64,000 nucleotides of DNA from Parcubacteria group bacterium Licking1014_17 (GTDB taxonomy: Bacteria; Patescibacteriota; Minisyncoccia; 2-02-FULL-40-12; IGHO2-01-FULL-4-A). The first letter of the stretch is position 1; every line of letters begins with the position of its first letter. The stretch spans positions 779 through 64,778 of the forward strand of contig VMGJ01000006.1 in the NCBI GenBank assembly GCA_007376485.1, in the 5' to 3' direction. The notes under the pieces were generated by a model. That model worked only from the letters and a program-made list of their open reading frames with translations, did no database searches and was not told the DNA's origin. The position numbers and the translations under genes are program-made. Below are positions 1 to 64,000 of this stretch, in pieces.

Positions 1-712
1 CGTAATCATAAAATTCCTTGGATGGTATTAATTCGCCGGGCATTGAGATAAACAATTCTTTATTGCCCAAAACGGCGATTTCAATTTCCTGATGTCCGGT
101 TAGCCCCTCTTCAATTACGATTTTAGCGTCATATTTGCGAGCTTCGTCTATTGCCGCGTTTATATTTTCAAAACTTTCAATTCTGATTATGCCCACCGAA
201 GACCCCGAATTGGATGGCTTCACAAAAACCGGCAATTGGAAATCGTTTTTTATTTCACTGATTATTCTGTCTATTCCATTTTGGCCCGCGGTTCCATAAT
301 TAATGACCCTAAATTTAACTTGGTTAATTTTTTGGCCGGCGAGAAACGTCTTAAAAACGGCTTTATCCATGCACAAAGCCGAACTTAAAACATGGCAACC
401 GCAGTATTTTATTTTTTGGCATTCCAATAAGCCCTGCAGGACACCGTCTTCACCAAATTTGCCGTGAGTCATCAGGAGAGCCACATCAAATTTTTCCGGA
501 AACCGCTCTACTGCTATTTGATTTTTTTTGTCGGGATTTTTCGCTCCTTCTATTTTATCCAATAAATAAAAAATGCCGTTGCTATGCCAATAAATCAAAG
601 CCAAGCCATATTTTTCATAATCAAAATTTCTTACGACGTTCTCGGCGGAATTCACGGAAACCTCCGCTTCATTGCTCAATCCCCCGAAAAATAGACCTAT
701 CGTTTTTTTCAT
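1..712 (-). CDS. ddl: D-alanine--D-alanine ligase (N-terminal ~237 aa; the gene continues beyond the window start)
   Basis: The ORF track omits it because no stop lies inside the window. ATG at 712..710. Translation MKKTIGLFFGGLSNEAEVS...ELFISMPGELIPSKEFYDY matches the Ddl N-terminal and central domains. Its start overlaps the stop of the upstream ORF by 4 nt (ATGA). Confidence 0.8.
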   Translation of the reverse strand, partial: MKKTIGLFFGGLSNEAEVSVNSAENVVRNFDYEKYGLALIYWHSNGIFYLLDKIEGAKNPDKKNQIAVERFPEKFDVALLMTHGKFGEDGVLQGLLECQKIKYCGCHVLSSALCMDKAVFKTFLAGQKINQVKFRVINYGTAGQNGIDRIISEIKNDFQLPVFVKPSNSGSSVGIIRIESFENINAAIDEARKYDAKIVIEEGLTGHQEIEIAVLGNKELFISMPGELIPSKEFYDY

Positions 713-1089
713 TTTGTTTTTGGCTTGATAAATTTTTCACCGACCATCTCCTTATATTGTTCGTCAATTGGCTTGATAGAGTTTTCATCAATGCAACTGG
801 TTTTTCTGCAGATATCGGGCCGATTTTCATAATCTTTGCATTTCCCGGTTTTCTTGTCTAAATTTGCGCATTCAAAAGTTTTAATTCTTATTGGTCGCCC
901 GCGTTCAATACTACTCTCTGGAATTATCGTTTCTTTCTTGTCTCTCCATATTTTTTCGCCTTTTTCATTTGTGGGTACCATATCATCCGGAAAATTTTCG
1001 TGGACTTTTACCGGATTGCAACACCAAGAACAATTTTTTCCCAAGCATGGACCGGGGTGATTTTTGACTTTTTCCTTACGTTCCATCAT
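709..1089 (-). CDS. Small Cys-rich protein (CxxxCxxCC cluster, YkgJ/UPF0153-like putative Zn/Fe-S binding)
   Basis: 126-aa ORF with GPCLGKNCSWCC near the N-terminus and further Cys residues. Translationally coupled to ddl. Confidence 0.4.
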   Translation of the reverse strand: MMERKEKVKNHPGPCLGKNCSWCCNPVKVHENFPDDMVPTNEKGEKIWRDKKETIIPESSIERGRPIRIKTFECANLDKKTGKCKDYENRPDICRKTSCIDENSIKPIDEQYKEMVGEKFIKPKTK

Positions 1090-1245
1090 TTTGATATTAG
1101 CATAATACGGCGTAAAAATGCAGGCAGCGCAGAGAACTGTTACTTTGCCCGAAAACTTTCGTATTTATTATATAGACGGTGTTTTTGTGTTATTTTAATA
1201 TAAGGTAATTAAAAGCCCCGCCGGTTCAGGCGGGGCGCAAAAAGT

Positions 1246-2649
1246 ATGAAAAAAAATAAATTTGGCGGATATATGGCGGTGCTTGCGGTTACGGCGGTTT
1301 TAATGTTTTCTATTCCGCTTCCCTCTCTTGCTTCTATGCCTCAGCCTCCGGTTCCGGACGGCGGTCTTGTTTTCGGTCAGAGCCATTATTATTCGGTGGT
1401 TTTCAGGGGCAACGGCGAGGCAGTGGTTTACGTTAGAATGACGCTGAATAATCAGAGCAGCAATCCCCTGAAAGAATTCAATTTTGAAATGCCCGGAGTT
1501 ACTCCGACTGAACTCTCGATTTTCCAGCAAATCTTAAAACCAATTTGCATCCGCTATGACTACGGAAAGGTAGTTCCTTTGGGCTATCCTTCCCCGGTTG
1601 CCCCGCCCAATGGAAAATGTCTTGAATATCAGGATGCCGGCAGTGAAGACGTCGGTAATTACATGAATTATTATCCGAATTATGACGGAAGAGTCGAGTA
1701 TAAAAAGATTGAATACGAAAAAATCGGCAATGAATACAAATTCAAACTGCCGACCGAAGTTGGAGCGTTCAAAGCGACAAATCTGATTATCTTCTATGCC
1801 GCCAAGGGCTATGTCAGCAAAAGCATGGGTTTGTTTAAATTCAACTTTGAAACTTTGAAAGTGCCGGCGAGAATTAGCTACTTAAGAGTCGCGATTGACG
1901 TTGATAGCAACCTTTATCTGAAGGGTATAAAGTCAAACGTGAATTATAACGACTGGGGAGTAACCGTCAGCGGCACACAAAAAGAAGTGGCGACTGGATT
2001 CGCCAGCCCGAAAATGGACAATGTCGTCTATCAGATCGGCAGCTATGGCGCGTTGGTAAAAGAAGCCAAAAACCTCTCCCCCAACGAAAGTTACACCGTC
2101 CGCGGCGATTATGCCGAGAATCAGTGGCGGCTTTATTTAAATTCAATAATTTGGACAATTGTCGCCATAGTTGCCCTAATTCTGTTTGCTTATTTTCTGG
2201 TTAGATTTTTGAGGCGGAAATACGCGAGCTATCCCACGGCCCTGGATGGTCAGAGCCAGATGAAAACCAGTTCAATCTTCGGGAGTTATCCGATGCTGGT
2301 AATTTTGGTTGGTCTCGGTTCGGCGGTGCTGGTGTTTTTGCTGACGATTTTATTCAACTGGCTGTTGCAATACGGCTGGTATCAGCTCTTCGGCTATTCC
2401 GGAGCGGTATTTCCGGCGTTGGCATTTATTGTCATTATCTTAATTTACATTTTTGCCATTTTCGGTCCCGGATTATTGCTGGCAAACAAACTCGGCTGGA
2501 AGGCACTTTTGTGGGTGGTTTTGTCTGAAATCCTCTGGCTTCTGATATTCTTCGTCATCTATGCCCTAGTGTTCTATAACAAGCCGCAGGTTTATCCTCT
2601 TTATAGAAGTGACGTGCCGATATTAGTGCCGAGTGCGGTAGAAAAATGA
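1246..2649 (+). CDS. Membrane protein with signal peptide and C-terminal multi-TM region; function unknown
   Basis: 467-aa ORF with an N-terminal hydrophobic signal and long hydrophobic segments at the C-terminus. Confidence 0.55.
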   Translation: MKKNKFGGYMAVLAVTAVLMFSIPLPSLASMPQPPVPDGGLVFGQSHYYSVVFRGNGEAVVYVRMTLNNQSSNPLKEFNFEMPGVTPTELSIFQQILKPICIRYDYGKVVPLGYPSPVAPPNGKCLEYQDAGSEDVGNYMNYYPNYDGRVEYKKIEYEKIGNEYKFKLPTEVGAFKATNLIIFYAAKGYVSKSMGLFKFNFETLKVPARISYLRVAIDVDSNLYLKGIKSNVNYNDWGVTVSGTQKEVATGFASPKMDNVVYQIGSYGALVKEAKNLSPNESYTVRGDYAENQWRLYLNSIIWTIVAIVALILFAYFLVRFLRRKYASYPTALDGQSQMKTSSIFGSYPMLVILVGLGSAVLVFLLTILFNWLLQYGWYQLFGYSGAVFPALAFIVIILIYIFAIFGPGLLLANKLGWKALLWVVLSEILWLLIFFVIYALVFYNKPQVYPLYRSDVPILVPSAVEK

Positions 2650-2706
2650 AAAACACTTGCCATTTATTAGGTTTTGTTTTATCTTTGCCTTGAAGGAGGA
2701 AAAATT

Positions 2707-3351
2707 ATGGACAGTAAGCAAGTTGAAAATTTTGCGGCGGATTTTCTTGGGTACCTGTATTTGCCAATTGAGAAATCAGCGAAGTTGTTTATTGTTGGTA
2801 TAATTGGTATTCCCGGCTCTGGCAGAACCACAGTTGCCAGAAAATTGGTCAGTCATCTGCCAGGGGTGGTTGTGGTGCAGGCAAACTCGGCGCGGTATCT
2901 GTTGAAACATGCCAATCTGCCTTGGGGCGACAATGTCCGCGAAGTCACGTGCGCCGTCGCCAGGAAGCTTCTATCGCAGGGATACAGCGTAATTTTTGAT
3001 GGTGGAGCCCTTGAACAGAAAGACCGCGACAACATCAAGAAAGCAGCCGCTCCAAGCAATGCCGAGGTTTTATTCATTCGGATTCATATAGACCCCTCAT
3101 TAGCTGAAACAAGAGAGATCGCGAAATATAACGACCCGAGGTGGGTTTCCAGTTTTAACGATTTTCGCGTAAACACACCCGAAAAAATGGCAGGGAATAT
3201 CCGAGTCCGCGCTGTGGTAGACGAAAAATTAGGCTCCCAGGAAATTCATGGTCTTATCACTGAAATTGACAACAGCGGAAGTTTAGCCGATCTCGATGCC
3301 CAAGTAGAGGCAGCAGTGGGGAATGTAAAGAATATTCTTGGCTCTCTTTAA
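2707..3351 (+). CDS. P-loop NTPase/kinase-like protein (Walker A GIPGSGRTT)
   Basis: Track ORF 2674..3351. The likely true start is the ATG at 2707, preceded by GAAGGAGG. Walker A motif GIIGIPGSGRTTVARKL. Confidence 0.5.
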   Translation: MDSKQVENFAADFLGYLYLPIEKSAKLFIVGIIGIPGSGRTTVARKLVSHLPGVVVVQANSARYLLKHANLPWGDNVREVTCAVARKLLSQGYSVIFDGGALEQKDRDNIKKAAAPSNAEVLFIRIHIDPSLAETREIAKYNDPRWVSSFNDFRVNTPEKMAGNIRVRAVVDEKLGSQEIHGLITEIDNSGSLADLDAQVEAAVGNVKNILGSL

Positions 3352-3522
3352 GTGTCCACGATACCGGGCAGGCCATTGCGCCTGCTCGTTTTTGTTTTCT
3401 CGGAGTTAAACTGATATGATTTTTTCAAATGATTTCCCTCTTAACTCTTGTTGAAAGACTTAGCTATAAGTTGTATAATTGAAAACAATAAATAATATTT
3501 TTTAAATATAATCCCAAATAAT

Positions 3523-3945
3523 ATGAAAATACCCCCAAAAGATATGATAATTGAGAAAGTTGAAATCGAGAAAAAACCCGATGGCATGTCGAGAACAACC
3601 ACAACCTTTAGGGAGAAGACGATGGAAGATGAAAAGGAAATAAATATTAAGGAAGCACAAGGGGAGGTGGGTACGTTAGAAAGAATAGAAGCGACTCTTA
3701 ATCCGTACTGGCCGGCAAGGCTCAGGGATATTGCCGAAAAGTTTAATGTTAGCGTATCTATGACCCTTCCCGTATATGAGGATAATGGCAGATTTTTTGT
3801 GTCTGACCCGAATGCCGAAGACGCGGTTTCTGGCAACCTTTTGGAAGTTAGAGTAAAGGATAAAAATGAGAAAGTAATATTTGTCTATCAAAGGGGAACA
3901 GAAAAATGGGTGCTTGGGTATCAACAGAAAGTCCATCACGGATAA
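3523..3945 (+). CDS. Hypothetical protein
   Basis: 140-aa ORF with protein-like composition, followed by a strong bidirectional terminator. Confidence 0.4.
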   Translation: MKIPPKDMIIEKVEIEKKPDGMSRTTTTFREKTMEDEKEINIKEAQGEVGTLERIEATLNPYWPARLRDIAEKFNVSVSMTLPVYEDNGRFFVSDPNAEDAVSGNLLEVRVKDKNEKVIFVYQRGTEKWVLGYQQKVHHG

Positions 3946-3975
3946 ATTTTAGTTGGTCTAAAGTGATAAGAGTAT

Positions 3976-4018
3976 CAAAAAATGGGCTGACGCGCGAAGC
4001 GCGTCAGCCCATTTGGCT
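3976..4018. terminator. Bidirectional rho-independent terminator (15-bp perfect stem, A-run upstream, T-run downstream)
   Basis: aatgggctgacgcgc-gaa-gcgcgtcagcccatt between convergent genes 3523..3945(+) and 4021..4464(-). Confidence 0.6.
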
Positions 4019-4020
4019 TA

Positions 4021-4464
4021 CTATGCTCGTTCCCTGCAAAGTTGTGAGAAGTAAATGGTGGTGAAGAACCCACCCAACGTCAGCGAGGTCAGCCAGATTA
4101 CAAAACCTCTAGACGGGTCGAGGGCGGTTGTTAGTGCAACCCCTGAGCAGAGAATCAAGAGAACCACAACACCCGCCCCGACGACCACCCCCCAAGACGG
4201 TTGGTAGAAAAAGCATTCTATAGCCTGCCCAAGCACCGCTGCAAATCCCGCCAGGACACAAACCAGCATGCAGAGACATACCGAGAAAGATATGTCCACC
4301 CAGATACCGGCGAAGCCTTGGTGATCTGCGGGCCTTTCTGGCATGGTTAGAATTGTTGCCAGCCAGATAGCAATTCCTGCGAGGGCAAGGACAACTAGCA
4401 GTCTTTTCTTCATACTCGTGCTCATGGTTCCTCTCTCCTTTCTCCCGACACGCACAATGCGCAA
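4021..4464 (-). CDS. Small integral membrane protein
   Basis: 147-aa ORF with four hydrophobic helices. Confidence 0.5.
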   Translation of the reverse strand: MRIVRVGRKERGTMSTSMKKRLLVVLALAGIAIWLATILTMPERPADHQGFAGIWVDISFSVCLCMLVCVLAGFAAVLGQAIECFFYQPSWGVVVGAGVVVLLILCSGVALTTALDPSRGFVIWLTSLTLGGFFTTIYFSQLCRERA

Positions 4465-4600
4465 CGGGGCCGAGTACTCAATGAACAGGGATACTTGTAT
4501 TATATCATAGAAAATGCGATAAAGTCAAGCTGTTAAAAATGCCATAAAACGGGCTAAAATCCTTTGTTTTTATTTATCTATAATTTAGAGTAATATTACT

Positions 4601-6763
4601 TTGTTTATGACCAATCTAAACACTCCCGTTGAAAAACTTAGCTATGTAGGGCCCAAAATGCTGCCGAGATTAAGGCATTTGGGTATTAAAACAATCCGCG
4701 ATTTGTTGCGGCATTTTCCGGCGAGGTACGAAGATTTCAGCAAACTAATATCACTGGCCGAAGTCGGGGAACCTAAAGTTGTAGTCAGCGTCAGGGGCGT
4801 CGTCAGGAAAATAAAAACAGACAGAATTTGGAAGCGCAGATTGGCAATTACCACCGCGATAATTGATGACGGCACAGGTAAATTAAGGGTCGTCTGGTTT
4901 AACCAGCCATATTTGCAGGATTCCTTTCCTGAAGGAACGGAATTGAGTTTGTCCGGCAAGACAGCCCTGGATAAACGGGGGCTATACTTATCTTCTCCGG
5001 TTTTTGAAAAAATAGGCAGAGCCGACGAAGATTTGGTCCATACGAGCAGAATCGTGCCAGTTTATCCCGAAACCGAAGGCGTTTCTTCCAAGTTTTTGAG
5101 ATTTTTAATAAAGCCGCTATTGGACAAACTGGGCGGTATCCCCGATTCTCTACCTGCCGAAATAGTAAAAAAATATAATTTTCCGGCTATCTCAAAAGCA
5201 ATAAAAAATATTCATTTTCCTAAAAAATTGGACGATGCCGAGGCAGCGAGAAAACGTTTTGCCTTTGAGGAACTGTTTTTATTCCAATTGAGAGCTTTGC
5301 TGGACAGGAAAAATCTGGAGAAAATGCCGGCTCCGAAGATTCTTTTTGATAAAGACGCAATTGCCAAATTCGTGAGAGGTCTACCTTTCCCGCTAACCAA
5401 CGACCAAAGATTGGCCGCTTTTGAAATACTGAAAGATTTGGAAAGAGGACGTCCCATGAATCGGCTATTGAACGGCGATGTCGGCTCCGGAAAAACCGTC
5501 GTTGCCCTGATTGCGATGTATCAAACGGTTAAAGCCGGTTACCAAGCGGTTATTATGGCGCCGACGGAGATTTTAGCTAAACAACATTTTGGCACTATTA
5601 CTTCAATTCTGGAAAAACAGAAAATAAACAACATAAAAGTCGGCTTACTGATTGGCAGTGAAGCAAGACAATGGCCCACGGATGAGATAACCGAAGCGGA
5701 TGTATCCAAAAAAATATTGAGAAACAAGGTGGCAAAGGGGCAGATAGACATTTTAATTGGTACCCACGCGGTCATCCAGAAAGATGTAGCATTTAATAAA
5801 CTGGCGTTGGTTGTTATTGATGAACAGCACAGATTCGGCGTGGGCCAAAGAATGAAACTGGTAAAAAATCAGGAGTTGGCGCCCCATTTACTCTCAATGA
5901 CCGCCACTCCCATACCTCGCACGCTGGCGCTGACTATTTATGGCGACTTGGATGTTTCATTGCTGAAGCAAAAGCCGGGCAACAGACCGAAAATTATTAC
6001 AAAAATAATACCGGCTAGAAGATCTGCGGAGGCTTATGAATTTATTGAAAATGAGATTAAAAAAGGCAGGCAGGTTTTTGTTATATGCCCTAGAATTGAA
6101 ACCCCATTAGAGACCGCGTCCGCCCAAGGCGGACTGCCTCTAACGGGGCAGGTTTCCCAAGCCAAACTAATGTGGGCGGAGGTCAAAGCCGTTACCAAGG
6201 AATTTGAGAAGTTGTCCAAGGAAACGTTCCCCCACCGCCGGGTGGCTATGCTTCACGGAAAAATAAAGCCCAAGGAAAAAGAAAAAATTATGAATGATTT
6301 CAGGGCGGGGGAATACGATATTCTGGTTTCAACTTCGGTCGTTGAGGTTGGCGTGGATATTCCCAACGCCACCGTGATGATGATTGAATCGGCGGAAAGA
6401 TTCGGCTTGGCCCAGCTCCATCAGTTCAGGGGCAGAGTGGGAAGAGGCGAGCACCAGTCGTATTGTTTTTTGTTCACCTCAAGCGGGGGAGAGTTTGGTT
6501 CCAGATTAAAAGCCCTTGAAAAAACCGGTGACGGCTTTGAGTTGGCGGAAATGGACCTTCAAATCCGCGGTCCCGGCGAATTCACCGGCGTGAAGCAGTC
6601 TGGCATTCCCGATTTAGTAATGGCTTCTCTGGGCGATATTGAACTTATAAAAAAAGCCAGAAGCGAAGCGGAGCAGATATTAAACCAATCTCCAACGCTG
6701 GCGAATTATCCCCTTCTGCGCGAAAGATTGGAGTATATCCAAAAAATGGTGCATTTTGAGTGA
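4601..6763 (+). CDS. recG: ATP-dependent DNA helicase RecG
   Basis: 720 aa. Wedge/OB N-terminus, Walker A GDVGSGKT, DEQHRFG box, helicase C motifs. Confidence 0.9.
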   Translation: MFMTNLNTPVEKLSYVGPKMLPRLRHLGIKTIRDLLRHFPARYEDFSKLISLAEVGEPKVVVSVRGVVRKIKTDRIWKRRLAITTAIIDDGTGKLRVVWFNQPYLQDSFPEGTELSLSGKTALDKRGLYLSSPVFEKIGRADEDLVHTSRIVPVYPETEGVSSKFLRFLIKPLLDKLGGIPDSLPAEIVKKYNFPAISKAIKNIHFPKKLDDAEAARKRFAFEELFLFQLRALLDRKNLEKMPAPKILFDKDAIAKFVRGLPFPLTNDQRLAAFEILKDLERGRPMNRLLNGDVGSGKTVVALIAMYQTVKAGYQAVIMAPTEILAKQHFGTITSILEKQKINNIKVGLLIGSEARQWPTDEITEADVSKKILRNKVAKGQIDILIGTHAVIQKDVAFNKLALVVIDEQHRFGVGQRMKLVKNQELAPHLLSMTATPIPRTLALTIYGDLDVSLLKQKPGNRPKIITKIIPARRSAEAYEFIENEIKKGRQVFVICPRIETPLETASAQGGLPLTGQVSQAKLMWAEVKAVTKEFEKLSKETFPHRRVAMLHGKIKPKEKEKIMNDFRAGEYDILVSTSVVEVGVDIPNATVMMIESAERFGLAQLHQFRGRVGRGEHQSYCFLFTSSGGEFGSRLKALEKTGDGFELAEMDLQIRGPGEFTGVKQSGIPDLVMASLGDIELIKKARSEAEQILNQSPTLANYPLLRERLEYIQKMVHFE

Positions 6764-6780
6764 AAATATTATCCGACACT

Positions 6781-6925
6781 CGGCCAACGCGCTTTTCGGG
6801 ACTGGAATTTCCCCAGCGTGGAAATTTCATCTGGTGAGATTGTCTCTGTTTGTCAAGGCATCCGCCAACCGGCGGAGCCGTTGACAAAACCGTGCCAGAG
6901 GCAATCTCAACAGCCCGAAAAGCAC
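6781..6925 (+). repeat. Structured intergenic repeat, copy 1 (about 140 nt, the same family as 27545..27690)
   Basis: About 85% identity with the copy after xerC. Conserved ttgacaaaacc and caatctcaacagccc. A long helix shows compensatory changes between the copies. Confidence 0.55.
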
Positions 6926-6990
6926 ATTGGCCTTGTTTTTTTATTTATCCCATGACAAACTGGAGTCAATAATTAATTTTTTTTAATAAT

Positions 6991-7650
6991 ATGAAGCCAA
7001 TAAACAATTTTGATACCCCCGATATTAACACCAATACCCGCAAGAGCTGCAAAAAAATGACACTGGCGATAATTTTGGCGGTGGTCATAACAGCCCTGAT
7101 TGTAGGCGGAATTATGTATTTATGGTTAGGGCGTAGCGGACAAACCCCAAATCCAATGGTTTCTTATACGCCCACTGCTACACCGACAAGCGTACCAATG
7201 GATACTACTGGCTGGAAAACTTATACAAACACACGATATGGATTTGAGTTTAGATATCCGAAGAACTGGTTTTTAATTGATAATTCAACCACCGGTAACG
7301 GGATCGTAAGCTCTTATGACGTCGCTTACTACGAGAAGGAGGATAACAAGAGTAAGATGATCGAAAATCCGATAAAAATTATATGGTCGGCTCTCGACAT
7401 TTCACCCAACTATAAAACCGCCGATGAGGAAATCAAAGCACTTTTGGCACGCTACACAACGCAGGTCAGCGAAACAAAGTTTAATAATTTTGTCGATTCC
7501 CCGGTGCTTGTAAGAAATGATGAAGGCGGTGGCACGACTTACTATTTGGCGCACGATAAATTTTGGGTGGAGATTGGATGCAGTGAGGCAGTGGCAGCGG
7601 CCAATCCAATTGTGGGGCTGGTTCTCTCAACCTTTAAGTTTACAAAGTAA
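6991..7650 (+). CDS. Membrane-anchored secreted protein with Pro/Thr linker; function unknown
   Basis: 219 aa. N-terminal TM segment, then a PTATPTSVP linker. Confidence 0.5.
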   Translation: MKPINNFDTPDINTNTRKSCKKMTLAIILAVVITALIVGGIMYLWLGRSGQTPNPMVSYTPTATPTSVPMDTTGWKTYTNTRYGFEFRYPKNWFLIDNSTTGNGIVSSYDVAYYEKEDNKSKMIENPIKIIWSALDISPNYKTADEEIKALLARYTTQVSETKFNNFVDSPVLVRNDEGGGTTYYLAHDKFWVEIGCSEAVAAANPIVGLVLSTFKFTK

Positions 7651-7666
7651 TTTCCTATTCCAGATT

Positions 7667-9226
7667 CTATTTCCTGTGTTTTGGTGTTACCCAGAAGCCC
7701 ATATAGCGTCCAAGCATCAAGCGGGTTTGAGCGTCCAAAGCCGGCACACAGCCCAGAAAAATAGTTGTCAGCGGGAATAAAAGCCACTGGACGACCATCC
7801 AAATATATTTGTGCCTGCCGTATTTTATTGGTCTTGGCGGGAGCAGAATTATTGAAAGTATTGAAGTGGTTATTAACCCGAACATAGATAGAAGCATAAT
7901 TATCCGGGTGAAGTAAGGAAGATTAAAAGAAAGAACTGTTTGGTTGAAATCCGAACCACCGACAAGAAGCGGCAGCCAACCCAGAAGGAATAAAATCAGG
8001 GCATTCGTTGCCCAGGACCAGTAGCCCTCTATAACCACAAGGGTATAAAAAAACTTTTTCGCGAAAGGAATCCGTCTGTTTTTTATAAAGCCGAAAAGGA
8101 AATAAGGGACATTTTCAGAGCCATAACCCCAGCGCCGGTGCTGCTTATAGACATTAATCATTGTTTTCCAGAAAGAAGGCGCGGAATTGGCATCCATGGA
8201 AACCGGGTAATATATGGGCACGACCCTGTAATTGCCGTCATAGCGCAATAAACACTGCCAGAAAACCCGCGAATCCTCATTAACCATATTTACCTGCCAG
8301 TAATCAATATCAATTAGAGCCGTCAGGGGCATTGAATGGCTTGAGAACGTAATCAGGTTTTCCGGCCTCTCCTGCTGAATCATCTGCCAGAAAGTTGATG
8401 AAAAAGAGACCACCCGTGCGAACGACGGCGCCTCCCAGATATTATTGGTGAAAAGCGGTATCGGCTGGTAAGAGGCGTGCAGGGGGTCAACGGATGTCAG
8501 ATAATTGTAGGTTAAAACGCCGAAATATTCAGGGTGGACCACTGTGTCCATATCAAAAGCCGATACCACTACTTTATTATGAGAAATGGCGTATTTGTTT
8601 ATTATATCCCTGACAGCTTGGCGCGCCGCCCAGGCGATATTTGAGCCCTTCCCTGCCTGTTCGCCTTCAATGCCGGACGGGTGTTTTGTTATCAGAAATC
8701 TGTAGAAGACGTCTTTGTATTTTGATTCAATGCGTCTAGTGATTTCTTGATTATGCTCCTCCCCGGCTCTCTCTTCTTGGGCAATAACCACAATCATTTT
8801 TTCTTTCGGGTAGTTCGCCTTAATCAAGCCCTCCAGCGACTCTGAAATAATTTCCGGTCCCTCTTTGTACGTAGGCAGGATAATCAGATGATAAATATCT
8901 CTCCAATTTACCACTCCCTTCACCGTGTATTCGGCATTTTTTATATCCTCTATTTTTTCCAGCCAGTTAATCTGCATATTTTTTCTCATTTGGGTGAAGC
9001 CGACGCGCAGATGGAGAGTCAGATAAAAAGTTTTAATTAGCCAGTAAATATCAAATAGAATTATAAAAATTGCCGCAATCAACGGATAATAAAATGAAGC
9101 CAGGACTATCGCTGCTAAAGTAATCCAGGACAGCATTCCCGGAAGCATTTCTAGCAATCTGTAAATAATGCGCCCACCGGCAGTCGGCAAGTCCGTGTAT
9201 TTTCCAATTTTCAGATTATTTTCCAT
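7667..9226 (-). CDS. Membrane glycosyltransferase family 2 (processive, cellulose-synthase-like)
   Basis: 519 aa. TM helices at both ends, DMD (DxD-like) motif, QHRRW (QxxRW) motif. Confidence 0.6.
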   Translation of the reverse strand: MENNLKIGKYTDLPTAGGRIIYRLLEMLPGMLSWITLAAIVLASFYYPLIAAIFIILFDIYWLIKTFYLTLHLRVGFTQMRKNMQINWLEKIEDIKNAEYTVKGVVNWRDIYHLIILPTYKEGPEIISESLEGLIKANYPKEKMIVVIAQEERAGEEHNQEITRRIESKYKDVFYRFLITKHPSGIEGEQAGKGSNIAWAARQAVRDIINKYAISHNKVVVSAFDMDTVVHPEYFGVLTYNYLTSVDPLHASYQPIPLFTNNIWEAPSFARVVSFSSTFWQMIQQERPENLITFSSHSMPLTALIDIDYWQVNMVNEDSRVFWQCLLRYDGNYRVVPIYYPVSMDANSAPSFWKTMINVYKQHRRWGYGSENVPYFLFGFIKNRRIPFAKKFFYTLVVIEGYWSWATNALILFLLGWLPLLVGGSDFNQTVLSFNLPYFTRIIMLLSMFGLITTSILSIILLPPRPIKYGRHKYIWMVVQWLLFPLTTIFLGCVPALDAQTRLMLGRYMGFWVTPKHRK

Positions 9227-9240
9227 TAGGGGTTATTTAT

Positions 9241-10239
9241 TCAAACCGCGAAAGCCAGCGAATAAAGGCTGTCTTCCATTTCCGTGACGCCGGCCTTGCT
9301 TCCTTTGTCCGCCTCGGCGATAAGACCGAAGATTTTGATAAGTTCGCTCATTTCCCACTTGCTTAAATACGCCGAGATTTTTTGCGCCACGTAAGGATGA
9401 AAACCGAACCGTTGGGCTATCGCCATTGCCGGTAATTTACTGCGTAAACCCTTAATTTGCAAAGCCGCCCGGAACTGCTTAGCGATAATAGCCAGAAGTT
9501 GGGGTGGCTCAATGTCCGACTCCATTTGTTTGTGAATGGCTCTGAACGCCGCCCGCCGGTTCCTGGCAAGCAGAGCATCGGTTACTTCAAAAACAGTCGG
9601 CCTGACGCGCGGTGAAGTGAGTAAAGCCACGTCATTGTGGTTAATTTCAGTTTTTTTATTGGCGGCGGCGTAGTTGGCTAATTTGTCAATTTCCTGCCCC
9701 AGCCAATAGCTTCTGTGAGGCTCGAAAAGCTCTTGTTCCTCTTTAGGGGCTCCGGTATCATAACTGAAATCCAGCAAAGATAAAACCGCCTTCTGGTCGG
9801 CGGTAATTCCCCTCTTTTTGAACTCGGATTTAATCCAAATCGGGTAGTCACTCTTTTTAAAAAGCGGGAGTTCCAGAACCTTGTTTTTTTTGCCGTTAAG
9901 CAAAGCAAAAAGTTCCTTTCCCTGCCGTTTTAACGCACTGGCGTCGGCGTATTCGCTGACAATCAGATTAATTTCCTTATCGGCGTCTATTTTCCACCTA
10001 TGAATCAATCCGGCAAGATTGTCGGGGTCATGAAAGGCGTTGGTTAATATCAGGCAACGGGGAGCGCCGAAAAAACTTCTTATTTTTACGTTATCCTCCA
10101 GCCGGTTTAAAGAGCCAGCTTCAGATAAATCAAGATGCGTGAAATCCGTTTCGGGAAAAGATTTTTTTATTTTTTCGGTGAAGTCGGCAAGAGCCAATTT
10201 CAGCCTGTAAGAATCTTTTCCGTATAGGAAAGTAATCAT
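9241..10239 (-). CDS. holA: DNA polymerase III delta subunit-like
   Basis: Track ORF 9241..10257. The likely start MITFLYGKDSYRL is at 10239 and forms an ATGA overlap with the upstream stop. N-terminus and size are holA-like. Confidence 0.55.
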   Translation of the reverse strand: MITFLYGKDSYRLKLALADFTEKIKKSFPETDFTHLDLSEAGSLNRLEDNVKIRSFFGAPRCLILTNAFHDPDNLAGLIHRWKIDADKEINLIVSEYADASALKRQGKELFALLNGKKNKVLELPLFKKSDYPIWIKSEFKKRGITADQKAVLSLLDFSYDTGAPKEEQELFEPHRSYWLGQEIDKLANYAAANKKTEINHNDVALLTSPRVRPTVFEVTDALLARNRRAAFRAIHKQMESDIEPPQLLAIIAKQFRAALQIKGLRSKLPAMAIAQRFGFHPYVAQKISAYLSKWEMSELIKIFGLIAEADKGSKAGVTEMEDSLYSLAFAV

Positions 10240-11243
10240 ATTTTTATTTCCACCCAAATCGGTCCGGGAGTGAATTCTATTTCTTTATGGATATTGTCAT
10301 AAAATGATAATTTGCCCTTATCACCGCTTTTTTCCCACGTGCCCGCGATGGCTTCACCGTTTTTATAAATAGTCGCCTGTCCCGAGCCGGTGGTTGAAAC
10401 TCTTATGTAATCTTTATTAACCGGCAGCCAACTGGTGTTCATAATCACCACGTTCGCGGCTTCAACCTGCTTGCTGTTGTTAAAATCGGTTTCGAAAATG
10501 CCGACGCGCTGGCGCTTATAGGTGTTTTTAGCGCTGTCGTAAATCCACTTTACGGCAAAATCATCGGCGTAAATCATTGGCGGCGACTGATCGCCCTTGG
10601 AAACGGCTTTTGAATCATGTTTGTATCCAATAATCGGATTGTCCAGCGAGTAATCCAGCTCCTTGGCTTTATTTAGCAGGGATTTGAAACTGGTAAAACC
10701 GTTATGCGGCCTTGGCCTTTCGCTTTTTCTGTAATAAACCGTGCCGTCGTATTTTAAGCCGTCAATATTATCAATAACACTGGAATTCAACTCTTCCAAG
10801 GCTGTCGCCTCGCCTCCCCAGTGGCTGTATATGGCGCCTAACCCCAAAGCCAGCGGGATAAAATCAACACGCGACGACCTGATTGAGCCGATTTCTTTCG
10901 GCTGATTGCACTGGAAAACCGCCATCATTCTGGTAACGCCGCCGTCGGTAACCGGCATTTCAAAAACCATATCCGCCTCGCTGATGCCCGAAAGCGGCAT
11001 TGCTTCGGGGTCGGACGGAATCATCACGGCAACAGGCCTCGCGCCCGCGTTCTCGCAATTTACGCCGCTTAACGGGCCCGGTTTCAGATTGCCGGTGAAT
11101 TTTGACGGCAAAGGCGTCAGCAAGCCGGTCTGGTTTCCTATTTCAATTTTATTTTTTTGAAAAAACAAAAAAACAGCCAGGGCGATTAAAATCGGTATTG
11201 AAGAATATGCGAGAATTTTTTTCATATGGATATTATAGCTCAT
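10236..11243 (-). CDS. Secreted/lipoprotein of the DUF3048-like family
   Basis: 335 aa. Signal peptide. GVTRMMAVF segment typical of DUF3048 (YerB-like). Confidence 0.45.
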   Translation of the reverse strand: MSYNIHMKKILAYSSIPILIALAVFLFFQKNKIEIGNQTGLLTPLPSKFTGNLKPGPLSGVNCENAGARPVAVMIPSDPEAMPLSGISEADMVFEMPVTDGGVTRMMAVFQCNQPKEIGSIRSSRVDFIPLALGLGAIYSHWGGEATALEELNSSVIDNIDGLKYDGTVYYRKSERPRPHNGFTSFKSLLNKAKELDYSLDNPIIGYKHDSKAVSKGDQSPPMIYADDFAVKWIYDSAKNTYKRQRVGIFETDFNNSKQVEAANVVIMNTSWLPVNKDYIRVSTTGSGQATIYKNGEAIAGTWEKSGDKGKLSFYDNIHKEIEFTPGPIWVEIKI

Positions 11244-11258
11244 TTTTGAAATTGACGG

Positions 11259-12149
11259 CTATTTTTTCTGATGGACCGGGCAAAAATGTGCCGAACGCCC
11301 GTTCAGGCGCAGACGCGATATGACTCCGCCGTCCTTTTTTGCGCACTTCTTGCCGGTTTGGTGGTAAGCTTTCTCCAGAAATTGGTAACCGCCCTTTTCG
11401 CCGTTCAGCATCCGGTAATCCGACTCACTCGTTCCTTTGGCTTTTATGGCTTCAAGAAGGACTTTTTCGGTAAATTTGTAAATGCCGGCGAGTTTTTCTT
11501 TGGATAATTTTTCAACTCTTGCCAAGGGATGAACACCGGCATGCCAAAGTATCTCATCGGAATATATGTTGCCGATTCCCGAAATTACATATTGGTCCAT
11601 CAGGACTTTTTTAATAGCACCCCTCTTTTTACCCAGCAACTTCAGAAAATATTCCAACGTAAAACTTTTATCAAGCGGTTCCGACCCTAATTTCCCAATA
11701 TCGCTTATGTTTTCTATCTTATCGGTTGAGCCCAAATAGATTCTGGCGAACCTTCTTAAATCGGAAAGAGCCAGCATGAAGCCGTTATTCAGGAAGAAAA
11801 TAAACCTGATATAGCGGTTATTCGGGTCATTGGCAAGCGGTCCGGACTGCGCGGAAACCCATTTTTCCTTGCTCCCCTTTTCGGCTTCTTTCCACTTTCC
11901 GTAAAGCAAATGGCCGGAAATTTTCTGATGTACAGCTATGGTTTTTCCGTTATTGAGGTCAACCAGTATGTATTTTGCCCTCCTCCGGACGCCGGTGATT
12001 TTCCCCCCGGTTATTCCTCTTCTAAATTCTTTCTCTCCGATTCCTTTTATGGTTTTAGGGCTGTCGCGCCAAATATCGGTAATCCTAACGCCCCTGGCTT
12101 TTCGATGGAGCTGGCGGACTATTGTTTCCACTTCGGGAAGTTCAGGCAT
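11259..12149 (-). CDS. mutM: Formamidopyrimidine-DNA glycosylase
   Basis: Begins MPELPEVETIV with the catalytic Pro2. Helix-two-turn-helix region and C-terminal CxxC...CxxC zinc finger. The true start is internal to track ORF 11259..12200. Confidence 0.85.
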   Translation of the reverse strand: MPELPEVETIVRQLHRKARGVRITDIWRDSPKTIKGIGEKEFRRGITGGKITGVRRRAKYILVDLNNGKTIAVHQKISGHLLYGKWKEAEKGSKEKWVSAQSGPLANDPNNRYIRFIFFLNNGFMLALSDLRRFARIYLGSTDKIENISDIGKLGSEPLDKSFTLEYFLKLLGKKRGAIKKVLMDQYVISGIGNIYSDEILWHAGVHPLARVEKLSKEKLAGIYKFTEKVLLEAIKAKGTSESDYRMLNGEKGGYQFLEKAYHQTGKKCAKKDGGVISRLRLNGRSAHFCPVHQKK

Positions 12150-12150
12150 A

Positions 12151-14763
12151 TTACAGTGGCGGTTCCATATCGGCCCAGTTCTTGCCGACTTTAACGTCAA
12201 TCGCCAGCGGCACTTTGAACTGGTAAATATGCTCCATTATTTCCTTAATGGCTTCGACCGCCGGCGACATTGATTTCTCGCGGATTTCAAAAAGCAGCTC
12301 GTCATGAATCTGCAGAAGCAAATTAACATCCTCTTCCCAGCCCTCCTTTTTTATCCTGTCATAAATCCTTCTCATGGCTATCTTCACGATATCCGCCACC
12401 GTGCCCTGGGTGGGCATGTTTATGGCCATTCTCTCGGCTTGAGCCTCAAGCTGGGGCATCTGGGAGTGGATTTCGGGCAGCAACCGGCGGTGCCCGAAGA
12501 GAGTTTCAACATAGCCGTCTTTTCTCACTTTCCGTTTCATTTCGTCCATATACCAGGCGATTCCCGAAAACTCTTTCAGATATTTTTCAATAAATTCATT
12601 GGCTTGTTTCCTGTCCATGCCCGCCGCCCGGGCAAATCCCGCCGGTCCCATGCCGTAAATAATGCCGAAATTCAGGACTTTCGCCTGCCGGCGCATTTCT
12701 TTCGTAACATCGCTGAAATCCACGTCAAACACCTCTGCCGCGGTGCGCGTGTGAATATCTTCATTCCTTTCAAACGCGGCAATCATGGTTTTGTCATCCG
12801 CTATGTGGGCAACGATGCGGAGTTCCACCTGGGAATAATCAAACGAAACCAGCATAAAACCCTCGCGGGCGATGAATGCCTTGCGGAATTTCTGCCCCAG
12901 CTCGGTGCGGGTCGGGATATTCTGCAGATTTGGATTCTGCGAAGCCAAACGCCCGGTAGCCGTGCCGGTCTGGTCATAAGTGGTGTGCAATCTTTTATCC
13001 TCGGGATCTATCAGAGTCGGAAACGGTTCGATATAAGTAGTTTTCAGTTTTTGAAATTCCCTGTGCTGTAAAATTAAATCAATAATCAGATGCTCGTCGC
13101 GCAATTTTTCAAGTTCCGGCGCCGCCGTCGACATCGCGCCGCCCCCAGTTTTTTTGATTTTGCCTTTTATGCCCAGTTTTCCAAAAAGGACTTCCGCAAC
13201 CTGTTGGGGCGAATTAATGTTAAATTCCCCACCGGCAATTTTGTAAATTTTAGTTTCAAGTTTGGCTATTTCCTTTTCAACGAGCTTTAGAAGCGCGCCG
13301 ACAACCTTTATATCAACCAAAACTCCCTTGTTTTCCATGTAAGCCAGCACTTCTATAAGAGGCATCTCAATCATCCGATAGGGTGCTTCCATTTTTTGAG
13401 CTTCCATCTCTTTTTCCAATTTTTCTCGGACTTTAAAAATATGGCTTAAAACCGAAACCGCGGAGTCGCCCGTTGATTTGGAAAAAAGCCGTTCGGCGAC
13501 CCCGGAAAAGTTGTAATCCCTGATCGGAAAGCCAAGCATATAAGACGCGATTTTAGAATCAAAAACAAGACCCTTTAGTTCAATACCCTCTTTCAGTAGC
13601 AATTTCACAGTTGGCTTCAAATCGTGCCCGATTTTTTGTATTTCCGGGTCTTCAAAAATCTTTTTCACCGGTTCCAAGGCAAGATTTTCACTTTTTACCG
13701 AATAAATACGCAACCCGTCGGGTGAAACAAGCAAGCCGTCTTCGTCCGCCGCTACGGCTACAGTTTTTATCTTACTCGATAATTCTTTCGCTTTTTCTTC
13801 GGTCAGTTCGGCAATCAGTTTTACCTGCTCGGTCGCGGGGATTTCTTTACTCGCGCCGTTTCCCTCTTTTTCAATTTCCGCCGCTTCCGAAAGCCGGTTC
13901 ATCAAACTGCTGAAGCCGAGCTCGCGGAACATGTCTTTGACTTTGGAAATATCGGCGTTTTTCCGCCAGTCGGCTTTCTCCAAAGAGAAATCCACGTCCA
14001 AGTCGCAAACAATCGTTGATAGTTGTTTTGAAAAGTACGCCTGCTCTTTGAATTCTTTCAGTTTCGCCTGGAGTTTTTCGGATATGTCTTTGGTTTTACC
14101 CTTTTCAAGCGCTTTATACAAAGAATCCAAATCGCCGTAATTTTTAATAAGCTCCGACGCGGTTTTGTCGCCAACCCCGGGAACGCCTGGAATATTATCC
14201 GACGGGTCGCCCTTAAGCCCTTTAAAATCGGGCATCTGCGAGGGATTTAATCCAAAACGTTTAATCACCGCATCTTCGTCGTAAATGACCGTATCAGCCA
14301 ATCCTTTTTTTAGAGTGAACACGGAGGTTTTATCCCCTTCCACCAATTGCAGTGTATCCAAATCGCCGGTAGCAATTATTGTTTTCAAATCTTTTATTTT
14401 TTTGCTTTTGGTCGCCAAAGTGCCGATAATGTCGTCCGCTTCATAGCCCTGCTGTTCGTAAACCGGCACCCCAAACGCCGCCAACAGATTTTTTACTATC
14501 GGCATCTGTTCGTAAAGTTCATCGGGCGCTTTCACGCGGTGGCTTTTGTATTCGGCAAACTCTTCGTGGCGAAAAGTCGGTCCCGCCAAATCAAAAGTAG
14601 CCGCGATGTAATCCGGCTTAATATCTTTGATTGCCCTCAATAGTATTGAAAAAAAACCAAATACGGCGTTGGTTAAAATCCCTTTTGGCGACTTTAAGGG
14701 CGGCAGGGCATGAAAAGCCCTATGAACCAAAGCGTTGCCGTCTATAAGCATCAGTTTTTTCAT
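12151..14763 (-). CDS. polA: DNA polymerase I
   Basis: 870 aa. 5'-3' exonuclease N-terminus, polymerase motifs A/B/C (for example RRQAKVLNFGIIYG). ATGA-coupled to tsaE. Confidence 0.9.
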   Translation of the reverse strand: MKKLMLIDGNALVHRAFHALPPLKSPKGILTNAVFGFFSILLRAIKDIKPDYIAATFDLAGPTFRHEEFAEYKSHRVKAPDELYEQMPIVKNLLAAFGVPVYEQQGYEADDIIGTLATKSKKIKDLKTIIATGDLDTLQLVEGDKTSVFTLKKGLADTVIYDEDAVIKRFGLNPSQMPDFKGLKGDPSDNIPGVPGVGDKTASELIKNYGDLDSLYKALEKGKTKDISEKLQAKLKEFKEQAYFSKQLSTIVCDLDVDFSLEKADWRKNADISKVKDMFRELGFSSLMNRLSEAAEIEKEGNGASKEIPATEQVKLIAELTEEKAKELSSKIKTVAVAADEDGLLVSPDGLRIYSVKSENLALEPVKKIFEDPEIQKIGHDLKPTVKLLLKEGIELKGLVFDSKIASYMLGFPIRDYNFSGVAERLFSKSTGDSAVSVLSHIFKVREKLEKEMEAQKMEAPYRMIEMPLIEVLAYMENKGVLVDIKVVGALLKLVEKEIAKLETKIYKIAGGEFNINSPQQVAEVLFGKLGIKGKIKKTGGGAMSTAAPELEKLRDEHLIIDLILQHREFQKLKTTYIEPFPTLIDPEDKRLHTTYDQTGTATGRLASQNPNLQNIPTRTELGQKFRKAFIAREGFMLVSFDYSQVELRIVAHIADDKTMIAAFERNEDIHTRTAAEVFDVDFSDVTKEMRRQAKVLNFGIIYGMGPAGFARAAGMDRKQANEFIEKYLKEFSGIAWYMDEMKRKVRKDGYVETLFGHRRLLPEIHSQMPQLEAQAERMAINMPTQGTVADIVKIAMRRIYDRIKKEGWEEDVNLLLQIHDELLFEIREKSMSPAVEAIKEIMEHIYQFKVPLAIDVKVGKNWADMEPPL

Positions 14764-15206
14764 AATATAAAAATTTTTCTGGTGTTTTCGTCCACGTGGC
14801 TGATTTTAACGATGGTAGCGCTTTTGGGTAAAATATCTTTCACTCTTTCAGCCCACTCTATCAATATTATATTAACAGAATTTTCCATTAATTCCTCTAC
14901 GCCGATGGTTTTCAAATCATCCCCTCCCGAAAGGCGGTAGGCGTCAATATGAACCAGATTTTCATATGGTTTGAATTTCAGTGCCAGCTCGTATTTTTTC
15001 ATTAAAACAAAAGTCGGGCTGGTGATGTGCTTTTTTATTCCAAGTGCCTTGGCAAAGCCCTGCGTGAAGGTCGTTTTTCCGGCGCCCAGTTCGCCCGAAA
15101 GAGCGATAACAGCCGCCCATTTCCCGGGCTTGGATTTTGATATTTTTCGGGCAAAATCCCCGGCTATTTTCTTTGTTTCTCGGACGCTTTTTGACAAAAA
15201 TTCCAT
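14760..15206 (-). CDS. tsaE: tRNA threonylcarbamoyladenosine biosynthesis protein TsaE
   Basis: 148 aa. GELGAGKTTFTQGFAKALGI P-loop typical of TsaE/YjeE. Confidence 0.8.
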   Translation of the reverse strand: MEFLSKSVRETKKIAGDFARKISKSKPGKWAAVIALSGELGAGKTTFTQGFAKALGIKKHITSPTFVLMKKYELALKFKPYENLVHIDAYRLSGGDDLKTIGVEELMENSVNIILIEWAERVKDILPKSATIVKISHVDENTRKIFIL

Positions 15207-15575
15207 TGGTTAAGTCCCGTATGAAGTAAGAAACCTTCGGTTTCTGCCGAAATAACATTTCGGACTTCATACGGGATAATGATAGCCCGCGACGGCCGCT
15301 TTTTCAAACTCTTTGGTGATGCCGGTGAATAACGCCTTTTATCGCCACTCGTCCCGCCAGCGACGGGACTCGTTCCGGTGAAATCGCAAATTCGGTCTGC
15401 GATGCTCGCGCGTATTATATCGTAAACCGACCGTGCAATTTGCGATTTCAACGGCGCTAAAAGGCATTATTCACCTTACTAATGTCGCTGGCAAAGTCAC
15501 GCTGGCTCGCCCGCCTAAGTTTTGCGGAGCAAAATTTAGGCGGGCTCAAAGGCAGTTTACCCTCGGCGTAAAATA

Positions 15576-15603
15576 AAAGCCGTATCCTTTTCGTTGGATA
15601 CGG
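15576..15603 (-). terminator. Rho-independent terminator for 15618..16358(-)
   Basis: agccgtatcc-ttttcgtt-ggatacggct. On the minus strand it is followed by ttttatttt. Confidence 0.5.
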
Positions 15604-15617
15604 CTGCAAAGTTCTAA

Positions 15618-16358
15618 TCAGTTTTTGAATGGCGGAAGGATATGGACTACTCTCCCACCGGTTTCTGTCCTCTCTATGTCAATCCGGCACCAGACCTGTG
15701 CCGGCTCGCTCCGATACTCGGACCCCTTCGGGCAGTTGGGACATTGATTCTCCCACCTCACGTTTTCCCAGAAGTATGCTTGTATCGGTTTCGGCTGGTC
15801 GAGACCGACGGAAACCGATTCCCCGTTTTTCAACCCATCTCCGGCATCGGTAACACCGTTGCCGTTGATGTCAACGGGGCTGTCATCTAATATGACGATT
15901 ACCCCGTCGAACCCGGACTCATTGATAAATTTGTATTTGTAGTAAGTCCGGGTGGACTCTTGCCGTTGTTGTTCTTCTTTCATCATCTGGGAGTATGTTT
16001 CCTCCTGCTGCCGTTGTTTTTTTGCTTGGCGACGCTCATAAATGAGCGTGCCAATTGCCATACCCCCCTCGACTGTCGCCGCGGTGCGGTAAGCGGCCCG
16101 GTAGTTTCCGGTCGTCCCGTAAACCACCTGTCCCACAGCATAGCCGAGATTGCTCGGTGGTCCGTAGTATGAGCCATACGAATACGAACTTAACCGGTTG
16201 ACCAGACTCAGGTTGTTCTGAACAAGCCGGTCGACCTCGGAACCACCCTGGAACAGGTTCCCGCCGCGGAGTCTGTATCCGTGGCCGCGATGGCCCTGGG
16301 CGAATGCGGGGACAGTAACAAGAAGGGCGATGAAAACAAAAACTACTAATCTTTTCAT
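15618..16358 (-). CDS. Secreted hypothetical protein
   Basis: 246 aa. Signal peptide MKRLVVFVFIALLVTVPAFA. Confidence 0.5.
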   Translation of the reverse strand: MKRLVVFVFIALLVTVPAFAQGHRGHGYRLRGGNLFQGGSEVDRLVQNNLSLVNRLSSYSYGSYYGPPSNLGYAVGQVVYGTTGNYRAAYRTAATVEGGMAIGTLIYERRQAKKQRQQEETYSQMMKEEQQRQESTRTYYKYKFINESGFDGVIVILDDSPVDINGNGVTDAGDGLKNGESVSVGLDQPKPIQAYFWENVRWENQCPNCPKGSEYRSEPAQVWCRIDIERTETGGRVVHILPPFKN

Positions 16359-16503
16359 TTCGAACCTCCTCCGCTTGAAGAGCGGATTAAAAGGGTTAAG
16401 TTGTCAAGTTTCTATCAAGTTCTTAAATTATAGCAAATACAGGCGAATATGTCAATACAAAAAGAAGCCCCAAAAGGGACCCCCTCAATTAACCCCATAT
16501 TTA

Positions 16504-17352
16504 TTAGCTATTTCGTATCTTTTTGAGTATTTCTATATCTTTTTGCCTACCCTCGCCTTCGGTCTCAATAATCCAGTCAATTTGTGAGAATTCCTTGGTT
16601 TTCAGCAGAATGGCCAGTCCTTCCTCCCCTATTTCTCCTTTTCCGATGTGTTCGTGTCTGTCTTTTTTACTGCCCAATGGGTAAACCGAATCATTGACAT
16701 GGACAAGTTTCAGAGCGTCAATGCCAACTTTGTCACTGAACTCTGTCATCATTTTGTCACGATCTTTTATTGTGACAAAATTGTAACCGGCGGCGAATGA
16801 GTGACAAGTGTCAAAACACACTCCGCCAAACCAATTCAGGCTTTTTGTCACAGTGACAATTGTCGCGATGTCATCAATCGTGTCACCCATTATGTCACCC
16901 GAACCGGCTGACATTTCAATCAGGAACTTTGTGTCACCATCATAATCATCCAATACTTTCTTGATTCCGTCAATAACCTTTTCCAGCCCCTCTTTTTCAG
17001 TCCTGCCCTTATAGGAGCCAAGGTGGGTCATAAGGTATTTTGCGCCCAATACACTCCCCCGTTCCAATTCTTCCCTAAGTACGCTTATTGACCCATATCG
17101 GATTCTGGGTTCCAGCGAGGCAAGATTAATAAAATAGGGTGCGTGTATGTAAAAACGGTCCATTTTATTCTTTTTCAGTTCAGATTTAAACTTTTCAGCT
17201 ATTTCAGGGCTTATTTCCGGCGCCGGACCACCCTGCGGGGGGCGCGTAAAACACTGAAATGTCTCGCATCCTTCTTCTACGGCTCTGCTTGGTGCCTTAA
17301 TAATGCTCTCTTTTATGGATATATGAGTTCCTATCTTGTTGGTTGGCGTCAT
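16504..17352 (-). CDS. nfo: Endonuclease IV (AP endonuclease family 2)
   Basis: 282 aa. HAPYFINL, CFDTCHSFAAGY and VHVNDS signatures. Confidence 0.85.
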   Translation of the reverse strand: MTPTNKIGTHISIKESIIKAPSRAVEEGCETFQCFTRPPQGGPAPEISPEIAEKFKSELKKNKMDRFYIHAPYFINLASLEPRIRYGSISVLREELERGSVLGAKYLMTHLGSYKGRTEKEGLEKVIDGIKKVLDDYDGDTKFLIEMSAGSGDIMGDTIDDIATIVTVTKSLNWFGGVCFDTCHSFAAGYNFVTIKDRDKMMTEFSDKVGIDALKLVHVNDSVYPLGSKKDRHEHIGKGEIGEEGLAILLKTKEFSQIDWIIETEGEGRQKDIEILKKIRNS

Positions 17353-17762
17353 AATATATCGCCGGCAATATTTTTCAGGTGTTTAATACTTGCCCTACTC
17401 ATATCATTATTGAACGTGACCGCGATAATATCAACCTGCCACTCGCAATCCTTTTTATGTTCACTAGCTATGAATAAGCTCGCGGCTTTGACAATTTTCG
17501 CGCTTTTCCGGGCGTCAACCCGCAGTTCCGGGCTGAAACTAGCGTAATTGGTTCTATTTGCCTTAACCTCAACAAAATATACTATACTGTCTTTCCGTGC
17601 GATTATATCTATCTCACCCCACGGCTTCCGGTAGTTTCTGGTCAATATTTCATAACCGTTTGACTCAAGGTAGTAACTGGCGACATCTTCAGCGTAGTTG
17701 CCGAAATCCTTGGTATTTATAGGGTTTTTGATATTGACATAATTCACAATATATTTTATCAA
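17349..17762 (-). CDS. YraN/UPF0102 family endonuclease-like protein
   Basis: 137 aa. GYEILTRNYRKPWGEIDIIA...FVEVKAN core. ATGA-coupled to nfo. Confidence 0.65.
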   Translation of the reverse strand: MIKYIVNYVNIKNPINTKDFGNYAEDVASYYLESNGYEILTRNYRKPWGEIDIIARKDSIVYFVEVKANRTNYASFSPELRVDARKSAKIVKAASLFIASEHKKDCEWQVDIIAVTFNNDMSRASIKHLKNIAGDIL

Positions 17763-17937
17763 CAGGTTTCAGTTGACCCAAAAAGCTGGTGTGTTAGGAT
17801 TCAGTCCTGGCGCTAATACGGTGTTACAGACAAGACGAGGTGTTCAAGATAAGCTGGAAAGCCGCCAAACTAATAAAAAACCTCAATTCTAATCTTTATC
17901 GCAAAACTAACACATTAAGACTCGTTCTAACAAACGT

Positions 17938-18984
17938 TTGGCTTATAAAGTCATGAAAAACGACAAAGTCGCCGTCGTTTCGGTTTTATTATTTACCCTT
18001 TTTCTCTTAATTTTTAAAAGCGGTCCGGAAGGGCAGGGAAGTTTTATAAAATACGCGATGGGTAAATATATTGATGAAACAGCGGCTTCAGTTGTGACTG
18101 GTGTCAGCAATGGCGGCATGAATGATGATGGAGACGTTATGGCTTACCCGGGTATGTGGGATAACCGCAAATCAACAATGATGACAACGGTGCAAGATAT
18201 TGCCGTTGTTTCACGGGAAACAGTCCTGACGGACGTCTATGATGAGGGAATAGGCGGCCGGGGTTCAATTATTACTTACGAAGTTCAGGAGGGCGACAGT
18301 TTGTCTTTTATCGCTTTTGATTTCGGCTTGAACATAAATACTCTGCTTTGGGCCAATAATTTAAGCAATCCCGACCAATTAAAACCGGGGATGGAGCTCC
18401 AAATTCCGCCGACCGATGGCGTTATTCACAAGGTTAAAGCAGGGGAAACAATAGAAACTATCGCCAAAAAATACCAATCGGATGTCCAAAAAATCTTTGA
18501 TTTTAACGGCTTGTCCAAGTCCGGGAGTCTGCAAATTGGCTCGGTTCTGGTAATCCCCGACGGTAAAATATCCAAGAGCGGTTCTGCAGTATTAGCCCAA
18601 AACAGCTCAAGTCCCTTTTCGTATCTGCCTAATTTGGGTAGTTTCTTTATGCTACCGACTGTCGGCTTCAATTGGGGGGTGATCCACAGCCGGAACGGCG
18701 TAGATATCGCCAATTCATGCGGCACATCTATAGTCGCCGCGGCTGATGGAGTAGTTACTTATGCCGTGAATATAGGCTGGAACAGCGGTTATGGTGAGTT
18801 TATAAAAATATCCCACGCCAACAATACGGAAACCATTTACGCTCATTTCAGCAAAGTCCTCGTTGCTATCGGCCAGCGCGTGGCAAGGGGTGAAATTTTG
18901 GGTCTAATGGGCACAACCGGCCATTCCACGGGCTGCCACCTGCATTTTGAAGTTCATGGCGCGAAAAACCCGCTTGCCAAGTAA
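17938..18984 (+). CDS. Secreted cell-wall hydrolase: two LysM domains plus M23 peptidase
   Basis: 348 aa. Two LysM-like segments, and a C-terminal HxxxD ... HxH M23 motif (TTGHSTGCHLHFEVH). Confidence 0.8.
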   Translation: MAYKVMKNDKVAVVSVLLFTLFLLIFKSGPEGQGSFIKYAMGKYIDETAASVVTGVSNGGMNDDGDVMAYPGMWDNRKSTMMTTVQDIAVVSRETVLTDVYDEGIGGRGSIITYEVQEGDSLSFIAFDFGLNINTLLWANNLSNPDQLKPGMELQIPPTDGVIHKVKAGETIETIAKKYQSDVQKIFDFNGLSKSGSLQIGSVLVIPDGKISKSGSAVLAQNSSSPFSYLPNLGSFFMLPTVGFNWGVIHSRNGVDIANSCGTSIVAAADGVVTYAVNIGWNSGYGEFIKISHANNTETIYAHFSKVLVAIGQRVARGEILGLMGTTGHSTGCHLHFEVHGAKNPLAK

Positions 18985-19013
18985 TAAAAGTAAGATGTTT
19001 CATGTGGAACGTT

Positions 19014-20549
19014 TTAGGACTCGGCAATAACTCTGAGATTTATGGCTTCGGCGACGTGAGGCAGTTCAACTTTTTCAACAGCTTCCAAATCGGCGATGGT
19101 CCTGGCTAATTTCATGATTTTATGCTGGGACCGTGCCGATAAACCAAAAGTTTCATCGGCTTTTCTTAATAAGTTCAAAGCTTCAGCGGTCAGATTGCAA
19201 TAATTGGGTATTTCCTTTGGTCCCATCTCCGAATTGGTTTTTAATGTTGCGTTTTTAAATCTTTCCGATTGGATTTTTCTCACGTTCAGCACCATATTTT
19301 TGGCTTTTTCAGCGGTAATACCGCTAAAGTTGCCGTGAATTTTATCAAATGTTTCACGGGGAACATTTATCTGGATATCTATTCTGTCTAATAAGGGTCC
19401 GGAGAGCCTGCTTCTGTATTTGGCGATCATGGCGGGGGAGCAGAGGCATTCTCTTGAGATGTCGCCGTTATTTCCGCATGGGCAGGGATTCATAGCGCCA
19501 ACAAGCATAAATTTGCAGGGAAATTTAACGTTATACGCGGCGCGGGAGATAACAATATCGCCATTTTCTATTGGTTGGCGCAGAGATTCCAGAACACCTC
19601 TTGGAAATTCGGGAATTTCATCCAGAAAGAGAATACCCCTGTGGGCTAAAGATATTTCTCCGGGTTTGGGTACGTTTCCGCCGCCCACGATAGCGACGGG
19701 GGATATCGTATGGTGGGGATTTCTAAAGGGGCGTGCCACAAGAAGCGGTTTATCCTGTGTTAACCCGCAAACACTGTATATTTTTGTTACTTCTATCGAT
19801 TCTTCAAAATCCATAGGAGGCAATATTGAGGTTAGGGAGCGGGCAAGTAACGTTTTACCCGATCCCGGAGGGCCGGACATTAAAATATTATGGCCGCCGC
19901 TGGCGGCAATAATTAACGCTCTTTTAGCGCTTTCCTGGCCTTTTATGCTGTCAAAGGTGAGGCCATCGCCGGATTCGTGCTTTGAGACAAAGGACTCAAA
20001 GTCCAGAGGTTCTGCCTGCGGCTGGACAACTGATTTATCCAAGTGTTCCGTAGCTTCTTTAAGCGAAGATACACCGGTTATTCTTATGTTTTTTACTATC
20101 TGGGCTTCGGATATGTTTTCCCGGGGTAAAATCACCTCCTTAAAGCCAGTTTTAGAGGCCGCAAAAACAGTAGGTAAAACACCATTTACCCGACGAATAG
20201 AGCCGTCCAGAGACAATTCGCCCAAAAAAATAATCCCTTGAGGATTAAATTTCACTTGGTCGGTACTCAGCAAATAACCCACGGCTATCGGTAAATCATA
20301 AGCGGAACCCTCCTTTTTCATATCGGCCGGAGCCAAATTGACAATCACTCTCCGGTTTTTCTGGCTGGGCGTGCCAAACCCGCAGTTCCTGATCGCGGAA
20401 GCTATCCTATCCTTTGATTCTTCTACGGATTTGTCAGGAAGACCCACAATATTAAAAAAGTGCAGGCCCGGCGTCGAGTCCACTTCAACATCAACTATAT
20501 TCGCGTCTAAGCCCACAATTCCGGCGGAATATACCCTGACCGAGCTCAT
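19014..20549 (-). CDS. comM: Mg-chelatase-like AAA+ ATPase YifB/ComM
   Basis: 511 aa. Walker A GPPGSGKT, ChlI-type AAA+ domain, C-terminal helical domain. Confidence 0.85.
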   Translation of the reverse strand: MSSVRVYSAGIVGLDANIVDVEVDSTPGLHFFNIVGLPDKSVEESKDRIASAIRNCGFGTPSQKNRRVIVNLAPADMKKEGSAYDLPIAVGYLLSTDQVKFNPQGIIFLGELSLDGSIRRVNGVLPTVFAASKTGFKEVILPRENISEAQIVKNIRITGVSSLKEATEHLDKSVVQPQAEPLDFESFVSKHESGDGLTFDSIKGQESAKRALIIAASGGHNILMSGPPGSGKTLLARSLTSILPPMDFEESIEVTKIYSVCGLTQDKPLLVARPFRNPHHTISPVAIVGGGNVPKPGEISLAHRGILFLDEIPEFPRGVLESLRQPIENGDIVISRAAYNVKFPCKFMLVGAMNPCPCGNNGDISRECLCSPAMIAKYRSRLSGPLLDRIDIQINVPRETFDKIHGNFSGITAEKAKNMVLNVRKIQSERFKNATLKTNSEMGPKEIPNYCNLTAEALNLLRKADETFGLSARSQHKIMKLARTIADLEAVEKVELPHVAEAINLRVIAES

Positions 20550-20959
20550 TTTTGTTTCTTAATGCAATTGGCGCAGAATAACGCGCATGGCATTGCTTCC
20601 AATCGTTTTAATTCAATGAGATTGCCGCAATTTTCGCATAAGCTGTACTTATCTTGGTCAATTTTGGCGATCGTTGAATCTATCAGGGCAATCCTTGCTT
20701 CCAGCATTTTTTCGATAGCTATCTCATCAGCGAATTCCGAAATGAAACGCGCCCTCTCGTCAGAGGTTACATGGGTGTCAAATTTACCCAGAATGGCAGA
20801 ATTAGAGACCGTTTTTTGGTCATTGCCGCCGGTTATCTTCTTGGACTCTTCCTCGAGTAATTTTCTTTCGGAAATTAGCTTCTGCCTGAGTTTTGATAGC
20901 GATTTAGCGTTCACCTTGGCAATATAATACAAAAAATTACTATTTGCAATAACAATCAA
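20546..20959 (-). CDS. DksA/TraR family C4-type zinc-finger protein
   Basis: 137 aa. Coiled-coil N-terminus and C-terminal CENCG...CALFCANC. ATGA-coupled to comM. Confidence 0.6.
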   Translation of the reverse strand: MIVIANSNFLYYIAKVNAKSLSKLRQKLISERKLLEEESKKITGGNDQKTVSNSAILGKFDTHVTSDERARFISEFADEIAIEKMLEARIALIDSTIAKIDQDKYSLCENCGNLIELKRLEAMPCALFCANCIKKQK

Positions 20960-21160
20960 AAAAGGGCACCATTGACCCCCGAATACCGTGTTGCTTATTG
21001 GGGAAATAATGCCCCTATTGATAAAAATTTACCAGTCCATCCACATTAGGAAAATACAAAATACACAATGTGAACTCTAACTTTGGAATGGACCAGTTCA
21101 AAGAGCCAAGCCAATTGTACATCTGGGACGTGTCGCAGTAAATAGCAAACTGTTGATAAC

Positions 21161-21320
21161 ATGTCATTTATGTCATAGTGACAAACTAATTATGTCATTT
21201 ATGTCACAGTGACATAAATGTATCGCGACATAACGTTTGTCACTATGTCACAATCTTTGTCACTCATGTCGCAATGTTTGTCGCGATCTTGTCATTTATG
21301 TCGTTGACACTTTGTGTCAT
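21161..21320. promoter_or_regulatory. Array of about 16 TGTCAY/GTGACA motifs with roughly 10-11 bp phasing, including a 32-bp tandem repeat and a perfect palindrome ATGTCAC-A-GTGACAT
   Basis: Lies in the 3' end of the methyltransferase gene and the promoter region of the DksA/TraR-comM operon. Tandem units at 21161..21192 and 21193..21224. Confidence 0.45.
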
Positions 21321-22206
21321 TGATGATATCGCAGATATCCTTCTTGATCTGGGGGTACTTGCGTAGCATTGCGAGGGGAGCCGCTTCGTTGATATCAAAA
21401 CCAATAGCATTCCTGCCCAACCGGCTGGCGGCATAAAGCGTAGTGCCGGACCCGGCGAAAGGATCCAAGACAGTATCTCCTTTCCGGCTGAAAAGACCGA
21501 TAAATCTTTCAGCCACCTCCGGAGGACATTCCGTGGAGTAATGAGAAAAAATATGTTCGTCTTTTATTAAGCCAGTTTTGTCCATTAACGGCTTAAGTGG
21601 ATTTATTAGTTGTTTGGGCAATATTTTTGACAAGCCGAATAAGAATCTGAAAATAAGCCGGGAATTCAATATTTTTGGATGGGTTTTAAGCGACCATACG
21701 GGGTCCCAGTAAAACTGTCTTAAAATCTCGCGGTAATTATTCGAAGAACCGCCTGTTTTCTGAAAAATTAAAATAAATTGAAATCTCGCGCCCCCGGATT
21801 TCATATCACCCCTGTCTTTCCGGAGATAACGGTCCCAAACCAGTAAATTTCTATAAATTAATTCAGGAGGCATGTTTTTAACGATGTCCGCGTGAAGGGG
21901 AATATAATTAAATGAGCCATCCTTATCTTGGCGGTACAAATCATGCAACCACATAATCAAAAAACCGCCGCCTTTCAATATTTGGGCGCACTCCTGCCAC
22001 ACTTTATTGATTTTCTCCAAAAAGGCCGGGTAATCCGGAATCGCGCTTAATTGAGAGTCGTCTCTGGAATATTCAACTTCATTCCAGTAAGGCGGTCCTG
22101 TCATTATCAAATCAACCGATTTGGGCGATAAAAAAGACCCCGCGTGGCGGGAGTCGGCTATGTAGTATTTGATTGAGGCCGGGAAAGCCGGGGTCTTTTT
22201 GGACAC
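21292..22206 (-). CDS. Beta-class N6-adenine/N4-cytosine DNA methyltransferase (motif IV DPPY before motif I)
   Basis: 304 aa. DLIMTGPPY near the N-terminus, VLDPFAGSGTT near the C-terminus. No adjacent restriction endonuclease is apparent. Confidence 0.75.
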   Translation of the reverse strand: MSKKTPAFPASIKYYIADSRHAGSFLSPKSVDLIMTGPPYWNEVEYSRDDSQLSAIPDYPAFLEKINKVWQECAQILKGGGFLIMWLHDLYRQDKDGSFNYIPLHADIVKNMPPELIYRNLLVWDRYLRKDRGDMKSGGARFQFILIFQKTGGSSNNYREILRQFYWDPVWSLKTHPKILNSRLIFRFLFGLSKILPKQLINPLKPLMDKTGLIKDEHIFSHYSTECPPEVAERFIGLFSRKGDTVLDPFAGSGTTLYAASRLGRNAIGFDINEAAPLAMLRKYPQIKKDICDIINDTKCQRHK

Positions 22207-22214
22207 TTTTATTT

Positions 22215-23447
22215 TTATTGGCCGCCAGTACCGCCTTTGTAATTCAAAAGCGTATCCACAGCCAGTCTGAACGACTCTTTAGACGATCCAATTACCAGGT
22301 AATCGCCGCTGTTAATACTGACCGCGGCGACGGCAAACCCAAGGTTTTTATCGGCAACTTGAATATATTTGAAAGGCACACCGGAGTATACATCGTCGTT
22401 AAGAGAATTTCCGGTGGTTTGATACCCGAATATTCCGGCAAAATCACTCGGCATGTTGGCGGCCCAGTCGCTTATAGTTTTCTGAATATCCGAATCGCCT
22501 GATGATTTAACCACCAACACAATTCTATTGCCAACGAAGGTTCCATTATCGCTTTGATTATATAATCCCAAAATCCAGTCGGTGGAAGAAAAGAGGGCAT
22601 CGTCATTCAGTGCGGAGATATCAATACTAAACCTGTTCAGAAACTCGCCGAATGAATAAAGGACGCCGCCTTTGGTATCGCCGACTATTTGATAAGGATT
22701 TATCGAACCGGCGGCAACTTGTTCTGCGGCAATCGCGCTGGATAAAAGAGACAACGCGTCGCCGGTGTAGGGAAGAGTAATATCTTTGGCGATGCCGAAG
22801 ATTGACTCAGTGGTTAACGGTGTGGCGTTTCCGCTAACCGTAGGCGTAGGCGTTGCGTTTTCTCCGCCGCCGCCGACTGTTTTGTATATTATATAGCCGA
22901 TAACACCCAGCAAAATCAGCGCGATTACGGCGACTATTATTATTTTTAAAGTTTTAGACGGCGATTGCTGGGGAGGAACCGGAATCGTGCTTGAGGGCAT
23001 CGGTTTGACGGGACCCGGGACAGTCAGTTTCGGAGGCACAATGATTGGTGCCGGACTTATTGTATTTATTGGCGGGGCGGTCCTGATAACCGGTGCCGGC
23101 GCTGAGGTTGGCGGTTTAGGCGCGATGGTAGGCGGAGCCGGGGGCGGCGTGATGGCGCTTTTTATATCAACACTGGAACCAATCGGCTGGGAACCCTTTC
23201 TTAAAGCGCTGACATCTTCCTGCATTGTGCGGATGGTTGTTTTGATATTGTCGCCGCTGGGAATACCAGTCGCCTGCACGCCCATGGGCGGTGTGGCTGG
23301 TTTCGGACTTGTGGCAATTTGAGACGCTATATCAGCCGCCATGTCGTTTTTTACGGGAGGCGGAGGCGTAGGTAGCGGGGGATTAATATTGTTGTTTTGG
23401 GGAGGGCGAGTTGGCGCAGGACCGCCGATTGGATTTATGTCAGCCAC
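22215..23447 (-). CDS. Pro-rich single-pass membrane protein
   Basis: 410 aa. Extremely Pro-rich N-terminal half, one TM helix, C-terminal globular domain. Confidence 0.5.
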   Translation of the reverse strand: MADINPIGGPAPTRPPQNNNINPPLPTPPPPVKNDMAADIASQIATSPKPATPPMGVQATGIPSGDNIKTTIRTMQEDVSALRKGSQPIGSSVDIKSAITPPPAPPTIAPKPPTSAPAPVIRTAPPINTISPAPIIVPPKLTVPGPVKPMPSSTIPVPPQQSPSKTLKIIIVAVIALILLGVIGYIIYKTVGGGGENATPTPTVSGNATPLTTESIFGIAKDITLPYTGDALSLLSSAIAAEQVAAGSINPYQIVGDTKGGVLYSFGEFLNRFSIDISALNDDALFSSTDWILGLYNQSDNGTFVGNRIVLVVKSSGDSDIQKTISDWAANMPSDFAGIFGYQTTGNSLNDDVYSGVPFKYIQVADKNLGFAVAAVSINSGDYLVIGSSKESFRLAVDTLLNYKGGTGGQ

Positions 23448-23515
23448 GATTATTTTGCGACTCGCGCCCTACTGTGGCGGTCAGCAGCACGCACAATTAA
23501 GGCCGGAGTCACAGG

Positions 23516-25630
23516 TTAAATATTCCCGCGCTCATTATCAGGGCGCATGGTCAAATTTATTCTACCATAGCTGTCTATATTTTTCACACGAACGTGGACA
23601 ACTTGGCCTGTCTTCAAAACATCCGAGGGTTTCGCGATTCTGCGGTCGGATATTTCCGACACGTGAACTAGCCCTTCGTGTCCCGGCATAAATTCAACCA
23701 TTGCCCCGAATTCAAACAATCTGGTTACTTTGCCGTCGAATTCATCGCCAGTCACCGCTTCGTAGGTAATCTCCTTTATCATGCCTTTGGCTTTTTCCAT
23801 GGCATCATTGCTCATCGCCGAAACGAAAACCGAACCGTCCTGCTCGATGTCTATTTCCACTCCTGTTTTATTGATTATGTCGTTTATAACTTTGCCCTGG
23901 GGACCAATGAGAGACCGGATTTTTTCGGGGTTGATGTGCAGTATTTCAATTCTTGGAGCGTGCTCGGAAAGATTTGCCCGAGGCGCGGCGATAGTTTTAT
24001 CCATAACTTCAAGAATTTCCAATCTGGCTTTTCTGGCTTGCGTGAGGGCTTTTTCAAGAATTTCAGCGGTGACTCCTTCCACTTTTACGTCCATTTGCAT
24101 AGCCGTAACGCCATCTTTGGTTCCGGCGACTTTTAAGTCCATATCGCCGAAGTAATCTTCCGGTCCCTGGATATCGGTTAGAATTTTGTAATCATTTTTA
24201 TCGCCCAACATTATGCCCATGGCTATGCCCGCCGCCGGAGCCGGTATTGGAACACCACCGTCCATCAACGCTAGCGATGAACCGCAAACCGAAGCCATGG
24301 AAGACGACCCGTTTGACGATAAAATTTCAGAAACAAGGCGGATAGTGTAGGGAAATTTCGTCTTTTCCGGAATTAAAGGCAGAAGAGCGCGCTCCGCTAA
24401 AGCACCGTGTCCGATTTCGCGCCTGCCGGCTCCGCCCATGCGTCCGACTTCGCCGACGCTGAAAGGCGGAAACACGTAATGGTGCATAAAACGTTTTTTT
24501 GTCAGGTTTATTTCCATCGTTTCTATCCATTGTTCCATACCCGGTGCCGCCAGAGTAAGAATTGAAAGCGCCTGCGTCGAACCCCTGTTGAATAATCCCG
24601 AGCCGTGCGCCTGTGGCAAAACCGCCACCTCGGCGCTGATATTTCTCAACTCATCCGGTTTTCTGCCGTCCGGCCTTTTGTCTTTTTCCAGGACATTTTT
24701 ATGAACCAACTGGCTGACGGTTTCATCAAATATAGCCGGCAGTTTTTTAAGTTTATTCCCCAAATTCTTATCGCCTTGGTAAGTAGCAGACACGTGTTCT
24801 TCGAGTGATTTTTTGGCGCTTTCAAGCCCGTGATAATAAGCCTGTTTATCAGCGGTGTAAACCACTTTTTCGAGGATAGGATTTAGAAATTCAGCCGCCT
24901 TTTTAGAAAACTCGCCGTCGGTGGGAATTATAACCGACATTTTCTTCTCAACGCCGGCTTCGGAAGCTATCTTTTTCTGGAAGTCGGATAATTTTTTTAT
25001 TTCTTTAAAGCCGAATTCGATGGCTTCGATAATATTTTTTTCGGGAATAATATTCGCGCCGGCTTCAACCATGTTAATTCTGTTTTCCGTGCCCGAAACC
25101 ACAATGTCAAAATCACCGGCAACCCTTTGTTCGTATGTGGGGTTTATGACAAGTTTGCCGTCAACTCTGCCGATTCTCACGCCGGCCACGGGACCGTCAA
25201 AAGGGATATCCGAAATCATAAGCGCCAGCGAGGCGCCGAAAAGCGCCGGAATATCCGGGTCATTTTCCCCGTCAAAAGACAAAACCAAAGCCACCACCTG
25301 CACTTCGTTGCGGATCGATTGGTCGAATCTCGGCCTGATTGTGCGGTCTATTAGGCGACCGCTTAAAATTGCTTCATCAGACGGCCTCGTTTCTCTTTTT
25401 ATCCATTTCGAGCCCTTTATTTTGCCGGCGGCGTAATACCTTTCTTCGTAGTCAACCATCAGCGGAAAATAATCCGATTCTTTCGGATTTTCGGACATCG
25501 TGGCAACCGCCAGTACGACGGTGTTGCCGTATTGAACTCTGCAGGAGCCATTTGCCTGCCCGGCAAGGCGTCCAAGCTCAACGGAGAGTTTTCTTCCGTT
25601 AAATTCCATGCTGTAATTTTTCACTTCCAT
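23516..25630 (-). CDS. pnp: Polyribonucleotide nucleotidyltransferase (PNPase)
   Basis: 704 aa. Two RNase PH domains, KH and S1 domains. Classic rpsO-pnp arrangement. Confidence 0.9.
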   Translation of the reverse strand: MEVKNYSMEFNGRKLSVELGRLAGQANGSCRVQYGNTVVLAVATMSENPKESDYFPLMVDYEERYYAAGKIKGSKWIKRETRPSDEAILSGRLIDRTIRPRFDQSIRNEVQVVALVLSFDGENDPDIPALFGASLALMISDIPFDGPVAGVRIGRVDGKLVINPTYEQRVAGDFDIVVSGTENRINMVEAGANIIPEKNIIEAIEFGFKEIKKLSDFQKKIASEAGVEKKMSVIIPTDGEFSKKAAEFLNPILEKVVYTADKQAYYHGLESAKKSLEEHVSATYQGDKNLGNKLKKLPAIFDETVSQLVHKNVLEKDKRPDGRKPDELRNISAEVAVLPQAHGSGLFNRGSTQALSILTLAAPGMEQWIETMEINLTKKRFMHHYVFPPFSVGEVGRMGGAGRREIGHGALAERALLPLIPEKTKFPYTIRLVSEILSSNGSSSMASVCGSSLALMDGGVPIPAPAAGIAMGIMLGDKNDYKILTDIQGPEDYFGDMDLKVAGTKDGVTAMQMDVKVEGVTAEILEKALTQARKARLEILEVMDKTIAAPRANLSEHAPRIEILHINPEKIRSLIGPQGKVINDIINKTGVEIDIEQDGSVFVSAMSNDAMEKAKGMIKEITYEAVTGDEFDGKVTRLFEFGAMVEFMPGHEGLVHVSEISDRRIAKPSDVLKTGQVVHVRVKNIDSYGRINLTMRPDNERGNI

Positions 25631-25748
25631 CTTTTTTCGGGCGCAAGGAGTACCGGGTTCTGGCTGGGCGCTTCAAGATATTGAATCGTCAAGCCAAAGC
25701 CCCATACATCGTTTCCCCTTTGTGCCCGGGGTTATTTATTATATTTTC

Positions 25749-26282
25749 TTACTTGATTAAATATTTTTTAATGTCCGTTTCAAGGTCAATAAACAAATCA
25801 GCCGCTTCCTTGAGCTTGTTTGATGTGCTTCTGCCGAACGACAAAACTTCGACTTTTAATCCTTTCGAGATTTTCAGATAATCTATTAAAGGTATAAAAT
25901 CGCCGTCGCCGGTGACCAAAACTGCGACATCCAGCTTATCCGCCAAGCTTATGGCGTCTATCGCGATGCCCACGTCCCAGTCGGCTTTTTTAGTGCCGTC
26001 GGCGAACACCTGAAGGTCTTTTATTTTGATTTCATAGCCGCTCTTCTCTAATGCCTCCAGGAAAGCTTTCTCCTCGCCGGTCTCAGTTTTAATCACGTAT
26101 ATGAAAGCGCGGATGAGCTTGCGATTTCTTAACGCCTCATCAAGCACTTGTTTGAAATTAACTTTCGCCCTGTAGAGGTTTTTGGCCGAGTGGTACATGT
26201 TCTGGGCGTCAACGAAAACGCCTACCCTTTGGGAAGGGGATGCCGATGTATCGGTCACGGGTTTTTTCGTGAATAAAGGCAC
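25749..26282 (-). CDS. NYN/LabA-like domain protein
   Basis: 177 aa. VFVDAQN and GDGDF motifs. Confidence 0.65.
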   Translation of the reverse strand: MPLFTKKPVTDTSASPSQRVGVFVDAQNMYHSAKNLYRAKVNFKQVLDEALRNRKLIRAFIYVIKTETGEEKAFLEALEKSGYEIKIKDLQVFADGTKKADWDVGIAIDAISLADKLDVAVLVTGDGDFIPLIDYLKISKGLKVEVLSFGRSTSNKLKEAADLFIDLETDIKKYLIK

Positions 26283-26286
26283 TTTA

Positions 26287-26562
26287 TTATTTCAAGCCCA
26301 GCTCCTTGGTAAGTTTAGCATATTTGCCGGGAAACTTATCCCTAAGATAGTCCATAAGCTTCTTGCGCTTGGCAATCATTTTCAGCAAACCCACTCTGGA
26401 ACTGTTGTCTTTGCGGTGTTTCTTCAAATGAGAAACGAGCTCTTCGATCTGCTCGGTAAATAAAGCCGCCTGCACTTCCGCGGAACCGGTGTCGCGCTCA
26501 TGGCGAGCGTGAGTTTCCATAATTTTTGACTTGGCCTTACCTTTTAACATATTAGGCTTCAA
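26287..26562 (-). CDS. rpsO: 30S ribosomal protein S15
   Basis: 91 aa with S15 signature sequence. Upstream of pnp. Confidence 0.9.
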   Translation of the reverse strand: MKPNMLKGKAKSKIMETHARHERDTGSAEVQAALFTEQIEELVSHLKKHRKDNSSRVGLLKMIAKRKKLMDYLRDKFPGKYAKLTKELGLK

Positions 26563-26620
26563 TCATGGCATAAAACCAAAAAACACGCAAATCCCGCTGT
26601 TTCTGGTATAATTCAACCAA

Positions 26621-27535
26621 ATGGGTAAAATTAACGAAATAAAATCCGAATTCCTGGAATACATCGAGATTGAGAAGAATCGCTCGCCGAGAACCGTGGC
26701 AAATTACGACCATTATTTGAGCCGCTTCTTTCAGTTCACGAAGCCGGAGTCCATTTCCGACATATCCGAGGACTCAATCAGAAAATTCAGATTGTATCTA
26801 AACCGGCTGGCTGATGAAAGGGGGCAACCGCTGAAAAAAGTCACCCAGAATTACCACGTAATCGCTTTGCGGGCGTTTTTGAAATATCTTACCAAGCGCA
26901 ATATCAAATGCGTGCCGCCGGAGCGAGTTGAGCTGGGCAAACAGGAGGAAAGAGAGGTTACTTTTCTGGACGAAAAAGAACTGGAAAAATTTTTGAAGTC
27001 GCCGGCGGGCGATTCGGTGGCAGCTTTGCGCGACCGGGCGATTCTGGAAACTCTTTTTTCGACCGGCTTGCGCGTTTCGGAGCTGTGTTCTCTGGACAGG
27101 GATGGCATCAATCTTGGCAGGGGAGAGTTTTCGGTCCGCGGCAAGGGCAATAAAATCAGGGTTGTGTTTTTATCGGATACGGCGAAAGAATGCCTGAAGA
27201 CCTACTTGAATAAGCGCATGGATGCCGACCCGGCTCTTTTTATCCGTGTTCCGAAGTCGGGCAAGTTCGAAAAATTTCCGGACCTGCGGCTGACTCCGCG
27301 AAGCATCCAGAGAATAATCACCAAATACGCGATTATATCCGGAATTGTGGGGAAAAAAGTTTCGCCCCACACCCTCCGTCATTCTTTCGCGACCGATTTG
27401 TTGCGAAACGGCGCGGATATCAGGTCTGTGCAGTCGTTGCTTGGGCACGCCTCCGTTACGACGACGCAGATTTACACCCATGTTACCGATAAACAATTGA
27501 GAGAGGTTCACGAGCGGTTCCACAGGAAGAAGTAA
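26621..27535 (+). CDS. xerC: Tyrosine recombinase XerC/XerD
   Basis: 304 aa. C-terminal catalytic HTLRHSFATDLLRNGADIRSVQSLLGHASVTTTQIYTHV with the active-site Tyr. Confidence 0.85.
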   Translation: MGKINEIKSEFLEYIEIEKNRSPRTVANYDHYLSRFFQFTKPESISDISEDSIRKFRLYLNRLADERGQPLKKVTQNYHVIALRAFLKYLTKRNIKCVPPERVELGKQEEREVTFLDEKELEKFLKSPAGDSVAALRDRAILETLFSTGLRVSELCSLDRDGINLGRGEFSVRGKGNKIRVVFLSDTAKECLKTYLNKRMDADPALFIRVPKSGKFEKFPDLRLTPRSIQRIITKYAIISGIVGKKVSPHTLRHSFATDLLRNGADIRSVQSLLGHASVTTTQIYTHVTDKQLREVHERFHRKK

Positions 27536-27544
27536 AAAAATCAG

Positions 27545-27690
27545 CTTCCTAACTCTTTTTCGGGACTGGATTTTCTCCAGCGATGAAAATCCATCTGGTG
27601 AGATTACCGCCATTTGTCAAGGCGTTCACTTCGTTCAGCCGTTGACAAAACCATGCTGGCGGCAATCTCAACAGCCCTCGAAAGAGTTAG
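27545..27690 (+). repeat. Structured intergenic repeat, copy 2 (the same family as 6781..6925)
   Basis: See copy 1. Immediately downstream of the xerC stop. Confidence 0.55.
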
Positions 27691-27718
27691 TTCGCTTTCT
27701 TTTTGTCTTGAATAATCC

Positions 27719-28081
27719 TTAGCCCTTGTATATCAGATGGATACTGCCGATAAGTGGCAGGGGTTTCATTTCGCCCTTTGAAGCGCTGATGATGCCCATT
27801 ATTAATAAAACCAGTCCGAAAAGTCCGATAAGCCAGCCGACAAAAAACACCCTCATCAGCAAAGAACCCACCAGCCATACGATTAAAATCAGCAGGTGCT
27901 GGTTGGCGTGGAACATCGCGAATTTGCTGTTCTTCGCTCCGGTAAGCAGAGGCACAAAAAACAGAACAGGGATTATGTATCCGATTATCGCCAATATCTT
28001 GTGTTTCTCGACGTCGCTTTGAGGAGCTGGCTGCTGCGGCTGCTGACCCCCGCCGGGTGTTTGTTGAGTTTGTTCGTCCAT
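27719..28081 (-). CDS. Small membrane protein with Gln/Pro-rich N-terminus
   Basis: 120 aa with three hydrophobic helices. Confidence 0.45.
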   Translation of the reverse strand: MDEQTQQTPGGGQQPQQPAPQSDVEKHKILAIIGYIIPVLFFVPLLTGAKNSKFAMFHANQHLLILIVWLVGSLLMRVFFVGWLIGLFGLVLLIMGIISASKGEMKPLPLIGSIHLIYKG

Positions 28082-28167
28082 ATGTTTTTTCTTTGGATAT
28101 TTTAGTCCAGAAGAATTAGTTATTTAATTCAAATGTTATCTCTAAATTTATTAAATAGCAAGAAGGA

Positions 28168-28815
28168 TTATTTAGGTTCCACCCTCAACATTAAGAACAT
28201 TGCGATTATAAACCCCGCTATTATAAACAGCAGGCTTATCAAAAACCAAAACTTCGACCTGATTTTTGATACGACTACAAACCTCTTTTCGAAACTGTCC
28301 ATAAAGGTTGCAACTTTATTATCCATATCATCTGCGCGTGATATTTTAGAGGCTGTTTTTTGGGTTCCTGCGTAGAGCTTTATTATGTCGTATCTGCTTA
28401 TGATTCCCACAAGCAAGCTATCTTTAACCACGGGCAGGGGATTCACCCCATGGTGCTCGCCAAAAATTTTAGCTGCCTCTTCCAGACCGACCTCCGGGCT
28501 TATAATCAGCGGCTCTTTATTCATTATATCTCCAACCTTCAAGGTTAATATTTTTTCCAATTCAGGGCGGATTTTCGACGAATCTTGCTTATGAATAGGG
28601 AAATCCTGCATTAGTTTGATGAATGTCGGAATATGCACATTGGCACCTTTGGAAACCAAGTCCCACTGGGTTATCACACCTAAGAGTTTATTGTCATTGG
28701 AAACTACTGGAACGCCGTCGAAGTCTCTGTCGAAAAGAAGCTGGGCGACCTCGATAACGCTGGTCTCCGGAGAAACCGAAACCACCTCCTTTGTCATAAA
28801 TTCCTTAACCTTCAT
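28168..28815 (-). CDS. CBS-domain pair protein with C-terminal TM helix
   Basis: 215 aa. Two CBS-like segments. Confidence 0.65.
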   Translation of the reverse strand: MKVKEFMTKEVVSVSPETSVIEVAQLLFDRDFDGVPVVSNDNKLLGVITQWDLVSKGANVHIPTFIKLMQDFPIHKQDSSKIRPELEKILTLKVGDIMNKEPLIISPEVGLEEAAKIFGEHHGVNPLPVVKDSLLVGIISRYDIIKLYAGTQKTASKISRADDMDNKVATFMDSFEKRFVVVSKIRSKFWFLISLLFIIAGFIIAMFLMLRVEPK

Positions 28816-29312
28816 ATGTTTTAAGTTTACACTTTTTTTGTCGTTTTTTATTAAATCTGTGGATAATTTTATTTATATACCCGGAGTATTGAGTTAAAAT
28901 ACATAAGAGGTCGAAAGTATTCTAATTACGACAAAGTGGAGATAGATAAACTATCCCATGAGTCTTTTTACGCAAAATGAATAATTCCAAAGGTACGATA
29001 ATAGAAGCCCTGATGTTGCTACTGTCCATTCTAATCTTCTACATGGTTTTTTCGGCAAATTACTCGCTGAAAAAATCAGATTCCAGCGCCAAGGTGATGC
29101 AGAATATTAGGTATTGGGAACTGCCTCGGACAATTAGTCCCGGGAAGTAAAATTAATATTTAAAGTACCCCGATTGCTTGAATAGTAATGGGGGGACAAA
29201 TTATCCAACTATGAAATTTTTATCAGGGGAAATATCAGTGGTGGCGGTTATAACGTTGATTCTACAGATGCTTACTTTCTATTTTTTGCTTGTGAAATAG
29301 TTTCCTCCATTT

Positions 29313-29352
29313 AAAAAAGAAAAAGGGGTCGCGACCTTTAGGTCGCGACCCC
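29313..29352 (-). terminator. Rho-independent terminator (12-bp GC-rich stem ggggtcgcgacc/ggtcgcgacccc plus T-run on the minus strand)
   Basis: Directly downstream of minus-strand gene 29392..29748. Confidence 0.6.
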
Positions 29353-29391
29353 GGTAATCTACCATGGATTCATACTTTTTTACCCGCGAGT

Positions 29392-29748
29392 TTACGTGCG
29401 AGAATCAACTAGCCCTTCCGATCTCTCAACGTCTTCTTCCGGTCCAACCCTGGTCTTACAGCCCGGGCAGGTTGCCCTGCCCTTATCTTCCACATCAACC
29501 CATTTATGCCCTTCTGGCCAGAATGCTGGAGATTCCCGCGAGAAACCGCAAAGCGGAAGCCCGCTATCAAGAATATGTATGACCATGCTGCTCTCCTTTT
29601 CTCTCCTCGTTTCCAGATAATATGTTTCTTGACGATGACATCCTCCCCGAGTGCAAATCATGATGAAGATATTGGTATCACTCGGCCCGCCGCCATATCT
29701 CATCAATGCTCCGCACTCCGGGCATCTCATTTCGGGTATTTCTGACAT
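29392..29748 (-). CDS. Zinc-ribbon protein (CPECG...CxxGGC...CPGC)
   Basis: 118-aa ORF with two Cys pairs and its own terminator. Confidence 0.4.
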   Translation of the reverse strand: MSEIPEMRCPECGALMRYGGGPSDTNIFIMICTRGGCHRQETYYLETRREKESSMVIHILDSGLPLCGFSRESPAFWPEGHKWVDVEDKGRATCPGCKTRVGPEEDVERSEGLVDSRT

Positions 29749-30089
29749 TTTTTTGCCTCTCTCATTTTACATGACAAGGTACAACCATAACCCATCTAGT
29801 CAATTTGTTCGCAAGTTTAGGTTAATGAAAATATCTGAGAAAATCAAGTAAAAGCAGAAACCGTTATGGAAGGGGAGTTAGCTTCGACTCTGCCCTCGCC
29901 GTACATTCGGCCTAGTGGCATCAGTATTTCCTCACATTCGTTCGTTAATCGCTCGGGCAGGTCTGGCCACCGCCTCGCGATTTTGTCTGGTGACAAAATA
30001 TCGCTCCGGCGTTCAACTCTCCCACGCAAGGTAAGCAATTGCCTTGCTCTCGCCACCAAACAAAAACCCGCCTCAGGCGGGTTTTTGTT

Positions 30090-30446
30090 TGGTGGACTCG
30101 GGGGGAGTTGAACCCCCGTCTGCGGGTGGTCACAGGGAAGCACTACACGCTTGTTCCATTTAGTTTTGATCCGTGAGCCGTTAAACGGACAAAATGCTCA
30201 CAGCCCGCCACAGTTTAGTGCGATGAAGCCCCGTTATGGCGGCCAAAACTTCAAAGTTTCTCGCAATAAGCGTCTCATCCCGTTAGCGAGAATCGCGGGT
30301 GAAACGGATGCCTTAATTTAGGCAACTGCCATTACAGGCGTTAAAGCGTTGTAATTTGCACTTGTGTTTTTGCGGGTTTTTACAAGGTTCCGCGAACTTG
30401 GCGTGCGCTTCGGCTGATCATGCCTGCATCGAAGCCTTTCAAGCCC
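30090..30446 (-). ncRNA. ssrA: tmRNA (SsrA), about 357 nt
   Basis: 5' GGGCUUGAAAGGCUUCGAUGCAGG. 3' T-arm GGGGGUUCAACUCCCCC, then acceptor CGAGUCC-A-CCA with encoded CCA. Acceptor pairing gives the G3-U70 Ala identity pair. An intrinsic terminator follows, and smpB is 1 kb away. Candidate tag frame GCA AAT TAC AAC GCT TTA ACG CCT GTA ATG GCA GTT GCC TAA (about 30318..30359). Confidence 0.8.
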
Positions 30447-30608
30447 GCCTAAGTTTTCAATTTTAGGAAAATTTAGCTTGAAAACTTAAGTGGGATAACA
30501 ATAAATACATTATATCAGATTCGGGGCGATTTGGCAAAAAACAAAAAACCCAGTAGCTTAGTGAACTAAGCGCCGGGTTTTGGGACTTTCAAAAGAAGCG
30601 TCTAAGTA

Positions 30609-30941
30609 TCACTCGTTCCAAAGGGAAAATTCCTTGAAAAGTTTCCACAAAAAATTGTATTCCCTTTCGCCCAACTTTTCATCCTTGATAAACTCCAGAA
30701 GCTCCTTCTTTTTCTTCAGGGATTTCGGTTTTCTTTCTTCGATGAGAATCTTCCTTTCAACCTCGGCAAACTCTTTGTTGACATTGGTGGGGGAGTAGTT
30801 TTGGGGAGCCGAGTTCTTTTTCAGATTGGGCTTGAGCCTATCCGGTGAGGTTACATGTGCGATATCGGCGTCGTTCAACTCGGCTTTATAATCTAAGACC
30901 TTCAATCCTTTCCGAGTTCCCCTTCTTTTATTTTCCGGCAT
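30609..30941 (-). CDS. Hypothetical Lys-rich protein
   Basis: 110-aa ORF with a downstream imperfect hairpin plus T-run at about 30540..30585. Confidence 0.4.
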   Translation of the reverse strand: MPENKRRGTRKGLKVLDYKAELNDADIAHVTSPDRLKPNLKKNSAPQNYSPTNVNKEFAEVERKILIEERKPKSLKKKKELLEFIKDEKLGEREYNFLWKLFKEFSLWNE

Positions 30942-31054
30942 ATAGCTCCCTTCGTAAAGCGTCCGCCATGGGCGAACGGAAAAATGTTTTTAAAGTAACC
31001 ACACAAACAATAACCTTGTAACAAATAAGGTGGTGCTTGTCAATAGTTTTTCCG

Positions 31055-31501
31055 TCAGAACGCCTTTTTGAGCAAACGTTCTATTTTTCTTTTGGACTCC
31101 CGTTTTGCGATGGTTTCGCGCTTATCAAATTTCTTTTTGCCTTTACCGACGCCGATTTCTAACTTCACCAACCCCTGTTTGCCGTAGATTTTTACCGGCA
31201 CGAGAGCCAAGCCCTTTTCGGCTGACTTCCCTATGAGATAATTCAATTCTTTTTTATTAAGAAGCAATTTCCGGTTTCTTTGCTGGTCGTAATCCGGCGG
31301 AGTGTTACCCGGCTGATAAGGAGAGACAATCGCGCCGACCAAAAACGGTTCGCCGTTCAGGATTTTTACATAGGCGCCTCTTAACGAAACTTTACCGCCC
31401 TTGATTGATTTAACTTCAAATCCCTTGAGGATTATTCCCGCCTCGTAGGTTTCAAGGATTTGATAATCAAAATTTGCTTTTGGGTTTGTGGCGTAAACCA
31501 T
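31055..31501 (-). CDS. smpB: SsrA-binding protein SmpB
   Basis: 148 aa. Typical SmpB sequence. Adjacent to tmRNA. Confidence 0.9.
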   Translation of the reverse strand: MVYATNPKANFDYQILETYEAGIILKGFEVKSIKGGKVSLRGAYVKILNGEPFLVGAIVSPYQPGNTPPDYDQQRNRKLLLNKKELNYLIGKSAEKGLALVPVKIYGKQGLVKLEIGVGKGKKKFDKRETIAKRESKRKIERLLKKAF

Positions 31502-31535
31502 AATTTATCCTGTTTACCCTGAGCTTGTCGAAGGG

Positions 31536-32597
31536 TTATCTGCGTTCTTCGAGAACGGTCGAGAGATTCAATGTTTCGCCGTCTCTAAGAACGGTAAGTT
31601 CAATTTTGTCTCCCACGCCCATATTATCAATAACATCAGCCACTTCCGTTTTTTCATCCAAATCCGTGCCGTTAATTGAAAGAATAAGGTCTTTTTCCTT
31701 AAGCCCGACTTTTTCGGCGGGAGAGCCGGGGACGACTGCCATCGCTCCAGGGGTGTGGTCTTTGAGAACCAGCGCGCCTTTGCGGTGGGGGAGATTATGC
31801 TTCTTGGCAATGCTTTCATTGAGCATAATGTAGCGGACGCCGAGAAACGGCTTAATAATCCGCCCATGCACGCGTAAATCATTCAAGTCGTCTTTCGCCC
31901 AATTGACGGGGATGGCAAAGCCGATATTTTGCGCTCCGTAAATGACAGCAGTGTTAATGCCGACGACTTCGCCGTCAAGATTCACAAGCGGCCCGCCGGA
32001 ATTGCCTTGATTGATAGCCACGTCGGTCTGGATGACGTGGCGGAGCTGTTCAACCAGATTGCCATCGCCCAAGGCGGCGGAGATTTTCCTGCCTAGGCCG
32101 GAAATTATTCCCTTTGAAACGGTGTTGGTAAATAAGCCGAGAGCGTTGCCGACAGCAATAACAGTCTGCCCGAGTTCAATTTCATCGGAATCGCCGAGTT
32201 CAAGCGTCGGCAATCCCTTGGCATCTATTTTTATGAACGCCACGTCATTCATCGGGTCGCGGAGGATTGTTTTCACGGGGTGTTCGCTTTCGTCGCTGAA
32301 AACCACGGTGTATTCCGCCGCCGCGTCGTAAACCACGTGCTTGTTGGTCATTATCAGGCCGTTTGAGTCCACAACAAACCCTGAACCGCCGCCGATTTTT
32401 ATTCTTTGGTCTTCCGGCTCTGCTTTGTTTTTTGTTTTGCCGTTGCTTTCGGCCTTGATATTCGTGTTTTCAACCCAAAACGTCGGACTTAACTTAATCT
32501 TTTTGATTTCCGACATCATCTTGGAAGCGGTAATGCTTACCACCGCCGGTCCCACTCTTTTGACAGTTTCTATTGTTTGCCGTTCAATGTCTGGCAT
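31536..32597 (-). CDS. htrA: HtrA/DegP-family serine protease with PDZ domain
   Basis: 353 aa. Catalytic triad context (TNKHVV...D...GNSGGPLVN). C-terminal PDZ. Confidence 0.85.
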   Translation of the reverse strand: MPDIERQTIETVKRVGPAVVSITASKMMSEIKKIKLSPTFWVENTNIKAESNGKTKNKAEPEDQRIKIGGGSGFVVDSNGLIMTNKHVVYDAAAEYTVVFSDESEHPVKTILRDPMNDVAFIKIDAKGLPTLELGDSDEIELGQTVIAVGNALGLFTNTVSKGIISGLGRKISAALGDGNLVEQLRHVIQTDVAINQGNSGGPLVNLDGEVVGINTAVIYGAQNIGFAIPVNWAKDDLNDLRVHGRIIKPFLGVRYIMLNESIAKKHNLPHRKGALVLKDHTPGAMAVVPGSPAEKVGLKEKDLILSINGTDLDEKTEVADVIDNMGVGDKIELTVLRDGETLNLSTVLEERR

Positions 32598-32695
32598 AGT
32601 TGAGTAAAGTATAACATGACCACAAAGAAGCTTACAAGGAAATTTTTTGTTTATCTTTCATTCCTGCCTCAAAATGTTAGTATTAACAAGGAAAA

Positions 32696-34414
32696 GTGAT
32701 GATTAGGGAAATTATTTCTAAAATTGTAGCTTCAGCCGCCGGCAAGTCCGGGTTTAAGCTTCCGGAAGAAGTTAAAATAACCCCCACCCCGGAAAAAGAT
32801 TTTGGCGATTATTCGACAAATATCGCTTTTATTTTGGCGAAACAAACCGGCAGGCCGTCGGAGGAAATCGCCGGAGAATTAGCTGAGACGATTAATTCAA
32901 TCAACCCGCCGGAATTTGAAAAAGTGGAAACCGCCGGTGGTTATGTGAATTTCTTTTTGAATAATAATTTTATTCAGAAAGAATTTGAGAAGACTACCGC
33001 TGATGAAAATTTCGGTATTGACCGCAAATTTGCCGGCAAAACCGTGATGGTTGAATTCACCGATGCGAATCCATTCAAGATTTTTCACATTGGGCATTTA
33101 ATGTCGAATTCAATTGGCGAAGCCCTTTCTCGGTTATATGAAGTAATTGGCGCGAAGGTGCTACGGGTAAATTGGCAAGGCGATATCGGTGTCCACGTGG
33201 CAAAAACCATTTGGGCGATAGGGACTGGAAAAATAAAAATGTCCGGCGAAGATGACCCGCTTGCGGGGAAATTAACCCAGCTGGGGCAGGCTTATGCCCT
33301 TGGGAACATCAGTTACGAGGATGATCCGGCGGCAAAAGTGGAAATTGATGAAATAAACAAGAAATTATACGAGCAGAGCGATCCAGAGCTCAATAAAATT
33401 TATACCACTGGCCGCCAATGGAGCCTGGATTATTTTGAAACAGTATATGATCGACTCGGGACCAAATTTATCCATTACTTTTTTGAAAGCGAAATGGGGC
33501 CGAAAGGGCTTGAGATGGTGTGGGCTCATCCGGATATTTTTGAGGAAGACAAGGGTGCTATTATTTTTCGCGGCGAGAATTACGGATTGCATACCCGCGT
33601 CTTTATAAGCGCGCAGGGTCTACCTACCTACGAAGCAAAAGAATTGGGCTTAAATCAGGAAAAATTTAATCTTTACCACCCTGATCTGTCCTTGATAGTT
33701 ACCGGTAATGAGATTGTAGAATATTTCAGAGTGCTTTTGAAAGTTATGAGTTTAATAATGCCGGACGTGGCCGAAAAAACACGCCACATTGCTCATGGAA
33801 CTCTACGCCTGCCAACAGGCAAGATGTCTTCGCGAACAGGCACCGTAATTTCAGCTGAAGAACTCATCGAGGACGTGAAAAAGGCGATAATCAGTTTACC
33901 AATAAAAGAGTCGAAGCTAACCGATGAAGAAAAGGGTACCAATGCCGAAGCCATTGCCATAGGAGCGATAAAATATTCCATTCTAAAACAGAGATCAGAA
34001 CAGGATATTATTTTTGATTTTGAAAAATCACTCTCTGTGAGCGGTAACAGCGGACCCTATTTGCAATACACTTTCGCGCGGCTGGCGGGAATTTTGGAAA
34101 AAGCGGGGGAGAATAACGGCGGGGGAGCGAACTATTCGGTTTTGGTTAAGGACGAAGAGCTAGACTTAATGAAGAAGATTTTGAGATTTTCAGATGCGGT
34201 TATGGCTTGTGCTGATGATAATTCCCTAAACCACCTAGCGACATTTTTATACGAGCTTTGTTCGCTGACGAATTATTTTTACGAGAAAGTGCCGGTCAAT
34301 AAGGAAAACGATGCTAAAATCCGCTACGTGCGGCTTGGGCTTATAAAAACGGTCAAAAATATTTTGGGAGCGGGACTAAATATTCTAGGCATCAAAACAC
34401 TGGAGAAAATTTAG
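32696..34414 (+). CDS. argS: Arginine--tRNA ligase
   Basis: 572 aa. HIGH-type motif FHIGHL. C-terminal DALR anticodon-binding domain. Confidence 0.9.
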   Translation: MMIREIISKIVASAAGKSGFKLPEEVKITPTPEKDFGDYSTNIAFILAKQTGRPSEEIAGELAETINSINPPEFEKVETAGGYVNFFLNNNFIQKEFEKTTADENFGIDRKFAGKTVMVEFTDANPFKIFHIGHLMSNSIGEALSRLYEVIGAKVLRVNWQGDIGVHVAKTIWAIGTGKIKMSGEDDPLAGKLTQLGQAYALGNISYEDDPAAKVEIDEINKKLYEQSDPELNKIYTTGRQWSLDYFETVYDRLGTKFIHYFFESEMGPKGLEMVWAHPDIFEEDKGAIIFRGENYGLHTRVFISAQGLPTYEAKELGLNQEKFNLYHPDLSLIVTGNEIVEYFRVLLKVMSLIMPDVAEKTRHIAHGTLRLPTGKMSSRTGTVISAEELIEDVKKAIISLPIKESKLTDEEKGTNAEAIAIGAIKYSILKQRSEQDIIFDFEKSLSVSGNSGPYLQYTFARLAGILEKAGENNGGGANYSVLVKDEELDLMKKILRFSDAVMACADDNSLNHLATFLYELCSLTNYFYEKVPVNKENDAKIRYVRLGLIKTVKNILGAGLNILGIKTLEKI

Positions 34415-34461
34415 ATTATATTTGAATTTTCCGCCGTTTTCGGTTAGTATTTCTATTACTT

Positions 34462-37400
34462 ATGCCCGAAAATTTTAATTTCGCTGAAAACGAGAAAAAG
34501 ATACTCAAATTCTGGAAAGAACAGAAGATTTTTGAGAAATCAATGGAACAAAGGAAAAAGTCCAAGCCCTTTGTGTTTTTTGAAGGTCCGCCGACGGCAA
34601 ACGGCTTGCCCCACGTGGGGCACTTTATGTCCCGTTCATATAAAGATGTTTTCGGACGCTATAAAACAATGCGCGGGTATTATGTTTTGAGGCGAGCCGG
34701 CTGGGATACCCACGGGTTGCCGGTAGAAATTGAAGTAGAAAAAGGGCTTGGTCTCAAAAATAAAAAAGAGATTGAAGAATATGGGATTGCAAAGTTCAAC
34801 AAAAAAGCCAAAGAGAGCGTATGGAAATACAAATCCGAATGGGAAAGAACTTCGGAAAGGATGGGCATCTGGCTGGATTTTGATAACTACTACGCCACCT
34901 ACAAAAACTCTTATATAGAATCCGTCTGGTGGTTTCTTAAAGAGGCGTGGAATAAGAAACTTCTGTATAAGGGGCACAAGGTTTTGCCTTACTGCACACG
35001 CTGTGGGACATCGCTTTCAAGCCACGAGGTGGCGCAGGGCTACAAAGACGTTACCGAGCCGGCGGTTTATATAAAGTTCAAACTTGAAAAAAAGCAAAAA
35101 ATAAAAGGGTGGAATATTCCCAAAAACACTTGTTTTCTTGCTTGGACGACAACGCCATGGACTTTGCCGGGAAACGTTGCCCTGGCAGTGGGCGAAAAAT
35201 TCAAGTATCTCGTAGTTCGCATTGGCGATGAGTTTTTGATTTTAGCCGAGGGCAGGGAGTCGGTGCTAAAAGGGGAACGCGAGCTGGTGAAAAGTTTTGC
35301 CGGGAAGGACCTGGTCGGTCTTCGATACGAATCTTTATTTAAAATTAAATCCCTATCGACTAAAAAATCACACCGGATTTATCCGGCGGATTTCGTTACC
35401 ACCGAAAACGGCACCGGCATCGTGCACACGGCGGTGATGTACGGCGAGGACGATTACGAACTCGGCAAAAAAGTCGGCTTGCCTATGCACCATACCGTGG
35501 ATTTGCAGGGAAAATTCACCAAAGAAGTAAAGGGACTGGCTGGGCAGTATGTTAAAGATGCCGACAAGGATATTATAGAGACACTCAAAAAAGGGGGACT
35601 GTTATACGGTCAGGAGCCCTATACCCATTCCTATCCGCACTGCTGGCGGTGCAAACTGCCGTTGATTTATTACGCCAAGGATTCCTGGTTTATCCGGATG
35701 TCGTCTCTGCGTAAAGAATTGATTAAAAGAAACGAAACGGTAAACTGGCGACCCGAGCACATTAAAGAAGGGCGTTTCGGAGAGTTTTTGCACGAGGTTA
35801 AAGACTGGGCGTTAAGCCGAGAACGTTATTGGGGGACTCCGTTGCCGGTTTGGCAATGTCTCAAATGCAAAAATTATATTGCCGTAGGGTCAATCGAGGA
35901 TTTGGAAAAATACCGCCCAAGGAAGAAAAATGTTTATTACATTCTTCGCCACGGGCACAGCGAAAAAAACGCCAACGGCGGAAAAGAAGACATTATCAGC
36001 ACCCTGCTTGAATCGGACAAATACCATCTGACCCATAAGGGAGTGGAGCAGGTAAAAAAAGCTATTGAAGAACTGAAAAAGAAAAAGGTCAAGCTGGACG
36101 CGATTTATTGCTCGCCGTTTATCAGGGCGAAAGAGACGGCGGAAATAGTCGGCAATCACTTCGGGATAAAAGCAAAAACAGATAAAAGATTAAGCGAAAG
36201 ATTGCACGGACCGATGTGCGAAGGCAAACCGGAAAGGCTTTGCGAAATGCTGGTGCCGGCGACTCCGGAAAGCAAGCATGCGGGCGGCGAGTCAATCATG
36301 GAGGTCAAGGCAAGGATGTCCCGGTTTCTTAGGGAAATTGATGAAAAACACGAAGGTAAGACAATATTGGTCATCAGCCATGGCGATCCGCTGTGGGCAC
36401 TGACGGCTTTCACCGAGAATATTTCCGAAGATAAAATAATAAGCACGCGGCAGCGCCTGATGCCCGGGACCGGCGAATTGAAAAAAATCAACCTCAAAAA
36501 TTATCCCTACAACGTGGAGGGCGACCTTGATGTTCACCGACCGTTTATTGATGGAGTGGCGCTAAAGTGCCCAAAATGCGGCGGGAAATCCGTAAGAACG
36601 CCGGAAGTCTGTGACTGCTGGCTCGATTCCGGCTGTATGCCTTTCGCCCAGTGGCATTATCCTTTTGAGAATAAAAATTGGATAGACAAACCGAGTGGTT
36701 CGGACAAACAGTATCCGGCTGATTTTATTGTCGAAGCCATTGACCAAACCAGGGGCTGGTTCTACACATTGCTGGCCGTGGCTACTATTCTGGGCCGTCC
36801 CGCTCCGTATAAAAATGTCGGTGTTACCGGGTTCGCCATGGCGAGCGAGGGCAAGAAATTGTCCAAGTCGGAAGGAGCGGGCGAAGGATTCACTAAAATA
36901 ATAGAAGAATACAGCGCGGACGGCTTGCGATGGTATCTTTTTACCGTCAATGATTTAGGTGACAATAAGACGATTACCGCGCAGGATGTCCAGAAGAAGT
37001 TCAGGAATTTTCTTTTGATTTTATTCAATACTCTAAGATTTTTCAGCTTGTATCCCATAAAGGATAAGGCATTGCTGATAAACGAACCGGAACCCCAGGG
37101 GCTTTTGGATAAGTGGCTCCTTGCCCGCCTTAAAAAAACAGTGGCGGAGGCGACAAAACTTCTTGACAGTTATTATCCGACTCCGGCGACGCGGCTGATC
37201 GGGCAGTTCGTAGTTGAGGATTTGTCGAAATGGTGGCTCCGCCTGTCGCGCCAAAGATTCCAAAGGCCCGAGAGCGAACTTTCCCACGTATACGTGAGTT
37301 CATATTTGAGGTATATCCTTTTGGAAATCGCTAAGTTGCTTTCGCCGTTTATCCCTTATTTTACGGAACATATATACCGCGAATTGAATCACGGGCTTAA

Positions 37401-37974
37401 GGTTTCCGTGCCCAGCATACATTTGCTCGACTGGCCCAAGCTGGCTCCGTTTGAGGAAGCAGAAAAATTGGCGCTGGAAGAAATGGAAGATGTCAGGCAT
37501 TACGCGGCTTGTGGGCTGGCTCAGCGCCAGATAAAACAGATAAAAGTCAGACAACCGCTGGCATCTGCGAAGATTAAGCGGGAAAAGCGTTTCGACGCGG
37601 AATTGCAGGATATATTGAGAGCCGAGCTTAACGTGAAAGTAATCGAATACGATCCCGCCCAAGCCGGGGAAGCGGAGATAGACGATAACATCACGGCTGA
37701 ACTGCGCCAGGAGGGCTATGCCCGCGAGCTTGTGCGCAATATCCAGGAAATGCGCAAGGACGCCAAATACCCGCTGGATTACAAAGTCGGGGCGTATTGG
37801 GAAACCGAGAACAAGGAGCTGGCGCTTGCCATCGAAAATCTGCGGGACTTGATTAAAAATGATTCCTTATTGTCCGAAATAAATCGCGGCAACGCCGGTG
37901 CGGGGCATTTTGACGTCGAAAAGAAATTCAATCTGGCGCCAGGCGTAGAAATTTGGCTGGGACTTAAAGCTTAA
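34462..37974 (+). CDS. ileS: Isoleucine--tRNA ligase carrying an inserted histidine-phosphatase-like domain
   Basis: 1170 aa. HVGH motif, CP1 editing domain (TTPWTLP), WALSRERYWG, KLSKS. About 200 aa at residues ~488-690 (nt ~35920..36530) show RHGHSEKN and VISHGDPLWAL motifs, between CLKC and CPKCGG. Confidence 0.9.
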   Translation: MPENFNFAENEKKILKFWKEQKIFEKSMEQRKKSKPFVFFEGPPTANGLPHVGHFMSRSYKDVFGRYKTMRGYYVLRRAGWDTHGLPVEIEVEKGLGLKNKKEIEEYGIAKFNKKAKESVWKYKSEWERTSERMGIWLDFDNYYATYKNSYIESVWWFLKEAWNKKLLYKGHKVLPYCTRCGTSLSSHEVAQGYKDVTEPAVYIKFKLEKKQKIKGWNIPKNTCFLAWTTTPWTLPGNVALAVGEKFKYLVVRIGDEFLILAEGRESVLKGERELVKSFAGKDLVGLRYESLFKIKSLSTKKSHRIYPADFVTTENGTGIVHTAVMYGEDDYELGKKVGLPMHHTVDLQGKFTKEVKGLAGQYVKDADKDIIETLKKGGLLYGQEPYTHSYPHCWRCKLPLIYYAKDSWFIRMSSLRKELIKRNETVNWRPEHIKEGRFGEFLHEVKDWALSRERYWGTPLPVWQCLKCKNYIAVGSIEDLEKYRPRKKNVYYILRHGHSEKNANGGKEDIISTLLESDKYHLTHKGVEQVKKAIEELKKKKVKLDAIYCSPFIRAKETAEIVGNHFGIKAKTDKRLSERLHGPMCEGKPERLCEMLVPATPESKHAGGESIMEVKARMSRFLREIDEKHEGKTILVISHGDPLWALTAFTENISEDKIISTRQRLMPGTGELKKINLKNYPYNVEGDLDVHRPFIDGVALKCPKCGGKSVRTPEVCDCWLDSGCMPFAQWHYPFENKNWIDKPSGSDKQYPADFIVEAIDQTRGWFYTLLAVATILGRPAPYKNVGVTGFAMASEGKKLSKSEGAGEGFTKIIEEYSADGLRWYLFTVNDLGDNKTITAQDVQKKFRNFLLILFNTLRFFSLYPIKDKALLINEPEPQGLLDKWLLARLKKTVAEATKLLDSYYPTPATRLIGQFVVEDLSKWWLRLSRQRFQRPESELSHVYVSSYLRYILLEIAKLLSPFIPYFTEHIYRELNHGLKVSVPSIHLLDWPKLAPFEEAEKLALEEMEDVRHYAACGLAQRQIKQIKVRQPLASAKIKREKRFDAELQDILRAELNVKVIEYDPAQAGEAEIDDNITAELRQEGYARELVRNIQEMRKDAKYPLDYKVGAYWETENKELALAIENLRDLIKNDSLLSEINRGNAGAGHFDVEKKFNLAPGVEIWLGLKA

Positions 37975-37983
37975 TTCTAAAAA

Positions 37984-38505
37984 ATGCGGCCAACTGCCAT
38001 AATTTTGAAAAAAATCCCGAAGGGTGAATACGACGACCTGATTATCTGCTACACAAAACATGAGGGCAAGCAAACCTATCAGGCAAAAGGCGTTAAACGC
38101 CATACGTCCCTGCAGGCGAACCATCTGGATATTTTAAACCTTATAGATTTTTCACTGGTCAGAGGGAACGGCCATCCTATAATAACCAGCGCGAATTGCC
38201 TGGATAGCTTTGGCGGGATCAAGTCATCGCTCAAGAGTTTAGCCGCTTCTTTCGTTGTGGTTGATTATTTCGACAAATTTATCTTTGCCGCCCAGCGGGA
38301 CGATAAGTTATGGGACTTTTTGAATGAAACCCTGCAGGAATACAACCGGTTGAGCGGTGATAATAATACGGATTGGAACCCCGTAATCCAAAAAACCAAG
38401 CATGATTTCATCCGAACGCTTGGATATCACGGCGATACCCTGGCGAGCCATTTAAGCGGCGCGCCTCTGGAATCGTTACGTTTTGTCCAAAAAGTGATAC
38501 AATAA
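37984..38505 (+). CDS. recO: DNA repair protein RecO-like (short form)
   Basis: 173 aa. N-terminal OB-fold pattern similar to RecO. Confidence 0.55.
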   Translation: MRPTAIILKKIPKGEYDDLIICYTKHEGKQTYQAKGVKRHTSLQANHLDILNLIDFSLVRGNGHPIITSANCLDSFGGIKSSLKSLAASFVVVDYFDKFIFAAQRDDKLWDFLNETLQEYNRLSGDNNTDWNPVIQKTKHDFIRTLGYHGDTLASHLSGAPLESLRFVQKVIQ

Positions 38506-38513
38506 AAAAATAA

Positions 38514-40409
38514 ATGAATGACGGTAATTTTACGGTGGAACCCCTTTCGCCGGCGACGGAAGAAAGGGTTCAGCCCGAAGAACAATTTGAAACAATGGTG
38601 TCGCCAAGCCAGAACCCTCCGGTGCAGGTTTCACCCTTGACGGTTGAACCCCAAGCTTCCGTCAAGATACCCTGGCTTAGCGCCTTTCTCACGCCCAGAC
38701 AGCTGAAATACGTAATGTTAGGAGGGTTGGGAATAATTATTTTAGCGGTAGCTTTGTTTTTCATATTCAGAAGCCCGTTTAACGAGACGCGGGTGTCGCT
38801 TAGTATTGAAGCAACTTCGAGTATCGCTTCCGGCCAGGAAGTTACCTATAAGGTCGCATACAAAAACGGCAACAGGGTAACTCTTAAGAATGTTAAGCTG
38901 GCGTTTTTTTACCCGGAAGATTCCGTGCCTCTGAAAGACGGGCAGCCGGCGGCTTTTACCAACGAAACGGTTGATATCGGCGAAATCGGCGGAGGGGGCA
39001 GCAGCGATAAAACCTTTACGGCGATAGTGGTAGGGGATAAAGGCGACGTCCGCACCGCCCGAGCGATTTTGACTTACAGGCCGAGCACCATCACTTCGTA
39101 TCTACAGAAAGAAGTCGTCCAGCCAATCAATGTCATGTCGCTTGAGGTGCCGCTTGCCATAGACGCGCCGCAGAATGCCATCAGCGGCCAGAGCGTCAGA
39201 TATGTCGTCACGATGAATAACGAAGCCGGCAGGGACATTAATTATTTGAGATTGAAAGCGACCTATCCTCGCGGATTCAGGGTGACTTCGTCCAGCCCCC
39301 AAGCGGCAGGCGATAACGACACTTGGGACATCGCGTCCCTGCCCGACGGCAAAAGCGGCAAGATTACCGTCCAGGGAGTTCTTGTCGGCGTGCAGAACGA
39401 AAATAAAACGATTTCCTTCCTATTGCAGAGAAAAATGACGCTTTCCGGCGGCGAGGACTATGTCAATTATGAAAAAAGCGAGGCAACCACCGTATTATCA
39501 CTTCCGCCCTTGAGCGCCCAGATTCTTGTTAATAATTCAGACAACTACACCGCCCATCTCGGAGACCGCCTGCAATACACGGTGATTCTTAAAAACAACT
39601 CCAACTCTACTTTGGAAAGAATAACCCTGACGTCGAAGCTGGAAGGCAATATGTATGATTACACTTCGGTTGACACCACGGGCTTTTTTGACAGCCGCGA
39701 GAAAACAATCAGCTGGAACGCGTCCTCGTTTCCCCAACTTTTGTCTTTGGGACCAAATCAGGAAGCGCGGATAAGCTTCACGGTGGCGCTAAACCGCTCT
39801 TTTGCCGGCAGTGCCAAAGACTCATCCGTAAAAGCCAGTGTGCATTCCGAAACTTCAAGCGTGCCGTCGGGCTACAGCGTGGACAAGATAGTTTCCGATT
39901 CCGATGTGACAACCCGCATAACCACTTCGCCGTCTTTGGATAATAAAGTTTTTGTTTCCGACCCGGTGTTCGGCTCGGGCGGACCAATGCCGCTGAAAGT
40001 TGACGTTAAATCTTTCTTTACAGTTAAACTGTCGCTGGTTAATCCATCCAACGACCTTTCTTCCGCCAAAATCAGAGTTGTCCTTGCGCCGGGCGTAACC
40101 TGGCAGGACAGGGTGCGCGTCAGCGGCAATTTCCCGCCGCCGGTATTTGACCCGATAAGCGGCATCGTCAGCTGGAACTTGGGCATTTTGCCGGGCGGCG
40201 CGGGAACGAAAACGCCGGCCGTTGAAGCTTACTTCCAGATAAGCGTTACCCCATCGGTCAATCAGATTAACCAAACGGTGTTGTTCACCCGCAGCGCGGT
40301 CTTGGAAGGAACGGACAACACTACAAATGAGTTTGTCGCGCGCACGCTGTCCGAATTGCGTTCAAGCAATTTGTCGGATTACAGTGGGAACAGTACGGTA
40401 GCCCAATAA
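38514..40409 (+). CDS. Membrane-anchored surface protein with DUF11-like (conserved repeat domain) repeats
   Basis: 631 aa. N-terminal TM. Repeated G(D/Q)x(V/L)xYx(V/I)xxxN motifs. Confidence 0.55.
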   Translation: MNDGNFTVEPLSPATEERVQPEEQFETMVSPSQNPPVQVSPLTVEPQASVKIPWLSAFLTPRQLKYVMLGGLGIIILAVALFFIFRSPFNETRVSLSIEATSSIASGQEVTYKVAYKNGNRVTLKNVKLAFFYPEDSVPLKDGQPAAFTNETVDIGEIGGGGSSDKTFTAIVVGDKGDVRTARAILTYRPSTITSYLQKEVVQPINVMSLEVPLAIDAPQNAISGQSVRYVVTMNNEAGRDINYLRLKATYPRGFRVTSSSPQAAGDNDTWDIASLPDGKSGKITVQGVLVGVQNENKTISFLLQRKMTLSGGEDYVNYEKSEATTVLSLPPLSAQILVNNSDNYTAHLGDRLQYTVILKNNSNSTLERITLTSKLEGNMYDYTSVDTTGFFDSREKTISWNASSFPQLLSLGPNQEARISFTVALNRSFAGSAKDSSVKASVHSETSSVPSGYSVDKIVSDSDVTTRITTSPSLDNKVFVSDPVFGSGGPMPLKVDVKSFFTVKLSLVNPSNDLSSAKIRVVLAPGVTWQDRVRVSGNFPPPVFDPISGIVSWNLGILPGGAGTKTPAVEAYFQISVTPSVNQINQTVLFTRSAVLEGTDNTTNEFVARTLSELRSSNLSDYSGNSTVAQ

Positions 40410-40416
40410 AATATTT

Positions 40417-41754
40417 ATGGAAAAAGAAAAAAATTTGGAAAAAATCGTCTCATTGTGCAAACGCCGCGGCTTTGTTTTTCCCGGCAGCGAAATATACGGC
40501 GGATTGGCTGGCATTTATGATTATGGGCCGCTAGGCGTGGAGTTGAGTATGAATGTAAAAAACGCTTGGCGTCGGGAGATGTTTCGTCTGCATGAAAATA
40601 TTTTCGAACTGGATAGCAGCATACTTATGCAGAAAAGAGTTTGGCAGGCATCAGGCCATACGTCCGCCGGCTTTACCGATCCTTTGCGGGAATGCAAAAA
40701 ATGCCACCACCGTTTTCGCGCCGACCACCTGACCGAGCAGGGGATTGATAAATGTCCGGATTGCGGCGGCGACCTAACGGAGCCGAAACGATTTAACCTT
40801 CTCGTAGAAACACATTTGGGGCCGGTTCAGGATGACTCTTCTTTGGTGTATCTGCGAGGCGAAACCGCCCAAGGTATTTACGTGAATTACAACAATGTGA
40901 AGATATCTCAAAGTGCTTCACTTCCGTTTGGAATTGGTCAGATTGGCAAAGCCTTCAGAAACGAAATCACTCCCGGGCATTTTATTTACCGAATGCGCGA
41001 GTTTGAACAGATGGAGCAGCAATATTTTATCAAACCATCCGAAGCGGATAAGTATTTTGAACAATGGAAAGAAGAGCGCCTGCACTGGTATTTGGACTTG
41101 GGCATCAAGAAAGAAAATCTGCGTCTCCGCCCGCACGTCACCGGTGAATTGGCCCACTACGCCAAGGCCGCCGTGGATATTGAATATAATTTCCCCTTTG
41201 GCTGGCATGAAATTGAAGGCATTCATAATCGGGGCGATTGGGATCTTTCTCGGCACAGCGAATATTCCGGCCAAGATTTATCGGAAATTGATACTGGAAC
41301 CGGGAAAAGATTTTATCCCTATGTCATTGAAACTTCGGCTGGGGTTGACCGTTTGACATTAGCGTTTATTGTTGATGCCTATGAGGAAGTTATCGGCGGG
41401 CGGACCACCACTACGCAAAGCATAAAAGAAATAGAGGTCGTTTTGAAATTAGACCATCGGCTATCGCCGGTAAAAATCGCCGTTCTGCCTTTATCCAAAA
41501 AAGAGCCGCTGGTGAATATGGCGAAAGATATTGCCAGTAAATTGCGCAAAAACTGGAATGTCCAATATGACGATACTGCCTCTATCGGCAAGCGTTACCG
41601 CCGACAGGATGAAATCGGCACGCCCTTCTGCATATCCGTGGATTTTGAATCCATTGACGACAAAAAAGTTACCGTCCGCGACCGGGATACGATGAAGCAG
41701 GAGAGGATGGAAATAGGGAAATTAGAAATTTATATTGCCGAAAAGCTGAAATGA
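40417..41754 (+). CDS. glyQS: Glycine--tRNA ligase (dimeric class II type)
   Basis: 445 aa. Typical GlyRS N-terminus FVFPGSEIYGGLAGIYDYGPLG and class II motifs. Confidence 0.9.
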   Translation: MEKEKNLEKIVSLCKRRGFVFPGSEIYGGLAGIYDYGPLGVELSMNVKNAWRREMFRLHENIFELDSSILMQKRVWQASGHTSAGFTDPLRECKKCHHRFRADHLTEQGIDKCPDCGGDLTEPKRFNLLVETHLGPVQDDSSLVYLRGETAQGIYVNYNNVKISQSASLPFGIGQIGKAFRNEITPGHFIYRMREFEQMEQQYFIKPSEADKYFEQWKEERLHWYLDLGIKKENLRLRPHVTGELAHYAKAAVDIEYNFPFGWHEIEGIHNRGDWDLSRHSEYSGQDLSEIDTGTGKRFYPYVIETSAGVDRLTLAFIVDAYEEVIGGRTTTTQSIKEIEVVLKLDHRLSPVKIAVLPLSKKEPLVNMAKDIASKLRKNWNVQYDDTASIGKRYRRQDEIGTPFCISVDFESIDDKKVTVRDRDTMKQERMEIGKLEIYIAEKLK

Positions 41755-42830
41755 GCTCATCTCTGGCGCAAAAATTAGAGCGTTTTGCCGAAGGTGAGAA
41801 TATTGACGCGACACGATTGATAACGCGAGAACCCGAGAATGCCCTTGAGGTTTTTCCTGAACTTTTTATTGAAGATCGCCCGATAAGCGAGGTTGAAATA
41901 CTGGAAGCCCTGTATAAGCGTTTATTGAAACACATAGTATCTCTGGATAAAAAAGATTTGGCGTATTTGGCATCCGTTGCCCAGAAACGCACGGGATTTA
42001 TTCTAAAATACAAACCCCATGGAATCAAAGCCACGATACCTCTGGGTTTCTCTCTTTTCTTTTTGGAACCAAATGAAGGGTTTAGCTTTCAGCGCCATAT
42101 TGATATAAAAACGGAAATGTTTAATTTCATTTCGATTTCAGAAGGCGGCTTTGTATATTTTTGTCAAATGGATGAATGGGAAAAAATGTACAGTCCGAAA
42201 CGCTTTTCGGCGTGGCTTGAAGGCGCGTTCAGCCCTTCATTTGAGCAATTTCGTTATATTCCAAAACCCGGAGACGTTATTCGCATAGATAAAACCAATT
42301 TAGTCCACACGGCTATCGGCTGTGTTTTGGAAGAATACTCCAATATTTCGACAGATATGGTGGATCGTCTGCACGATCAGAATAAAGGTAAAAAAATTCC
42401 GCCGAAGTTCAATCGTCGGTATTTTTCGCAAAAAATGGATGGTATTTGTTATCCGGAAAAAAATCATTTAATTGAATACAAGAAAGGTAAATTTATTACT
42501 AGTTCTTTGGAATGGGCCCAAAATGACGGTATTTTCATGATGCCGCTGATGGAGACCCCTACCTATAAAGCAGAACGAGTATCTTTGCCGGCAAACAGTA
42601 TTTGGCGGTTAAATACAGGCGGTAATTTTGTTTCAGCTTTTTTGAGCGATGGCGAAGTAAACTGTGAACTAACTAATAGTAACGAAAATCCGGTAGAGAA
42701 ATCTTTTGATTTATCGCGCCACGATGCGTTTCTAAGCCTGCCCGGGTGCGAATGGCAAATTAGAAATCTATCGGCGTCTGACTCCTGTTTATCGGTTTTG
42801 ACGGTCCGGGAAAAATACGCGCTCTTGTAA
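41751..42830 (+). CDS. Hypothetical bicupin-like protein
   Basis: 359 aa. GFSFQRHIDIKTEMFNFISISEGGFVYF cupin-like segment. ATGA overlap with the glyQS stop. Lies within the insert between the duplicated glyS 3' ends. Confidence 0.45.
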   Translation: MSSSLAQKLERFAEGENIDATRLITREPENALEVFPELFIEDRPISEVEILEALYKRLLKHIVSLDKKDLAYLASVAQKRTGFILKYKPHGIKATIPLGFSLFFLEPNEGFSFQRHIDIKTEMFNFISISEGGFVYFCQMDEWEKMYSPKRFSAWLEGAFSPSFEQFRYIPKPGDVIRIDKTNLVHTAIGCVLEEYSNISTDMVDRLHDQNKGKKIPPKFNRRYFSQKMDGICYPEKNHLIEYKKGKFITSSLEWAQNDGIFMMPLMETPTYKAERVSLPANSIWRLNTGGNFVSAFLSDGEVNCELTNSNENPVEKSFDLSRHDAFLSLPGCEWQIRNLSASDSCLSVLTVREKYALL

Positions 42831-42833
42831 AAA

Positions 42834-43334
42834 ATGAATGAATACGAAAAACCCGAACAAGAAGACGAGGGTTTTGTAAAAAATGAACTCGAGAAATTAA
42901 GAGCAATAAACGATCGTGAATGTGAGTCATTAGCGACGTTTTTGCAGTCTCATATTGATGAAATATATAGATTACTTATTGAAAGAAACAAAGGATCTGC
43001 GGATTTTGAAGGTTTATGCGAAGTTGCCGCGGAGGAACTCCATAAAAGATTAAAAGCCGCCGGTTATGACAGTAAGATGGTTGAAGGAGATCTGGTGGTA
43101 GGCGAGAAGGATTCTTTATCTCATATGATTAATATGGTCAAATTCCCAAACCACTGGGTATTGATTGATCTAACCATCAGGCAATTGCCTTGGTATAAAA
43201 ACAAGAGCTGGCTTCTTGAGGCGTTGCCTCCCGACAACGCAGAAATAAAGAAATTTCTGTATGACCGATATAACTGGTGGCTGGGTCCGAATCATGATTA
43301 TAAAAGGGAGCCATTTGTTAACTGCAAGTCTTGA
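42834..43334 (+). CDS. Small transglutaminase-like (Cys-His-Asp) protein
   Basis: 166 aa. GLCEVAAEELHKRLKAAGY ... HMINMVKFPNHWVLIDLT. Confidence 0.4.
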   Translation: MNEYEKPEQEDEGFVKNELEKLRAINDRECESLATFLQSHIDEIYRLLIERNKGSADFEGLCEVAAEELHKRLKAAGYDSKMVEGDLVVGEKDSLSHMINMVKFPNHWVLIDLTIRQLPWYKNKSWLLEALPPDNAEIKKFLYDRYNWWLGPNHDYKREPFVNCKS

Positions 43335-43443
43335 ATCTCTTGACGACAAAAAAGTCACCGTCCGCGGCCGGGACACAATGAAGCAGGAGAGGGTGGAAAT
43401 AAAAGAATTGGCAGTCTATTTTAGGAAAATACTTGATATATAA
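43333..43443 (+). pseudogene. Displaced duplicate of the glyQS 3' end
   Basis: The 70-nt core at 43333..43402 is about 90% identical to 41647..41716. It encodes ESLDDKKVTVRGRDTMKQERVEI versus the GlyRS C-terminus ESIDDKKVTVRDRDTMKQERMEI. Confidence 0.7.
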
Positions 43444-43621
43444 ACCGTTTTGATTTAATCTGGGAAAGGAAAGCTTTTGATATTCGGCAAATATTACAGT
43501 TCAATTTCGGCGAACATTAGTGCGTAGTAAAGAACGGCGCACGAACTCCGAAGATGACGATTAGATCGTTCGAAAATCGCGTTTCCGTTTGCACGGAGAC
43601 GCGATTATTGTTATCCAGCAA

Positions 43622-43662
43622 ACCGCATCCTCGCCGATTGGCGCGAAGATGCGGTTTTTTTG
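43622..43662 (+). terminator. Rho-independent terminator (accgcatc...gatgcggt plus T7)
   Basis: Hairpin followed by ttttttt, downstream of the plus-strand block. Confidence 0.5.
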
Positions 43663-43700
43663 TATTTAACTTAATTGGCATGTTTCGTGCTTTACAAAGA

Positions 43701-44348
43701 TCAGTTGCCAATTCCAACTTTACAAATTATCGAATCCACCAATTTTTCTTTTGACGACTGGGTTAGTTTTTTTCTCTTGAATAATTTCTCGATCATTAAG
43801 TGGATTAATTCGTGCGCGATAGTGTAATCGGAAAAAGTTATGTCGGATTTCACATCGGGGTTCGCGCGAACATATATTTGGTTGCCCCGCCCAAAGCTTC
43901 CTCCGCTACCGTAAAATGTAATGTAGCAAACATAGGACTCCACAGTTTTAACGTCGGGGATTTTAGTGATTTTTTGAAAAAATCCTCTTTCTGTTTTTTG
44001 CCACTTTTCGCGCAAGATATTCAAAACCGATTTGTATTTACTGAGCGAATAAATAGAATTAAATTCGCGTAAAAATAGAGCGCGATCGCCGTCATTAAGT
44101 AGGTTTATATAACCATAATTAACACTATTTCCCAAGGATTTACTTGTCAGTTTTTTTAATTTCGATTCCAATTGCTTGGAAAACTTCGGTAATATCAATT
44201 CTGACGACCACTTCTTTAGAAATGACATTTTGCAATAAGTCCATAATACCTCCTCGATTTCTTTCTCTTTTGAGATACGGAACTGAACCTTATTTTTTTT
44301 GATGAATTTAGGCAAACAGGAAACAAACCTTACTAAAGTTATTGACAT
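43701..44348 (-). CDS. HExxH putative zinc metallopeptidase (paralog 1 of 3)
   Basis: 215 aa. ITFYGSGGSFGRGNQIYVRANPD...TIAHELIHL. Paralogous to 46933..47469 and 49601..50479. Confidence 0.55.
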   Translation of the reverse strand: MSITLVRFVSCLPKFIKKNKVQFRISKEKEIEEVLWTYCKMSFLKKWSSELILPKFSKQLESKLKKLTSKSLGNSVNYGYINLLNDGDRALFLREFNSIYSLSKYKSVLNILREKWQKTERGFFQKITKIPDVKTVESYVCYITFYGSGGSFGRGNQIYVRANPDVKSDITFSDYTIAHELIHLMIEKLFKRKKLTQSSKEKLVDSIICKVGIGN

Positions 44349-44436
44349 TAGCAGGATTTAATATATTCTAATTTCAGATTAACTGTCCATTAACAATCTG
44401 TCAATTACCCGATTAGGGGACGCGGGGAGTTGTCAA

Positions 44437-44910
44437 ATGGATGAAAAAAACATACTTCGACTCAAGTTGCCATGGCTGTGGGGCACGGACCTGCTTTGTA
44501 CCGCAGGGTACGGACCTGATAGCGGAAGTCCTTATCATGATGATAAGCATAATGCCTTCTACGCGCTTGACTTTGACAAGCCGTGGAGGGGAAATATGAT
44601 GCCGGTTGTGCCGATACTGGCTGTGGAAAAGGGCAATATCGTAACAATTGAGACCAATCCCGAGCATCCTTTTGGATGCCACGTAGTTATTAACCACGGA
44701 GGGGGGTATAAAAGCCTATACGCTCATCTAATGGGAATGCCTGATATACCAGATTTGGTGCGGCAGGGTCAATTGTTGGGCTATATGGGCGAAACGGGAC
44801 ATGCCCAGGGGCCACATCTACACTTCCAACTTTTCTTTAGAAACTTGTGCAGAGAGAAAATCAAACGAGCAATGCCGGCCCGGGTCCACATTCTCGGAGT
44901 TGTTACGTAA
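44437..44910 (+). CDS. M23-family peptidase domain protein (no signal peptide)
   Basis: 157 aa. YHDDKHNAFYALDF (HxxxD) and GETGHAQGPHLHFQL (HxH). Confidence 0.65.
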   Translation: MDEKNILRLKLPWLWGTDLLCTAGYGPDSGSPYHDDKHNAFYALDFDKPWRGNMMPVVPILAVEKGNIVTIETNPEHPFGCHVVINHGGGYKSLYAHLMGMPDIPDLVRQGQLLGYMGETGHAQGPHLHFQLFFRNLCREKIKRAMPARVHILGVVT

Positions 44911-45000
44911 AAAGGTCGAATCTGAAAGGAGAACGCAAGAAGAAAAACGGGAAACCGATTTGAAGAATCTTATTGGGATATTATTTAAATAGGAGAAGAC

Positions 45001-45348
45001 ATGGATACTCTTGAGGAAAAAAAGAATCGATTATGCCAAATCGCTACAGAAGCATTGGAAGATGTGATTAGAGACGGCTTATTGAAAGAAGAAGATAGGG
45101 AAAGCGTAGTAAATGCGATAGGGCACGTTTTGGGAGCATATAACGACCTGAAACAGGAGAAGGATTTTAATAAGCTCTCAAATAGGCTCATTGACGAATT
45201 CGAAAAAGATAAAATAGTTGGGTTGATTTGTATCTTAGAACTTTCCGAGTTTAATAGCAAAGTTGAAATTGAGTTCTGTAAGACCCTGAAAAAACACCGT
45301 GATTTGATACGCAAGGCCATAGAAGCCGATAGCCGCGCTGACAAGTAG
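45001..45348 (+). CDS. Hypothetical helical protein
   Basis: 115-aa ORF, followed by terminator 45378..45399. Confidence 0.4.
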   Translation: MDTLEEKKNRLCQIATEALEDVIRDGLLKEEDRESVVNAIGHVLGAYNDLKQEKDFNKLSNRLIDEFEKDKIVGLICILELSEFNSKVEIEFCKTLKKHRDLIRKAIEADSRADK

Positions 45349-45377
45349 GGGATAGCCGTTTATTTGGGTCTTTCACC

Positions 45378-45399
45378 AGCCGGCTCTGCCGGCTTTTTG
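45378..45399 (+). terminator. Intrinsic terminator agccggc-tct-gccggc plus T-run (the same module as 46565..46587)
   Basis: Identical stem to the terminator after 46204..46530. Confidence 0.55.
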
Positions 45400-45566
45400 T
45401 TGGGGCAAGCTCGTCAGAAAACGCCAAATGTGTGTGCACATTACCCGAGATGTGGATCTCGAAGTAAATATTACCTGTGTTATATTTGAAGCGATAACTG
45501 ATTTGATTATTGTGAACAATCTTATATTGTTTCTAATCCGGAGTTATGTTAGTACTATAGATAATT

Positions 45567-46190
45567 ATGAGTAAAGAAGGTTTTTGGGGAAAATTTGAAG
45601 AAAAGTGTCGCCAGAAGACGGAGGAGTTGCGCAGTAAACGTCTGAAGATGAAGGAAGAAAGGGAAAAAAGATTTGCCGAAAGAGGAGAAAAGCCGGGTTT
45701 AATCGGGTCTTGGTTTGAAATGATGGACACGGCAATTAAATTAAATGATTTTGTGGAAAATAACAGAGGGGAGATAAATGATGCGTTTAGCAGAGCCAAG
45801 GAAACAATAAAAGCGCCGGGATCATTGGACCCCAGAGAGAGGGGAGGAAATTTTAAATTAGCCGCAAAGGGATTAGCTGTTGATTTAGTCGGAGTGGTGG
45901 GAAATTATGAAAGCAGAGTGAGGGAGCGGCAGTTTAAAGAGGAGAGTAGGATTTTGAATAAAATTATAGAAATAAAGGCCGAAAAAGAAAAAATAGAGCA
46001 ATTGGATAATTTGGGGGAGACTATCAAACAAAGACAGCAAGAGGTAGTTGATGATATCAGCAGTTCGGGAAGGTCGATCCCCGATCAAGATGTTACAGAT
46101 AAACTTAGCGAGAAAATCGCGGCAAAACTTGAAAATGCCGACGAAAAGACGAAGAGGGAATTGCTCAAGCTAATTGGATCTTTACCTTAA
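45567..46190 (+). CDS. Hypothetical coiled-coil protein
   Basis: 207 aa, Glu/Lys-rich. Confidence 0.45.
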   Translation: MSKEGFWGKFEEKCRQKTEELRSKRLKMKEEREKRFAERGEKPGLIGSWFEMMDTAIKLNDFVENNRGEINDAFSRAKETIKAPGSLDPRERGGNFKLAAKGLAVDLVGVVGNYESRVRERQFKEESRILNKIIEIKAEKEKIEQLDNLGETIKQRQQEVVDDISSSGRSIPDQDVTDKLSEKIAAKLENADEKTKRELLKLIGSLP

Positions 46191-46203
46191 CGAGGAGGAC
46201 ATT

Positions 46204-46530
46204 ATGAGCGAAGAAAATATTGAGGCAAAAGTTGGGGAACTGAAAGCAAGAATCATTGCCGCGGCAAAACGGCCCGAGCTTGAGCTCGGTGAAAAATATG
46301 GGCAGGAATTGGCCGATAGTATGGAGAAGATACTTAATCTTCTGGATGAACGCGGGCGGAAAGAGCCGACTGTTGATTGGCTTTTGGGTGAGTTTAGAAA
46401 AGAAGAAATAACGGGGCTTTGGCATGTTTCAAATATGACGCTATACATGAAAGCGTTTAAACCTCTTATCATTGGACAAATTCTTGAATGGCTTGAGGAA
46501 ATCAAGGAAGAGGAGAGGAAGAAGAAATAA
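46204..46530 (+). CDS. Hypothetical protein
   Basis: Track ORF 46174..46530. The likely start is the ATG at 46204, after GAGGAGG. Confidence 0.45.
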   Translation: MSEENIEAKVGELKARIIAAAKRPELELGEKYGQELADSMEKILNLLDERGRKEPTVDWLLGEFRKEEITGLWHVSNMTLYMKAFKPLIIGQILEWLEEIKEEERKKK

Positions 46531-46564
46531 GTTTTTTTACTTCACTTTTTGTTCTTCTTTTACC

Positions 46565-46587
46565 AGCCGGCAATGCCGGCTTTTTGT
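46565..46587 (+). terminator. Intrinsic terminator agccggc-aat-gccggc plus T-run
   Basis: Repeated terminator module. See 45378..45399. Confidence 0.55.
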
Positions 46588-46604
46588 TGGGGGGTTGCAT
46601 AGAA

Positions 46605-46667
46605 AGAGTGCTAAATGTGGTGGACGCATACAGGGACTTGACTAAACTCCTATTATTAATGTATTTT
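46605..46667 (+). promoter_or_regulatory. Conserved upstream box plus promoter TTGACT-N18-TATTTT for precursor A
   Basis: Box agagtgctaaatgtggtggacgcatacagg, 46605..46634. A box sequence almost identical to this one occurs at 51910..51941, immediately before the cassette copy at 51945. Confidence 0.45.
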
Positions 46668-46688
46668 TTGAGCAGGAGGTTAAACGCC

Positions 46689-46871
46689 ATGCCACAAGAA
46701 TTGTATGAATGGGTGTCTAACCTTGCCGGTGCCGGAATGTTAGCCGATAGCATACCGGCTGGCACTGGCCCAGCGCAAATGGGGCCGGGCAGTCATTGCG
46801 ACTGCGTTTGCGCGGAATGCGACAATGGCCGTGGGAGCGGCCAGTGCAACTGCGGCCCTAGGGATTGTTGA
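46689..46871 (+). CDS. Candidate RiPP precursor peptide A (60 aa; core HCDCVCAECDNGRGSGQCNCGPRDC)
   Basis: Internal ATG within track ORF 46584..46871, preceded by AGGAGG. Seven Cys in the C-terminal 25 residues. Upstream of the HExxH peptidase and radical-SAM/SPASM genes. Confidence 0.5.
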   Translation: MPQELYEWVSNLAGAGMLADSIPAGTGPAQMGPGSHCDCVCAECDNGRGSGQCNCGPRDC

Positions 46872-46884
46872 CTCCCGCAATTTC

Positions 46885-46918
46885 GTAGCTGCCGGTCTCT
46901 TGGGGGACCGGCAGCTAC
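46885..46918 (+). other. Perfect 13-bp stem hairpin (gtagctgccggtc / gaccggcagctac, 8-nt loop) with no U-tract
   Basis: Sits between the precursor A stop and the start of the HExxH gene (46933). Confidence 0.5.
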
Positions 46919-46932
46919 ACCCATTTCAATAA

Positions 46933-47469
46933 ATGAAAAATATTTCGGTAATAATATCATTTAAACCAATACTCAAGCATTTATTAGAGGTGGTGGTTAA
47001 AAGTCTTGAAGCCGGCAATTATAAAAAATGGGGGCTGAACCCGATTTTACCGCCTCGGCTAAGTGATAATGAAGATTACGGAGTGGCTGCTGAAAGATTT
47101 TGGAATGAATCGGGCTGGTCCGATAGAGTTCAACCTCTCGTGCCCAAAATCAATGACTGGTGGAATAAATTTGGCGCTAAATTTACCGAGTCGTTATCTG
47201 CCGATTTAAAAGTTATAGAACCGGAAAAATATTATATAATACTTACTCCTTTCGGTCCCGGCGGCAGTTATAACACGTCTCAGTCGGCGATTTATGTCAG
47301 AATCACTGATCCAAATGATAATCTGTGGTGGCAGAGAGTTATTGTGCATGAAATCGCGCATTTAGTTAGTGTTAAGCAAGAAAATAAAGACCATGCGCGA
47401 AATGAGGATAGAATAAATAAAATTGTGCGTGAAAAACTTGAAGCTATGGGTATGACTGAATTGTTATAG
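46933..47469 (+). CDS. HExxH putative zinc metallopeptidase (paralog 2)
   Basis: 178 aa. ILTPFGPGGSYNTSQSAIYVRITDP...VIVHEIAHL. Confidence 0.55.
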   Translation: MKNISVIISFKPILKHLLEVVVKSLEAGNYKKWGLNPILPPRLSDNEDYGVAAERFWNESGWSDRVQPLVPKINDWWNKFGAKFTESLSADLKVIEPEKYYIILTPFGPGGSYNTSQSAIYVRITDPNDNLWWQRVIVHEIAHLVSVKQENKDHARNEDRINKIVREKLEAMGMTELL

Positions 47470-47510
47470 CAAATTTTTGTCCTTTTTAAATTGAATATTG
47501 GAGGATTTCG

Positions 47511-48569
47511 ATGGAACAGTATATTTGCCGTCCTCGTGTGATGTGGCTGTCTATTGTTGATTACTGTAACAATAGGTGCCTATGGTGCTATGAACAGTGT
47601 AACGAAGTTCTAGGCCGAAGCATGAGCCTGGATTTGGTGAAAAGAATTTGTAACGCTATGCGATCCGTGGGGGTCAAAAAGTGCATAGTGATAGGCGGGG
47701 AACCCACCCTTCACCCGAATTTTTTTGAAGTGCTTTCAGAGATTAAGGAATGTGGATTCACGATTTCTCTTGTCACGAACGGGCGTCTTATCAGTAAACA
47801 CGAGATAGCCGAAAAATTGTCGCAAACCAGGCCTGATTTTCTGACCATTTCGATTCATGGGTGGTCGCCTGAATCCTATTGCAGGCTGACAAAATCAAAA
47901 AATGGTTTTTCTGAGGTAGCCGAAGGAATGACTCTCCTAAGAAAGCACGGCGTTAAATTTGAGGTGAATATCACCCTCAGTAAATTAACCGCTGGTTTAA
48001 CGGAAGAAATCCTTTCTTTTCTGGAAGCCAACAATATTAAGCACGCCGGATTTAATCTTGCGTCACCTTCGGTATCGGCCCAGAAAACCGTTGCTGAATT
48101 TGTCCCTACGATGCAGGAATTAGCGAGCCAAGCCGTATCCGTTTTCAAGGGCTGCTTGAGTCGGGGAATCAGGCCGTCATTCTTGCTGACCCTCCCTTTC
48201 TGCCTCTTTGGCGATGAGGAATTGTCAGAATTCTTCAAAGCCAGAGCTGTTATATCGGGATGTCAGCTACTATCGGGTTCTGGGATTGTTTTCCAAGCCG
48301 ACGGGTCTATATCCCTTTGCAACCATCTACTGGATTTCAAAATTGCCAATCCTCAACAGACAAGAGAATTGCTTGCTTCGGAAGGCAACTTTCTTGAATT
48401 CTGGAATGCGGAGAAATTGTGTGAAATAAGAAAACAAGCGAATTGTTTCAGGTCTCCTGTTTGCTCCAAGTGCAGTCAATGGGGCATTTGCGGTGCTGGT
48501 TGCATGGTAAGGTGGGCGCATCATAGCCTTTCCGAAGTAGAATTCAGAGAGGTAAATATTAACATCTAG
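47511..48569 (+). CDS. Radical SAM enzyme with C-terminal SPASM-type Cys cluster (RiPP maturase candidate 1)
   Basis: 352 aa. CNNRCLWC (Cx3Cx2C). C-terminal CNHL...CEIRKQANCFRSPVCSKCSQWGICGAGC. Confidence 0.8.
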   Translation: MEQYICRPRVMWLSIVDYCNNRCLWCYEQCNEVLGRSMSLDLVKRICNAMRSVGVKKCIVIGGEPTLHPNFFEVLSEIKECGFTISLVTNGRLISKHEIAEKLSQTRPDFLTISIHGWSPESYCRLTKSKNGFSEVAEGMTLLRKHGVKFEVNITLSKLTAGLTEEILSFLEANNIKHAGFNLASPSVSAQKTVAEFVPTMQELASQAVSVFKGCLSRGIRPSFLLTLPFCLFGDEELSEFFKARAVISGCQLLSGSGIVFQADGSISLCNHLLDFKIANPQQTRELLASEGNFLEFWNAEKLCEIRKQANCFRSPVCSKCSQWGICGAGCMVRWAHHSLSEVEFREVNINI

Positions 48570-48582
48570 GTCTACTCCGTAT

Positions 48583-48616
48583 GCAGATGGTGATTGTATG
48601 CCATCTGCTTTTATTT
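48583..48616 (+). terminator. Intrinsic terminator gcagatgg...ccatctgc plus ttttattt
   Basis: Directly after the radical SAM gene. Confidence 0.55.
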
Positions 48617-48625
48617 AAGAGGCTA

Positions 48626-48654
48626 TTGACAAATACTTTGGCTTGACTTATAAA
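48626..48654 (+). promoter_or_regulatory. Sigma70 consensus promoter cassette, copy 1 (TTGACA-N17-TATAAA)
   Basis: ctattgacaaatactttggcttgacttataaagga. Near-identical copies at 49339..49367 and 51945..51973. Confidence 0.6.
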
Positions 48655-48739
48655 GGAAGTATCAGTGTTGTCAGCTCTTTTGTGCTCTTCAACAATCGAA
48701 ACCGAGGCTAGGGTTTCTAGCCTGAAAGTGAGGTATGAA

Positions 48740-48865
48740 ATGAAAAAATTTCGTCGTGTCGCTCGCGGCAAGCCCTTTTTACCTATATCCGTAAACGAAT
48801 CTCAGTTTGAAAATTCACAGGCAAGAATGTTCTTGCCTGGTTTTTTTAAATTAGATTTTTACTAA
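48740..48865 (+). CDS. Small peptide, 41 aa (MKKFRRVARGKPFLPISVNESQFENSQARMFLPGFFKLDFY)
   Basis: Internal ATG of track ORF 48665..48865, after GTGAGGT. Driven by cassette copy 1. No Cys. Confidence 0.35.
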   Translation: MKKFRRVARGKPFLPISVNESQFENSQARMFLPGFFKLDFY

Positions 48866-48866
48866 T

Positions 48867-49244
48867 TTGGATGAACAAATTAAATTAACTCTTGAGTATA
48901 TTCAAAAATTGACTAAGGGTTGGTACAAATTCAGCAAAGCCACGGAGGCCTATAAAACATCTTTATTTGAATGTATTGCGCACAAGAAAACTGGTTGCAG
49001 CATGAAAGCAAGGTTTGCTCAACTGCTTTTGACTTTTCTTGGTTACGAAGTCGAAATAGTGAGAGGATACTATAAATCTCCTGAGAGATGGACTTTGCAT
49101 GCCTGGGTAAAGGTCAACGGCAAGGAGTACGACCCGACCAGGAAGAATTTTCAAATAACAAGAGACAAACACTCGCGAACAAATCCCGATCCTCACCTCA
49201 CTGATTGGGAACAGGTTTTCGAGAAAATGGAAGGGGAGAATTAA
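48867..49244 (+). CDS. Small transglutaminase-like Cys-His-Asp protein (putative cysteine peptidase)
   Basis: 125 aa. TGCSMKARFAQLLLTFLGYEVEIVRGYY...LHAWVKVNGKEYDPT. Confidence 0.5.
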   Translation: MDEQIKLTLEYIQKLTKGWYKFSKATEAYKTSLFECIAHKKTGCSMKARFAQLLLTFLGYEVEIVRGYYKSPERWTLHAWVKVNGKEYDPTRKNFQITRDKHSRTNPDPHLTDWEQVFEKMEGEN

Positions 49245-49338
49245 CCCCCAACTGAAACTCCATAGGCCGTCAGAATGTGGCATATACATACATTTTAACC
49301 CCCAAATGTCGCTAAGCCGTTGAACCATTACGTTACTC

Positions 49339-49367
49339 TTGACAAATACTTTAGCTTGACCTATAAA
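49339..49367 (+). promoter_or_regulatory. Sigma70 consensus promoter cassette, copy 2
   Basis: cttgacaaatactttagcttgacctataaaggagatagttgtt. Confidence 0.6.
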
Positions 49368-49410
49368 GGAGATAGTTGTTTTAAATCTGCGGAAAGGGGG
49401 TGAGGTAATA

Positions 49411-49548
49411 ATGCCCGAAGACCCGGGAACTCTTTCGCTTTTCATTGGTCCCGAGGACGACCAGGTGCCGTCCAAAATGAGTTGTGATTTTGATGTTGAC
49501 TGTTATGACTGCGACTATAACTGCGAGGAGTGCAACAACAGCGATTAA
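49411..49548 (+). CDS. Candidate RiPP precursor peptide B (45 aa; core SCDFDVDCYDCDYNCEECNNSD)
   Basis: Missing from the track because it is under 60 aa. Strong SD AAAGGGGGTGAGG 8 nt before the ATG. 5 Cys and 8 Asp/Glu in the last 21 residues. Followed by a hairpin (49569..49601). Confidence 0.55.
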   Translation: MPEDPGTLSLFIGPEDDQVPSKMSCDFDVDCYDCDYNCEECNNSD

Positions 49549-49600
49549 TAGCTCGTCAGTCGCCCGCTCAAGGCGACTCCGCAAGGAGCCGCCTTGAATT

Positions 49601-50479
49601 TTACCGAATTATTATAGATTTTCTATATTTTGAAAGTAGTTCTGTGTTACTAAAAATCTTGTTTCCGTGTTTTTTCCAAAGCGACATTTTTTCGGAAAGC
49701 TGCCCGTCTATTTTGAAGGCAGAACCTACAAGTTCTTCAATAAAATTTAAAAATGGCAATTTTTGTTCCAGCAAGTTCGCCAGTTGCTTCTCCACGTAGT
49801 CCTTGAAAAGCACAGGGCTATTGCCATTAGTTTTTATAAACAACTCTCTTATTTCCGGGTTACCCACTTCTCTAACGCTGAGGATTTCAGAAAGCCCTTG
49901 TTGATTAACAATAGCGGTAGCTACTAATTCTTTAAGTAAATAAACAGCATCTTCACTGATTATAATTCCTGTCCGTTTTTTAATTTCATCCAGATACCCC
50001 CAAAAAATTATGTGACTGATTTCGTGTATCGCCACATTAAGCAACCTTTTTTCAATGGTCTTCGCTGACTTTAATTCGCCGAGAATAGAATAAAAAAATA
50101 TTTTACCCCTGAACGGCGAAAACGGCAAAATGGTAAAAATTGCCTCATATTTGGCATCTTCCGGCCACTTATAATCCATAATTTTTGATAGTGCCGCAAA
50201 TGCATTGATGCCCCTTTCTTCGAGATGCCGCAAATTTGATTTCCTGATTTTTTCAATCGTATCGGCGTTATCTTTATAAAAATCGGACACATATCCGCTG
50301 ATTCTTTGCCGGAAATCAGTACCATTAGATAACTCGGCCAGCTTGGGATGGGCTTTAAAAATTGAAAACTTTGCCTGGACAAAGTAGGGGTGATTAACAA
50401 AACTCCAAAACAAGTTTGCATCTTCCCGCGGGTCTATTTTTATTGTTATTTTTGGGAGCTTAATTTGCTTTGTTACCAT
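49601..50479 (-). CDS. HExxH putative zinc metallopeptidase (paralog 3)
   Basis: 292 aa. ILPFSPFRGKIFFYSILGELKS...VAIHEISHI. Confidence 0.55.
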   Translation of the reverse strand: MVTKQIKLPKITIKIDPREDANLFWSFVNHPYFVQAKFSIFKAHPKLAELSNGTDFRQRISGYVSDFYKDNADTIEKIRKSNLRHLEERGINAFAALSKIMDYKWPEDAKYEAIFTILPFSPFRGKIFFYSILGELKSAKTIEKRLLNVAIHEISHIIFWGYLDEIKKRTGIIISEDAVYLLKELVATAIVNQQGLSEILSVREVGNPEIRELFIKTNGNSPVLFKDYVEKQLANLLEQKLPFLNFIEELVGSAFKIDGQLSEKMSLWKKHGNKIFSNTELLSKYRKSIIIR

Positions 50480-50548
50480 ACTTTGATTTTTTTTAGGATT
50501 TATTGTAGAATAACATAAGCTACTTTGAAAAGCAAAAGGAGAGAAACC

Positions 50549-51862
50549 ATGTATAGGAGACTGAAATCGCCATTAATTGTTCAGATTGAGTTGACCGAGG
50601 CATGTATTAATAAGTGCCAACATTGCTACAATCCCCGACGATTAGAAGGTAATCACAGGCAAAGTTTTCCGGAAGATAGAGCCAAACTCGCCGTGGACAT
50701 CTTGGCCAAGGAGGAAGTTTTCCATGTCGTTTTGACCGGAGGCGAGCCGTTGTTAAATCGCGGATGTCTTTTCCGGCTTGCCAAAGAAATTTCTGCGGCC
50801 GGGATGACTTTCGGACTTAACTCCACTCTCTTTGGGTTTTCTCAAAAAGACGCAATAAGTCTGAAAAAATTGGGCATTCTTAATATCCTAGCAACCCTAT
50901 TGGGATCAACCAAAGAAAAGCATGATGCTCTGACCATGAACTCTGAATCCTTTACAAAGACCATTGAAGGGTTGGGTATCGCCTTGGAGGCAGGCATACT
51001 AGTTGGTGTGAATATGGTTGTCACAAACTACAATATCGCAGACATAAGAGACACCGCCAAGCTGGTTAAGACATTGGGAATCCGGTCTTTCTATGCGACA
51101 AAAGCTGCTTGTCCAAGTGATCAAAGAGAATTCAAAGATGCGATACTGGGCAAGGATCATTTTAGAAATTATCTGGAAGAGCTAGACTTGATTGGCCGGG
51201 AGGAGGGGCTTAAATGCGGTTTTCTGGAAGCTTATCCGCTTTGCGGCATGAAGAACTTGGGGAAATACGCCTACTTTCTCGGCCGTCGCTGCCTAGCCGG
51301 TATAACAAGCATGACCATAGCCGCTGATGGCAATATCAGGCCGTGTTCGCACTCTGACATCACGTACGGCAATATTTTCGTTGATGGCGGCATAGGTAAG
51401 GCATGGAGCAAAATGAGTGAGTGGCCGGATGGTCAATTATTGCCTGCCGATTGCAAAAAATGTCCGTTGCTAAACCGCTGCGGAGGCGGTTGCAGGATGG
51501 ATGCTAAAATCGCCGGTGGGTCAATCGACGCCATGGATCCGTTCACTTCACTGCCGGATGTTGATTATGTATTCGAACAACTTAAATCCGCCATTAAAGA
51601 TGGAGAAAGGCCACCACTGAACTTGCCGGACAAGATTAAACTGTGTCGCAACGCGAGAATTCGTTCTGAACCATTTAGCGGTGCGGTTTTCCCCCGAGGA
51701 AAACTTGGTACACTTCTGAATTCGGAAGGTATGCGTGTGTTTATGCAATTAGGGAGGGAAGTGCGTGTAACCAAAGAGCTTGTGCAAAACGCTGATTCCA
51801 AAGAAAAAACCGAGGAGTTTCTAAAAAAGCTTCTGTCTAAATCTATCATTGAACCCGCATAG
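50549..51862 (+). CDS. Radical SAM enzyme with SPASM-type C-terminal Cys cluster (RiPP maturase candidate 2)
   Basis: Track ORF 50525..51862 starts on TTG. The likely ATG is at 50549, after AAAGGAGAG. CINKCQHC (Cx3Cx2C). C-terminal CSHSD...CKKCPLLNRCGGGCRMD. Confidence 0.8.
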   Translation: MYRRLKSPLIVQIELTEACINKCQHCYNPRRLEGNHRQSFPEDRAKLAVDILAKEEVFHVVLTGGEPLLNRGCLFRLAKEISAAGMTFGLNSTLFGFSQKDAISLKKLGILNILATLLGSTKEKHDALTMNSESFTKTIEGLGIALEAGILVGVNMVVTNYNIADIRDTAKLVKTLGIRSFYATKAACPSDQREFKDAILGKDHFRNYLEELDLIGREEGLKCGFLEAYPLCGMKNLGKYAYFLGRRCLAGITSMTIAADGNIRPCSHSDITYGNIFVDGGIGKAWSKMSEWPDGQLLPADCKKCPLLNRCGGGCRMDAKIAGGSIDAMDPFTSLPDVDYVFEQLKSAIKDGERPPLNLPDKIKLCRNARIRSEPFSGAVFPRGKLGTLLNSEGMRVFMQLGREVRVTKELVQNADSKEKTEEFLKKLLSKSIIEPA

Positions 51863-51881
51863 CTAAAAAGTTTGGAGCTAC

Positions 51882-51907
51882 AGCCACCAGAGAATGGTGG
51901 CTTTTTG
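51882..51907 (+). terminator. Intrinsic terminator agccacca-gagaa-tggtggct plus T-run
   Basis: Directly after radical SAM gene 2. Confidence 0.55.
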
Positions 51908-51909
51908 TT

Positions 51910-51973
51910 AGAGTGCCAAATGTGGTGGGGACGCATACAGGCTATTGACAAATACTTTGGCTTGACCTATAAA
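51910..51973 (+). promoter_or_regulatory. Conserved upstream box plus sigma70 consensus promoter cassette, copy 3
   Basis: Box agagtgccaaatgtggtggggacgcatacagg, 51910..51941. TTGACA 51945..51950. TATAAA 51968..51973. Confidence 0.6.
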
Positions 51974-52058
51974 GGAGATAGTTGTTCTTTAGGTGCTTTT
52001 TTGGCTCTTTAACTCAAAGGTTTCATTTTCCGGCTATGCCGGCGAAAGGAGGAAGGAA

Positions 52059-52946
52059 ATGAAGTTTTTACCGATTTTTGGGACAAAGGCGGCTTTCGTC
52101 GCCCTCATGGTGGTGCTTTGTCTTTTTACCATCACTGGCTGCGACAGAAACAGCCCCACCAAGCCCGAGCCGTCACCGACCCCAACCCCAGAACCGCAAT
52201 TTACCCCCACCCCTACCCCCGTATTTACTCCGACTCCAAGACCGACTTCAACTCCAACCGCTACTCCGACCCCGACTCCAACACCCACGCCAACTCTCGT
52301 GAATGACGCAGAATGTGTTAGGGTAAAAGCTAATTCCCCTGTTGAGGTGGGGGCGGTTTTTACCGCCACGGTGAAGATGAGAAACACGGGGACGAAGCCC
52401 TGGTCCGATCCGGATGCGGATGGTAATGACCAAGTCCACAAATTAGTAGGATTAAACCCCCTTACCTGGGGGACAAACGAAGTTAGTCTTCCATCCTCAC
52501 CAATAAACCCCGGGCAGACTGTAGTTTTTCACGTTACTGCCACAGCCCCAACTACAGCAGGGACATACGGCTTCAGCTGGCAAATGATCGAGGGCCAGGA
52601 ATGGTTTGGCGAGCTATGTTCGAAGGACATAATCGTCAATAATCCTGTCCTGATGTCAATTATTGTGACGTACCCTGTGTCTGGGTCTGTGTGGCACCAT
52701 GACGACGAAGTTGTAGTCATGTGGAATAGCACAGGCTATCCTGCCGATTTTGTTTACAGAATTTACGCGAAGTCGGGCAATTGGGAAAAAGACCTGGGCA
52801 TGAGTCAATACGGGCTACTGCTCTTCTACGTTCCGGCCGACTGGCCGCCTGGGGATTGCACGGTGTTTGTGACTGACCCCGCTTTCCCGCCCAAGACAAA
52901 TAACGGCGTGAGCGGGGACGAGAGCGAGGTTTTCCAGGTAGAGTGA
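52059..52946 (+). CDS. Secreted protein / lipoprotein candidate with long Pro/Thr linker
   Basis: ATG at 52059 after AAGGAGGAAGG. Signal peptide ending ITGC. (TP)n linker. Driven by cassette copy 3. Confidence 0.55.
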
Positions 52947-53032
52947 ATGTTTTTTTCAGGGTGGAGTTTTCGTACTCCACCTTTTTTTATATGTGGACAA
53001 ATTGAAATATTTTTTCGTGTTATAGTCGACAT

Positions 53033-54634
53033 ATGGGGAAAATATCTTTTCGCGCAAAAATCACGATGTCGCTAGTTCCCGTAGTCCTATCCGTGATGTT
53101 GTTTTCTATTTTTAATTTTTTCTCAAATAATTCAAACGCGGATGTTGGTTGCGTCACCCTCGCTCATCCTGTCGCGACTAAAATCAGTACACCAGCGCCC
53201 CCAACTGATTGGTTTATTGGGACAGCCGACAATGACACCGGCTCGCCTTGGGATTTAAATCATATTAAAACCCATATACAATGGTGGCCGAATTCCATAC
53301 CGGTAAAAGAGGTAGTGGTGGGGTCGCACATGGACGATGGCAGTGACCGCGCTGGCTGGTTTATTATGGACTGGGGCTGCTTTAAAGATTTACCCGGGAA
53401 TGATGTTGCTGAAAAAGAAAGGGGTGTTAATGAAGGAGGAGAATTCTGGGTAGGAACAAGCACCGCGAATTTAAACGTCTCCCCCACAAACCTATCAGGT
53501 AACCCCAAGGCTACGGGCTGGAAGTATGTAAGCAGCATATCAGAATCCGGTTGTAGCAATTGTCTCAATAGTTTCGATATAGGATTAAATAACGGCGCTG
53601 AATACAAATATGTCTATTTTTGGAGCAATGGCAGTCCGTCAGGATGTGTTGGGGGTATTTGTGAGGGCGTATCCGGTTCTAATGTTGAATACATCAATAT
53701 AGTAAATCCGCAGACTGAGACCGCGACTCCCACGCCCACGCCAACCCCTTCTGTTGATATTAAAGCCAACGGTTCGGACAATCCGCCGCAAGTAACATAC
53801 GGCGGGCAAGCGACGTTGACTTGGACTTCCAAGAACGCCACATCCTGCCAAGTTCCTCCGAATTCTCCGGAGGTGGATTGGTCGGGGGATAAGCCACTGA
53901 AGAACACCACCGGCGAGGTGAAGGCCAATCTTACCAATCCGACTTATACATATAAGATTAAATGTTCGGATTCTAAAGGCAATTCGGCCAGCGACTCGGT
54001 TACGGTCAAAATAGCCCTGCCGCCCCTCCTGGTGGATTTGAAAGCCGCGCAAAATGAAAGTTCGTTTGCCGACCCCGTGTCCGGAAGCGTGCCGTTTTTG
54101 GGGATTGATTTGAAAGCTACTGTCAGCAATGTTGCGAGCGGCTCTTTGAGTTATTATTTTTACTGCCAAAACACATTGGGCACCAGCGCGGCGATAAGTT
54201 CAAGCTATAACCCTTATCAAATAAATAATCTTTGCGATTACTGGGACCAAAATGGCGGGACTTATACCGCTAAAGTTCTGGTGAAGCAGGGGAGCAGGAC
54301 CGCCACCGACACGGCGACAATCACCTCGGTAAAAAATAACCTGCCGCAGGTTCTGAATGTGAAAGCTGAATCCGCCAACGGCTGTTTCTTGAGCGGCGGA
54401 CCGACCGAAATTATCAGCTGGACTTACAAAGACATTGATAACGACCCGCAGTCGGGATTCAAGGTGGTCGTCCATAAAGGGACTGCCACCGGTCCCGTAA
54501 TTCAGGATTCCTGTTCAAAAGGCACCTGCGCTCCGGGAAACACTTCCGCTTCCTATACCGTTACCGATTTGGAATGGGGGCAGAATTATTCGGTTGAGGT
54601 TTTCGTCTGGGATAAAAAGATGAATCCCGAATGA
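53033..54634 (+). CDS. Secreted protein with Pro/Thr linker and beta-rich C-terminal domains
   Basis: 533 aa. N-terminal hydrophobic signal. [10 protein letters not shown] linker. Confidence 0.55.
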   Translation: MGKISFRAKITMSLVPVVLSVMLFSIFNFFSNNSNADVGCVTLAHPVATKISTPAPPTDWFIGTADNDTGSPWDLNHIKTHIQWWPNSIPVKEVVVGSHMDDGSDRAGWFIMDWGCFKDLPGNDVAEKERGVNEGGEFWVGTSTANLNVSPTNLSGNPKATGWKYVSSISESGCSNCLNSFDIGLNNGAEYKYVYFWSNGSPSGCVGGICEGVSGSNVEYINIVNPQTETATPTPTPTPSVDIKANGSDNPPQVTYGGQATLTWTSKNATSCQVPPNSPEVDWSGDKPLKNTTGEVKANLTNPTYTYKIKCSDSKGNSASDSVTVKIALPPLLVDLKAAQNESSFADPVSGSVPFLGIDLKATVSNVASGSLSYYFYCQNTLGTSAAISSSYNPYQINNLCDYWDQNGGTYTAKVLVKQGSRTATDTATITSVKNNLPQVLNVKAESANGCFLSGGPTEIISWTYKDIDNDPQSGFKVVVHKGTATGPVIQDSCSKGTCAPGNTSASYTVTDLEWGQNYSVEVFVWDKKMNPE

Positions 54635-54646
54635 GACAGCAATAGT

Positions 54647-54904
54647 ATGTTTTACACGTATGTGCTAAAAAATAAGAATAATCGTTTGTACACTGGATTC
54701 ACTTATGATCTACGGAAACGCTTCAAGGAGCACAATGACAAAAAGTCAGAATATACAAAGCATCGTGGCCCCTATGAATTGATATACTATGAGGCGTGTC
54801 TTAATGAAAATGATGCTCGCCAAAGAGAAAAATATCTTAAATCTGGGACGGGTAAACGTTATCTCAAAGATAGATTGAAGCGTTTCCTGTCTCATACGGG
54901 ATGA
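54647..54904 (+). CDS. GIY-YIG nuclease-domain small protein
   Basis: 85 aa. FYTYVL...LYTGFTYDLRKRFKEHN matches the GIY-YIG motif. Confidence 0.7.
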   Translation: MFYTYVLKNKNNRLYTGFTYDLRKRFKEHNDKKSEYTKHRGPYELIYYEACLNENDARQREKYLKSGTGKRYLKDRLKRFLSHTG

Positions 54905-54924
54905 ACCCCTAAAGGCGCAAAGAA

Positions 54925-55851
54925 ATGAGCAAGAATAAATTTTTAAATAAAAAAACTATACTGCCGGTGATTTTGACGGTGTTGGTGATGAGTGCTGTTG
55001 TTTTTTTGGGAACCAGAGAAGGCAATATAGCGATTGGCGCCACGCCTACACCGACGAAAACCAAGACGCCAACACCTACTCCGCATCCAACTTCTACCCC
55101 GATTCCAACAAAGACTCCAACAAAAACACCTACTCCAACGCCGACTAAAACTTTGACCCCGACGCCTACGCCAACAGCGTCATTGCCGCCTCCTCCGAGT
55201 CAGCCGACAATCACCGCGGCGGGGGATTGCTATTCGGGGCCCTTCACTGCCCAGATTTCATGGACGGGCGCGCCCGGTTCCGGTTTTTACGTGGACGTAG
55301 ATGTCAATGAGTCCACTTTTTATGATTATTCTTTCTACAATAAATCCGCCGGCACGAGCACTCAAACCGATTCGGCGAATTTTCTCGGCGGCTGGCCAAG
55401 CCAAGACCAAACTTTGGTGATGATGCCCGGCGTTACTTATTACGCCAGAGTTTATAACGGCCAACACAGCCCGACGAGCGACCCCTTCATAAAACCGTAT
55501 TGCCCGAGCGTGCCGGGAACAACGAGCTGGATTTCGCCGCCTTATCCCTGCCCTCAACCAAATTTTGAATACAATCCGGTAAAGCCGTCATCGCAGAAAC
55601 CGGTGGACTTTACCGACAAGACCGTCTTTGGCGACGGCGGCACGCATCTTTTCAGCTGGGATTTCGGCGATAACAACACCAGTTCCGACCAGAATCCGAC
55701 GCATACTTACACCGCCAGCGCCAGCTACAACGTGACTTTGACCGCGACGGACAATTCTTTGACCCCACCCTGCACCTGCTCCGTCACCAAACCTCTAAAC
55801 ATCGGCAAGAAAAAATCTCCTCCGATTTTCAAAGAAGTGAGGCCAATGTGA
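54925..55851 (+). CDS. Secreted protein with Pro/Thr linker and C-terminal PKD-like domain
   Basis: 308 aa. FSWDFGDNNTSSDQNPTHTYTASASYNVTLTATDN is a PKD signature. The last 33 nt are duplicated at 56023..56055. Confidence 0.6.
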   Translation: MSKNKFLNKKTILPVILTVLVMSAVVFLGTREGNIAIGATPTPTKTKTPTPTPHPTSTPIPTKTPTKTPTPTPTKTLTPTPTPTASLPPPPSQPTITAAGDCYSGPFTAQISWTGAPGSGFYVDVDVNESTFYDYSFYNKSAGTSTQTDSANFLGGWPSQDQTLVMMPGVTYYARVYNGQHSPTSDPFIKPYCPSVPGTTSWISPPYPCPQPNFEYNPVKPSSQKPVDFTDKTVFGDGGTHLFSWDFGDNNTSSDQNPTHTYTASASYNVTLTATDNSLTPPCTCSVTKPLNIGKKKSPPIFKEVRPM

Positions 55852-56022
55852 GGAACTCACGCCGTTTTAAGCGGGCGAGCCCCCTCGCTACGCGCAAACC
55901 CCCAGCGAGGGTTCGCGCTGCCTTGTGACCTCGCTCGTCCCCCCGCAGAACCTGCAGGGGGACACCATGCCCGCTCGGTCACAAAGGCCGCTTGAGGGCC
56001 TGCCCGCTTTACCATGATGAGC
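55852..56022. repeat. GC-rich 171-bp insert flanked by 33-bp direct repeats (55819..55851 and 56023..56055)
   Basis: Repeats cctccgattttcaaagaagtSaggccaatgtRa, 31/33 identical. The insert is far more GC-rich than its surroundings and contains compound hairpins. Confidence 0.6.
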
Positions 56023-56041
56023 CCTCCGATTTTCAAAGAAG

Positions 56042-56560
56042 TCAGGCCAATGTAATGTAGTCAAGAAAATACTTTAGTACCGGCAGTTGCAAGGGGAAAA
56101 ATATCTCCGGTTTTGTTTGTAGCATCTCTTTTAATTCTGAAATGGTTACCCATTTCGGGTCTTTGACCTCGGCAGGATCAGTTTTAACGTCTCCTTTAGT
56201 TTCACATAGAAAAACAAATCCAATCCAAGGCAAACCGTTTTCAGATTTGAGTATTTGCTGGCAAATGAAAGGTTTAAAAGCGAAGAACTTATCCCGATTT
56301 TCATGCTCTAAAACCCGGGTTTGATAATCGTCAATGATTTTTGTAATTTCAAGACCGCACTCTTCCTTAACTTCTCGCCTTAATGCGTCATAAACATTTT
56401 CATAAGGTTTTATAACTCCTGCCGGTATTTCAATCATACCCGAATAGGCAGGACTTACTTCTGGCTTCCAGCGTGTTTGGATAAATACCTCCTTTTCTTT
56501 TTTATCTGCGTTATTTCGTATTAATATTGCCGAAACTACCGCCTTTATTTCTGTTTCCAT
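56042..56560 (-). CDS. NUDIX hydrolase
   Basis: 172 aa. Nudix box G...REVKEECGLEI. Confidence 0.75.
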   Translation of the reverse strand: METEIKAVVSAILIRNNADKKEKEVFIQTRWKPEVSPAYSGMIEIPAGVIKPYENVYDALRREVKEECGLEITKIIDDYQTRVLEHENRDKFFAFKPFICQQILKSENGLPWIGFVFLCETKGDVKTDPAEVKDPKWVTISELKEMLQTKPEIFFPLQLPVLKYFLDYITLA

Positions 56561-56575
56561 ATTTGATTGTTTGTT

Positions 56576-57238
56576 TTAATATTTTTGAGCCATAAAATTT
56601 ATAAACTGTGTTTCAATTTTATCCCAAATTTCACTTGTTCTGCCCATTTTAACCAGTATTAGGTCATGTTTTACTATAAGTTCTTTGATTAATTGCTCGC
56701 TCCAGAGTCTACGAATATGCCCGCCGCCATTTTCATAAAGGTGCGGGCAGATTTCCTTACTGGACTTTATTTTGGAGTTTGTGCCTGTTTTGCCCTCAAT
56801 CATAATATAACCTTTGTTTTTCAATAGTATCTTGCAGCGGCTGAAAAAATCATCCAATTCCTTATCTGTTAGGTGAAGTGATGAACGTGAATATACGGCG
56901 TCGATGCTTTCTGGCACATTAAGCGGCAGCGAACGTGCATCCGCAACAATCGGAGATACTTTTTCGATGGTGTTGTCGCGTTTTGATGCTTCTCTACATT
57001 GTCTAAGGGCATTGAACGAAAAATCAAGAGCCAAGACCTTACAATTTTTCTCGCGGGCGAAATATCACGCGTCTCTTCCATTAGCCGCGCCTATCTCAAC
57101 AATCGTTCCGTCTCTATGCAATAGCTTGATGCATTGCAAAGCAAACAAGTTGGGAGTGCCTTCAATCTCTCTGGATTCTTCCTCGCGCCGCTTATGTTGG
57201 TCCTCCCATAACTCTTTCTGTCCCTTAATTTTATCCAT
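56576..57238 (-). pseudogene. Class I SAM-dependent methyltransferase interrupted by a single in-frame TGA (57065..57067)
   Basis: ATG at 57238, then ...TIVEIGAANGRDA-TGA-YFAREKNCKVLALDFS... continues in the same frame to the stop at 56576. Motif I and the motif II acidic residue are intact. Confidence 0.6.
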
Positions 57239-57327
57239 TATTTTGTAATTATAACATATCTTGAAATTATTTCAGGATTATTGTACCATTCCATATAGTT
57301 TTGTTCTTTGTTGCGGAGGGAAATATT

Positions 57328-57657
57328 ATGTGTAGAAAGGAAATGACGCCAGAGAAATTTTATGAAGAGCTGGCCGCGGGTTGCAGTGATTTCACGGATG
57401 TAATTATCATAGGTAATATATTGCTTTCGGACCGTAATATTAAAAAAAGTATTATTATGGTTCGGTCGAGAGTAACGGGCAGGTTGGGGTTCCAATCGCT
57501 AGTTATTACCGGAGATTTGAACTTGAGCGGATCTCGGATTGCAGGCGATCTCCTCCTCGATAATTGCAGAGTATCGGGGAAGTTTAGTGTTAAAGGAGCC
57601 AGAGTAAAAGGCAGAAGACATATTGCTGACGTTCAATGCAAAGAGTATGAAGATTAA
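57328..57657 (+). CDS. Hypothetical small protein
   Basis: Internal ATG of track ORF 57301..57657, preceded by GGAGGG. Confidence 0.35.
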   Translation: MCRKEMTPEKFYEELAAGCSDFTDVIIIGNILLSDRNIKKSIIMVRSRVTGRLGFQSLVITGDLNLSGSRIAGDLLLDNCRVSGKFSVKGARVKGRRHIADVQCKEYED

Positions 57658-57782
57658 CGCAAGCACAAGTGCATCTCTAGAAGCCCCAAATCCTATTGGG
57701 GCTGTTTTTTAAACAGGTTGAGTTTTATGATTTATTTTGACCTGCTTTGCTACGCCAAAACTTTCCTAATTTAAAGCGGGAT

Positions 57783-57916
57783 TACATTTTATGCCGCAAA
57801 ACTGCCTTTGAGCAGTACAGCGAGCCAAGTTTTGCTTGGTCCGCCTTGGGCGGAAAACTTGGCGAGGTATAAGCGGAGATTTTCGCTGGAGAAATCGAAG
57901 CATCTGCGAAAAGGCA
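57783..57916. repeat. Nested inverted-repeat element: 17-bp perfect terminal IR gccgcaaaactgccttt / aaaggcagttttgcggc enclosing a 9-bp IR and an inner hairpin
   Basis: Seen directly. Lies between convergent genes. MITE-like or a complex bidirectional terminator. Confidence 0.5.
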
Positions 57917-57950
57917 GTTTTGCGGCCACGAGGGGCGATGTTCTTAAGCT

Positions 57951-58256
57951 TTATTTTATCCGGTTTTCCAGAGTGATAACGCGGCGCTCAAGAGCTGAAA
58001 ACTCATCTATATCCACCTTTCTTTTTAGAGAGGTTTTGATGAATTCAAGGTCCGTTTTCACTATCCCCATATCTTCCGCCAGCAAGTCAAACTTTCCGTT
58101 GAGGTCGTCAACCTTGCCCTCTATTTTGACGACTTTGTCTTTTATAAGGGGAATCTGGCTGGTTTGTTCCGCCAGCAAATCAAACTTATCGTTAAAATCT
58201 TCCAGCAAGGCGCCTATTTCTATTTTGTTTTCTTTTGCCGACCTTTTGGTTTTCAT
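57951..58256 (-). CDS. Coiled-coil protein with internal DKFDLLAE repeats
   Basis: 101-aa ORF with a duplicated ~30-aa segment. Confidence 0.45.
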   Translation of the reverse strand: MKTKRSAKENKIEIGALLEDFNDKFDLLAEQTSQIPLIKDKVVKIEGKVDDLNGKFDLLAEDMGIVKTDLEFIKTSLKRKVDIDEFSALERRVITLENRIK

Positions 58257-58374
58257 AACCTGATTTTAGCAGATCGGACCTGCAAGTCAAAAAAGCAATA
58301 ATGTTTGCCGCCTAGCACGATTGCCAACGCGGCGTTCCTCGTGTAAAACTTAATATAGGCGTAATTTTATTTTC

Positions 58375-59661
58375 ATGATTCACCACAAAAAATATAATCT
58401 TCAGACTTTGGAGACGGGGTTGAGATTAATCACGGTGCCGATGGAAGGCACCAAGACCGCGACGGTTCTGGTTTTGGTTGGCGCCGGCTCGCGTTACGAG
58501 GACAAAAAAATCAACGGTATATCGCATTTTCTGGAGCATATGATATTCAAGGGCACGAAAAAGCGCCCGAACACGTTGGCGATAGCAAAAGAAATGGATT
58601 CAATCGGCGCCGAATACAACGCTTTCACTTCCAAAGAATACACCGGCTACTACGCCAAGTGCGCCTCGGACAAAATTAATACGGCCATAGACGTAGTGTC
58701 GGACATTTTTCAAAATTCGCTTTTTGACGGGGAGGAAATCGGCAAGGAGAAGGGAACGATAAAGGAAGAAATAAATATGCATCACGACAATCCCGCCTGG
58801 CACGTCTCGGAGATTTACGAAGCGACCATGTTCGGCAACCATCCTTTGGGATGGGACGTGGCGGGGGAGAAGGAAATCATTGACGGTCTAGAGAGGCAGA
58901 ATTTCGTTGATTATTTCAACACCCATTATTTCACGCAGAATACCATCGTTGTTTTGGCCGGCGATATTAATCCCGAAGCCGCGGCAAGAAAAATTTCCGA
59001 CTGCTTCCTGAAAGCCAGGCAGGGAAAGATGATAAAACCGATGCCTTTTTCGCCGACCCAGAAAAAACCGGCGATGAAGATATTCAGTAAAAAAACCGAC
59101 CAGACCCACATGGTAATCGGATTCAGGGCTTATCACCGCCTGCATCCGAAAATGGACGCCCTCCAGCTTTTGTCCGTAATTTTGGGCGGGAGCATGAGTT
59201 CAAGATTATTCATGGAAGTGAGAGAAAGGCGCGGACTGGCTTATGCCGTGAGGACTTCCGCCGACGGGCTTGACGAAACCGGAGATTTTTCCACTTACGC
59301 CGGAGTGACCAATGATAAAGTCGCCACGGCAATTGAAGTTATTTTGGACGAGCATAAAAAAATAATTAAGGATTCGGTGCCGGAAGAGGAACTGAAAAAA
59401 GCGAAGGATTGCACCAAGGGGAGATTTGTCATCGGGCTTGAATCGTCCGATGAAGTCGCTTCATATTATGGCGGACAGCTTCTGCTTGAGAAAAGAATTT
59501 TAACTCCCAGTGAAAGAATGGAAAGAATCGACAAAGTTACCGTGAGGGATATTCAGGAAGTGGCGAAGGATGTTTTTACCGCCGACAAGCTGAACCTCGC
59601 CATTGTCGGTTCTTTCAAAGAAAACGATGAGGGTATTGCTAAAGCGTTTAATTCATTTTAA
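58375..59661 (+). CDS. M16-family (pitrilysin/insulinase-like) zinc peptidase
   Basis: 428 aa. HFLEHMIFKGT inverted zinc motif (HxxEH). Confidence 0.85.
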   Translation: MIHHKKYNLQTLETGLRLITVPMEGTKTATVLVLVGAGSRYEDKKINGISHFLEHMIFKGTKKRPNTLAIAKEMDSIGAEYNAFTSKEYTGYYAKCASDKINTAIDVVSDIFQNSLFDGEEIGKEKGTIKEEINMHHDNPAWHVSEIYEATMFGNHPLGWDVAGEKEIIDGLERQNFVDYFNTHYFTQNTIVVLAGDINPEAAARKISDCFLKARQGKMIKPMPFSPTQKKPAMKIFSKKTDQTHMVIGFRAYHRLHPKMDALQLLSVILGGSMSSRLFMEVRERRGLAYAVRTSADGLDETGDFSTYAGVTNDKVATAIEVILDEHKKIIKDSVPEEELKKAKDCTKGRFVIGLESSDEVASYYGGQLLLEKRILTPSERMERIDKVTVRDIQEVAKDVFTADKLNLAIVGSFKENDEGIAKAFNSF

Positions 59662-59669
59662 AATAAATC

Positions 59670-60713
59670 GTGGCCATAGATAGCCAGCAAACAGAAATCA
59701 CGGTAAAGACCGAAACAGTCCTTAGATTAGCAGGTCTGGTTTTGCTTTTCGTTTTGCTTTATATGCTCCGCGATGTCGTGGTTATCGTCCTGATAGCCAT
59801 ATTCCTGGCGTCGGCGTTGAATCCGCTTGTCAATTGGCTTGAAACCAAAAAAATACCGCGGCTCCTCGGCGTTTTGATTATTTACGTGACATTCTTCGGT
59901 ATTGTAACTGTGCTTTTGTCCCTGATAGTGCCAATCGTGTCTTACGAGCTGAATCAGCTTCTGTCATCTCTGCCTAAAATCGCTTCCTCGGCAAGCGCCG
60001 CCGGCTCTTCGTATTATTCAGACGCCCTTAAAGAAATTCAGAATGTCCTGAATAATCTAACGCAGTTTCTGACTCTGTCCTCGAAATCAATCCTTAATCT
60101 TGTAATCGGCATTTTCGGCGGCGTCATATCTTTTCTGGCGATTGTCATCATATCTTTTTATTTTTCGGTAATGAAGCAGGGCGTGGCGTCATTTATCAGG
60201 TCCATATTGCCGGAGAAATATGAAGATTACGTAGTGGAGTTATGGGCGAGGTCGGAGCGCAAAATCGGGCGCTGGTTCCAGGGGCATCTGCTGTTGGCGA
60301 TTTCAGTCGGGCTTTTGGTGTATGTCGGCTTGTCGCTGTTCCATCTGAAATACGCGCTGATTTTGGGAATAATCGCGATGGTTTTTGAAATCGTGCCGGT
60401 GGCGGGACCGGTTCTGTCCGCGATTCCGGCCGTGATTTTTGCTTTCATCCAATCTCCGGTTCTCGCGATATGGATTATTGTTTTTTATATTATTGTCCAT
60501 CAGATTGAAAGCAATGTTATCGCGCCGCTGACGCTGGGCAAAGCCACCGGGCTTAGTCCGGTCGTGGTTATAATAGCCATACTGGCGGGCGTAAAACTTG
60601 ACGGGATTTTGGGAATAATTCTGGCGGTGCCGATGGCGGTGGTTATAGTGGAACTGTTTGAAGATTTGGCGCGGGGCAAAGAAAGCCGCAAAGCCCAGGT
60701 AATAAACTCTTAA
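59670..60713 (+). CDS. AI-2E family transporter (UPF0118/PerM-like)
   Basis: 347 aa. Eight TM helices with typical AI-2E topology. Confidence 0.8.
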   Translation: MAIDSQQTEITVKTETVLRLAGLVLLFVLLYMLRDVVVIVLIAIFLASALNPLVNWLETKKIPRLLGVLIIYVTFFGIVTVLLSLIVPIVSYELNQLLSSLPKIASSASAAGSSYYSDALKEIQNVLNNLTQFLTLSSKSILNLVIGIFGGVISFLAIVIISFYFSVMKQGVASFIRSILPEKYEDYVVELWARSERKIGRWFQGHLLLAISVGLLVYVGLSLFHLKYALILGIIAMVFEIVPVAGPVLSAIPAVIFAFIQSPVLAIWIIVFYIIVHQIESNVIAPLTLGKATGLSPVVVIIAILAGVKLDGILGIILAVPMAVVIVELFEDLARGKESRKAQVINS

Positions 60714-60722
60714 AATTTAATT

Positions 60723-60794
60723 GCCGGAGTAGCTCAATGGCAGAGCAATCGCTTCGTAAGCGATAGGTTGTGAGTTCAAGTCTCACCTCCGGCT
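60723..60794 (+). tRNA. tRNA-Thr (anticodon CGU)
   Basis: GCCGGAG acceptor. D-arm GCTC/GAGC. Anticodon stem ATCGC/GCGAT with loop TTCGTAA. T-arm GTGAG-TTCAAGT-CTCAC. 72 nt. CCA not encoded. Confidence 0.8.
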
Positions 60795-60796
60795 CA

Positions 60797-60924
60797 TGGA
60801 GCGAGCCAATTTATTGGCTCGCGTTGAGGCTTGAACGGCGGAACGATGTCCCGAGCGCAGTCGGCGCGAGGGACAGTGAGCCGGTGGCTAGGCCAAGCCG
60901 GCGGAAGCCGGCGAGAGCCGAAGC
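60797..60924. repeat. GC-rich 128-bp insert between the tRNA-Thr 3' end and a perfect 20-bp copy of that 3' end (60925..60944)
   Basis: caagtctcacctccggctca occurs at 60777..60796 and at 60925..60944. Confidence 0.6.
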
Positions 60925-61103
60925 CAAGTCTCACCTCCGGCTCAAAATTTTCAATCAAGTCAACTACACAAAGCTGAAGTCTGGGAGTTGACTAATTATT
61001 TGATATATTATACGATTAGCGTTAGCTTTTTTACATCTTATTAAACGGGAAGTTTTAAATCCATGTCGCGATGATATCGCGCAATCATAGAAAGGAGGAT
61101 TTC

Positions 61104-61295
61104 ATGGACATTAAGATTTTCGGACTTCCAATGGGGGAATTCAGTAAAATGTTGATTGCTGAGGCGATAGATAAAGCACCACTTTGTACCGAAATCTCGC
61201 CTATTCCCATCCGTTTTGTTGACTCGTCAACCTATGTGCAAGGCAAAGGGGGTGGCAATAATGATTCGGGTCGAGGTAGACATGACAGGCGATGA
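61104..61295 (+). CDS. Hypothetical small protein
   Basis: ATG after AGAAAGGAGG. Internal to track ORF 61071..61295. Overlaps the next small ORF (61261..61461) in another frame. Confidence 0.3.
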   Translation: MDIKIFGLPMGEFSKMLIAEAIDKAPLCTEISPIPIRFVDSSTYVQGKGGGNNDSGRGRHDRR

Positions 61296-61461
61296 TTCCT
61301 CTCATGACCATAAACAAATTGCCACAACTATTGCTGATGTACTGGGCGAGGGGGCTTGTGGATACTTCCGGAGCTCTGTGGTTGTTACTGTGGTTACCTC
61401 GTTGTTGGGTGATGAGATGGCTCCTCGTGTCTCCAAGCTCTATCCCGAAGAACCCAAGTAG
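61261..61461 (+). CDS. Hypothetical small protein (MIRVEVDMTGDD...)
   Basis: ATG after AAAGGGGGTGG. Internal to track ORF 61216..61461. Terminator-like hairpin plus T-run at about 61500..61535. Confidence 0.35.
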   Translation: MIRVEVDMTGDDSSHDHKQIATTIADVLGEGACGYFRSSVVVTVVTSLLGDEMAPRVSKLYPEEPK

Positions 61462-61556
61462 TGCTAATCTAACACCCTGGATTTCCTCGTCCAAATTGTC
61501 CCGTGCGCGTTCGGCGGGGCTTTTTTATTTTCAAATATTTTGATACAATATTATTA

Positions 61557-62622
61557 ATGCAGGATTTGCGGTCGCTAATTCAGGAAATGCAAAGCAAGTT
61601 CCCGGCTGTCCGGGAGCGTCTTTGACTTAGACGGAATCAAAAAACGAGCGGCGGAAGTGGAAAAAGAAATGGCTGACCCGGCGTTTTGGTCCGACCGCCA
61701 AAGAGCCGGCGCTCTTTCAAAAGAATTATCGGGCTTAAAGGAAGAAGCCGCCTTTTGGGAGCATTTTGAAAACCATTTGGAAGATTATGCCGGAAAAACG
61801 AGCGAGGAACTTGCCGTACTGGAGAAAGAAATTATAGATTTCAAAAGGAACTTTGAAAAACAATACCTGAAACTTTTTCTTTCGGGCAAGTACGACAGGG
61901 GCGATGCGATTGTTTCTTTCCATTCGGGAGCCGGCGGAGTGGACGCGCAGGATTGGACTTCAATGCTCGTGCGCATGTTTGAGCGCTACTGCGAGCGTGA
62001 AAGTTTTGAACACACCTTACTGAACCGTTCGGAAGGGGAGCAGGGCGGCGTCAAAAATGCCGTGCTTGAGGTGAGAGGGCGCTATGCCTACGGTTACCTG
62101 AAAGGCGAATCCGGTGTTCATCGCCTCGTGAGAATTTCTCCTTTTTCGGCGAAAGCCCTGCGGCATACGTCGTTCGCGCTTGTTGATGTCCTGCCGGTTC
62201 TGGAAAAAGAAGCCGTTGCCATCAATCCCGCGGACATAGAAACGGATACTTTCCGTTCTTCCGGTCCCGGCGGGCAGAACGTGAATAAGCTTGAAACGGC
62301 GGTCAGGATAAAGCACATCCCCACCGGAATCACAGTGGCGGTGCAGTCGGAACGTTCGCAGGCACAGAACAAAGACAAAGCAATGGGCTTGCTTCAATCG
62401 CGTTTAGCTAGTTTAATGGAGAAGTACCGCGTAAAGGAACTGTCGGAGCTTAAGGCGAAAATCGGAGCGGGCGAAATTGAATGGGGAAGCCAGATTCGCT
62501 CGTACGTGCTGAACCCTTACAAACTGGTAAAAGATCACCGGACGGGAGTTGAAGATTCAAATCCGGATAGGGTTCTTGACGGCGATATCGAAAAGTTTAT
62601 TGAAAAAGAAATAATAAGCTAA
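61557..62622 (+). CDS. prfB: Peptide chain release factor 2 with programmed +1 frameshift (CTT TGA C at 61620..61626)
   Basis: Frame 0 is [22 protein letters not shown]-stop, with an upstream SD-like GGGAG. The +1 frame continues [22 protein letters not shown]... through the GGQ-containing body ([10 protein letters not shown]). Confidence 0.85.
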
Positions 62623-62646
62623 GAACGTGAGAATAAGATTAGACTC

Positions 62647-62778
62647 GGAGTGTTTCGCCTCAAATCACCATTCGCCCGCCCAGCGAGCGGGCTTATTCAG
62701 GTTAGACCTCAAATTCCTTCGGCGAGCTCATGACCATGCAATTTGAGGTCTAAACAGTGCTTTGAAGCAAAACACTCC
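62647..62778 (+). other. Structured intergenic element: outer 9-bp helix (ggagtgttt/aaacactcc) enclosing a GC hairpin and a 13-bp perfect stem (tagacctcaaatt/aatttgaggtcta)
   Basis: Seen directly between prfB and ftsE. Confidence 0.4.
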
Positions 62779-62839
62779 TATCAAGTATCAAATTTGAGGA
62801 AGAATCGGGTATTATATTGGGGCATAAACACATTATCAA

Positions 62840-63523
62840 ATGATTAAATTTCAAAACGTAAGGAAGGTTTATGAGCCGAACAACGTGGTTTTGGACAAGA
62901 TTAATCTTGAAATAAAACAAAGCGAGTTTGTGTCGCTGGTGGGGCTTTCAGGCGCCGGCAAATCAACGCTCATGAAAATGCTGACTAAGGAAGAATTGCC
63001 GACTACGGGAAAGGTTTACGTCGAGGGTGTGGATATAGCGACGATAAAAAACAACGAGATTCCGTTTTTCCGCAGGAATATCGGGACGATTTTTCAGGAC
63101 TTCAAACTGCTCGCCCAAAAAACGGCTTATGAAAACGTGGCTTTCGCGATGGAGGTTTCGGACGCTTCGGAAGAAGACATTAAGCGCGACGTGCCCCAGA
63201 TTTTGAATATTGTCGGTTTGGCGGACAAACTGGATAATTTCCCCCACCAGCTTTCGGGAGGGGAGAAACAGCGTCTGGCTATCGCCCGGGCGCTGATTCA
63301 CAGGCCGAAAATCCTTTTGGCGGACGAGCCAACCGGGAATCTGGACCTGGTGAACGCCTATGATGTGGTAAAATTGCTTATGAAGATAAACGAACTGGGC
63401 ACCACCGTCTTGCTTGCCACCCACGACACGAATATAGTGAACACGATAGGTAAGAGGGTCGTAAGCATGGACAGCGGCAAAATTGTCAGAGACCAGCACA
63501 AATCGGGGCGTTACATAATTTAA
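62840..63523 (+). CDS. ftsE: Cell division ATP-binding protein FtsE
   Basis: 227 aa. ABC ATPase with Walker A GLSGAGKST, LSGGEKQR signature, Walker B LLADEPTGNLD. Confidence 0.9.
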   Translation: MIKFQNVRKVYEPNNVVLDKINLEIKQSEFVSLVGLSGAGKSTLMKMLTKEELPTTGKVYVEGVDIATIKNNEIPFFRRNIGTIFQDFKLLAQKTAYENVAFAMEVSDASEEDIKRDVPQILNIVGLADKLDNFPHQLSGGEKQRLAIARALIHRPKILLADEPTGNLDLVNAYDVVKLLMKINELGTTVLLATHDTNIVNTIGKRVVSMDSGKIVRDQHKSGRYII

Positions 63524-63524
63524 T

Positions 63525-64000
63525 ATGAAGAAATCAATATTAAGAATATTAAAATCGGGCTGGACTAATTTTTCAAGAAACAGCTATTTGAGCGTTGCCG
63601 CGACGGCGATTATTGCCTTGACGCTGATTTTATTTCTTGGGCTTATCACGTTAAGATTTTTAACGAGTAGAATTACGGTCGCGCTGGAAAATAAAATTGA
63701 CATCAGCGCCTATTTTAAAACCGATGCCGCCGAAGACCAAATTTTGCAGATAAAGTCGGATTTAATGAGCCAACCAAGCGTGGAGTCGGTTGAATACGTT
63801 TCCAAAGAGCAGGCGCTTGAGCAGTTCAAGAGCCGGCACGCGGGGGACAAGCTGATTCAGGATTCGCTTTCCCAGCTGGATTTCAATCCGCTGACGGTCC
63901 CGACCGGCATCCCCGCTCCCTATCCGACGGGTATTTCCGGGGATGGCTCGGTGATCGTCGGCGGTCCGGAAGATAACGGCGGCAGCACCGTGGGCAGCGC
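63525..64000 (+). CDS. ftsX: Cell division permease FtsX (N-terminal part; continues beyond the window)
   Basis: ATG 2 nt after the ftsE stop. MKKSILRILKSGWTNFSRNSYLSVAATAIIALTLILF... is the typical FtsX N-terminal TM plus periplasmic domain. Absent from the track because there is no stop in the window. Confidence 0.8.
   Translation, partial: MKKSILRILKSGWTNFSRNSYLSVAATAIIALTLILFLGLITLRFLTSRITVALENKIDISAYFKTDAAEDQILQIKSDLMSQPSVESVEYVSKEQALEQFKSRHAGDKLIQDSLSQLDFNPLTVPTGIPAPYPTGISGDGSVIVGGPEDNGGSTVGS

Follow-up and report, generated by a model that had tools for sequence, protein, structure and literature searches.

What are the two similar, strongly foldable sequences that follow recG and a Xer-like recombinase gene in Parcubacteria group bacterium Licking1014_17? 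The 64-kb stretch of this genome that we analysed (hereafter the window) was originally described as carrying two copies of a structured repeat, about 85% identical over some 130 nt, for which a small ncRNA, a 3' UTR element and a mobile repeat were offered as explanations. CPR/Patescibacteria genomes are about 1 Mb in size, tightly packed and thought to be poor in repeats. It is unexpected for a CPR genome that about one spacer in ten should be filled by a G+C-rich, shape-conserved element of 130-150 nt, as is the case here. In the following sections we describe the members of the family, the fold that they share and the strand that adopts it, and their positions relative to genes in this genome and its relatives.

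Members of the family

Both sequences are present where the original prediction placed them. Their similarity is genuine, at a lower figure than the one first given: 101 positions are identical over a core of 125-128 nt (79%), or 74% on the 143-column model alignment, the best blocks being one of 67 nt at 84% and one of 41 nt at 90%. In a MAFFT alignment of the pair, the identical runs TTTTCGGGACTGGA, CATCTGGTGAGATT, TTTGTCAAGGC, AGCCGTTGACAAAACC and GGCAATCTCAACAGCCC are separated by short differing blocks.

Three covariance models were used in the search for further members: R1, built from these two copies (c1 and c2); R2, built from three copies and run unfiltered; and R3, built from seven sequences. 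The first extra copy, c3, was found by R1 (match at 15327-15469), and c4, c5 and c6 were added by R2 (matches at 62650-62772, 55874-56003 and 57800-57923, respectively); over the window R3 returns six copies at 76-138 bits and nothing else convincing. By these models the window holds six copies or more instead of two, and one further member (r1) is present among the relatives' loci, so that our sample consists of seven sequences. In the list below, the motifs are the two invariant ones described in the next section, and the strand on which they read as written is called the motif strand.

c1, 6782..6930: folding strand probably minus, motifs CCAGCG and ACCGTGC read on the plus strand; 123-170 bits
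c2, 27549..27690: folding strand probably minus; 137-163 bits; identical in ENA contig L003
c3, 15324..15472: folding strand probably minus, motifs on the plus strand; 67 bits with R1 (E = 9e-17), 130-134 bits with R2 and R3
c4, 62647..62776: folding strand probably minus; 59-86 bits; inner arm shortened
c5, 55869..56009: folding strand probably minus; 36-96 bits; about 70-71% G+C
c6, 57799..57927: folding strand probably plus, the motifs of this copy alone being on the minus strand; 19.5 (R2) and 76 (R3) bits
r1, L009:769-914, in a Yanofskybacteria-like relative: 42 bits with R2, 94 bits with R3

A plain pattern search (CCAGCG followed by ACC[AG][AT]GC within 110 nt) recovers the same six intergenic sites in the window, together with two matches inside genes at which the spacing is wrong. 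A weak candidate at 30011-30112 (21 bits) was rejected; it is without both motifs and overlaps the tmRNA terminator.

The elements are 125-150 nt long, and their G+C content is 48-70% versus about 30-49% in most spacers of the window. Pairwise identity ranges from 34 to 79% overall, with c1 and c2 the closest pair (74-79%), and falls to 34-49% between subfamilies. The relative's copy r1 is 56-60% identical to c3 and c4 (60% to c4), whereas c1 and c2 are only 41-49% identical to them; r1 is thus nearer to c3 and c4 than are c1 and c2, so that either the subfamilies predate the split between the genomes or the elements move between genomes. Since the subfamilies are common to genomes whose RecG proteins are only 64% identical, the family is old. 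Sequence similarity alone reveals two of the six window copies, and repeat finders based on sequence can miss repeats that are defined by structure.

No known family accounts for these elements in the collections that we searched. A scan of the whole window with Rfam 15 (4227 models, gathering score) yields the tmRNA and one tRNA and assigns the elements to no family, and four copies examined at E values up to 5-10 gave only chance matches to hairpins and microRNA precursors. A pattern specific to the 5' half of c1 and c2, the only one with which reference genomes were scanned, gave two chance matches over GTDB representative genomes, both in coding DNA. There were no matches over JGI metagenome contigs for a pattern from the 3' half of c1 and c2, nor over JGI metagenome contigs and viral contigs for a degenerate pattern fitting c1-c4, nor for c1 by blastn against phage and plasmid collections. 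In the literature on CPR structured RNAs and palindromic repeats we found nothing comparable.

Fold, covariation and the strand that folds

The elements have the shape of a Y, that is, a three-way junction of a closing helix (P1), a small hairpin (P3) and a long arm (P2). P1 spans 16-27 bp; its inner part is weakly homologous between copies (..AAC.C-CTTTTCG.. on the motif strand), and its outer 4-9 bp are copy-specific in every copy, the flanks being unrelated between copies and complementary within each. This outer, copy-specific part of the helix had been overlooked in the original prediction. On the motif strand, P1 and P3 are separated by 2 nt (AC or AT). The P3 stem is a covarying helix of 5-9 bp which carries an invariant CCAGCG loop, the next base being A in six of the seven sequences and T in c1. 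P2 begins with a helix of 3 bp and, in c1-c4, a G.A mismatch; two 7-bp helices follow, the second of them hypervariable (and unpaired in c5), then a bulge, an inner helix of some 11 bp, reduced in c4 and c6, and a variable apical loop. The 7-nt bulge, ACCRWGC, is found on the 3' side only of the motif strand (ACCGTGC in c1 and c3, ACCAAGC in c6). On the folding strand the two motifs read GCWYGGU (bulge) and CGCUGG (P3 loop).

The compensatory changes first noticed between c1 and c2 are borne out. In the helix in which GTCTCTG/CAGAGGC becomes ACCGCCA/TGGCGGC, five of the seven pairs have changed and pairing is kept except for one G.U in c1 and one A.C in c2; the small hairpin likewise shows compensatory change. 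Substitution between these two copies is blockwise, with none of the 18 pairs in the neighbouring helices altered. The added copies hold the helices rather than breaking them at random: compared with c1 and c2, c3 differs in the sequence of nearly every helix, and CCAGCG, the G.A mismatch, ACCGTGC and the helix lengths are kept.

On seven sequences the covariation is far stronger than on two. In the seven-sequence alignment, which was itself fitted to a covariance model, both sides have changed in 42 of 45 pairs, and 90% of cells are paired, as against 32-45% when the 3' partner is slid by 1-3 columns; on the same fitted alignment the covariation score is 0.83 versus 0.24 in shuffles, with none of 500 shuffles reaching the observed value. 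RNAalifold independently predicts essentially the same structure, and c1 and c2 fold far better than shuffled sequence (-87.3 and -61.0 kcal/mol, z = -9.6 and -7.5, respectively; 0 of 200 shuffles equal either). The only invariant columns are those of the unpaired motifs, CCAGCG in the P3 loop and ACC..GC in the one-sided bulge. As the helices covary freely while the 13 motif bases stay constant at 34-49% identity, something presumably reads the folded single strand through these bases. Covariation by itself is nonetheless insufficient to establish an RNA, as a single-stranded DNA substrate leaves an identical signature.

Paired changes can also arise in the absence of selection, as template switching during replication produces them in a single event and maintains hairpins (PMC8794818). 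The elements might accordingly be functionless quasi-palindromes, in which switching between the arms makes the paired changes and lengthens the palindrome outwards; the blockwise differences between c1 and c2 and the copy-specific outermost pairs of P1 fit such a history. Arm-to-arm copying would, however, erase asymmetric features, and therefore cannot explain the survival of the one-sided 7-nt bulge, the side hairpin with its loop, the G.A mismatch (c1-c4) and a C.A at one closing-helix position (c1, c3, c4) in copies whose helices have hardly any sequence in common. A strand-biased excess of wobble pairs, described below, is likewise unexpected from templated correction. We regard this explanation as very improbable.

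The original prediction assumed that the plus strand folds. Minimum free energies (MFE) for the motif strand and its complement favour the complement:

c1: -87.3 versus -87.6 kcal/mol
c2: -63.6 versus -70.3 kcal/mol
c3: -68.4 versus -76.9 kcal/mol
c4: -53.1 (0 G.U) versus -72.0 (8 G.U) kcal/mol
c5: -77.4 versus -97.5 kcal/mol
c6: -66.3 versus -70.9 kcal/mol
r1: -74.3 versus -99.8 kcal/mol

The complement folds equally well or better in all seven copies, with a gain of up to 20-25 kcal/mol. Wobble pairs point the same way: when whole elements are folded by MFE, G.U pairs number 25 for the complement versus 6 for the motif strand (binomial P about 9e-4), and ungapped alignments of P1 contain, on the motif strand, 122 Watson-Crick pairs, 3 G.U and 16 C.A, the last being G.U on the complement. 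One P1 position is C.A in c1, c3 and c4 and C-G in c2 and c6; read on the complement, this is the ordinary alternation of U.G and C-G in a real helix. Among the 45 core pairs there is no wobble strand bias (6 versus 5). From the energies and wobble counts we consider, with good confidence, that c1-c5 probably fold on the minus strand and c6 on the plus strand. Covariation between two copies can thus get the structure right yet the strand wrong. These wobble counts bear on the strand and not on the molecule; as G.T pairs are tolerated in DNA hairpins too, the bias cannot separate RNA from single-stranded DNA. We also considered a bias with respect to replication and rejected it, as only four of the six copies fold on the lagging-strand template (GC skew minimum near 32 kb).

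Gene context, transcription signals and orthologous sites

The genes adjoining each copy are as follows.

c1: recG 4601-6763 (plus) and a PsbP_2-like gene 6991-7650 (plus); tandem
c2: Xer-like recombinase gene 26621-27535 (plus) and a MamF_MmsF/DUF4870 gene 27719-28081 (minus); convergent
c3: tsaE 14760-15206 (minus; tsaE-polA) and a 246-aa ORF 15618-16358 (minus); tandem, motif strand antisense to both
c4: release-factor gene 61657-62622 (plus) and an ABC ATPase gene 62840-63523 (plus); tandem
c5: PKD-domain gene 54925-55851 (plus) and a NUDIX gene 56042-56560 (minus); convergent
c6: 118-aa ORF 57301-57657 (plus) and a 101-aa coiled-coil ORF 57951-58256 (minus); convergent
r1: upstream of both lepB and a 115-aa ORF, between their divergent promoters

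Every copy is intergenic, in spacers that are tandem, convergent or (r1) divergent, and the elements, at 130-150 nt, nearly fill them. Read along the motif strand, five of the six window copies begin 13-25 nt past the stop of a gene with that orientation; for the original pair the distances are 18 nt from the recG stop (6763) and 13 nt from that of the Xer-like gene (27535), in agreement with the limit of 20 nt first reported. Each of the three elements in convergent spacers is closer to the gene for which its motif strand is sense, and T-runs were read by eye after the element on the motif strand at c1 and, loosely, at c2 (weak, on both strands). These positions suit a plus-strand 3' UTR element, which would be co-transcribed with the gene before it and would terminate the transcript or stabilise its 3' end, and this was among the explanations first offered. 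However, the closing helix, with its 16 C.A, is poor on the motif strand, whose MFE is worse by 19-25 kcal/mol in c4, c5 and r1; c3 is antisense to both of its neighbours, and r1 is upstream of two divergent promoters. We saw no T-run after c3, c4, c5 or c6, a scan for intrinsic terminators called none of the elements, and termination does not need invariant loop and bulge sequences. Only three tandem contexts are informative (two sense, one antisense), so that orientation relative to genes is not significant. A 3' UTR role is therefore improbable, and of the explanations first offered the mobile repeat gives the best reading.

The folding strand could instead be the one transcribed, as expected of a paralogous family of small structured ncRNAs in which one protein binds both motifs and the hypervariable helix and apical loop differ between members. 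We consider such a family a serious competitor, if a rather doubtful one. It would accommodate the depth of the covariation with an invariant loop and bulge at 34-49% identity, the raised G+C of the elements, the G.U asymmetry that singles out one strand, and the persistence of old subfamilies across genomes with 64% RecG identity. Promoter-like sites are also present on that strand at c4 (TTGATA-17-TATAAT, minus strand 62839-62811, 11/12 matches) and, more weakly, at c1 (TTGACT-16-TAAATA, just upstream on the minus strand). At the other copies such sites are absent or misplaced: none was found for c2 and c5, and the sole -10-like hexamer of c3 falls inside the closing helix. We found no promoter or terminator common to the copies, and no transcriptional logic fits them all. 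Canonical terminators at 15605-15578 (c3) and 57682-57703 (c6) separate the element from the upstream gene on the folding strand, which at c1 and c4 is antisense to both neighbours. The promoters that flank r1 were identified by eye (TTGCGC-16-TATAAT for lepB, TTGATA-17-TAAAAT for the 115-aa ORF). Six genes of one type in 64 kb of a genome of about 1 Mb would moreover be extraordinary for an ncRNA family, and it is difficult to reconcile with the empty orthologous sites and the insertion scar described below.

Two observations on these spacers may be recorded here. The 411-nt spacer that holds c3 (15207-15617) is unusually crowded for a compact genome, with two unrelated strong hairpins at about 15213-15282 and 15500-15545 in addition to a minus-strand terminator. 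A conserved small ORF that starts from an AUG or GUG in the bulge was sought and rejected, as the frames vary in length between 5 and some 27 or more codons and show no conservation.

We then compared the sites occupied in the window with the corresponding loci of relatives, of which about 170 kb was fetched and searched with unfiltered models; synteny overlaps among these loci, and distinct sequence is nearer 100 kb. The window RecG matches that of Parcubacteria group bacterium Licking1014_17 at 100% identity, and its nearest other matches are about 65% identical (Yanofskybacteria, Paceibacterota). A second public assembly of the region, the sole further source given by exact matches to the Xer, S15 and TsaE proteins, is base-for-base identical to the window. 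The element after recG is absent from eight loci of relatives, in which recG directly adjoins the following gene, the two being convergent or overlapping. Upstream of tsaE, the model search finds no copy in locus L005, and the spacer in L010 is merely 92 nt long. The site of r1, whose host has a RecG 64% identical to that of the window, holds no copy in a lineage whose LepB is 73% identical; only 59 nt separate Pth from lepB there. Copies are also unevenly distributed, with six in 64 kb here versus one in about 100 kb of distinct sequence from relatives. At the DprA-TopA junction of L009 (L009:3147-3686), the two genes are separated by 540 nt, including an assembly gap of N's, and are 3 nt apart in L015; the interval holds a G+C-rich hairpin of about 200 nt, with a 17-bp helix followed directly by ACCATGC (12.6 bits with R3), which could belong distantly to the family or represent another type of insert.

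The sequences that flank c5 retain a direct repeat:

Left repeat, 55819..55859: carries the end of the PKD-domain gene, final codons and stop included
Right repeat, 56023..56063: runs into the NUDIX gene at its 3' end; in the frame of the PKD-domain gene it still reads ...EVRPM-stop

The repeat is 41 nt long at 88% identity, with a 31-nt core containing one mismatch, and none of 300 shuffles scores equally. As the right repeat keeps both gene ends, the PKD-domain and NUDIX genes would once have overlapped at their 3' ends; the simplest history suggested by these sequences is that some 170-200 bp was inserted between the overlapping ends and the overlap duplicated. No significant flanking repeats were found at the other copies (shuffle-tested). 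Read on the motif strand, P1 has CTC before it in c1, c4 and r1 and TTC in c2, and in most copies TT or TA after it. The pattern, identified post hoc and with helix boundaries uncertain by 1-2 nt, hints weakly that insertion favours a particular site.

Gain and loss at orthologous sites, the scar at c5, the local density and the lack of a transcriptional logic make an inserted selfish repeat the best reading of the family. We tentatively favour, at somewhat short of an even chance, a lineage-specific selfish intergenic repeat, inserted into this CPR genome and defined by its structure. We infer that the copies are mobile; they would then be insertions, and not conserved regulatory parts of the genes that they adjoin. 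The form that matters would be the folded single strand, of DNA or possibly of RNA, and a protein acting in trans would recognise the Y shape together with the two invariant unpaired motifs. The helices would consequently be free to vary as long as pairing is kept, as in attC sites and the hairpins of REPINs.

Several points nevertheless count against an inserted repeat. The window contains no mobilising enzyme, Pfam scans of nearly all of its genes showing no transposase, HUH nuclease or reverse transcriptase. The sole recombinase is the Xer-like protein beside c2, which is of the ordinary XerA/XerC type (239 with the XerA model, cutoff 220; 130.6 bits with the integron integrase model TIGR02249, cutoff 265). 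The copies share no termini, and only c5 has direct repeats at its flanks. Deep divergence with structure kept is, furthermore, the classic mark of functional RNA genes, and recent MITEs and REPINs are far more alike than are these copies. If the elements are mobile, they point to a further, structure-specific mobilising enzyme; if they are RNAs, this uncultured phylum possesses a new class of multi-copy ncRNA.

Comparison with known systems and other features of the window

The general kind to which the family belongs, the structured intergenic repeats of bacteria, is known; this is an unusual variant in an unusual host. REPINs are predicted to form hairpins in single-stranded DNA or mRNA, and compensatory changes on both sides of the hairpin are common in them (PMC3116915). 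Both REPINs and the present elements are non-coding intergenic hairpin repeats of about 100 nt with many copies per genome; neither has coding capacity of its own, so that mobilisation must come in trans, and both persist for long in a lineage. They differ in that a REPIN consists of two inverted copies of a conserved REP, with invariant 16-mers at both ends, around a spacer, and forms a simple hairpin, whereas here the conserved parts are two distinct, unpaired, one-sided motifs, the ends are copy-specific and the fold is a three-way junction. CCAGCG and ACC..GC are not inverted copies of each other, and the arms contain no sequence conserved across subfamilies. REPIN populations are near-identical, in contrast to the 34-79% identity found here, and no gene for a RAYT (Y1/HUH transposase) was seen in Pfam scans of nearly all genes in the 64-kb window.

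By analogy of working, the elements appear closer to integron attC sites than to REPINs, although by its defining features the family belongs with neither. Integron attC sites span 57-141 nt. In both cases the site is defined by a folded single-strand structure with few conserved unpaired or extrahelical bases and a variable terminal structure, and sits just past a stop codon while the complementary (bottom) strand folds; the likeness is one of behaviour only. Sequences resembling R boxes are present in some copies, with AAC in c1, c2, c3 and c6 and its partner GTT in c2 and c6 or ATT in c1 and c3. Against the full 7-mers (RYYYAAC...GTTRRRY), five or six of the seven positions match, and c4, c5 and r1 are without them. 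Unlike attC sites, the copies form no cassette array and are dispersed among housekeeping genes (recG, tsaE-polA, xer, release factor) over 64 kb; the window has no integron integrase, the fold lacks an unpaired central spacer of the kind that divides R- from L-like boxes, and P3 has no counterpart in attC.

Other structured repeats, namely ERIC/IRU, Correia (NEMIS), BOX, RUP and the Rickettsia palindromic elements, are similarly intergenic, 100-150 nt long and strongly foldable by prediction. They are often found at the 3' ends of genes, co-transcribed in either direction, and are variably present between related genomes. These, however, are known by sequence similarity, terminal inverted repeats and short target duplications, whereas the present family is recognised by structure and 13 unpaired motif bases. 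Conserved terminal inverted repeats, as in MITEs, are absent, and there is no target-site duplication of fixed length (c5 alone, 31-41 nt). With the ncRNA families of Rfam the elements share a level of covariation and invariant loops like those of curated families.

Three further candidates were rejected. The architecture of retron msr-msd is superficially alike, but there is no RT gene in the window or beside the copies, of which there are six; hammerhead and twister ribozymes are inconsistent with junction strands of only 0-3 nt and have no Rfam match; and the context is wrong for a T-box.

A broader reading is that the elements represent a previously undescribed class of Y-shaped single-strand scaffold (DNA or RNA) in CPR, which would insert beside gene ends and be read through its two unpaired motifs. 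The hypervariable helix and apical loop might then carry copy-specific information, whether in a dispersed attC-like or guide-like substrate of some recombinase or nuclease or in a new multi-copy ribonucleoprotein RNA. This seems unlikely as it stands, if conceivable. Pairing of the hypervariable helix with flanking DNA was considered and rejected, the only match being one of 9 nt at c4, which is not significant.

Several other features of the window were noted in passing. The 3' end of the tRNA gene at 60723-60794, CAAGTCTCACCTCCGGCT, is repeated about 130 nt downstream (about 60925-60945), and the interval (60723-60945) is G+C-rich, with three hairpins and a stretch complementary to the T-arm of the tRNA. 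The arrangement resembles a miniature insert flanked by an att-type duplication and would be, with c5, a second case of a structured insert with a duplicated gene 3' end on either side. A promoter-like repeat, TTGACAAATACTTTGGCTTGACCTATAAAGGAG, occurs three times upstream of genes (48620-48684, 49333-49397 and 51939-52003), once upstream of a cluster of TP-rich Ig/PKD/fn3 surface-protein genes.

Genes are mostly on the minus strand from 7.6 to 32.6 kb and mostly on the plus strand from 32.7 to 63.5 kb, and the cumulative GC skew reaches its minimum at the switch, near 32600; this is compatible with a replication origin, though no dnaA gene is nearby. At 21292-23447, after a 332-nt spacer, an N6/N4 DNA methyltransferase gene adjoins a 410-aa ORF without a Pfam match, and the pair is a likely restriction-modification system. 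It sits between dksA-like and pnp genes; in L005, the one relative's locus to extend this far, the DksA-like gene is followed by an unannotated ORF, after which the locus ends. Finally, a 92-nt direct repeat (83%; 41645-41736 and 43331-43422) links the 3' end of a class II tRNA-synthetase-like gene (40417-41754) to the end of a 166-aa ORF (42834-43334), which suggests a local duplication.

What the first reader, a model, noticed from the sequence alone, without database searches (positions are those of the whole stretch)
35920..36530. Histidine-phosphatase domain nested inside the zinc-knuckle loop of IleRS
The 1170-aa ileS ORF is contiguous and in frame. Between the conserved CLKC and CPKCGG zinc-knuckle halves, which normally lie before the DxWFDSG segment, sits a ~200-aa insertion. 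It carries both signature motifs of the histidine phosphatase (PGAM-like) superfamily: LRHGHSEKN (RHG catalytic His) and ILVISHGDPLWAL (second His). A complete catalytic-type domain inserted into an essential aminoacyl-tRNA synthetase is unusual. Possible roles include a moonlighting phosphatase, a tRNA 2',3'-cyclic or 3'-phosphate phosphatase, or a decayed insertion.
Basis: partly seen in the sequence, partly recalled or inferred. Interest (0 to 1): 0.6.

Follow-up and report, generated by a model that had tools for sequence, protein, structure and literature searches.

The report
Phosphatase domain nested inside IleRS
An essential protein-synthesis enzyme (isoleucyl-tRNA synthetase) of an uncultured Parcubacteria bacterium carries a complete, apparently active phosphatase inside one of its surface loops; dozens of related species share this, and in other relatives the same phosphatase is a separate gene directly in front of the synthetase gene, which suggests a partnership I found no description of.

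Summary
ORF 34462-37974 is an intact type-2 IleRS of 1170 aa. Residues 484-688 (nt 35911-36525) form a complete branch-1 histidine phosphatase domain (PF00300, E = 4.5e-29; AlphaFold pLDDT 91). It sits in the loop of the zinc-binding CP3 subdomain, between CLKC and CPKC.

It is not an assembly artefact. Forty-four other species-level Patescibacteria genomes carry it at the same point, as do about 100 metagenomic protein clusters. The catalytic residues are chemically invariant (Arg496, His497, Arg555, Glu/Asp579, His640), although the insert is only about 35% identical between carriers.

New here: the closest free-standing homologues align end to end with the insert. Four of them are encoded between argS and an insert-less ileS, in the same gene order as the window. 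So split and nested forms of one partnership both exist. Some IleRS relatives carry two to four phosphatase copies, or NUDIX or GNAT domains.

The substrate is unknown. The closest solved structures are small-molecule phosphatases (PhoE, PspA, GpgP). Public records name these proteins only as IleRS, and I found no paper describing the architecture.

Verdict: a real, conserved, probably bifunctional enzyme; a new variant of known kinds; moderately high interest.

The parts
34462..37974 (+). ileS: type-2 isoleucyl-tRNA synthetase with nested phosphatase, 1170 aa (NCBI TSC91098.1)
   Evidence: ORF. TIGR00392 scores 830.5 bits (cutoff 621.4). Best solved relatives are T. thermophilus IleRS 1ILE (E = 6e-234) and P. 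megaterium IleRS2 8C8U. The exact sequence is in NCBI, named only 'Isoleucine--tRNA ligase'.
34609..34623 (+). PHVGH (residues 50-54): canonical class-I HIGH signature
   Evidence: Motif scan.
35836..36609 (+). CP3 subdomain (residues ~459-716) including the insert. It follows the CP2-CP3 linker DWALSRERYWG (448-458).
   Evidence: Alignment to 1ILE. Domain definitions and the zinc motif of Tt CP3 come from PMC7191050. The CP2-CP3 linker lines the tRNA 3'-end/reveromycin pocket according to PMC7955072.
35857..35868 (+). CLKC (466-469): first half of the CP3 zinc knuckle
   Evidence: Aligns with Tt IleRS VCQAC.
35911..36525 (+). Nested histidine phosphatase domain (residues 484-688), branch 1, about 205 aa
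   Evidence: PF00300 E = 4.5e-29 in the whole protein and 1.7e-30 for the insert alone. AlphaFold2 pLDDT 91.4, pTM 0.89. Foldseek matches GpgP, PspA, PhoE, TIGAR and CobC at E ~1e-11, TM ~0.7. Free-standing homologues align to it end to end.
35947..35955 (+). Arg496-His497-Gly498: RHG motif; His497 is the predicted phospho-accepting nucleophile
   Evidence: R 45/45, H 45/45, G 44/45 among carriers.
36124..36126 (+). Arg555: second phosphate-binding arginine (SPFIRA)
   Evidence: 45/45.
36196..36198 (+). Glu579: predicted general acid (RLSE); it aligns with the Glu of RLRE in PhoE (Glu83 is my numbering from memory)
   Evidence: Alignment to PhoE 1H2E. E in 41/45 carriers and D in the other 4.
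36379..36381 (+). His640: second catalytic histidine (VISHGDP)
   Evidence: 43/43 sequences that reach this column; the 2 missing are cut by contig ends.
36568..36579 (+). CPKC (703-706): second half of the CP3 zinc knuckle
   Evidence: Aligns with Tt IleRS ACACGG.
36856..36870 (+). KLSKS (799-803): class-I KMSKS signature
   Evidence: Motif scan. Present in 38/39 full-length carriers.
32696..34414 (+). argS (context). In relatives with the split form, the free-standing phosphatase gene lies between argS and ileS; here that gap is only 47 bp.
   Evidence: Pfam hits. Synteny in L082, L085, L087 and L092.
37984..41754 (+). Downstream context: recO (N-domain only), a DUF11/CLIPPER-like protein and a class-II aaRS. 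The order is the same as in the split-form loci.
   Evidence: One search compared.

Best explanation
The gene encodes a bifunctional protein. It is a working type-2 IleRS whose CP3 subdomain loop carries a whole, catalytically competent branch-1 histidine phosphatase of the compact ~200-aa PhoE/PspA/GpgP type.

Shown:
- The IleRS signatures are intact: HVGH, KLSKS, the editing-site motifs and both four-Cys zinc sites.
- The insert is a complete His_Phos_1 fold.
- Its catalytic set is chemically invariant across 45 carriers, although the insert is only ~35% identical between them.
- The free-standing homologues closest to the insert match it from their first to their last residue. In four metagenomic contigs representing distinct phosphatase proteins they are encoded directly between argS and an insert-less ileS, in the same gene order as the window.

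Inferred:
- The nested form arose when the neighbouring phosphatase gene moved about 1.4 kb into the CP3 loop of ileS.
- The module hydrolyses phosphomonoesters by the standard family mechanism. Arg496, Arg555 and His640 hold the phosphate, His497 takes it as a phospho-histidine intermediate, and Glu579 protonates the leaving group.
- It is held in 1:1 stoichiometry on CP3, which directly follows in sequence the CP2-CP3 linker that lines the tRNA 3'-end pocket; no 3D placement was modelled.

The substrate is not determined. My split is:
- about 45%: a small-molecule phosphomonoester, with the link to IleRS serving co-production or tethering;
- about 35%: a substrate tied to aminoacylation (tRNA acceptor-end phosphate or a nucleotide by-product);
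- about 15%: a phosphoprotein;
- about 5%: other.
For: Domain identity. Delimitation and site.

Conservation: 44 of the 80 fetched species-level genome loci have the insert at the same point. About 100 of the best 150 representatives in an exhaustive search are long proteins with the domain internal, and all 8 that I scanned are IleRS.

Catalytic residues: R496 45/45, H497 45/45, R555 45/45, E/D579 45/45, H640 43/43.

The insert evolves faster than the host (35% against 54% mean identity) but co-varies with it (Spearman rho = 0.44).

IleRS motifs in carriers: KMSKS 38/39, TTxPWT 39/39, GTGxVH 37/39. HxGH or the known functional GxHH variant is present in 33 of the 35 carriers the motif scan could classify; the other 2 read PHYGS.

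Split form: argS-phosphatase-ileS in L082/83/84, L085, L087 and L092, with a 1-base overlap up to a 6-bp spacer between the phosphatase and ileS genes. tblastn splits the window's IleRS into the permuted order [insert][N-part][C-part]. End-to-end alignment of free-standing proteins with the insert.
Against: No activity has been measured. Catalytic competence rests on residue conservation and a predicted fold.

The nearest solved structures are all small-molecule phosphatases at only 20-27% identity, so they do not fix a substrate.

No curated equivalog cutoff is reached: dPGM_arch 92.6/225, PspA 64.8/350, CobC 61.6/162.9, SixA 51.4/74.5.

Two insert-less IleRS (L044, L058) are nested among carriers, with no phosphatase gene within 3 kb. 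The module is therefore dispensable, or supplied from elsewhere, in some lineages.

The direction of evolution (split to nested, or the reverse) is not resolved. The domain tree is saturated and carriers are not one clade in a neighbour-joining (NJ) tree.

The position relative to the tRNA pocket comes from published structures of other IleRS, not from a model of this protein.
Confidence: 0.78

Rival explanations
1. Aminoacylation-coupled repair. The phosphatase removes a blocking phosphate from the 2'/3' end of tRNA-Ile, for example after nuclease damage or after toxin-mediated (pyro)phosphorylation of the CCA end. It acts right at the enzyme that needs a free A76 hydroxyl.
For: The gene is persistently coupled to class-I aaRS genes, both as an adjacent gene and as a nested domain.

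Its site in CP3 follows the linker that lines the tRNA 3'-end pocket.

One relative (P0108) combines NUDIX and His_Phos in one IleRS. In principle that would allow 3'-PP -> 3'-P -> 3'-OH.

tRNA CCA-end pyrophosphorylation by toxSAS toxins is an established way to block charging (10.1101/2021.04.30.441581 and PMC11559606).

Two of three free-standing, ileS-adjacent copies are very basic, about +24 net charge.
Against: To my knowledge, no histidine phosphatase is known to act on RNA ends.

Structural neighbours are small-molecule enzymes.

The embedded domains are near neutral, median pI 6.5, and the third adjacent copy carries only +2.8.

There is no obvious reason for the link to be specific to IleRS. 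PADLOC gives no defence-system link.
Confidence: 0.2
2. Regulatory protein phosphatase. The domain removes phosphate from IleRS itself or from a partner protein, for example to reverse inhibitory phosphorylation of the kind HipA-family kinases impose on other aaRS.
For: The domain is a compact histidine phosphatase. From my own knowledge, compact members of this superfamily such as SixA, Sts-1 and PGAM5 act on phosphoproteins. SixA is among the weaker profile hits (51.4 bits, below its 74.5 cutoff). A tethered phosphatase would act in cis.
Against: The SixA cutoff is not met. The best structural matches are metabolite phosphatases that have a cap region. No kinase lies in the conserved neighbourhood. 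HipA-type targeting of IleRS is not documented, to my knowledge.
Confidence: 0.12
3. Inactive, merely tolerated or structural insertion: a decayed domain, or a selfish or intein-like element.
For: The insert evolves faster than the host body, 35% against 54% identity. Two nested lineages lack it. L011 carries a shortened copy. IleRS of these bacteria accepts many other inserts, including NUDIX, GNAT and IS200-like domains.
Against: All five catalytic positions are chemically invariant in 45 carriers at ~35% overall identity. The fold is predicted with pLDDT 91. There is no Hint or endonuclease domain. The junctions lack intein splice residues: no conserved Cys/Ser/Thr at either junction.
Confidence: 0.04
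4. Assembly chimera or frameshift artefact joining a phosphatase gene into ileS.
For: The source is a metagenome-assembled genome. In relatives a phosphatase gene really does lie next to ileS.
Against: The reading frame is continuous. Both flanks of the insert are CP3 sequence in frame. The same junctions occur in 44 independent genome assemblies and about 100 metagenomic clusters from different studies. There is no G+C discontinuity.
Confidence: 0.01

Closest known systems
Type-2 IleRS with a zinc-binding CP3 (Thermus thermophilus IleRS, PDB 1ILE; Priestia megaterium IleRS2, 8C8U)
   Same: Same enzyme family and domain order. Both four-Cys zinc sites are present, along with HxGH, KMSKS and the editing motifs. 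Sequence matches are E = 6e-234 and 1.6e-229. CP3 contains the CxxC...CxxC knuckle (PMC7191050).
   Different: About 205 extra residues forming an independent enzyme fold replace a ~9-residue stretch of the CP3 loop, Tt 478-488.
Compact branch-1 histidine phosphatases: PhoE/YhfR (1H2E, 1EBB), phosphoserine phosphatase PspA (4IJ5), glucosyl-3-phosphoglycerate phosphatase Rv2419c (4PZ9), CobC, TIGAR
   Same: Same fold, size (~200 aa) and catalytic Arg-His-Arg-Glu-His set. Foldseek E ~1e-11, TM ~0.7. phmmer E = 3e-8 to PspA.
   Different: Only 20-27% identity. No equivalog cutoff is reached. The known enzymes are free-standing; this one is nested in, or encoded next to, an aaRS. Its substrate is unknown.
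IleRS carrying an N-acetyltransferase domain (NCBIfam NF040702, ileS_w_GNAT)
   Same: A curated precedent for an IleRS that carries an extra small-molecule-modifying enzyme domain. A GNAT also occurs together with the phosphatase in relative P0127.
   Different: Different accessory domain at a different site. The profile offset places the extra sequence N-terminal to residue ~298, not in CP3. This protein scores 296 bits against a cutoff of 1999.
Bifunctional RNase H / acid phosphatase (NF005567, PRK07238; Rv2228c type)
   Same: A branch-1 histidine phosphatase domain fused to a nucleic-acid enzyme. The insert matches its phosphatase half (60.8 bits).
   Different: That is an end-to-end fusion, not a nested insertion. 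The partner enzyme is different, and the cutoff (326) is not met.
Rosetta-stone (fused versus split) gene pairs
   Same: The same two proteins occur as adjacent, apparently translationally coupled genes in some genomes and as one polypeptide in others.
   Different: The fused form is a domain-in-loop insertion that permutes the gene order to [N-IleRS][phosphatase][C-IleRS]. It is not a head-to-tail fusion.

Membership tests
Histidine phosphatase superfamily, branch 1 (Pfam PF00300 His_Phos_1) | Profile match above the curated gathering score | tested here: met
   101.9 bits in the whole protein and 106.6 bits for the insert alone, against a cutoff of 21.7.
Histidine phosphatase superfamily, branch 1 (Pfam PF00300 His_Phos_1) | RHG motif with the nucleophilic His, plus the second Arg, the acidic proton donor and the second His | tested here: met
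   R496-H497-G498, R555, E579 and H640 are present in the window. They are 45/45, 45/45, 44/45, 45/45, 45/45 (E or D) and 43/43 in carriers. E579 aligns with the Glu of RLRE in PhoE.
Histidine phosphatase superfamily, branch 1 (Pfam PF00300 His_Phos_1) | Alpha/beta fold of the superfamily | tested here: met
   AlphaFold2 pLDDT 91.4, pTM 0.89. The top 50 Foldseek PDB hits are all family members, TM ~0.7. This is a predicted structure, not a solved one.
Histidine phosphatase superfamily, branch 1 (Pfam PF00300 His_Phos_1) | Phosphomonoesterase or mutase activity through a phospho-histidine intermediate | not testable with these tools
   Requires an enzyme assay.
Specific histidine-phosphatase equivalogs (archaeal dPGM NF038349, PspA NF045917, CobC TIGR03162, SixA TIGR00249) | Score above the curated equivalog cutoff | tested here: not met
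   92.6/225, 64.8/350, 61.6/162.9 and 51.4/74.5 bits for the insert alone. The domain is not assigned to any of these.
Isoleucyl-tRNA synthetase (TIGR00392 ileS) | Score above the equivalog cutoff | tested here: met
   830.5 bits against 621.4.
Isoleucyl-tRNA synthetase (TIGR00392 ileS) | Class-I HIGH and KMSKS signatures and CP1 editing-site motifs | tested here: met
   PHVGH at 50, KLSKS at 799, TTTPWTL at 229, GTGIVH at 317.
Isoleucyl-tRNA synthetase (TIGR00392 ileS) | Charges tRNA-Ile with isoleucine | not testable with these tools
   Requires an aminoacylation assay. It is the only ileS in the 64-kb window, but the rest of the genome was not available.
Type-2 IleRS (IleRS2) | Closest to IleRS2/archaeal-eukaryal-type enzymes; type-2 C-terminal region rather than the IleRS1 zinc-binding domain | tested here: met
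   Best PDB matches are Tt IleRS and PmIleRS2 (E < 1e-229), against IleRS1 of S. aureus at 9.5e-94. C-terminal DUF5915 match. Type definitions come from 10.64898/2026.02.03.703510.
Acquired mupirocin-resistance IleRS (MupA NF000257, MupB NF000258) | Score above the exception-model cutoff | tested here: not met
   744 and 772 bits against a cutoff of 1900.
IleRS with GNAT domain (NF040702) | Score above the cutoff; GNAT domain present | tested here: not met
   296 bits against 1999. No acetyltransferase Pfam hit in this protein.
Intein or other self-splicing insertion | Hint domain; Cys/Ser/Thr at the N-junction and His-Asn plus Cys/Ser/Thr at the C-junction | tested here: not met
   No Hint, intein or endonuclease Pfam hit. 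The junctions read ...EKYRPRKKNVYY and ...NYPYNVEGDLDVHRP, with no conserved nucleophiles in 40 carriers.

The most novel reading that the evidence does not exclude
The phosphatase is a dedicated partner of IleRS, as a separate subunit-like protein in some Patescibacteria and built into CP3 in others. It acts on a phosphorylated form of an IleRS ligand, most attractively a 2'/3'-phosphate or, together with the NUDIX domain seen in relatives, a pyrophosphate blocking the tRNA acceptor end. That would make it the first aminoacyl-tRNA synthetase with a built-in tRNA-end repair activity, and the first histidine phosphatase acting on RNA ends.
Probability: 0.2. Interest if true: 0.85.

Novelty: new variant of a known kind. 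Interest (0 to 1): 0.6.

Why it matters
Aminoacyl-tRNA synthetases of bacteria are usually thought of as fixed in architecture. Catalytic add-on domains are regarded mainly as a eukaryotic feature.

Here an essential class-I synthetase has carried a second, apparently active enzyme inside a catalytic-domain loop across a whole radiation of ultra-small bacteria. The existence of split and nested forms of the same pair argues that phosphatase and synthetase have been kept together by selection.

If the phosphatase acts on a ligand of the synthetase, this would be a new type of quality-control or repair function in translation. If it acts on a metabolite, it is a clear natural example of domain-in-loop fusion as a route to gene economy in minimal genomes. 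It would also show that CP3 of IleRS is a permissive site for protein engineering.

Either way, several thousand public proteins now labelled only 'IleRS' or 'class I tRNA ligase family protein' may be under-annotated.

Tried and rejected
1. Linker as a fossil of the IleRS N-terminus. A tandem duplication of [phosphatase + 5' ileS] followed by one deletion would predict that the C-terminal linker (..LP[RYH]N..GELD.HRP) derives from the IleRS N-terminus (F[ND][LF]P[EK][IL]EE..L.FW). The match is not convincing. The linker looks like the native CP3 loop instead (Tt KPLPEPFDPHRPYVD; L044 DKFLPDPHRPFVD). For the same reason, the shared linker is only weak evidence for a single insertion event.

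2. Phylogeny of the phosphatase domain (225 domains, neighbour-joining), to decide between single and multiple insertions and the direction of change. Distances are above 1 and embedded and free-standing copies interleave. Some 'short' hits are fragments of fused proteins. Unresolved.

3. Monophyly of carriers on an IleRS-body NJ tree. Not supported (0/100 bootstraps). There is a main group with two insert-less members nested inside it, plus a second divergent group with a PHYGS signature. Distance trees at this divergence are not decisive.

4. Charge as a hint of RNA binding. Inconsistent: embedded domains have median pI 6.5, and adjacent free-standing copies carry +24, +25 and +3.

5. Defence-system profiles (PADLOC): no meaningful hit.

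6. A free-standing paralogue near ileS in carriers, or elsewhere in the 64-kb window: none.

7. Literature searches for the fusion: five searches and one targeted read found nothing.

8. Intein or selfish-element reading: rejected. There is no Hint domain and there are no splice residues.

9. A full-length AlphaFold model was not run, because the tool returns no coordinates or inter-domain error, so it could not place the phosphatase relative to the tRNA pocket.
Full report
OBSERVATION

The window holds a continuous 1170-codon ORF at 34462-37974 on the + strand. It passes the curated IleRS model: TIGR00392 scores 830.5 bits against a cutoff of 621.4. Its closest solved relatives are the type-2 enzymes of Thermus thermophilus (1ILE, E = 6e-234) and Priestia megaterium (8C8U).

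Pfam places a His_Phos_1 domain (PF00300) at residues 493-659 with E = 4.5e-29, between the two halves of the class-I catalytic-domain match. In the alignment to 1ILE, query residues 483 and 689 correspond to Tt residues 478 and 488. About 205 residues (484-688, nt 35911-36525) therefore replace about 9.

The flanks are the two halves of a zinc knuckle, CLKC at 466-469 and CPKC at 703-706. There is no G+C break at the insert.

WHERE IN THE ENZYME

Published IleRS structures define the segment between the DWxxSRxRYWG linker and the second half of the Rossmann fold as the CP3 subdomain. In T. thermophilus it carries a zinc-binding motif, and its topology differs between IleRS structures (PMC7191050). 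The CP2-CP3 linker directly upstream lines the pocket that holds the tRNA 3' end and the inhibitor reveromycin A (PMC7955072).

The phosphatase sits in the CP3 loop after the helix ...GSIEDLEKY and before ...LDVHRPFID. The rest of CP3 is left intact.

IS THE HOST ENZYME INTACT?

Yes, as far as sequence shows. PHVGH, KLSKS, the editing-site motifs TTTPWTL and GTGIVH, and both four-Cys sites are present.

IS THE GUEST ENZYME INTACT?

Yes. The insert alone scores 106.6 bits on PF00300. It folds in AlphaFold2 with mean pLDDT 91.4 and pTM 0.89. It superposes on compact family members at Foldseek E ~1e-11 and TM ~0.7: GpgP Rv2419c, PspA, PhoE, CobC, TIGAR and the riboflavin-pathway HFP.

All catalytic positions are there: Arg496, His497, Arg555, Glu579 (which aligns with the Glu of RLRE in PhoE) and His640. 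The insert reaches no curated equivalog cutoff, whether dPGM, PspA, CobC or SixA, so the substrate cannot be read from homology.

NOT AN ARTEFACT, AND NOT UNIQUE

A scan of one genome per species returned 80 IleRS loci. In 44 of them, all Patescibacteria, the CP3 anchors are about 225 residues apart and the intervening sequence matches the insert. The record titles name them Yanofsky-, Wolfe-, Lipton-, Vogel- and Magasanikbacteria, Paceibacterota and 'Parcubacteria group'. Ordinary IleRS has 22-35 residues between the anchors (59 in one, L053).

An exhaustive HMMER search of 1.84 billion representatives gave 6019 hits. About 100 of the best 150 are long proteins with the domain internal at roughly 480-720. 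All eight that I scanned are IleRS.

The window's own protein is NCBI TSC91098.1 from 'Parcubacteria group bacterium Licking1014_17'. It and other fused proteins are named only 'isoleucine--tRNA ligase' or 'class I tRNA ligase family protein'.

SELECTION

Among 40 full-length carriers the IleRS body averages 54% identity and the insert 35%. The two sets of pairwise identities are correlated (Spearman rho = 0.44), as expected for co-inheritance.

Despite that divergence, the catalytic set is essentially invariant. Arg496, His497 and Arg555 are 45/45. Position 579 is Glu in 41 and Asp in 4. His640 is present in all 43 sequences that reach that column. This pattern fits an active enzyme, not a decayed passenger.

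THE KEY NEW RESULT: A SPLIT FORM

The closest free-standing relatives (184-199 aa, 34-41% identical to the insert, which is as close as other inserts are) align with it from their initiator Met to their last residue.

For four of them (P0009, P0005, P0011, P0004) the gene lies directly between argS and an insert-less ileS of 931-953 aa (in L092 the ileS is cut by the contig end). Between the phosphatase and ileS genes there is anything from a 1-base overlap to a 6-bp spacer. They are followed by recO, a DUF11/CLIPPER protein and a class-II aaRS. This is the window's own gene order.

tblastn of the window's IleRS against these loci returns three pieces in permuted order: [490-677] upstream, then [1-490] and [665-1136]. 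P0007 follows argS but is not followed by ileS on its short contig. P0002 has one gene between it and a 943-aa protein that I could not verify. More distant homologues (P0010, P0013, P0014, P0016, P0021) lie in unrelated contexts.

The phosphatase-synthetase association therefore exists as adjacent genes and as a nested fusion. In the window the argS-ileS spacer is only 47 bp, which fits relocation rather than duplication.

EVOLUTIONARY HISTORY (TENTATIVE)

On a neighbour-joining tree of the IleRS body, carriers form a large group with two insert-less sequences (L044, L058) nested inside it. A second, divergent group (L032-L036, L069) has a PHYGS signature. The split-form IleRS fall on three different deep branches.

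Both carrier groups have the insert at the same point in CP3. The shared C-terminal linker resembles the native CP3 loop, so it does not prove a single event. The domain tree is saturated.

One ancient nesting followed by losses and transfers, or two nestings from an ancestral adjacent-gene state, are both possible.

MECHANISM

What is shown: two complete enzymes in one chain, both under purifying selection, and a conserved partnership.

What is inferred: the phosphatase uses the standard family chemistry, with a phospho-His497 intermediate and Glu579 as the acid. It is held on CP3, which directly follows in sequence the linker that lines the acceptor-end pocket; no 3D placement was modelled.

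The substrate is open.
- The nearest sequence and structure relatives favour a small phosphomonoester. I put this at about 45%.
- The persistent coupling to class-I aaRS genes, the site, and the co-occurrence with NUDIX in P0108 keep an aminoacylation-linked substrate alive, at about 35%. Within that, removal of a tRNA acceptor-end phosphate is the most attractive version. CCA-end pyrophosphorylation by toxSAS toxins is a known way to block charging (10.1101/2021.04.30.441581; PMC11559606).
- A protein-phosphatase role is possible, at about 15%.
- Charge analysis and defence-system profiles did not discriminate between these.

COMPARISON WITH WHAT IS KNOWN

Both parts are members of known families; see the membership table. 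Precedents for enzyme add-ons exist: NCBIfam NF040702 (IleRS with GNAT) and the RNase H/acid-phosphatase fusion NF005567.

What differs here:
- a nested, loop-inserted catalytic domain in CP3;
- its breadth across a whole lineage;
- the split/nested pair;
- multi-copy variants.

Five literature searches and a read of a 2026 survey of IleRS architecture found no description of it. The sequences themselves have been public for years. I rate it a new variant of a known kind.

VERDICT

Interest is 0.6. An aaRS specialist would be surprised by a conserved second active site inside IleRS, and the split/nested pair gives a direct experimental handle. However, the function remains unknown, and a mundane metabolic role is at least as likely as an aminoacylation-linked one.

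Noticed in passing
Metagenomic relatives P0153, P0156, P0071, P0111, P0141, P0135, P0100: Some IleRS carry two histidine phosphatase domains, and P0153 carries four. In P0111 the two copies are in tandem. In P0156, P0071 and P0141 the second copy sits about 150-190 residues downstream of the first; in P0156 this is after the KMSKS region and just before the anticodon-binding domain (869-1047 of 1419 aa). The copies within one protein are not each other's nearest relatives in most cases.
   Followed up: partly
P0108 (1382 aa) and P0127 (1066 aa): IleRS relatives that carry further enzyme domains in addition to the phosphatase. P0108 has a NUDIX domain at 226-343, which by analogy with the window's numbering lies in the editing-domain region. 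P0127 has an IS200-like Y1 transposase domain at 340-461 and a C-terminal GNAT. IleRS of Patescibacteria looks like a hotspot for in-frame domain acquisition.
   Followed up: partly
Loci L003-L031 and others; window 34609-34623: 27 of the 35 carriers that could be classified (and 13 of 16 non-carriers) have the non-canonical GxHH signature (GRPGIHH) in place of HxGH. In IleRS2 this variant confers mupirocin hyper-resistance (PMC10485003). The window keeps the canonical HVGH. The second carrier group has PHYGS.
   Followed up: partly
L034, L069, L035, L036: Members of the second carrier group have lost the zinc-knuckle cysteines on both sides (for example WKHEKTGAV... and ...LVAEDGARLVR) but keep the phosphatase. 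The zinc site is therefore not needed to hold the insert.
   Followed up: no
L011: The insert is shortened by about 43 residues (186 against ~229 between anchors). The C-terminal helices of the phosphatase are lost while RHG and the SH motif are kept. This may be a copy that is decaying.
   Followed up: no
L044 and L058: Two IleRS nested among carriers on the NJ tree have a normal short CP3 loop and no phosphatase gene within 3 kb. This is either clean secondary loss or an artefact of the tree.
   Followed up: partly
L094 1323-2893 and 4001-4537: A more distant homologue lies near a cluster containing a second His_Phos gene, a NUDIX gene and an RsmB/F-type RNA methyltransferase. This is another His_Phos + NUDIX co-occurrence, here next to an RNA-modifying enzyme.
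   Followed up: no
window 37984-38505: The recO ORF is only 173 aa and matches RecO_N alone. The syntenic recO genes in L082, L085 and L087 are 227-242 aa and have both RecO_N and RecO_C. It may be truncated or divergent at the C-terminus.
   Followed up: no
L082 9401-9697, L085 4614-4982, L087 4269-5399: Split-form loci have an extra ORF with no Pfam match (98, 122 and 376 aa) between ileS and recO. The window has only a 9-bp spacer between ileS and recO.
   Followed up: no
L067 CP3 region; L081, L062, L072: L067 has 108-112 residues between the CP3 anchors, but most of them are X, from masked N in the record, so it cannot be judged. L081 (1167 aa), L062 (1158 aa) and L072 (1123 aa) are long IleRS in which no match to this insert was found; for L081 a short CP3 was seen directly. 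Their extra length lies elsewhere and was not examined.
   Followed up: no
window 35750-36500: AT skew rises to 0.29-0.32 over the insert, against about 0.1-0.17 in the rest of ileS, without a G+C change. I attribute this, without checking, to a Lys/Glu-rich composition (AAA/GAA codons).
   Followed up: no
window 26621-27535 and 60723-60795: A tyrosine recombinase (Phage_integrase with SAM-like N-domain, XerC/D-like) and the window's single tRNA gene, tRNA-Thr(CGT). Neither is connected to the finding.
   Followed up: no

Follow-up and report, generated by a model that had tools for sequence, protein, structure and literature searches.

A displaced glyS 3' end behind a two-gene block in a Parcubacteria genome most likely reflects a recombination scar

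The two-gene block that lies directly behind glyS in Licking1014_17, a Parcubacteria MAG of a tiny groundwater bacterium, is most likely a recombination scar and not a self-mobile element. The block is bracketed by two in-frame versions of the glyS 3' end within the stretch of 64,000 nucleotides analysed here, which we call the window. As its origin we consider somewhat probable a recombination with foreign DNA, anchored on one side by homology, in which the glyS tail of another lineage came in together with the operon genes downstream of it.

glyS (40417..41754, forward strand) codes for a single-chain GlyRS of 445 residues with matches to the Pfam families tRNA-synt_2b and HGTP_anticodon, and the gene appears intact and functional. 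The closest GlyRS proteins of Patescibacteria share 73-78% identity with it. The best identities reached in genome contigs, in metagenome contigs and by a search of 5.8 billion proteins were 71-78%, and no relative above 78% was found in any of these collections. The end of the gene recurs downstream as a direct repeat, gapless over 92 nt and 83% identical (41645-41736 versus 43331-43422). The complete repeat units, both on the forward strand, measure 110 nt (41645-41754) and 113 nt (43331-43443) and are spaced by 1686 nt; the GlyRS frame is kept to the stop codon in each of them (TGA at 41752-41754 and TAA at 43441-43443). The original prediction of an in-frame duplication of the glyS end around two ORFs was confirmed. 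The identity of about 90% over some 110 nt that it had put forward applies to the core (41647-41716, with 7 mismatches in 70 nt) but not to the whole repeat, and in a codon-based comparison the two copies are 86% identical in the first 72 nt and 55% identical in the last 33 nt. The downstream copy was detected in the window with the GlyRS C-terminus by tblastn (E = 8e-12) and with an HMM of the GlyRS C-terminal region (E = 2e-13), and the match is therefore far beyond chance.

Copy 1 is the functional glyS tail, ending in FESIDDKKVTVRDRDTMKQERMEIGKLEIYIAEKLK before its stop codon. Copy 2 (ESLDDKKVTVRGRDTMKQERVEIKELAVYFRKILDI, likewise followed by a stop codon) has no GlyRS body upstream, and carries an Asp to Gly substitution within the conserved RDRD motif, at a position that is Asp, rarely Glu or Asn, in related GlyRS tails. 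The cores of the two copies share a lineage-specific DDKK motif. Both tails resemble genuine GlyRS tails from other lineages, so that likeness to relatives does not single out the native one, and they look like the tails of different lineages. Two hairpins were found 3' of copy 2 (43575..43663, forward strand) from inverted repeats, a terminator scan and the sequence itself. The second (43620-43657), with a T-run behind it, probably terminates the transcription unit of glyS.

The first gene between the copies (41751..42830, forward strand) codes for a protein of 359 residues, and its ATG overlaps the TGA of glyS (ATGA). Its 416 homologues form a widespread family in which many members are annotated as cupin or PF07883; the window protein itself has no Pfam match. 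No homologue adjoins glyS in 160 related loci, and in one locus (L162) a homologue lies downstream of a glyS tail with another gene in between. The second gene (42834..43334, forward strand), here termed ins2, codes for an enzyme-like protein of 166 residues, and its TGA sits in the initial bases of copy 2. In an alignment with 43 remote homologues (74-177 residues, most of them 135-170) C62 is nearly invariant, and H97 and D112 are invariant. The description of the ORF as transglutaminase-like holds only weakly, as all matches to arylamine N-acetyltransferase (NAT) and to Transglut_core fell below threshold. An AlphaFold model made with no alignment had a mean pLDDT of 55.7 and was too poor for a fold search. 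Truncation of the ins2 product at the junction, which would have pointed to a random break there, was ruled out: the C-terminal tails of the family vary and that of the window protein is among the longest. The linkage of the cupin gene and ins2 is also found in three other loci (L186, L187 and L188).

Independent duplications of the glyS tail occur in 4 among about 158 loci from Patescibacteria and related lineages, namely the window, L004, L140 and L026/L118. The genes carried between the copies amount to 1.6 kb in the window, 2.6 kb in L004 and 0.5 kb (one gene) in L140, and there are none in L026; they are unrelated from case to case, always co-oriented and tightly packed. In L004, the relic of the gene end is followed by one ORF of 105 codons and then by the conserved neighbour, an M16 peptidase gene. 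The relic boundaries take three different positions in the four cases. The left boundaries in the window and in L140 agree to within about 2-4 nt at a homologous position in GlyRS, and those in L004 and L026 differ. The breakpoints coincide with the borders of two blocks of conserved DNA, which code for RRQDEIGTP and VRDRDTMKQE, and column conservation of glyS DNA falls from about 0.77 to about 0.60 after KQER. No extended homology was seen at the junctions between cargo and relic, and the cargo ends have no motif in common. Weak matches to a second copy in L002, L019, L073, L093/L094 and L128 were not confirmed by an HMM search and were treated as chance. A GC-rich piece inside the L004 relic showed no homology to a GC-rich insert after a PKD gene, and Rfam returned nothing for it.

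L026 is the only case with a close relative free of the insert. Its GlyRS body is 94.6% identical to that of L029, and it differs by a clean insertion of 96 nt, directly after the conserved RDRDTM codons, that encodes a new tail. The L026 relic (EQERVAIDELKAWVDEKF) matches the functional tail of L029 and the DNA downstream of it, and the functional tail of L026 differs from the tail common to its relic and L029. Thus, in L026 it is the downstream relic that is native and the functional tail that is foreign. In L140, the first 54 nt of the copies are identical and the rest is 64% identical, the switch coming exactly after RDRDTM. This contrast is sharp at synonymous sites (0/11.7 in the core versus 5.7/8.7 in the tail); the corresponding contrast in the window (5/14.7 versus 4.2/6.5) is not significant. 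Between copies, dN/dS is 0.34 in the window, 0.09 in L004 and 0.39 in L140, with dS of 0.35-0.96 over the full repeats and of about 1.5 if only their tail segments are counted, and none of the relics contains a frameshift or an internal stop. The low dN/dS and the intact frames suggest that the tails diverged mainly as working GlyRS ends. By analogy with L026 and L004, and in keeping with the ATGA overlap, copy 1 of the window would have come in together with the inserted genes. That the window relic would be the native end is likewise drawn from the L026/L029 pair, the closest GlyRS relatives of the window being at most 78% identical. The dN/dS values, the substitution in the RDRD motif and the L026/L029 comparison support the view that the downstream copy is a glyS end that was displaced and no longer functions, and the insert seems to have brought its own version of that end, as had been proposed from the sequence alone. 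Among related genomes none keeps the downstream copy as a conserved gene, which is the arrangement that had been named as refuting this proposal.

A pathway of three steps would account for this arrangement. DNA from another lineage of Patescibacteria would pair with the glyS of the recipient along the blocks of conserved coding sequence near its 3' end. This DNA would hold the donor glyS 3' end and, directly behind it, the operon genes for the cupin and the Cys-His-Asp enzyme, a glyS tail ending in MEIGKLEIYIAEKLK overlapping the start of the cupin-ins2 pair by ATGA. The ATGA overlap observed in the window is in keeping with a donor operon in which the cargo directly adjoined the tail; a donor genome with the order glyS-cupin-ins2 was not found in the collections searched. 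An illegitimate join or a template switch, placed where homology ended or just upstream of that point, would then connect the foreign tail and cargo back to the chromosome. The product would be the resident glyS body followed by the foreign tail, the cargo and the resident tail as a dead relic, and the allele before the insertion would have been a glyS ending in ESLDDKKVTVRDRDTMKQERVEIKELAVYFRKILDI and running into the sequence from 43444 onward. The cargo genes are promoterless, and they would share the transcript of glyS, which would extend to the hairpin behind the relic. The left junction lies in homology, as at the RDRDTM codons of L026: the glyS frame is continuous into copy 1, and identity changes at the edges of conserved blocks. 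Random illegitimate joining would predict less agreement than is seen between the boundaries of the window and L140. Moreover, the duplication of a resident block in these two cases places the join upstream of the crossover, which calls for a second template or a template switch and is not the simplest pathway. A precedent is homology-facilitated illegitimate recombination (HFIR) in natural transformation or conjugation (PMC3240628), and transformation is described as able to generate duplications (PMC3784515). The window also holds recO, recG and polA, which have no bearing on DNA uptake.

The two-gene unit is not a self-contained insert, because it forms the start (the first 1.7 kb, proximal to glyS) of a variable region of 16.6 kb that separates glyS from its usual neighbour (41751..58374). 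The M16 peptidase gene and a gene for an AI-2E transporter, both identified by Pfam (58375..60713, forward strand), are, in Patescibacteria, the conserved genes behind glyS. A co-oriented M16 gene comes after glyS in 71 loci, 39 of which have less than 120 nt between the two, and co-oriented inserted genes occupy the junction in about 20 further loci. GC content in the variable region is about 0.40-0.43 up to about 51 kb, versus 0.45-0.50 in the flanks. Besides the unit, the region codes for an M23 peptidase, two radical SAM enzymes, Ig/PKD proteins, a GIY-YIG protein, a NUDIX protein and a methyltransferase. Homologues of its ORFs were absent from related glyS neighbourhoods, except for three marginal matches: a piece of 96 residues of ORF 53033..54634 in L083, the small GIY-YIG ORF 54647..54904, and the PKD ORF 54925..55851 in two loci. 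An HMM search found no further glyS relics in the region, leaving the count in the window at one, and no repeat marks its right edge. For annotation, the true variable region is ten times larger than the insert first flagged. It seems quite unlikely, but would be consistent with such a region, that the conserved coding block at the glyS end serves Patescibacteria as a reusable, recombinase-independent docking site, with units of tail plus cargo, once formed and enclosed by glyS homology, spreading between lineages by uptake and homologous recombination and successive arrivals building up stretches like this one. If so, the locus would be an integron-like site of gene capture that has no integrase.

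The repeats had originally been read as attL/attR-like traces of an integrative element. On this reading, the block would be the remnant of an integrase-mediated element (an island, IME or prophage) that targeted the glyS 3' end and carried a replacement end in its attP, the integrase having been lost or acting in trans so as to leave a CIME-like, cis-mobilizable remnant. Such a remnant would explain foreign, lower-GC DNA flanked by imperfect direct repeats, and the replacement tail follows the logic of dusA-specific integrases, which are reported to restore the gene end (PMC4482086). The near coincidence of the window and L140 boundaries and the identical core of L140, followed by divergence, would also suit it. 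In an IMG/VR contig from an unrelated lineage (L176), the truncated 3' part of a glyS abuts terminase and portal genes, suggesting that phages may use glyS in other lineages; this was the only such match, and most IMG/VR matches carry a full-length glyS. A phage attP bearing a GlyRS tail was rejected as a candidate, the matches in the phage database being full-length bacterial glyS genes in unverified 'phage' records. We nevertheless regard an integrase-mediated origin as unlikely. Pfam searches revealed no integrase or transposase in the two cargo ORFs or in the ORFs scanned between 41751 and 58374, none was seen among the ORFs of the L004, L140 and L026 inserts inspected by eye, and these same stretches yielded no excisionase. 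The roughly 20 other inserts at the glyS-M16 junction also contain no integrase. As for a cognate integrase elsewhere, the sole tyrosine recombinase in the window (26621..27535, forward strand; 304 residues, Phage_integrase and Phage_int_SAM_1) has a Xer-type architecture, lies 14 kb upstream, is unlinked to the insert and has homologues in related loci. With sizes of 0.1-2.6 kb, all four inserts are very small; their genes are densely packed in one orientation with no non-coding scars, and separate loss of an integrase from each of them is improbable. Together with the cargo-free replacement tail of L026, the differing relic boundaries and the place of the unit within a larger region, these observations speak against an attL/attR element.

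Units could also belong to a family of integrase-less cassettes, in which the GlyRS tail block is a portable site, the units circularise and re-insert through RecA or a host recombinase, and the glyS-M16 junction acts as an integron-like collection point. The compact, promoterless and co-oriented cargo has the look of cassettes, unrelated cargo recurs at one gene end across lineages, and two of the relic boundaries nearly coincide. Once formed, a unit with glyS homology on both sides could move between relatives by homologous recombination, and the 16.6-kb region may consist of stacked acquisitions. This would, however, predict an array, and the window has a single relic. No attC-like fold was found for the repeat copies on either strand (z from -0.75 to +1.26 versus shuffles), and the window encodes no IntI. 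Neither attC-like hairpins nor inverted repeats turned up in any of the four duplications. The lack of a common motif at the cargo ends, the different boundaries in L004 and L026, and the majority of junction inserts, which have no relic, also make a cassette family very unlikely.

An event in situ that involved no foreign glyS DNA would be a local duplication, for example an exceptionally long target-site duplication made on insertion or a tandem duplication with a later deletion, after which the relic decays neutrally. The shared DDKK motif of the window cores, their identity of about 90% and the complete identity of the L140 core fit a local copy, and the dN/dS of 0.34 in the window is statistically inseparable from about 0.55, roughly the value to be expected if one copy is under constraint and the other evolves neutrally. 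We consider it highly unlikely all the same. The tails are 55-64% identical next to cores that are 86-100% identical, a contrast that in L140 extends to synonymous sites, and the relic frames are intact in spite of the dS values given above. At least the functional tail of L026, unlike the tail of its relic and of L029, is not a local copy. No inverted repeats were found at the insert ends, and a repeat of 110 nt with divergent tails, accompanied by neither a transposase nor terminal inverted repeats, does not fit a transposon; transposons are not known to make target duplications of 110 nt. An assembly artefact, or a downstream copy that functions as a small gene or regulatory element, is exceedingly improbable: the contig does come from a MAG and an ORF of 60 codons (43261..43443) does span the relic, but a second public assembly (L081, ENA contig k139_501687) has the same arrangement with identical junctions and with proteins that are 100% identical from argS to the 215-codon ORF, which speaks against an error peculiar to a single assembly, repeats of 92 nt at 83% identity do not cause assemblies to collapse or become chimeric, the ATG of the ORF has no Shine-Dalgarno sequence, Rfam has no match at the relic, and relatives do not have the relic.

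Patescibacteria (CPR) have very small genomes from which few mobile elements have been described, and gene gain in this group is therefore poorly understood. The locus and its three parallels point to a concrete route by which foreign operon genes may enter directly behind an essential, conserved gene, which would survive by taking its working end from the incoming DNA. The displaced end would persist as a datable scar of a kind open to systematic searches. With a native relic and a foreign working tail, as in L026 compared with L029, scars would reveal the direction of transfer, and could serve to map gene flow among uncultivated lineages. In annotation, the downstream fragment is best treated as a piece of pseudogene and not as the att site of a live element.

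Several known systems resemble the window in part. In dusA-specific integrase islands (PMC4482086), too, a new end brought by the incoming DNA keeps the gene intact, the original end being displaced and the insert flanked by imperfect direct repeats. Those elements have their own tyrosine integrase beside the att site, are usually at least 5 kb long and use one fixed crossover site. The cases described here, in contrast, have no integrase, inserts of 0.1-2.6 kb, variable boundaries and, in one instance, no cargo. Further elements that restore a gene end are the ICEs and IMEs of streptococci that sit where housekeeping genes end. The microcin H47 island of E. coli also has a small cargo between direct repeats and encodes no site-specific recombinase, and its repeats serve the excision and integration of a defined island (PMC3191183; PMC5426353). 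The repeats of the window are instead two versions of the coding end of an essential gene, and mobility is claimed only for the microcin island. In fungal and chytrid mitochondria, mobile ORFs such as that of Allomyces atp6 insert near the 3' end of a gene with a foreign in-frame C-terminus and displace the resident one. The resulting order is the same as in the window, with the gene body followed by a foreign C-terminal piece, one or more ORFs and the native C-terminus as a pseudogene fragment; those inserts encode the homing endonuclease that drives them, whereas the unit in the window encodes a cupin and a Cys-His-Asp enzyme and no nuclease.

No demonstration of HFIR in Patescibacteria is known, and the pathway that we propose is read from sequence. 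Classical HFIR usually removes recipient DNA or puts the incoming DNA in its place, whereas the window retains the recipient gene end downstream and two of the cases duplicate a short recipient block. The likeness to HFIR lies in a crossover by homology at one end, for which the conserved 3' blocks of glyS would serve here, and in joining at the opposite end that needs no homology, in inserts of small and variable size, and in a process for which an element-encoded recombinase is not needed (PMC3240628).

The glyS gene (40417..41754, + strand) encodes a single-chain GlyRS with the Pfam domains tRNA-synt_2b and HGTP_anticodon. Its last 110 nt (copy 1, 41645-41754) occur again at 43331-43443 (copy 2, hereafter the relic). 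The copies share a 92-nt gapless segment that is 83% identical, with identities of 86% over the first 72 nt and 55% over the last 33 nt. Both are in the GlyRS frame, with a stop codon at the matching position (peptides FESIDDKKVTVRDRDTMKQERMEIGKLEIYIAEKLK for copy 1 and ESLDDKKVTVRGRDTMKQERVEIKELAVYFRKILDI for copy 2). As assessed by tblastn (E = 8e-12) and with an HMM of the GlyRS C-terminus (E = 2e-13), the repeat is not due to chance. The space between the copies is nearly filled by two ORFs, one of 359 aa (41751..42830), the ATG of which overlaps the glyS stop codon (ATGA), and one of 166 aa (42834..43334), the TGA of which lies inside the first bases of the relic. The junctions are identical in a second public assembly of the organism, L081. 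The predicted tail repeat bracketing two ORFs is confirmed. Hairpins occur 3' of the relic at 43575-43606 and 43620-43657; the latter has a T-run behind it and resembles a terminator for the unit.

We searched 161 loci for relics, with the GlyRS C-terminal HMM against six-frame translations and by self-tblastn of each locus with its own tail. Clear second copies were detected in the window (and L081), in L004 and in L140, the latter two with GlyRS proteins 73% and 56% identical to that of the window; a weaker HMM/tblastn match in L026/L118 proved on inspection to be a real duplication. The scar arose independently in L004, L140 and L026/L118. In L004, copies 84% identical (2940-3089 and 5737-5946) enclose 2.6 kb with five co-oriented ORFs, the first two of which are, by eye, a toxin-antitoxin-like pair, and the relic is followed by one 105-aa ORF and the gene for an M16 peptidase. 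The L004 relic is itself split at 5772-5866 by ~95 nt of GC-rich sequence in place of 35 coding nt. In L140, the copies (1857-1952 and 2459-2554) enclose one 145-aa zinc-ribbon ORF and are 100% identical over the first 54 nt and 64% over the next 42 nt, the switch falling exactly after the RDRDTM codons. A 31-nt motif, ACAAAAAAGCGCCTGACCCCTTTTTT, also occurs in L140, twice in tandem upstream of glyS (569-630) and once (71%) directly after the relic (2566-2596). L026/L118 carries a 96-nt insertion directly after RDRDTM, without any cargo: a new tail (QQDRIDIFEIRSYFDEKFGR and its stop codon) and 27 more bases (GGTATTGATATGTCCGCCTTGGGTGGA), with the old tail next, in frame (EQERVAIDELKAWVDEKFARQ and its stop codon). 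Separately, in L176 (IMGVR_UViG_3300008755_000136) a truncated glyS (5752-6165, the C-terminal 149 aa only) directly adjoins phage terminase and portal genes, identified by eye; either phages of an unrelated lineage may attach within glyS here, or the contig may be chimeric.

L026 could be compared with an insert-free relative of the kind that the original prediction called for, here in a parallel case: L029/L126, which has a GlyRS body 94.6% identical to its own. The functional tail of L029 (EQERVAIEDLKAWVDSKF...) matches the relic of L026, unlike the functional tail of L026, and the DNA downstream is also homologous. This comparison shows that in L026 the native end is the downstream relic, and that the functional tail arrived later. 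For the window, the closest GlyRS relatives in the collections searched are at most 78% identical, and we therefore infer the same polarity by analogy: the relic would be the native end and copy 1 the newcomer. Consistent with this, Gly replaces in the window relic the Asp of RDRD that is kept (D, rarely E or N) in related GlyRS tails, and the ATGA overlap joins copy 1 to the cargo, as expected if the two had lain side by side in an operon of the donor. That the insert brought its own glyS end and displaced the original one, as first proposed, is supported for the window by analogy and sequence statistics.

The gene order upstream, argS-ileS-recO-DUF11 protein-glyS, is partly common to other Parcubacteria. 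The IleRS gene (34462-37974) carries a His_Phos_1 (histidine-phosphatase) domain at residues 493-659, within the catalytic domain, and the IleRS of L081 has an identical architecture on record. In 71 related loci an M16 peptidase gene lies co-stranded 3' of glyS, with a gap of <120 nt in 39 of them, and a homologue of the AI-2E transporter gene, where detected, is usually next. In the window, 16,624 nt separate glyS from M16 (58375..59661, same strand as glyS), with the AI-2E transporter gene 3' of M16 (59670..60713). GC drops from ~0.47 to ~0.40 at the glyS stop codon and stays low until ~51 kb. The ORFs in the gap are without homologues in 160 related glyS neighbourhoods, except for three marginal matches: part (96 aa) of ORF 53033..54634, in L083; the small GIY-YIG ORF 54647..54904; and the PKD ORF 54925..55851, in two loci. 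Thus, the 1.6-kb unit makes up just the part nearest to glyS of a far larger variable region. Products of this region include an M23 peptidase, two radical SAM enzymes, surface proteins of the Ig/PKD kind, the small GIY-YIG protein, a NUDIX protein and a methyltransferase, besides several proteins without matches, but no recombinase. In about 20 other loci, 0.3-3 kb between glyS and M16 is taken up by ordinary genes in the same orientation, with no relic; by eye, their products are an aquaporin-like channel, a Xaa-Pro peptidase, a pyrophosphatase and methyltransferases. Plasticity is therefore a general property of the junction.

The PKD-domain gene is another case of a duplicated gene end in the window (55819-55859 and 56023-56063; 88% over 41 nt): its last 33 nt (...PPIFKEVRPM, then TGA) are repeated 204 nt downstream, with TAA as the stop. 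These copies flank a GC-rich, non-coding piece of 171 nt (55852-56022) with a very stable fold (-81 kcal/mol, z = -4.7), which has no Rfam match and no similarity to the GC-rich sequence in the L004 relic. A promoter-like repeat (CTATTGACAAATACTTTGGCTTGACCTATAAAGGAG, with a -35/-10-like pair and then GGAG) occurs three times 5' of variable-region genes (48620-48684, 49333-49397 and 51939-52003). A terminator-like hairpin, CCAGCCGGCnnTGCCGGCTTTTTGTT, occurs at 45369-45405 and 46556-46592 (92% identical, 1187 nt apart), with a weaker third copy at 51884-51909. The stretch 46584-51862, within the variable region, is possibly a RiPP-type cluster, with a 95-aa ORF with a Cys-rich C-terminus (46584..46871; ...CDCVCAECDNGRGSGQCNCGPRDC), a radical SAM gene (47511..48569), a transglutaminase-like ORF (48867..49244) and a radical SAM/SPASM gene (50525..51862). 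The variable-region ORFs 43701-44348 (-) and 46933-47469 (+) have the HExxH-like motifs IAHELIHL and VHEIAHL; one of them has a weak match to the zinc-peptidase family DUF5700, and the pair may be paralogues.

The 359-aa cargo protein, CEN90_650 of 'Parcubacteria group bacterium Licking1014_17', is a member of a large family whose sources give the annotation cupin or mannose-6-phosphate-isomerase-like protein. It shares 35-45% identity with homologues from Acidobacteria and others, and 45-49% with those encoded on small, CPR-like-looking metagenomic contigs. The 166-aa protein found only itself in a word-based search; 43 distant relatives (74-177 aa, most 135-170 aa) emerged from an exhaustive search with HMMER, and in their alignment a His and an Asp are invariant and a Cys nearly so. 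It had been described as transglutaminase-like; since its matches, to arylamine N-acetyltransferase and Transglut_core, are all sub-threshold, such a fold is plausible only. The two genes are adjacent, with a 4-nt overlap, in L187, L186 and L188 (a fragment), and form a conserved pair that moved together. L162 has a cupin homologue 3' of a glyS tail, the two being separated by a class I synthetase gene, which shows that donor-like neighbourhoods exist; the exact arrangement glyS tail-cupin-166-aa gene was not found in the loci searched. Our best guess for the pair is a small-molecule or peptide modification step.

The original prediction read the repeat as attL/attR-like, left by an integrating element, and suggested looking for a cognate integrase elsewhere on the contig. 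No integrase, transposase or excisionase was found in the unit, the 16.6-kb region or, by eye, the other three inserts, and the insert ends have no inverted repeats. The sole Phage_integrase protein in the window (26621..27535; 304 aa, SAM-like N-domain) has Xer architecture, lies 14 kb upstream and has homologues in relatives. Moreover, the four events have three relic boundaries, that of L004 lying further upstream, at RRQDEIGTP, and that of L026 after DTM. That reading, with attL/attR and cognate integrase, is not supported. The boundaries of the window and L140, however, agree within a few bases, for which reason site-specific and cassette explanations stay in play: an integrative element that has decayed or is mobilised in trans appears unlikely, and a recombinase-independent cassette system, as the tail repeats lack an attC-like fold, very unlikely. 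Rfam detected only one tmRNA and one tRNA in the window. An intergenic repeat of ~125 nt, 84-90% identical, occurs just 3' of recG (6793-6916) and, 20.8 kb away, just 3' of the Xer-like recombinase gene (27557-27677).

The two tails appear to be versions from different lineages, not a local copy in decay; for the window taken by itself, the statistics are weak. No relic has a frameshift or internal stop. Between copies, dN/dS (Nei-Gojobori) is 0.34 in the window, 0.09 in L004 and 0.39 in L140, and dS is 0.35-0.96 over whole repeats and ~1.5 in the tail segments alone. Copy 1 resembles the tails of P0194 and P0173, and the relic those of P0280 and P0250, all genuine GlyRS tails of other lineages. 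A purely local duplication of the glyS end would be compatible with the window, where a dN/dS of 0.34 is inseparable from the ~0.55 roughly expected for one constrained and one neutral copy and the core-versus-tail contrast at synonymous sites is non-significant, but it is highly improbable in view of the sharp contrast in L140 (0/11.7 vs 5.7/8.7 synonymous sites) and of the working tail of L026, foreign by comparison with L029.

In the 3' region of glyS, all boundaries and identity switches coincide with the edges of the two DNA blocks that are most conserved, and column conservation falls from ~0.77 to ~0.60 just past KQER. The simplest account, and on balance a probable one, is homology-anchored recombination with foreign DNA starting inside homeologous glyS. 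Pairing through the conserved blocks would end where the tails diverge; the heterologous remainder, the donor tail with whatever the donor has behind glyS, would be rejoined where pairing ended or a little upstream of there, through illegitimate joining or a template switch, and the resident tail would remain as a relic. Homology-anchored recombination explains the absence of a recombinase, cargo sizes down to zero, co-orientation, tight packing and the breakpoints; it explains the coincidence of the window and L140 boundaries less well. We conclude that the feature is most likely a scar left by recombination when genes were gained horizontally at an operon junction that is plastic, and that it recurs in Patescibacteria. 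Such scars are of interest because they record in which direction, and by what mechanism, genes move in unculturable organisms. Duplications linked to transformation are documented (PMC3784515), and the proposed pathway would be homology-facilitated illegitimate recombination, as outlined in PMC3240628, or a close variant. The scar is a variation on processes already known and does not represent an element of a new kind.
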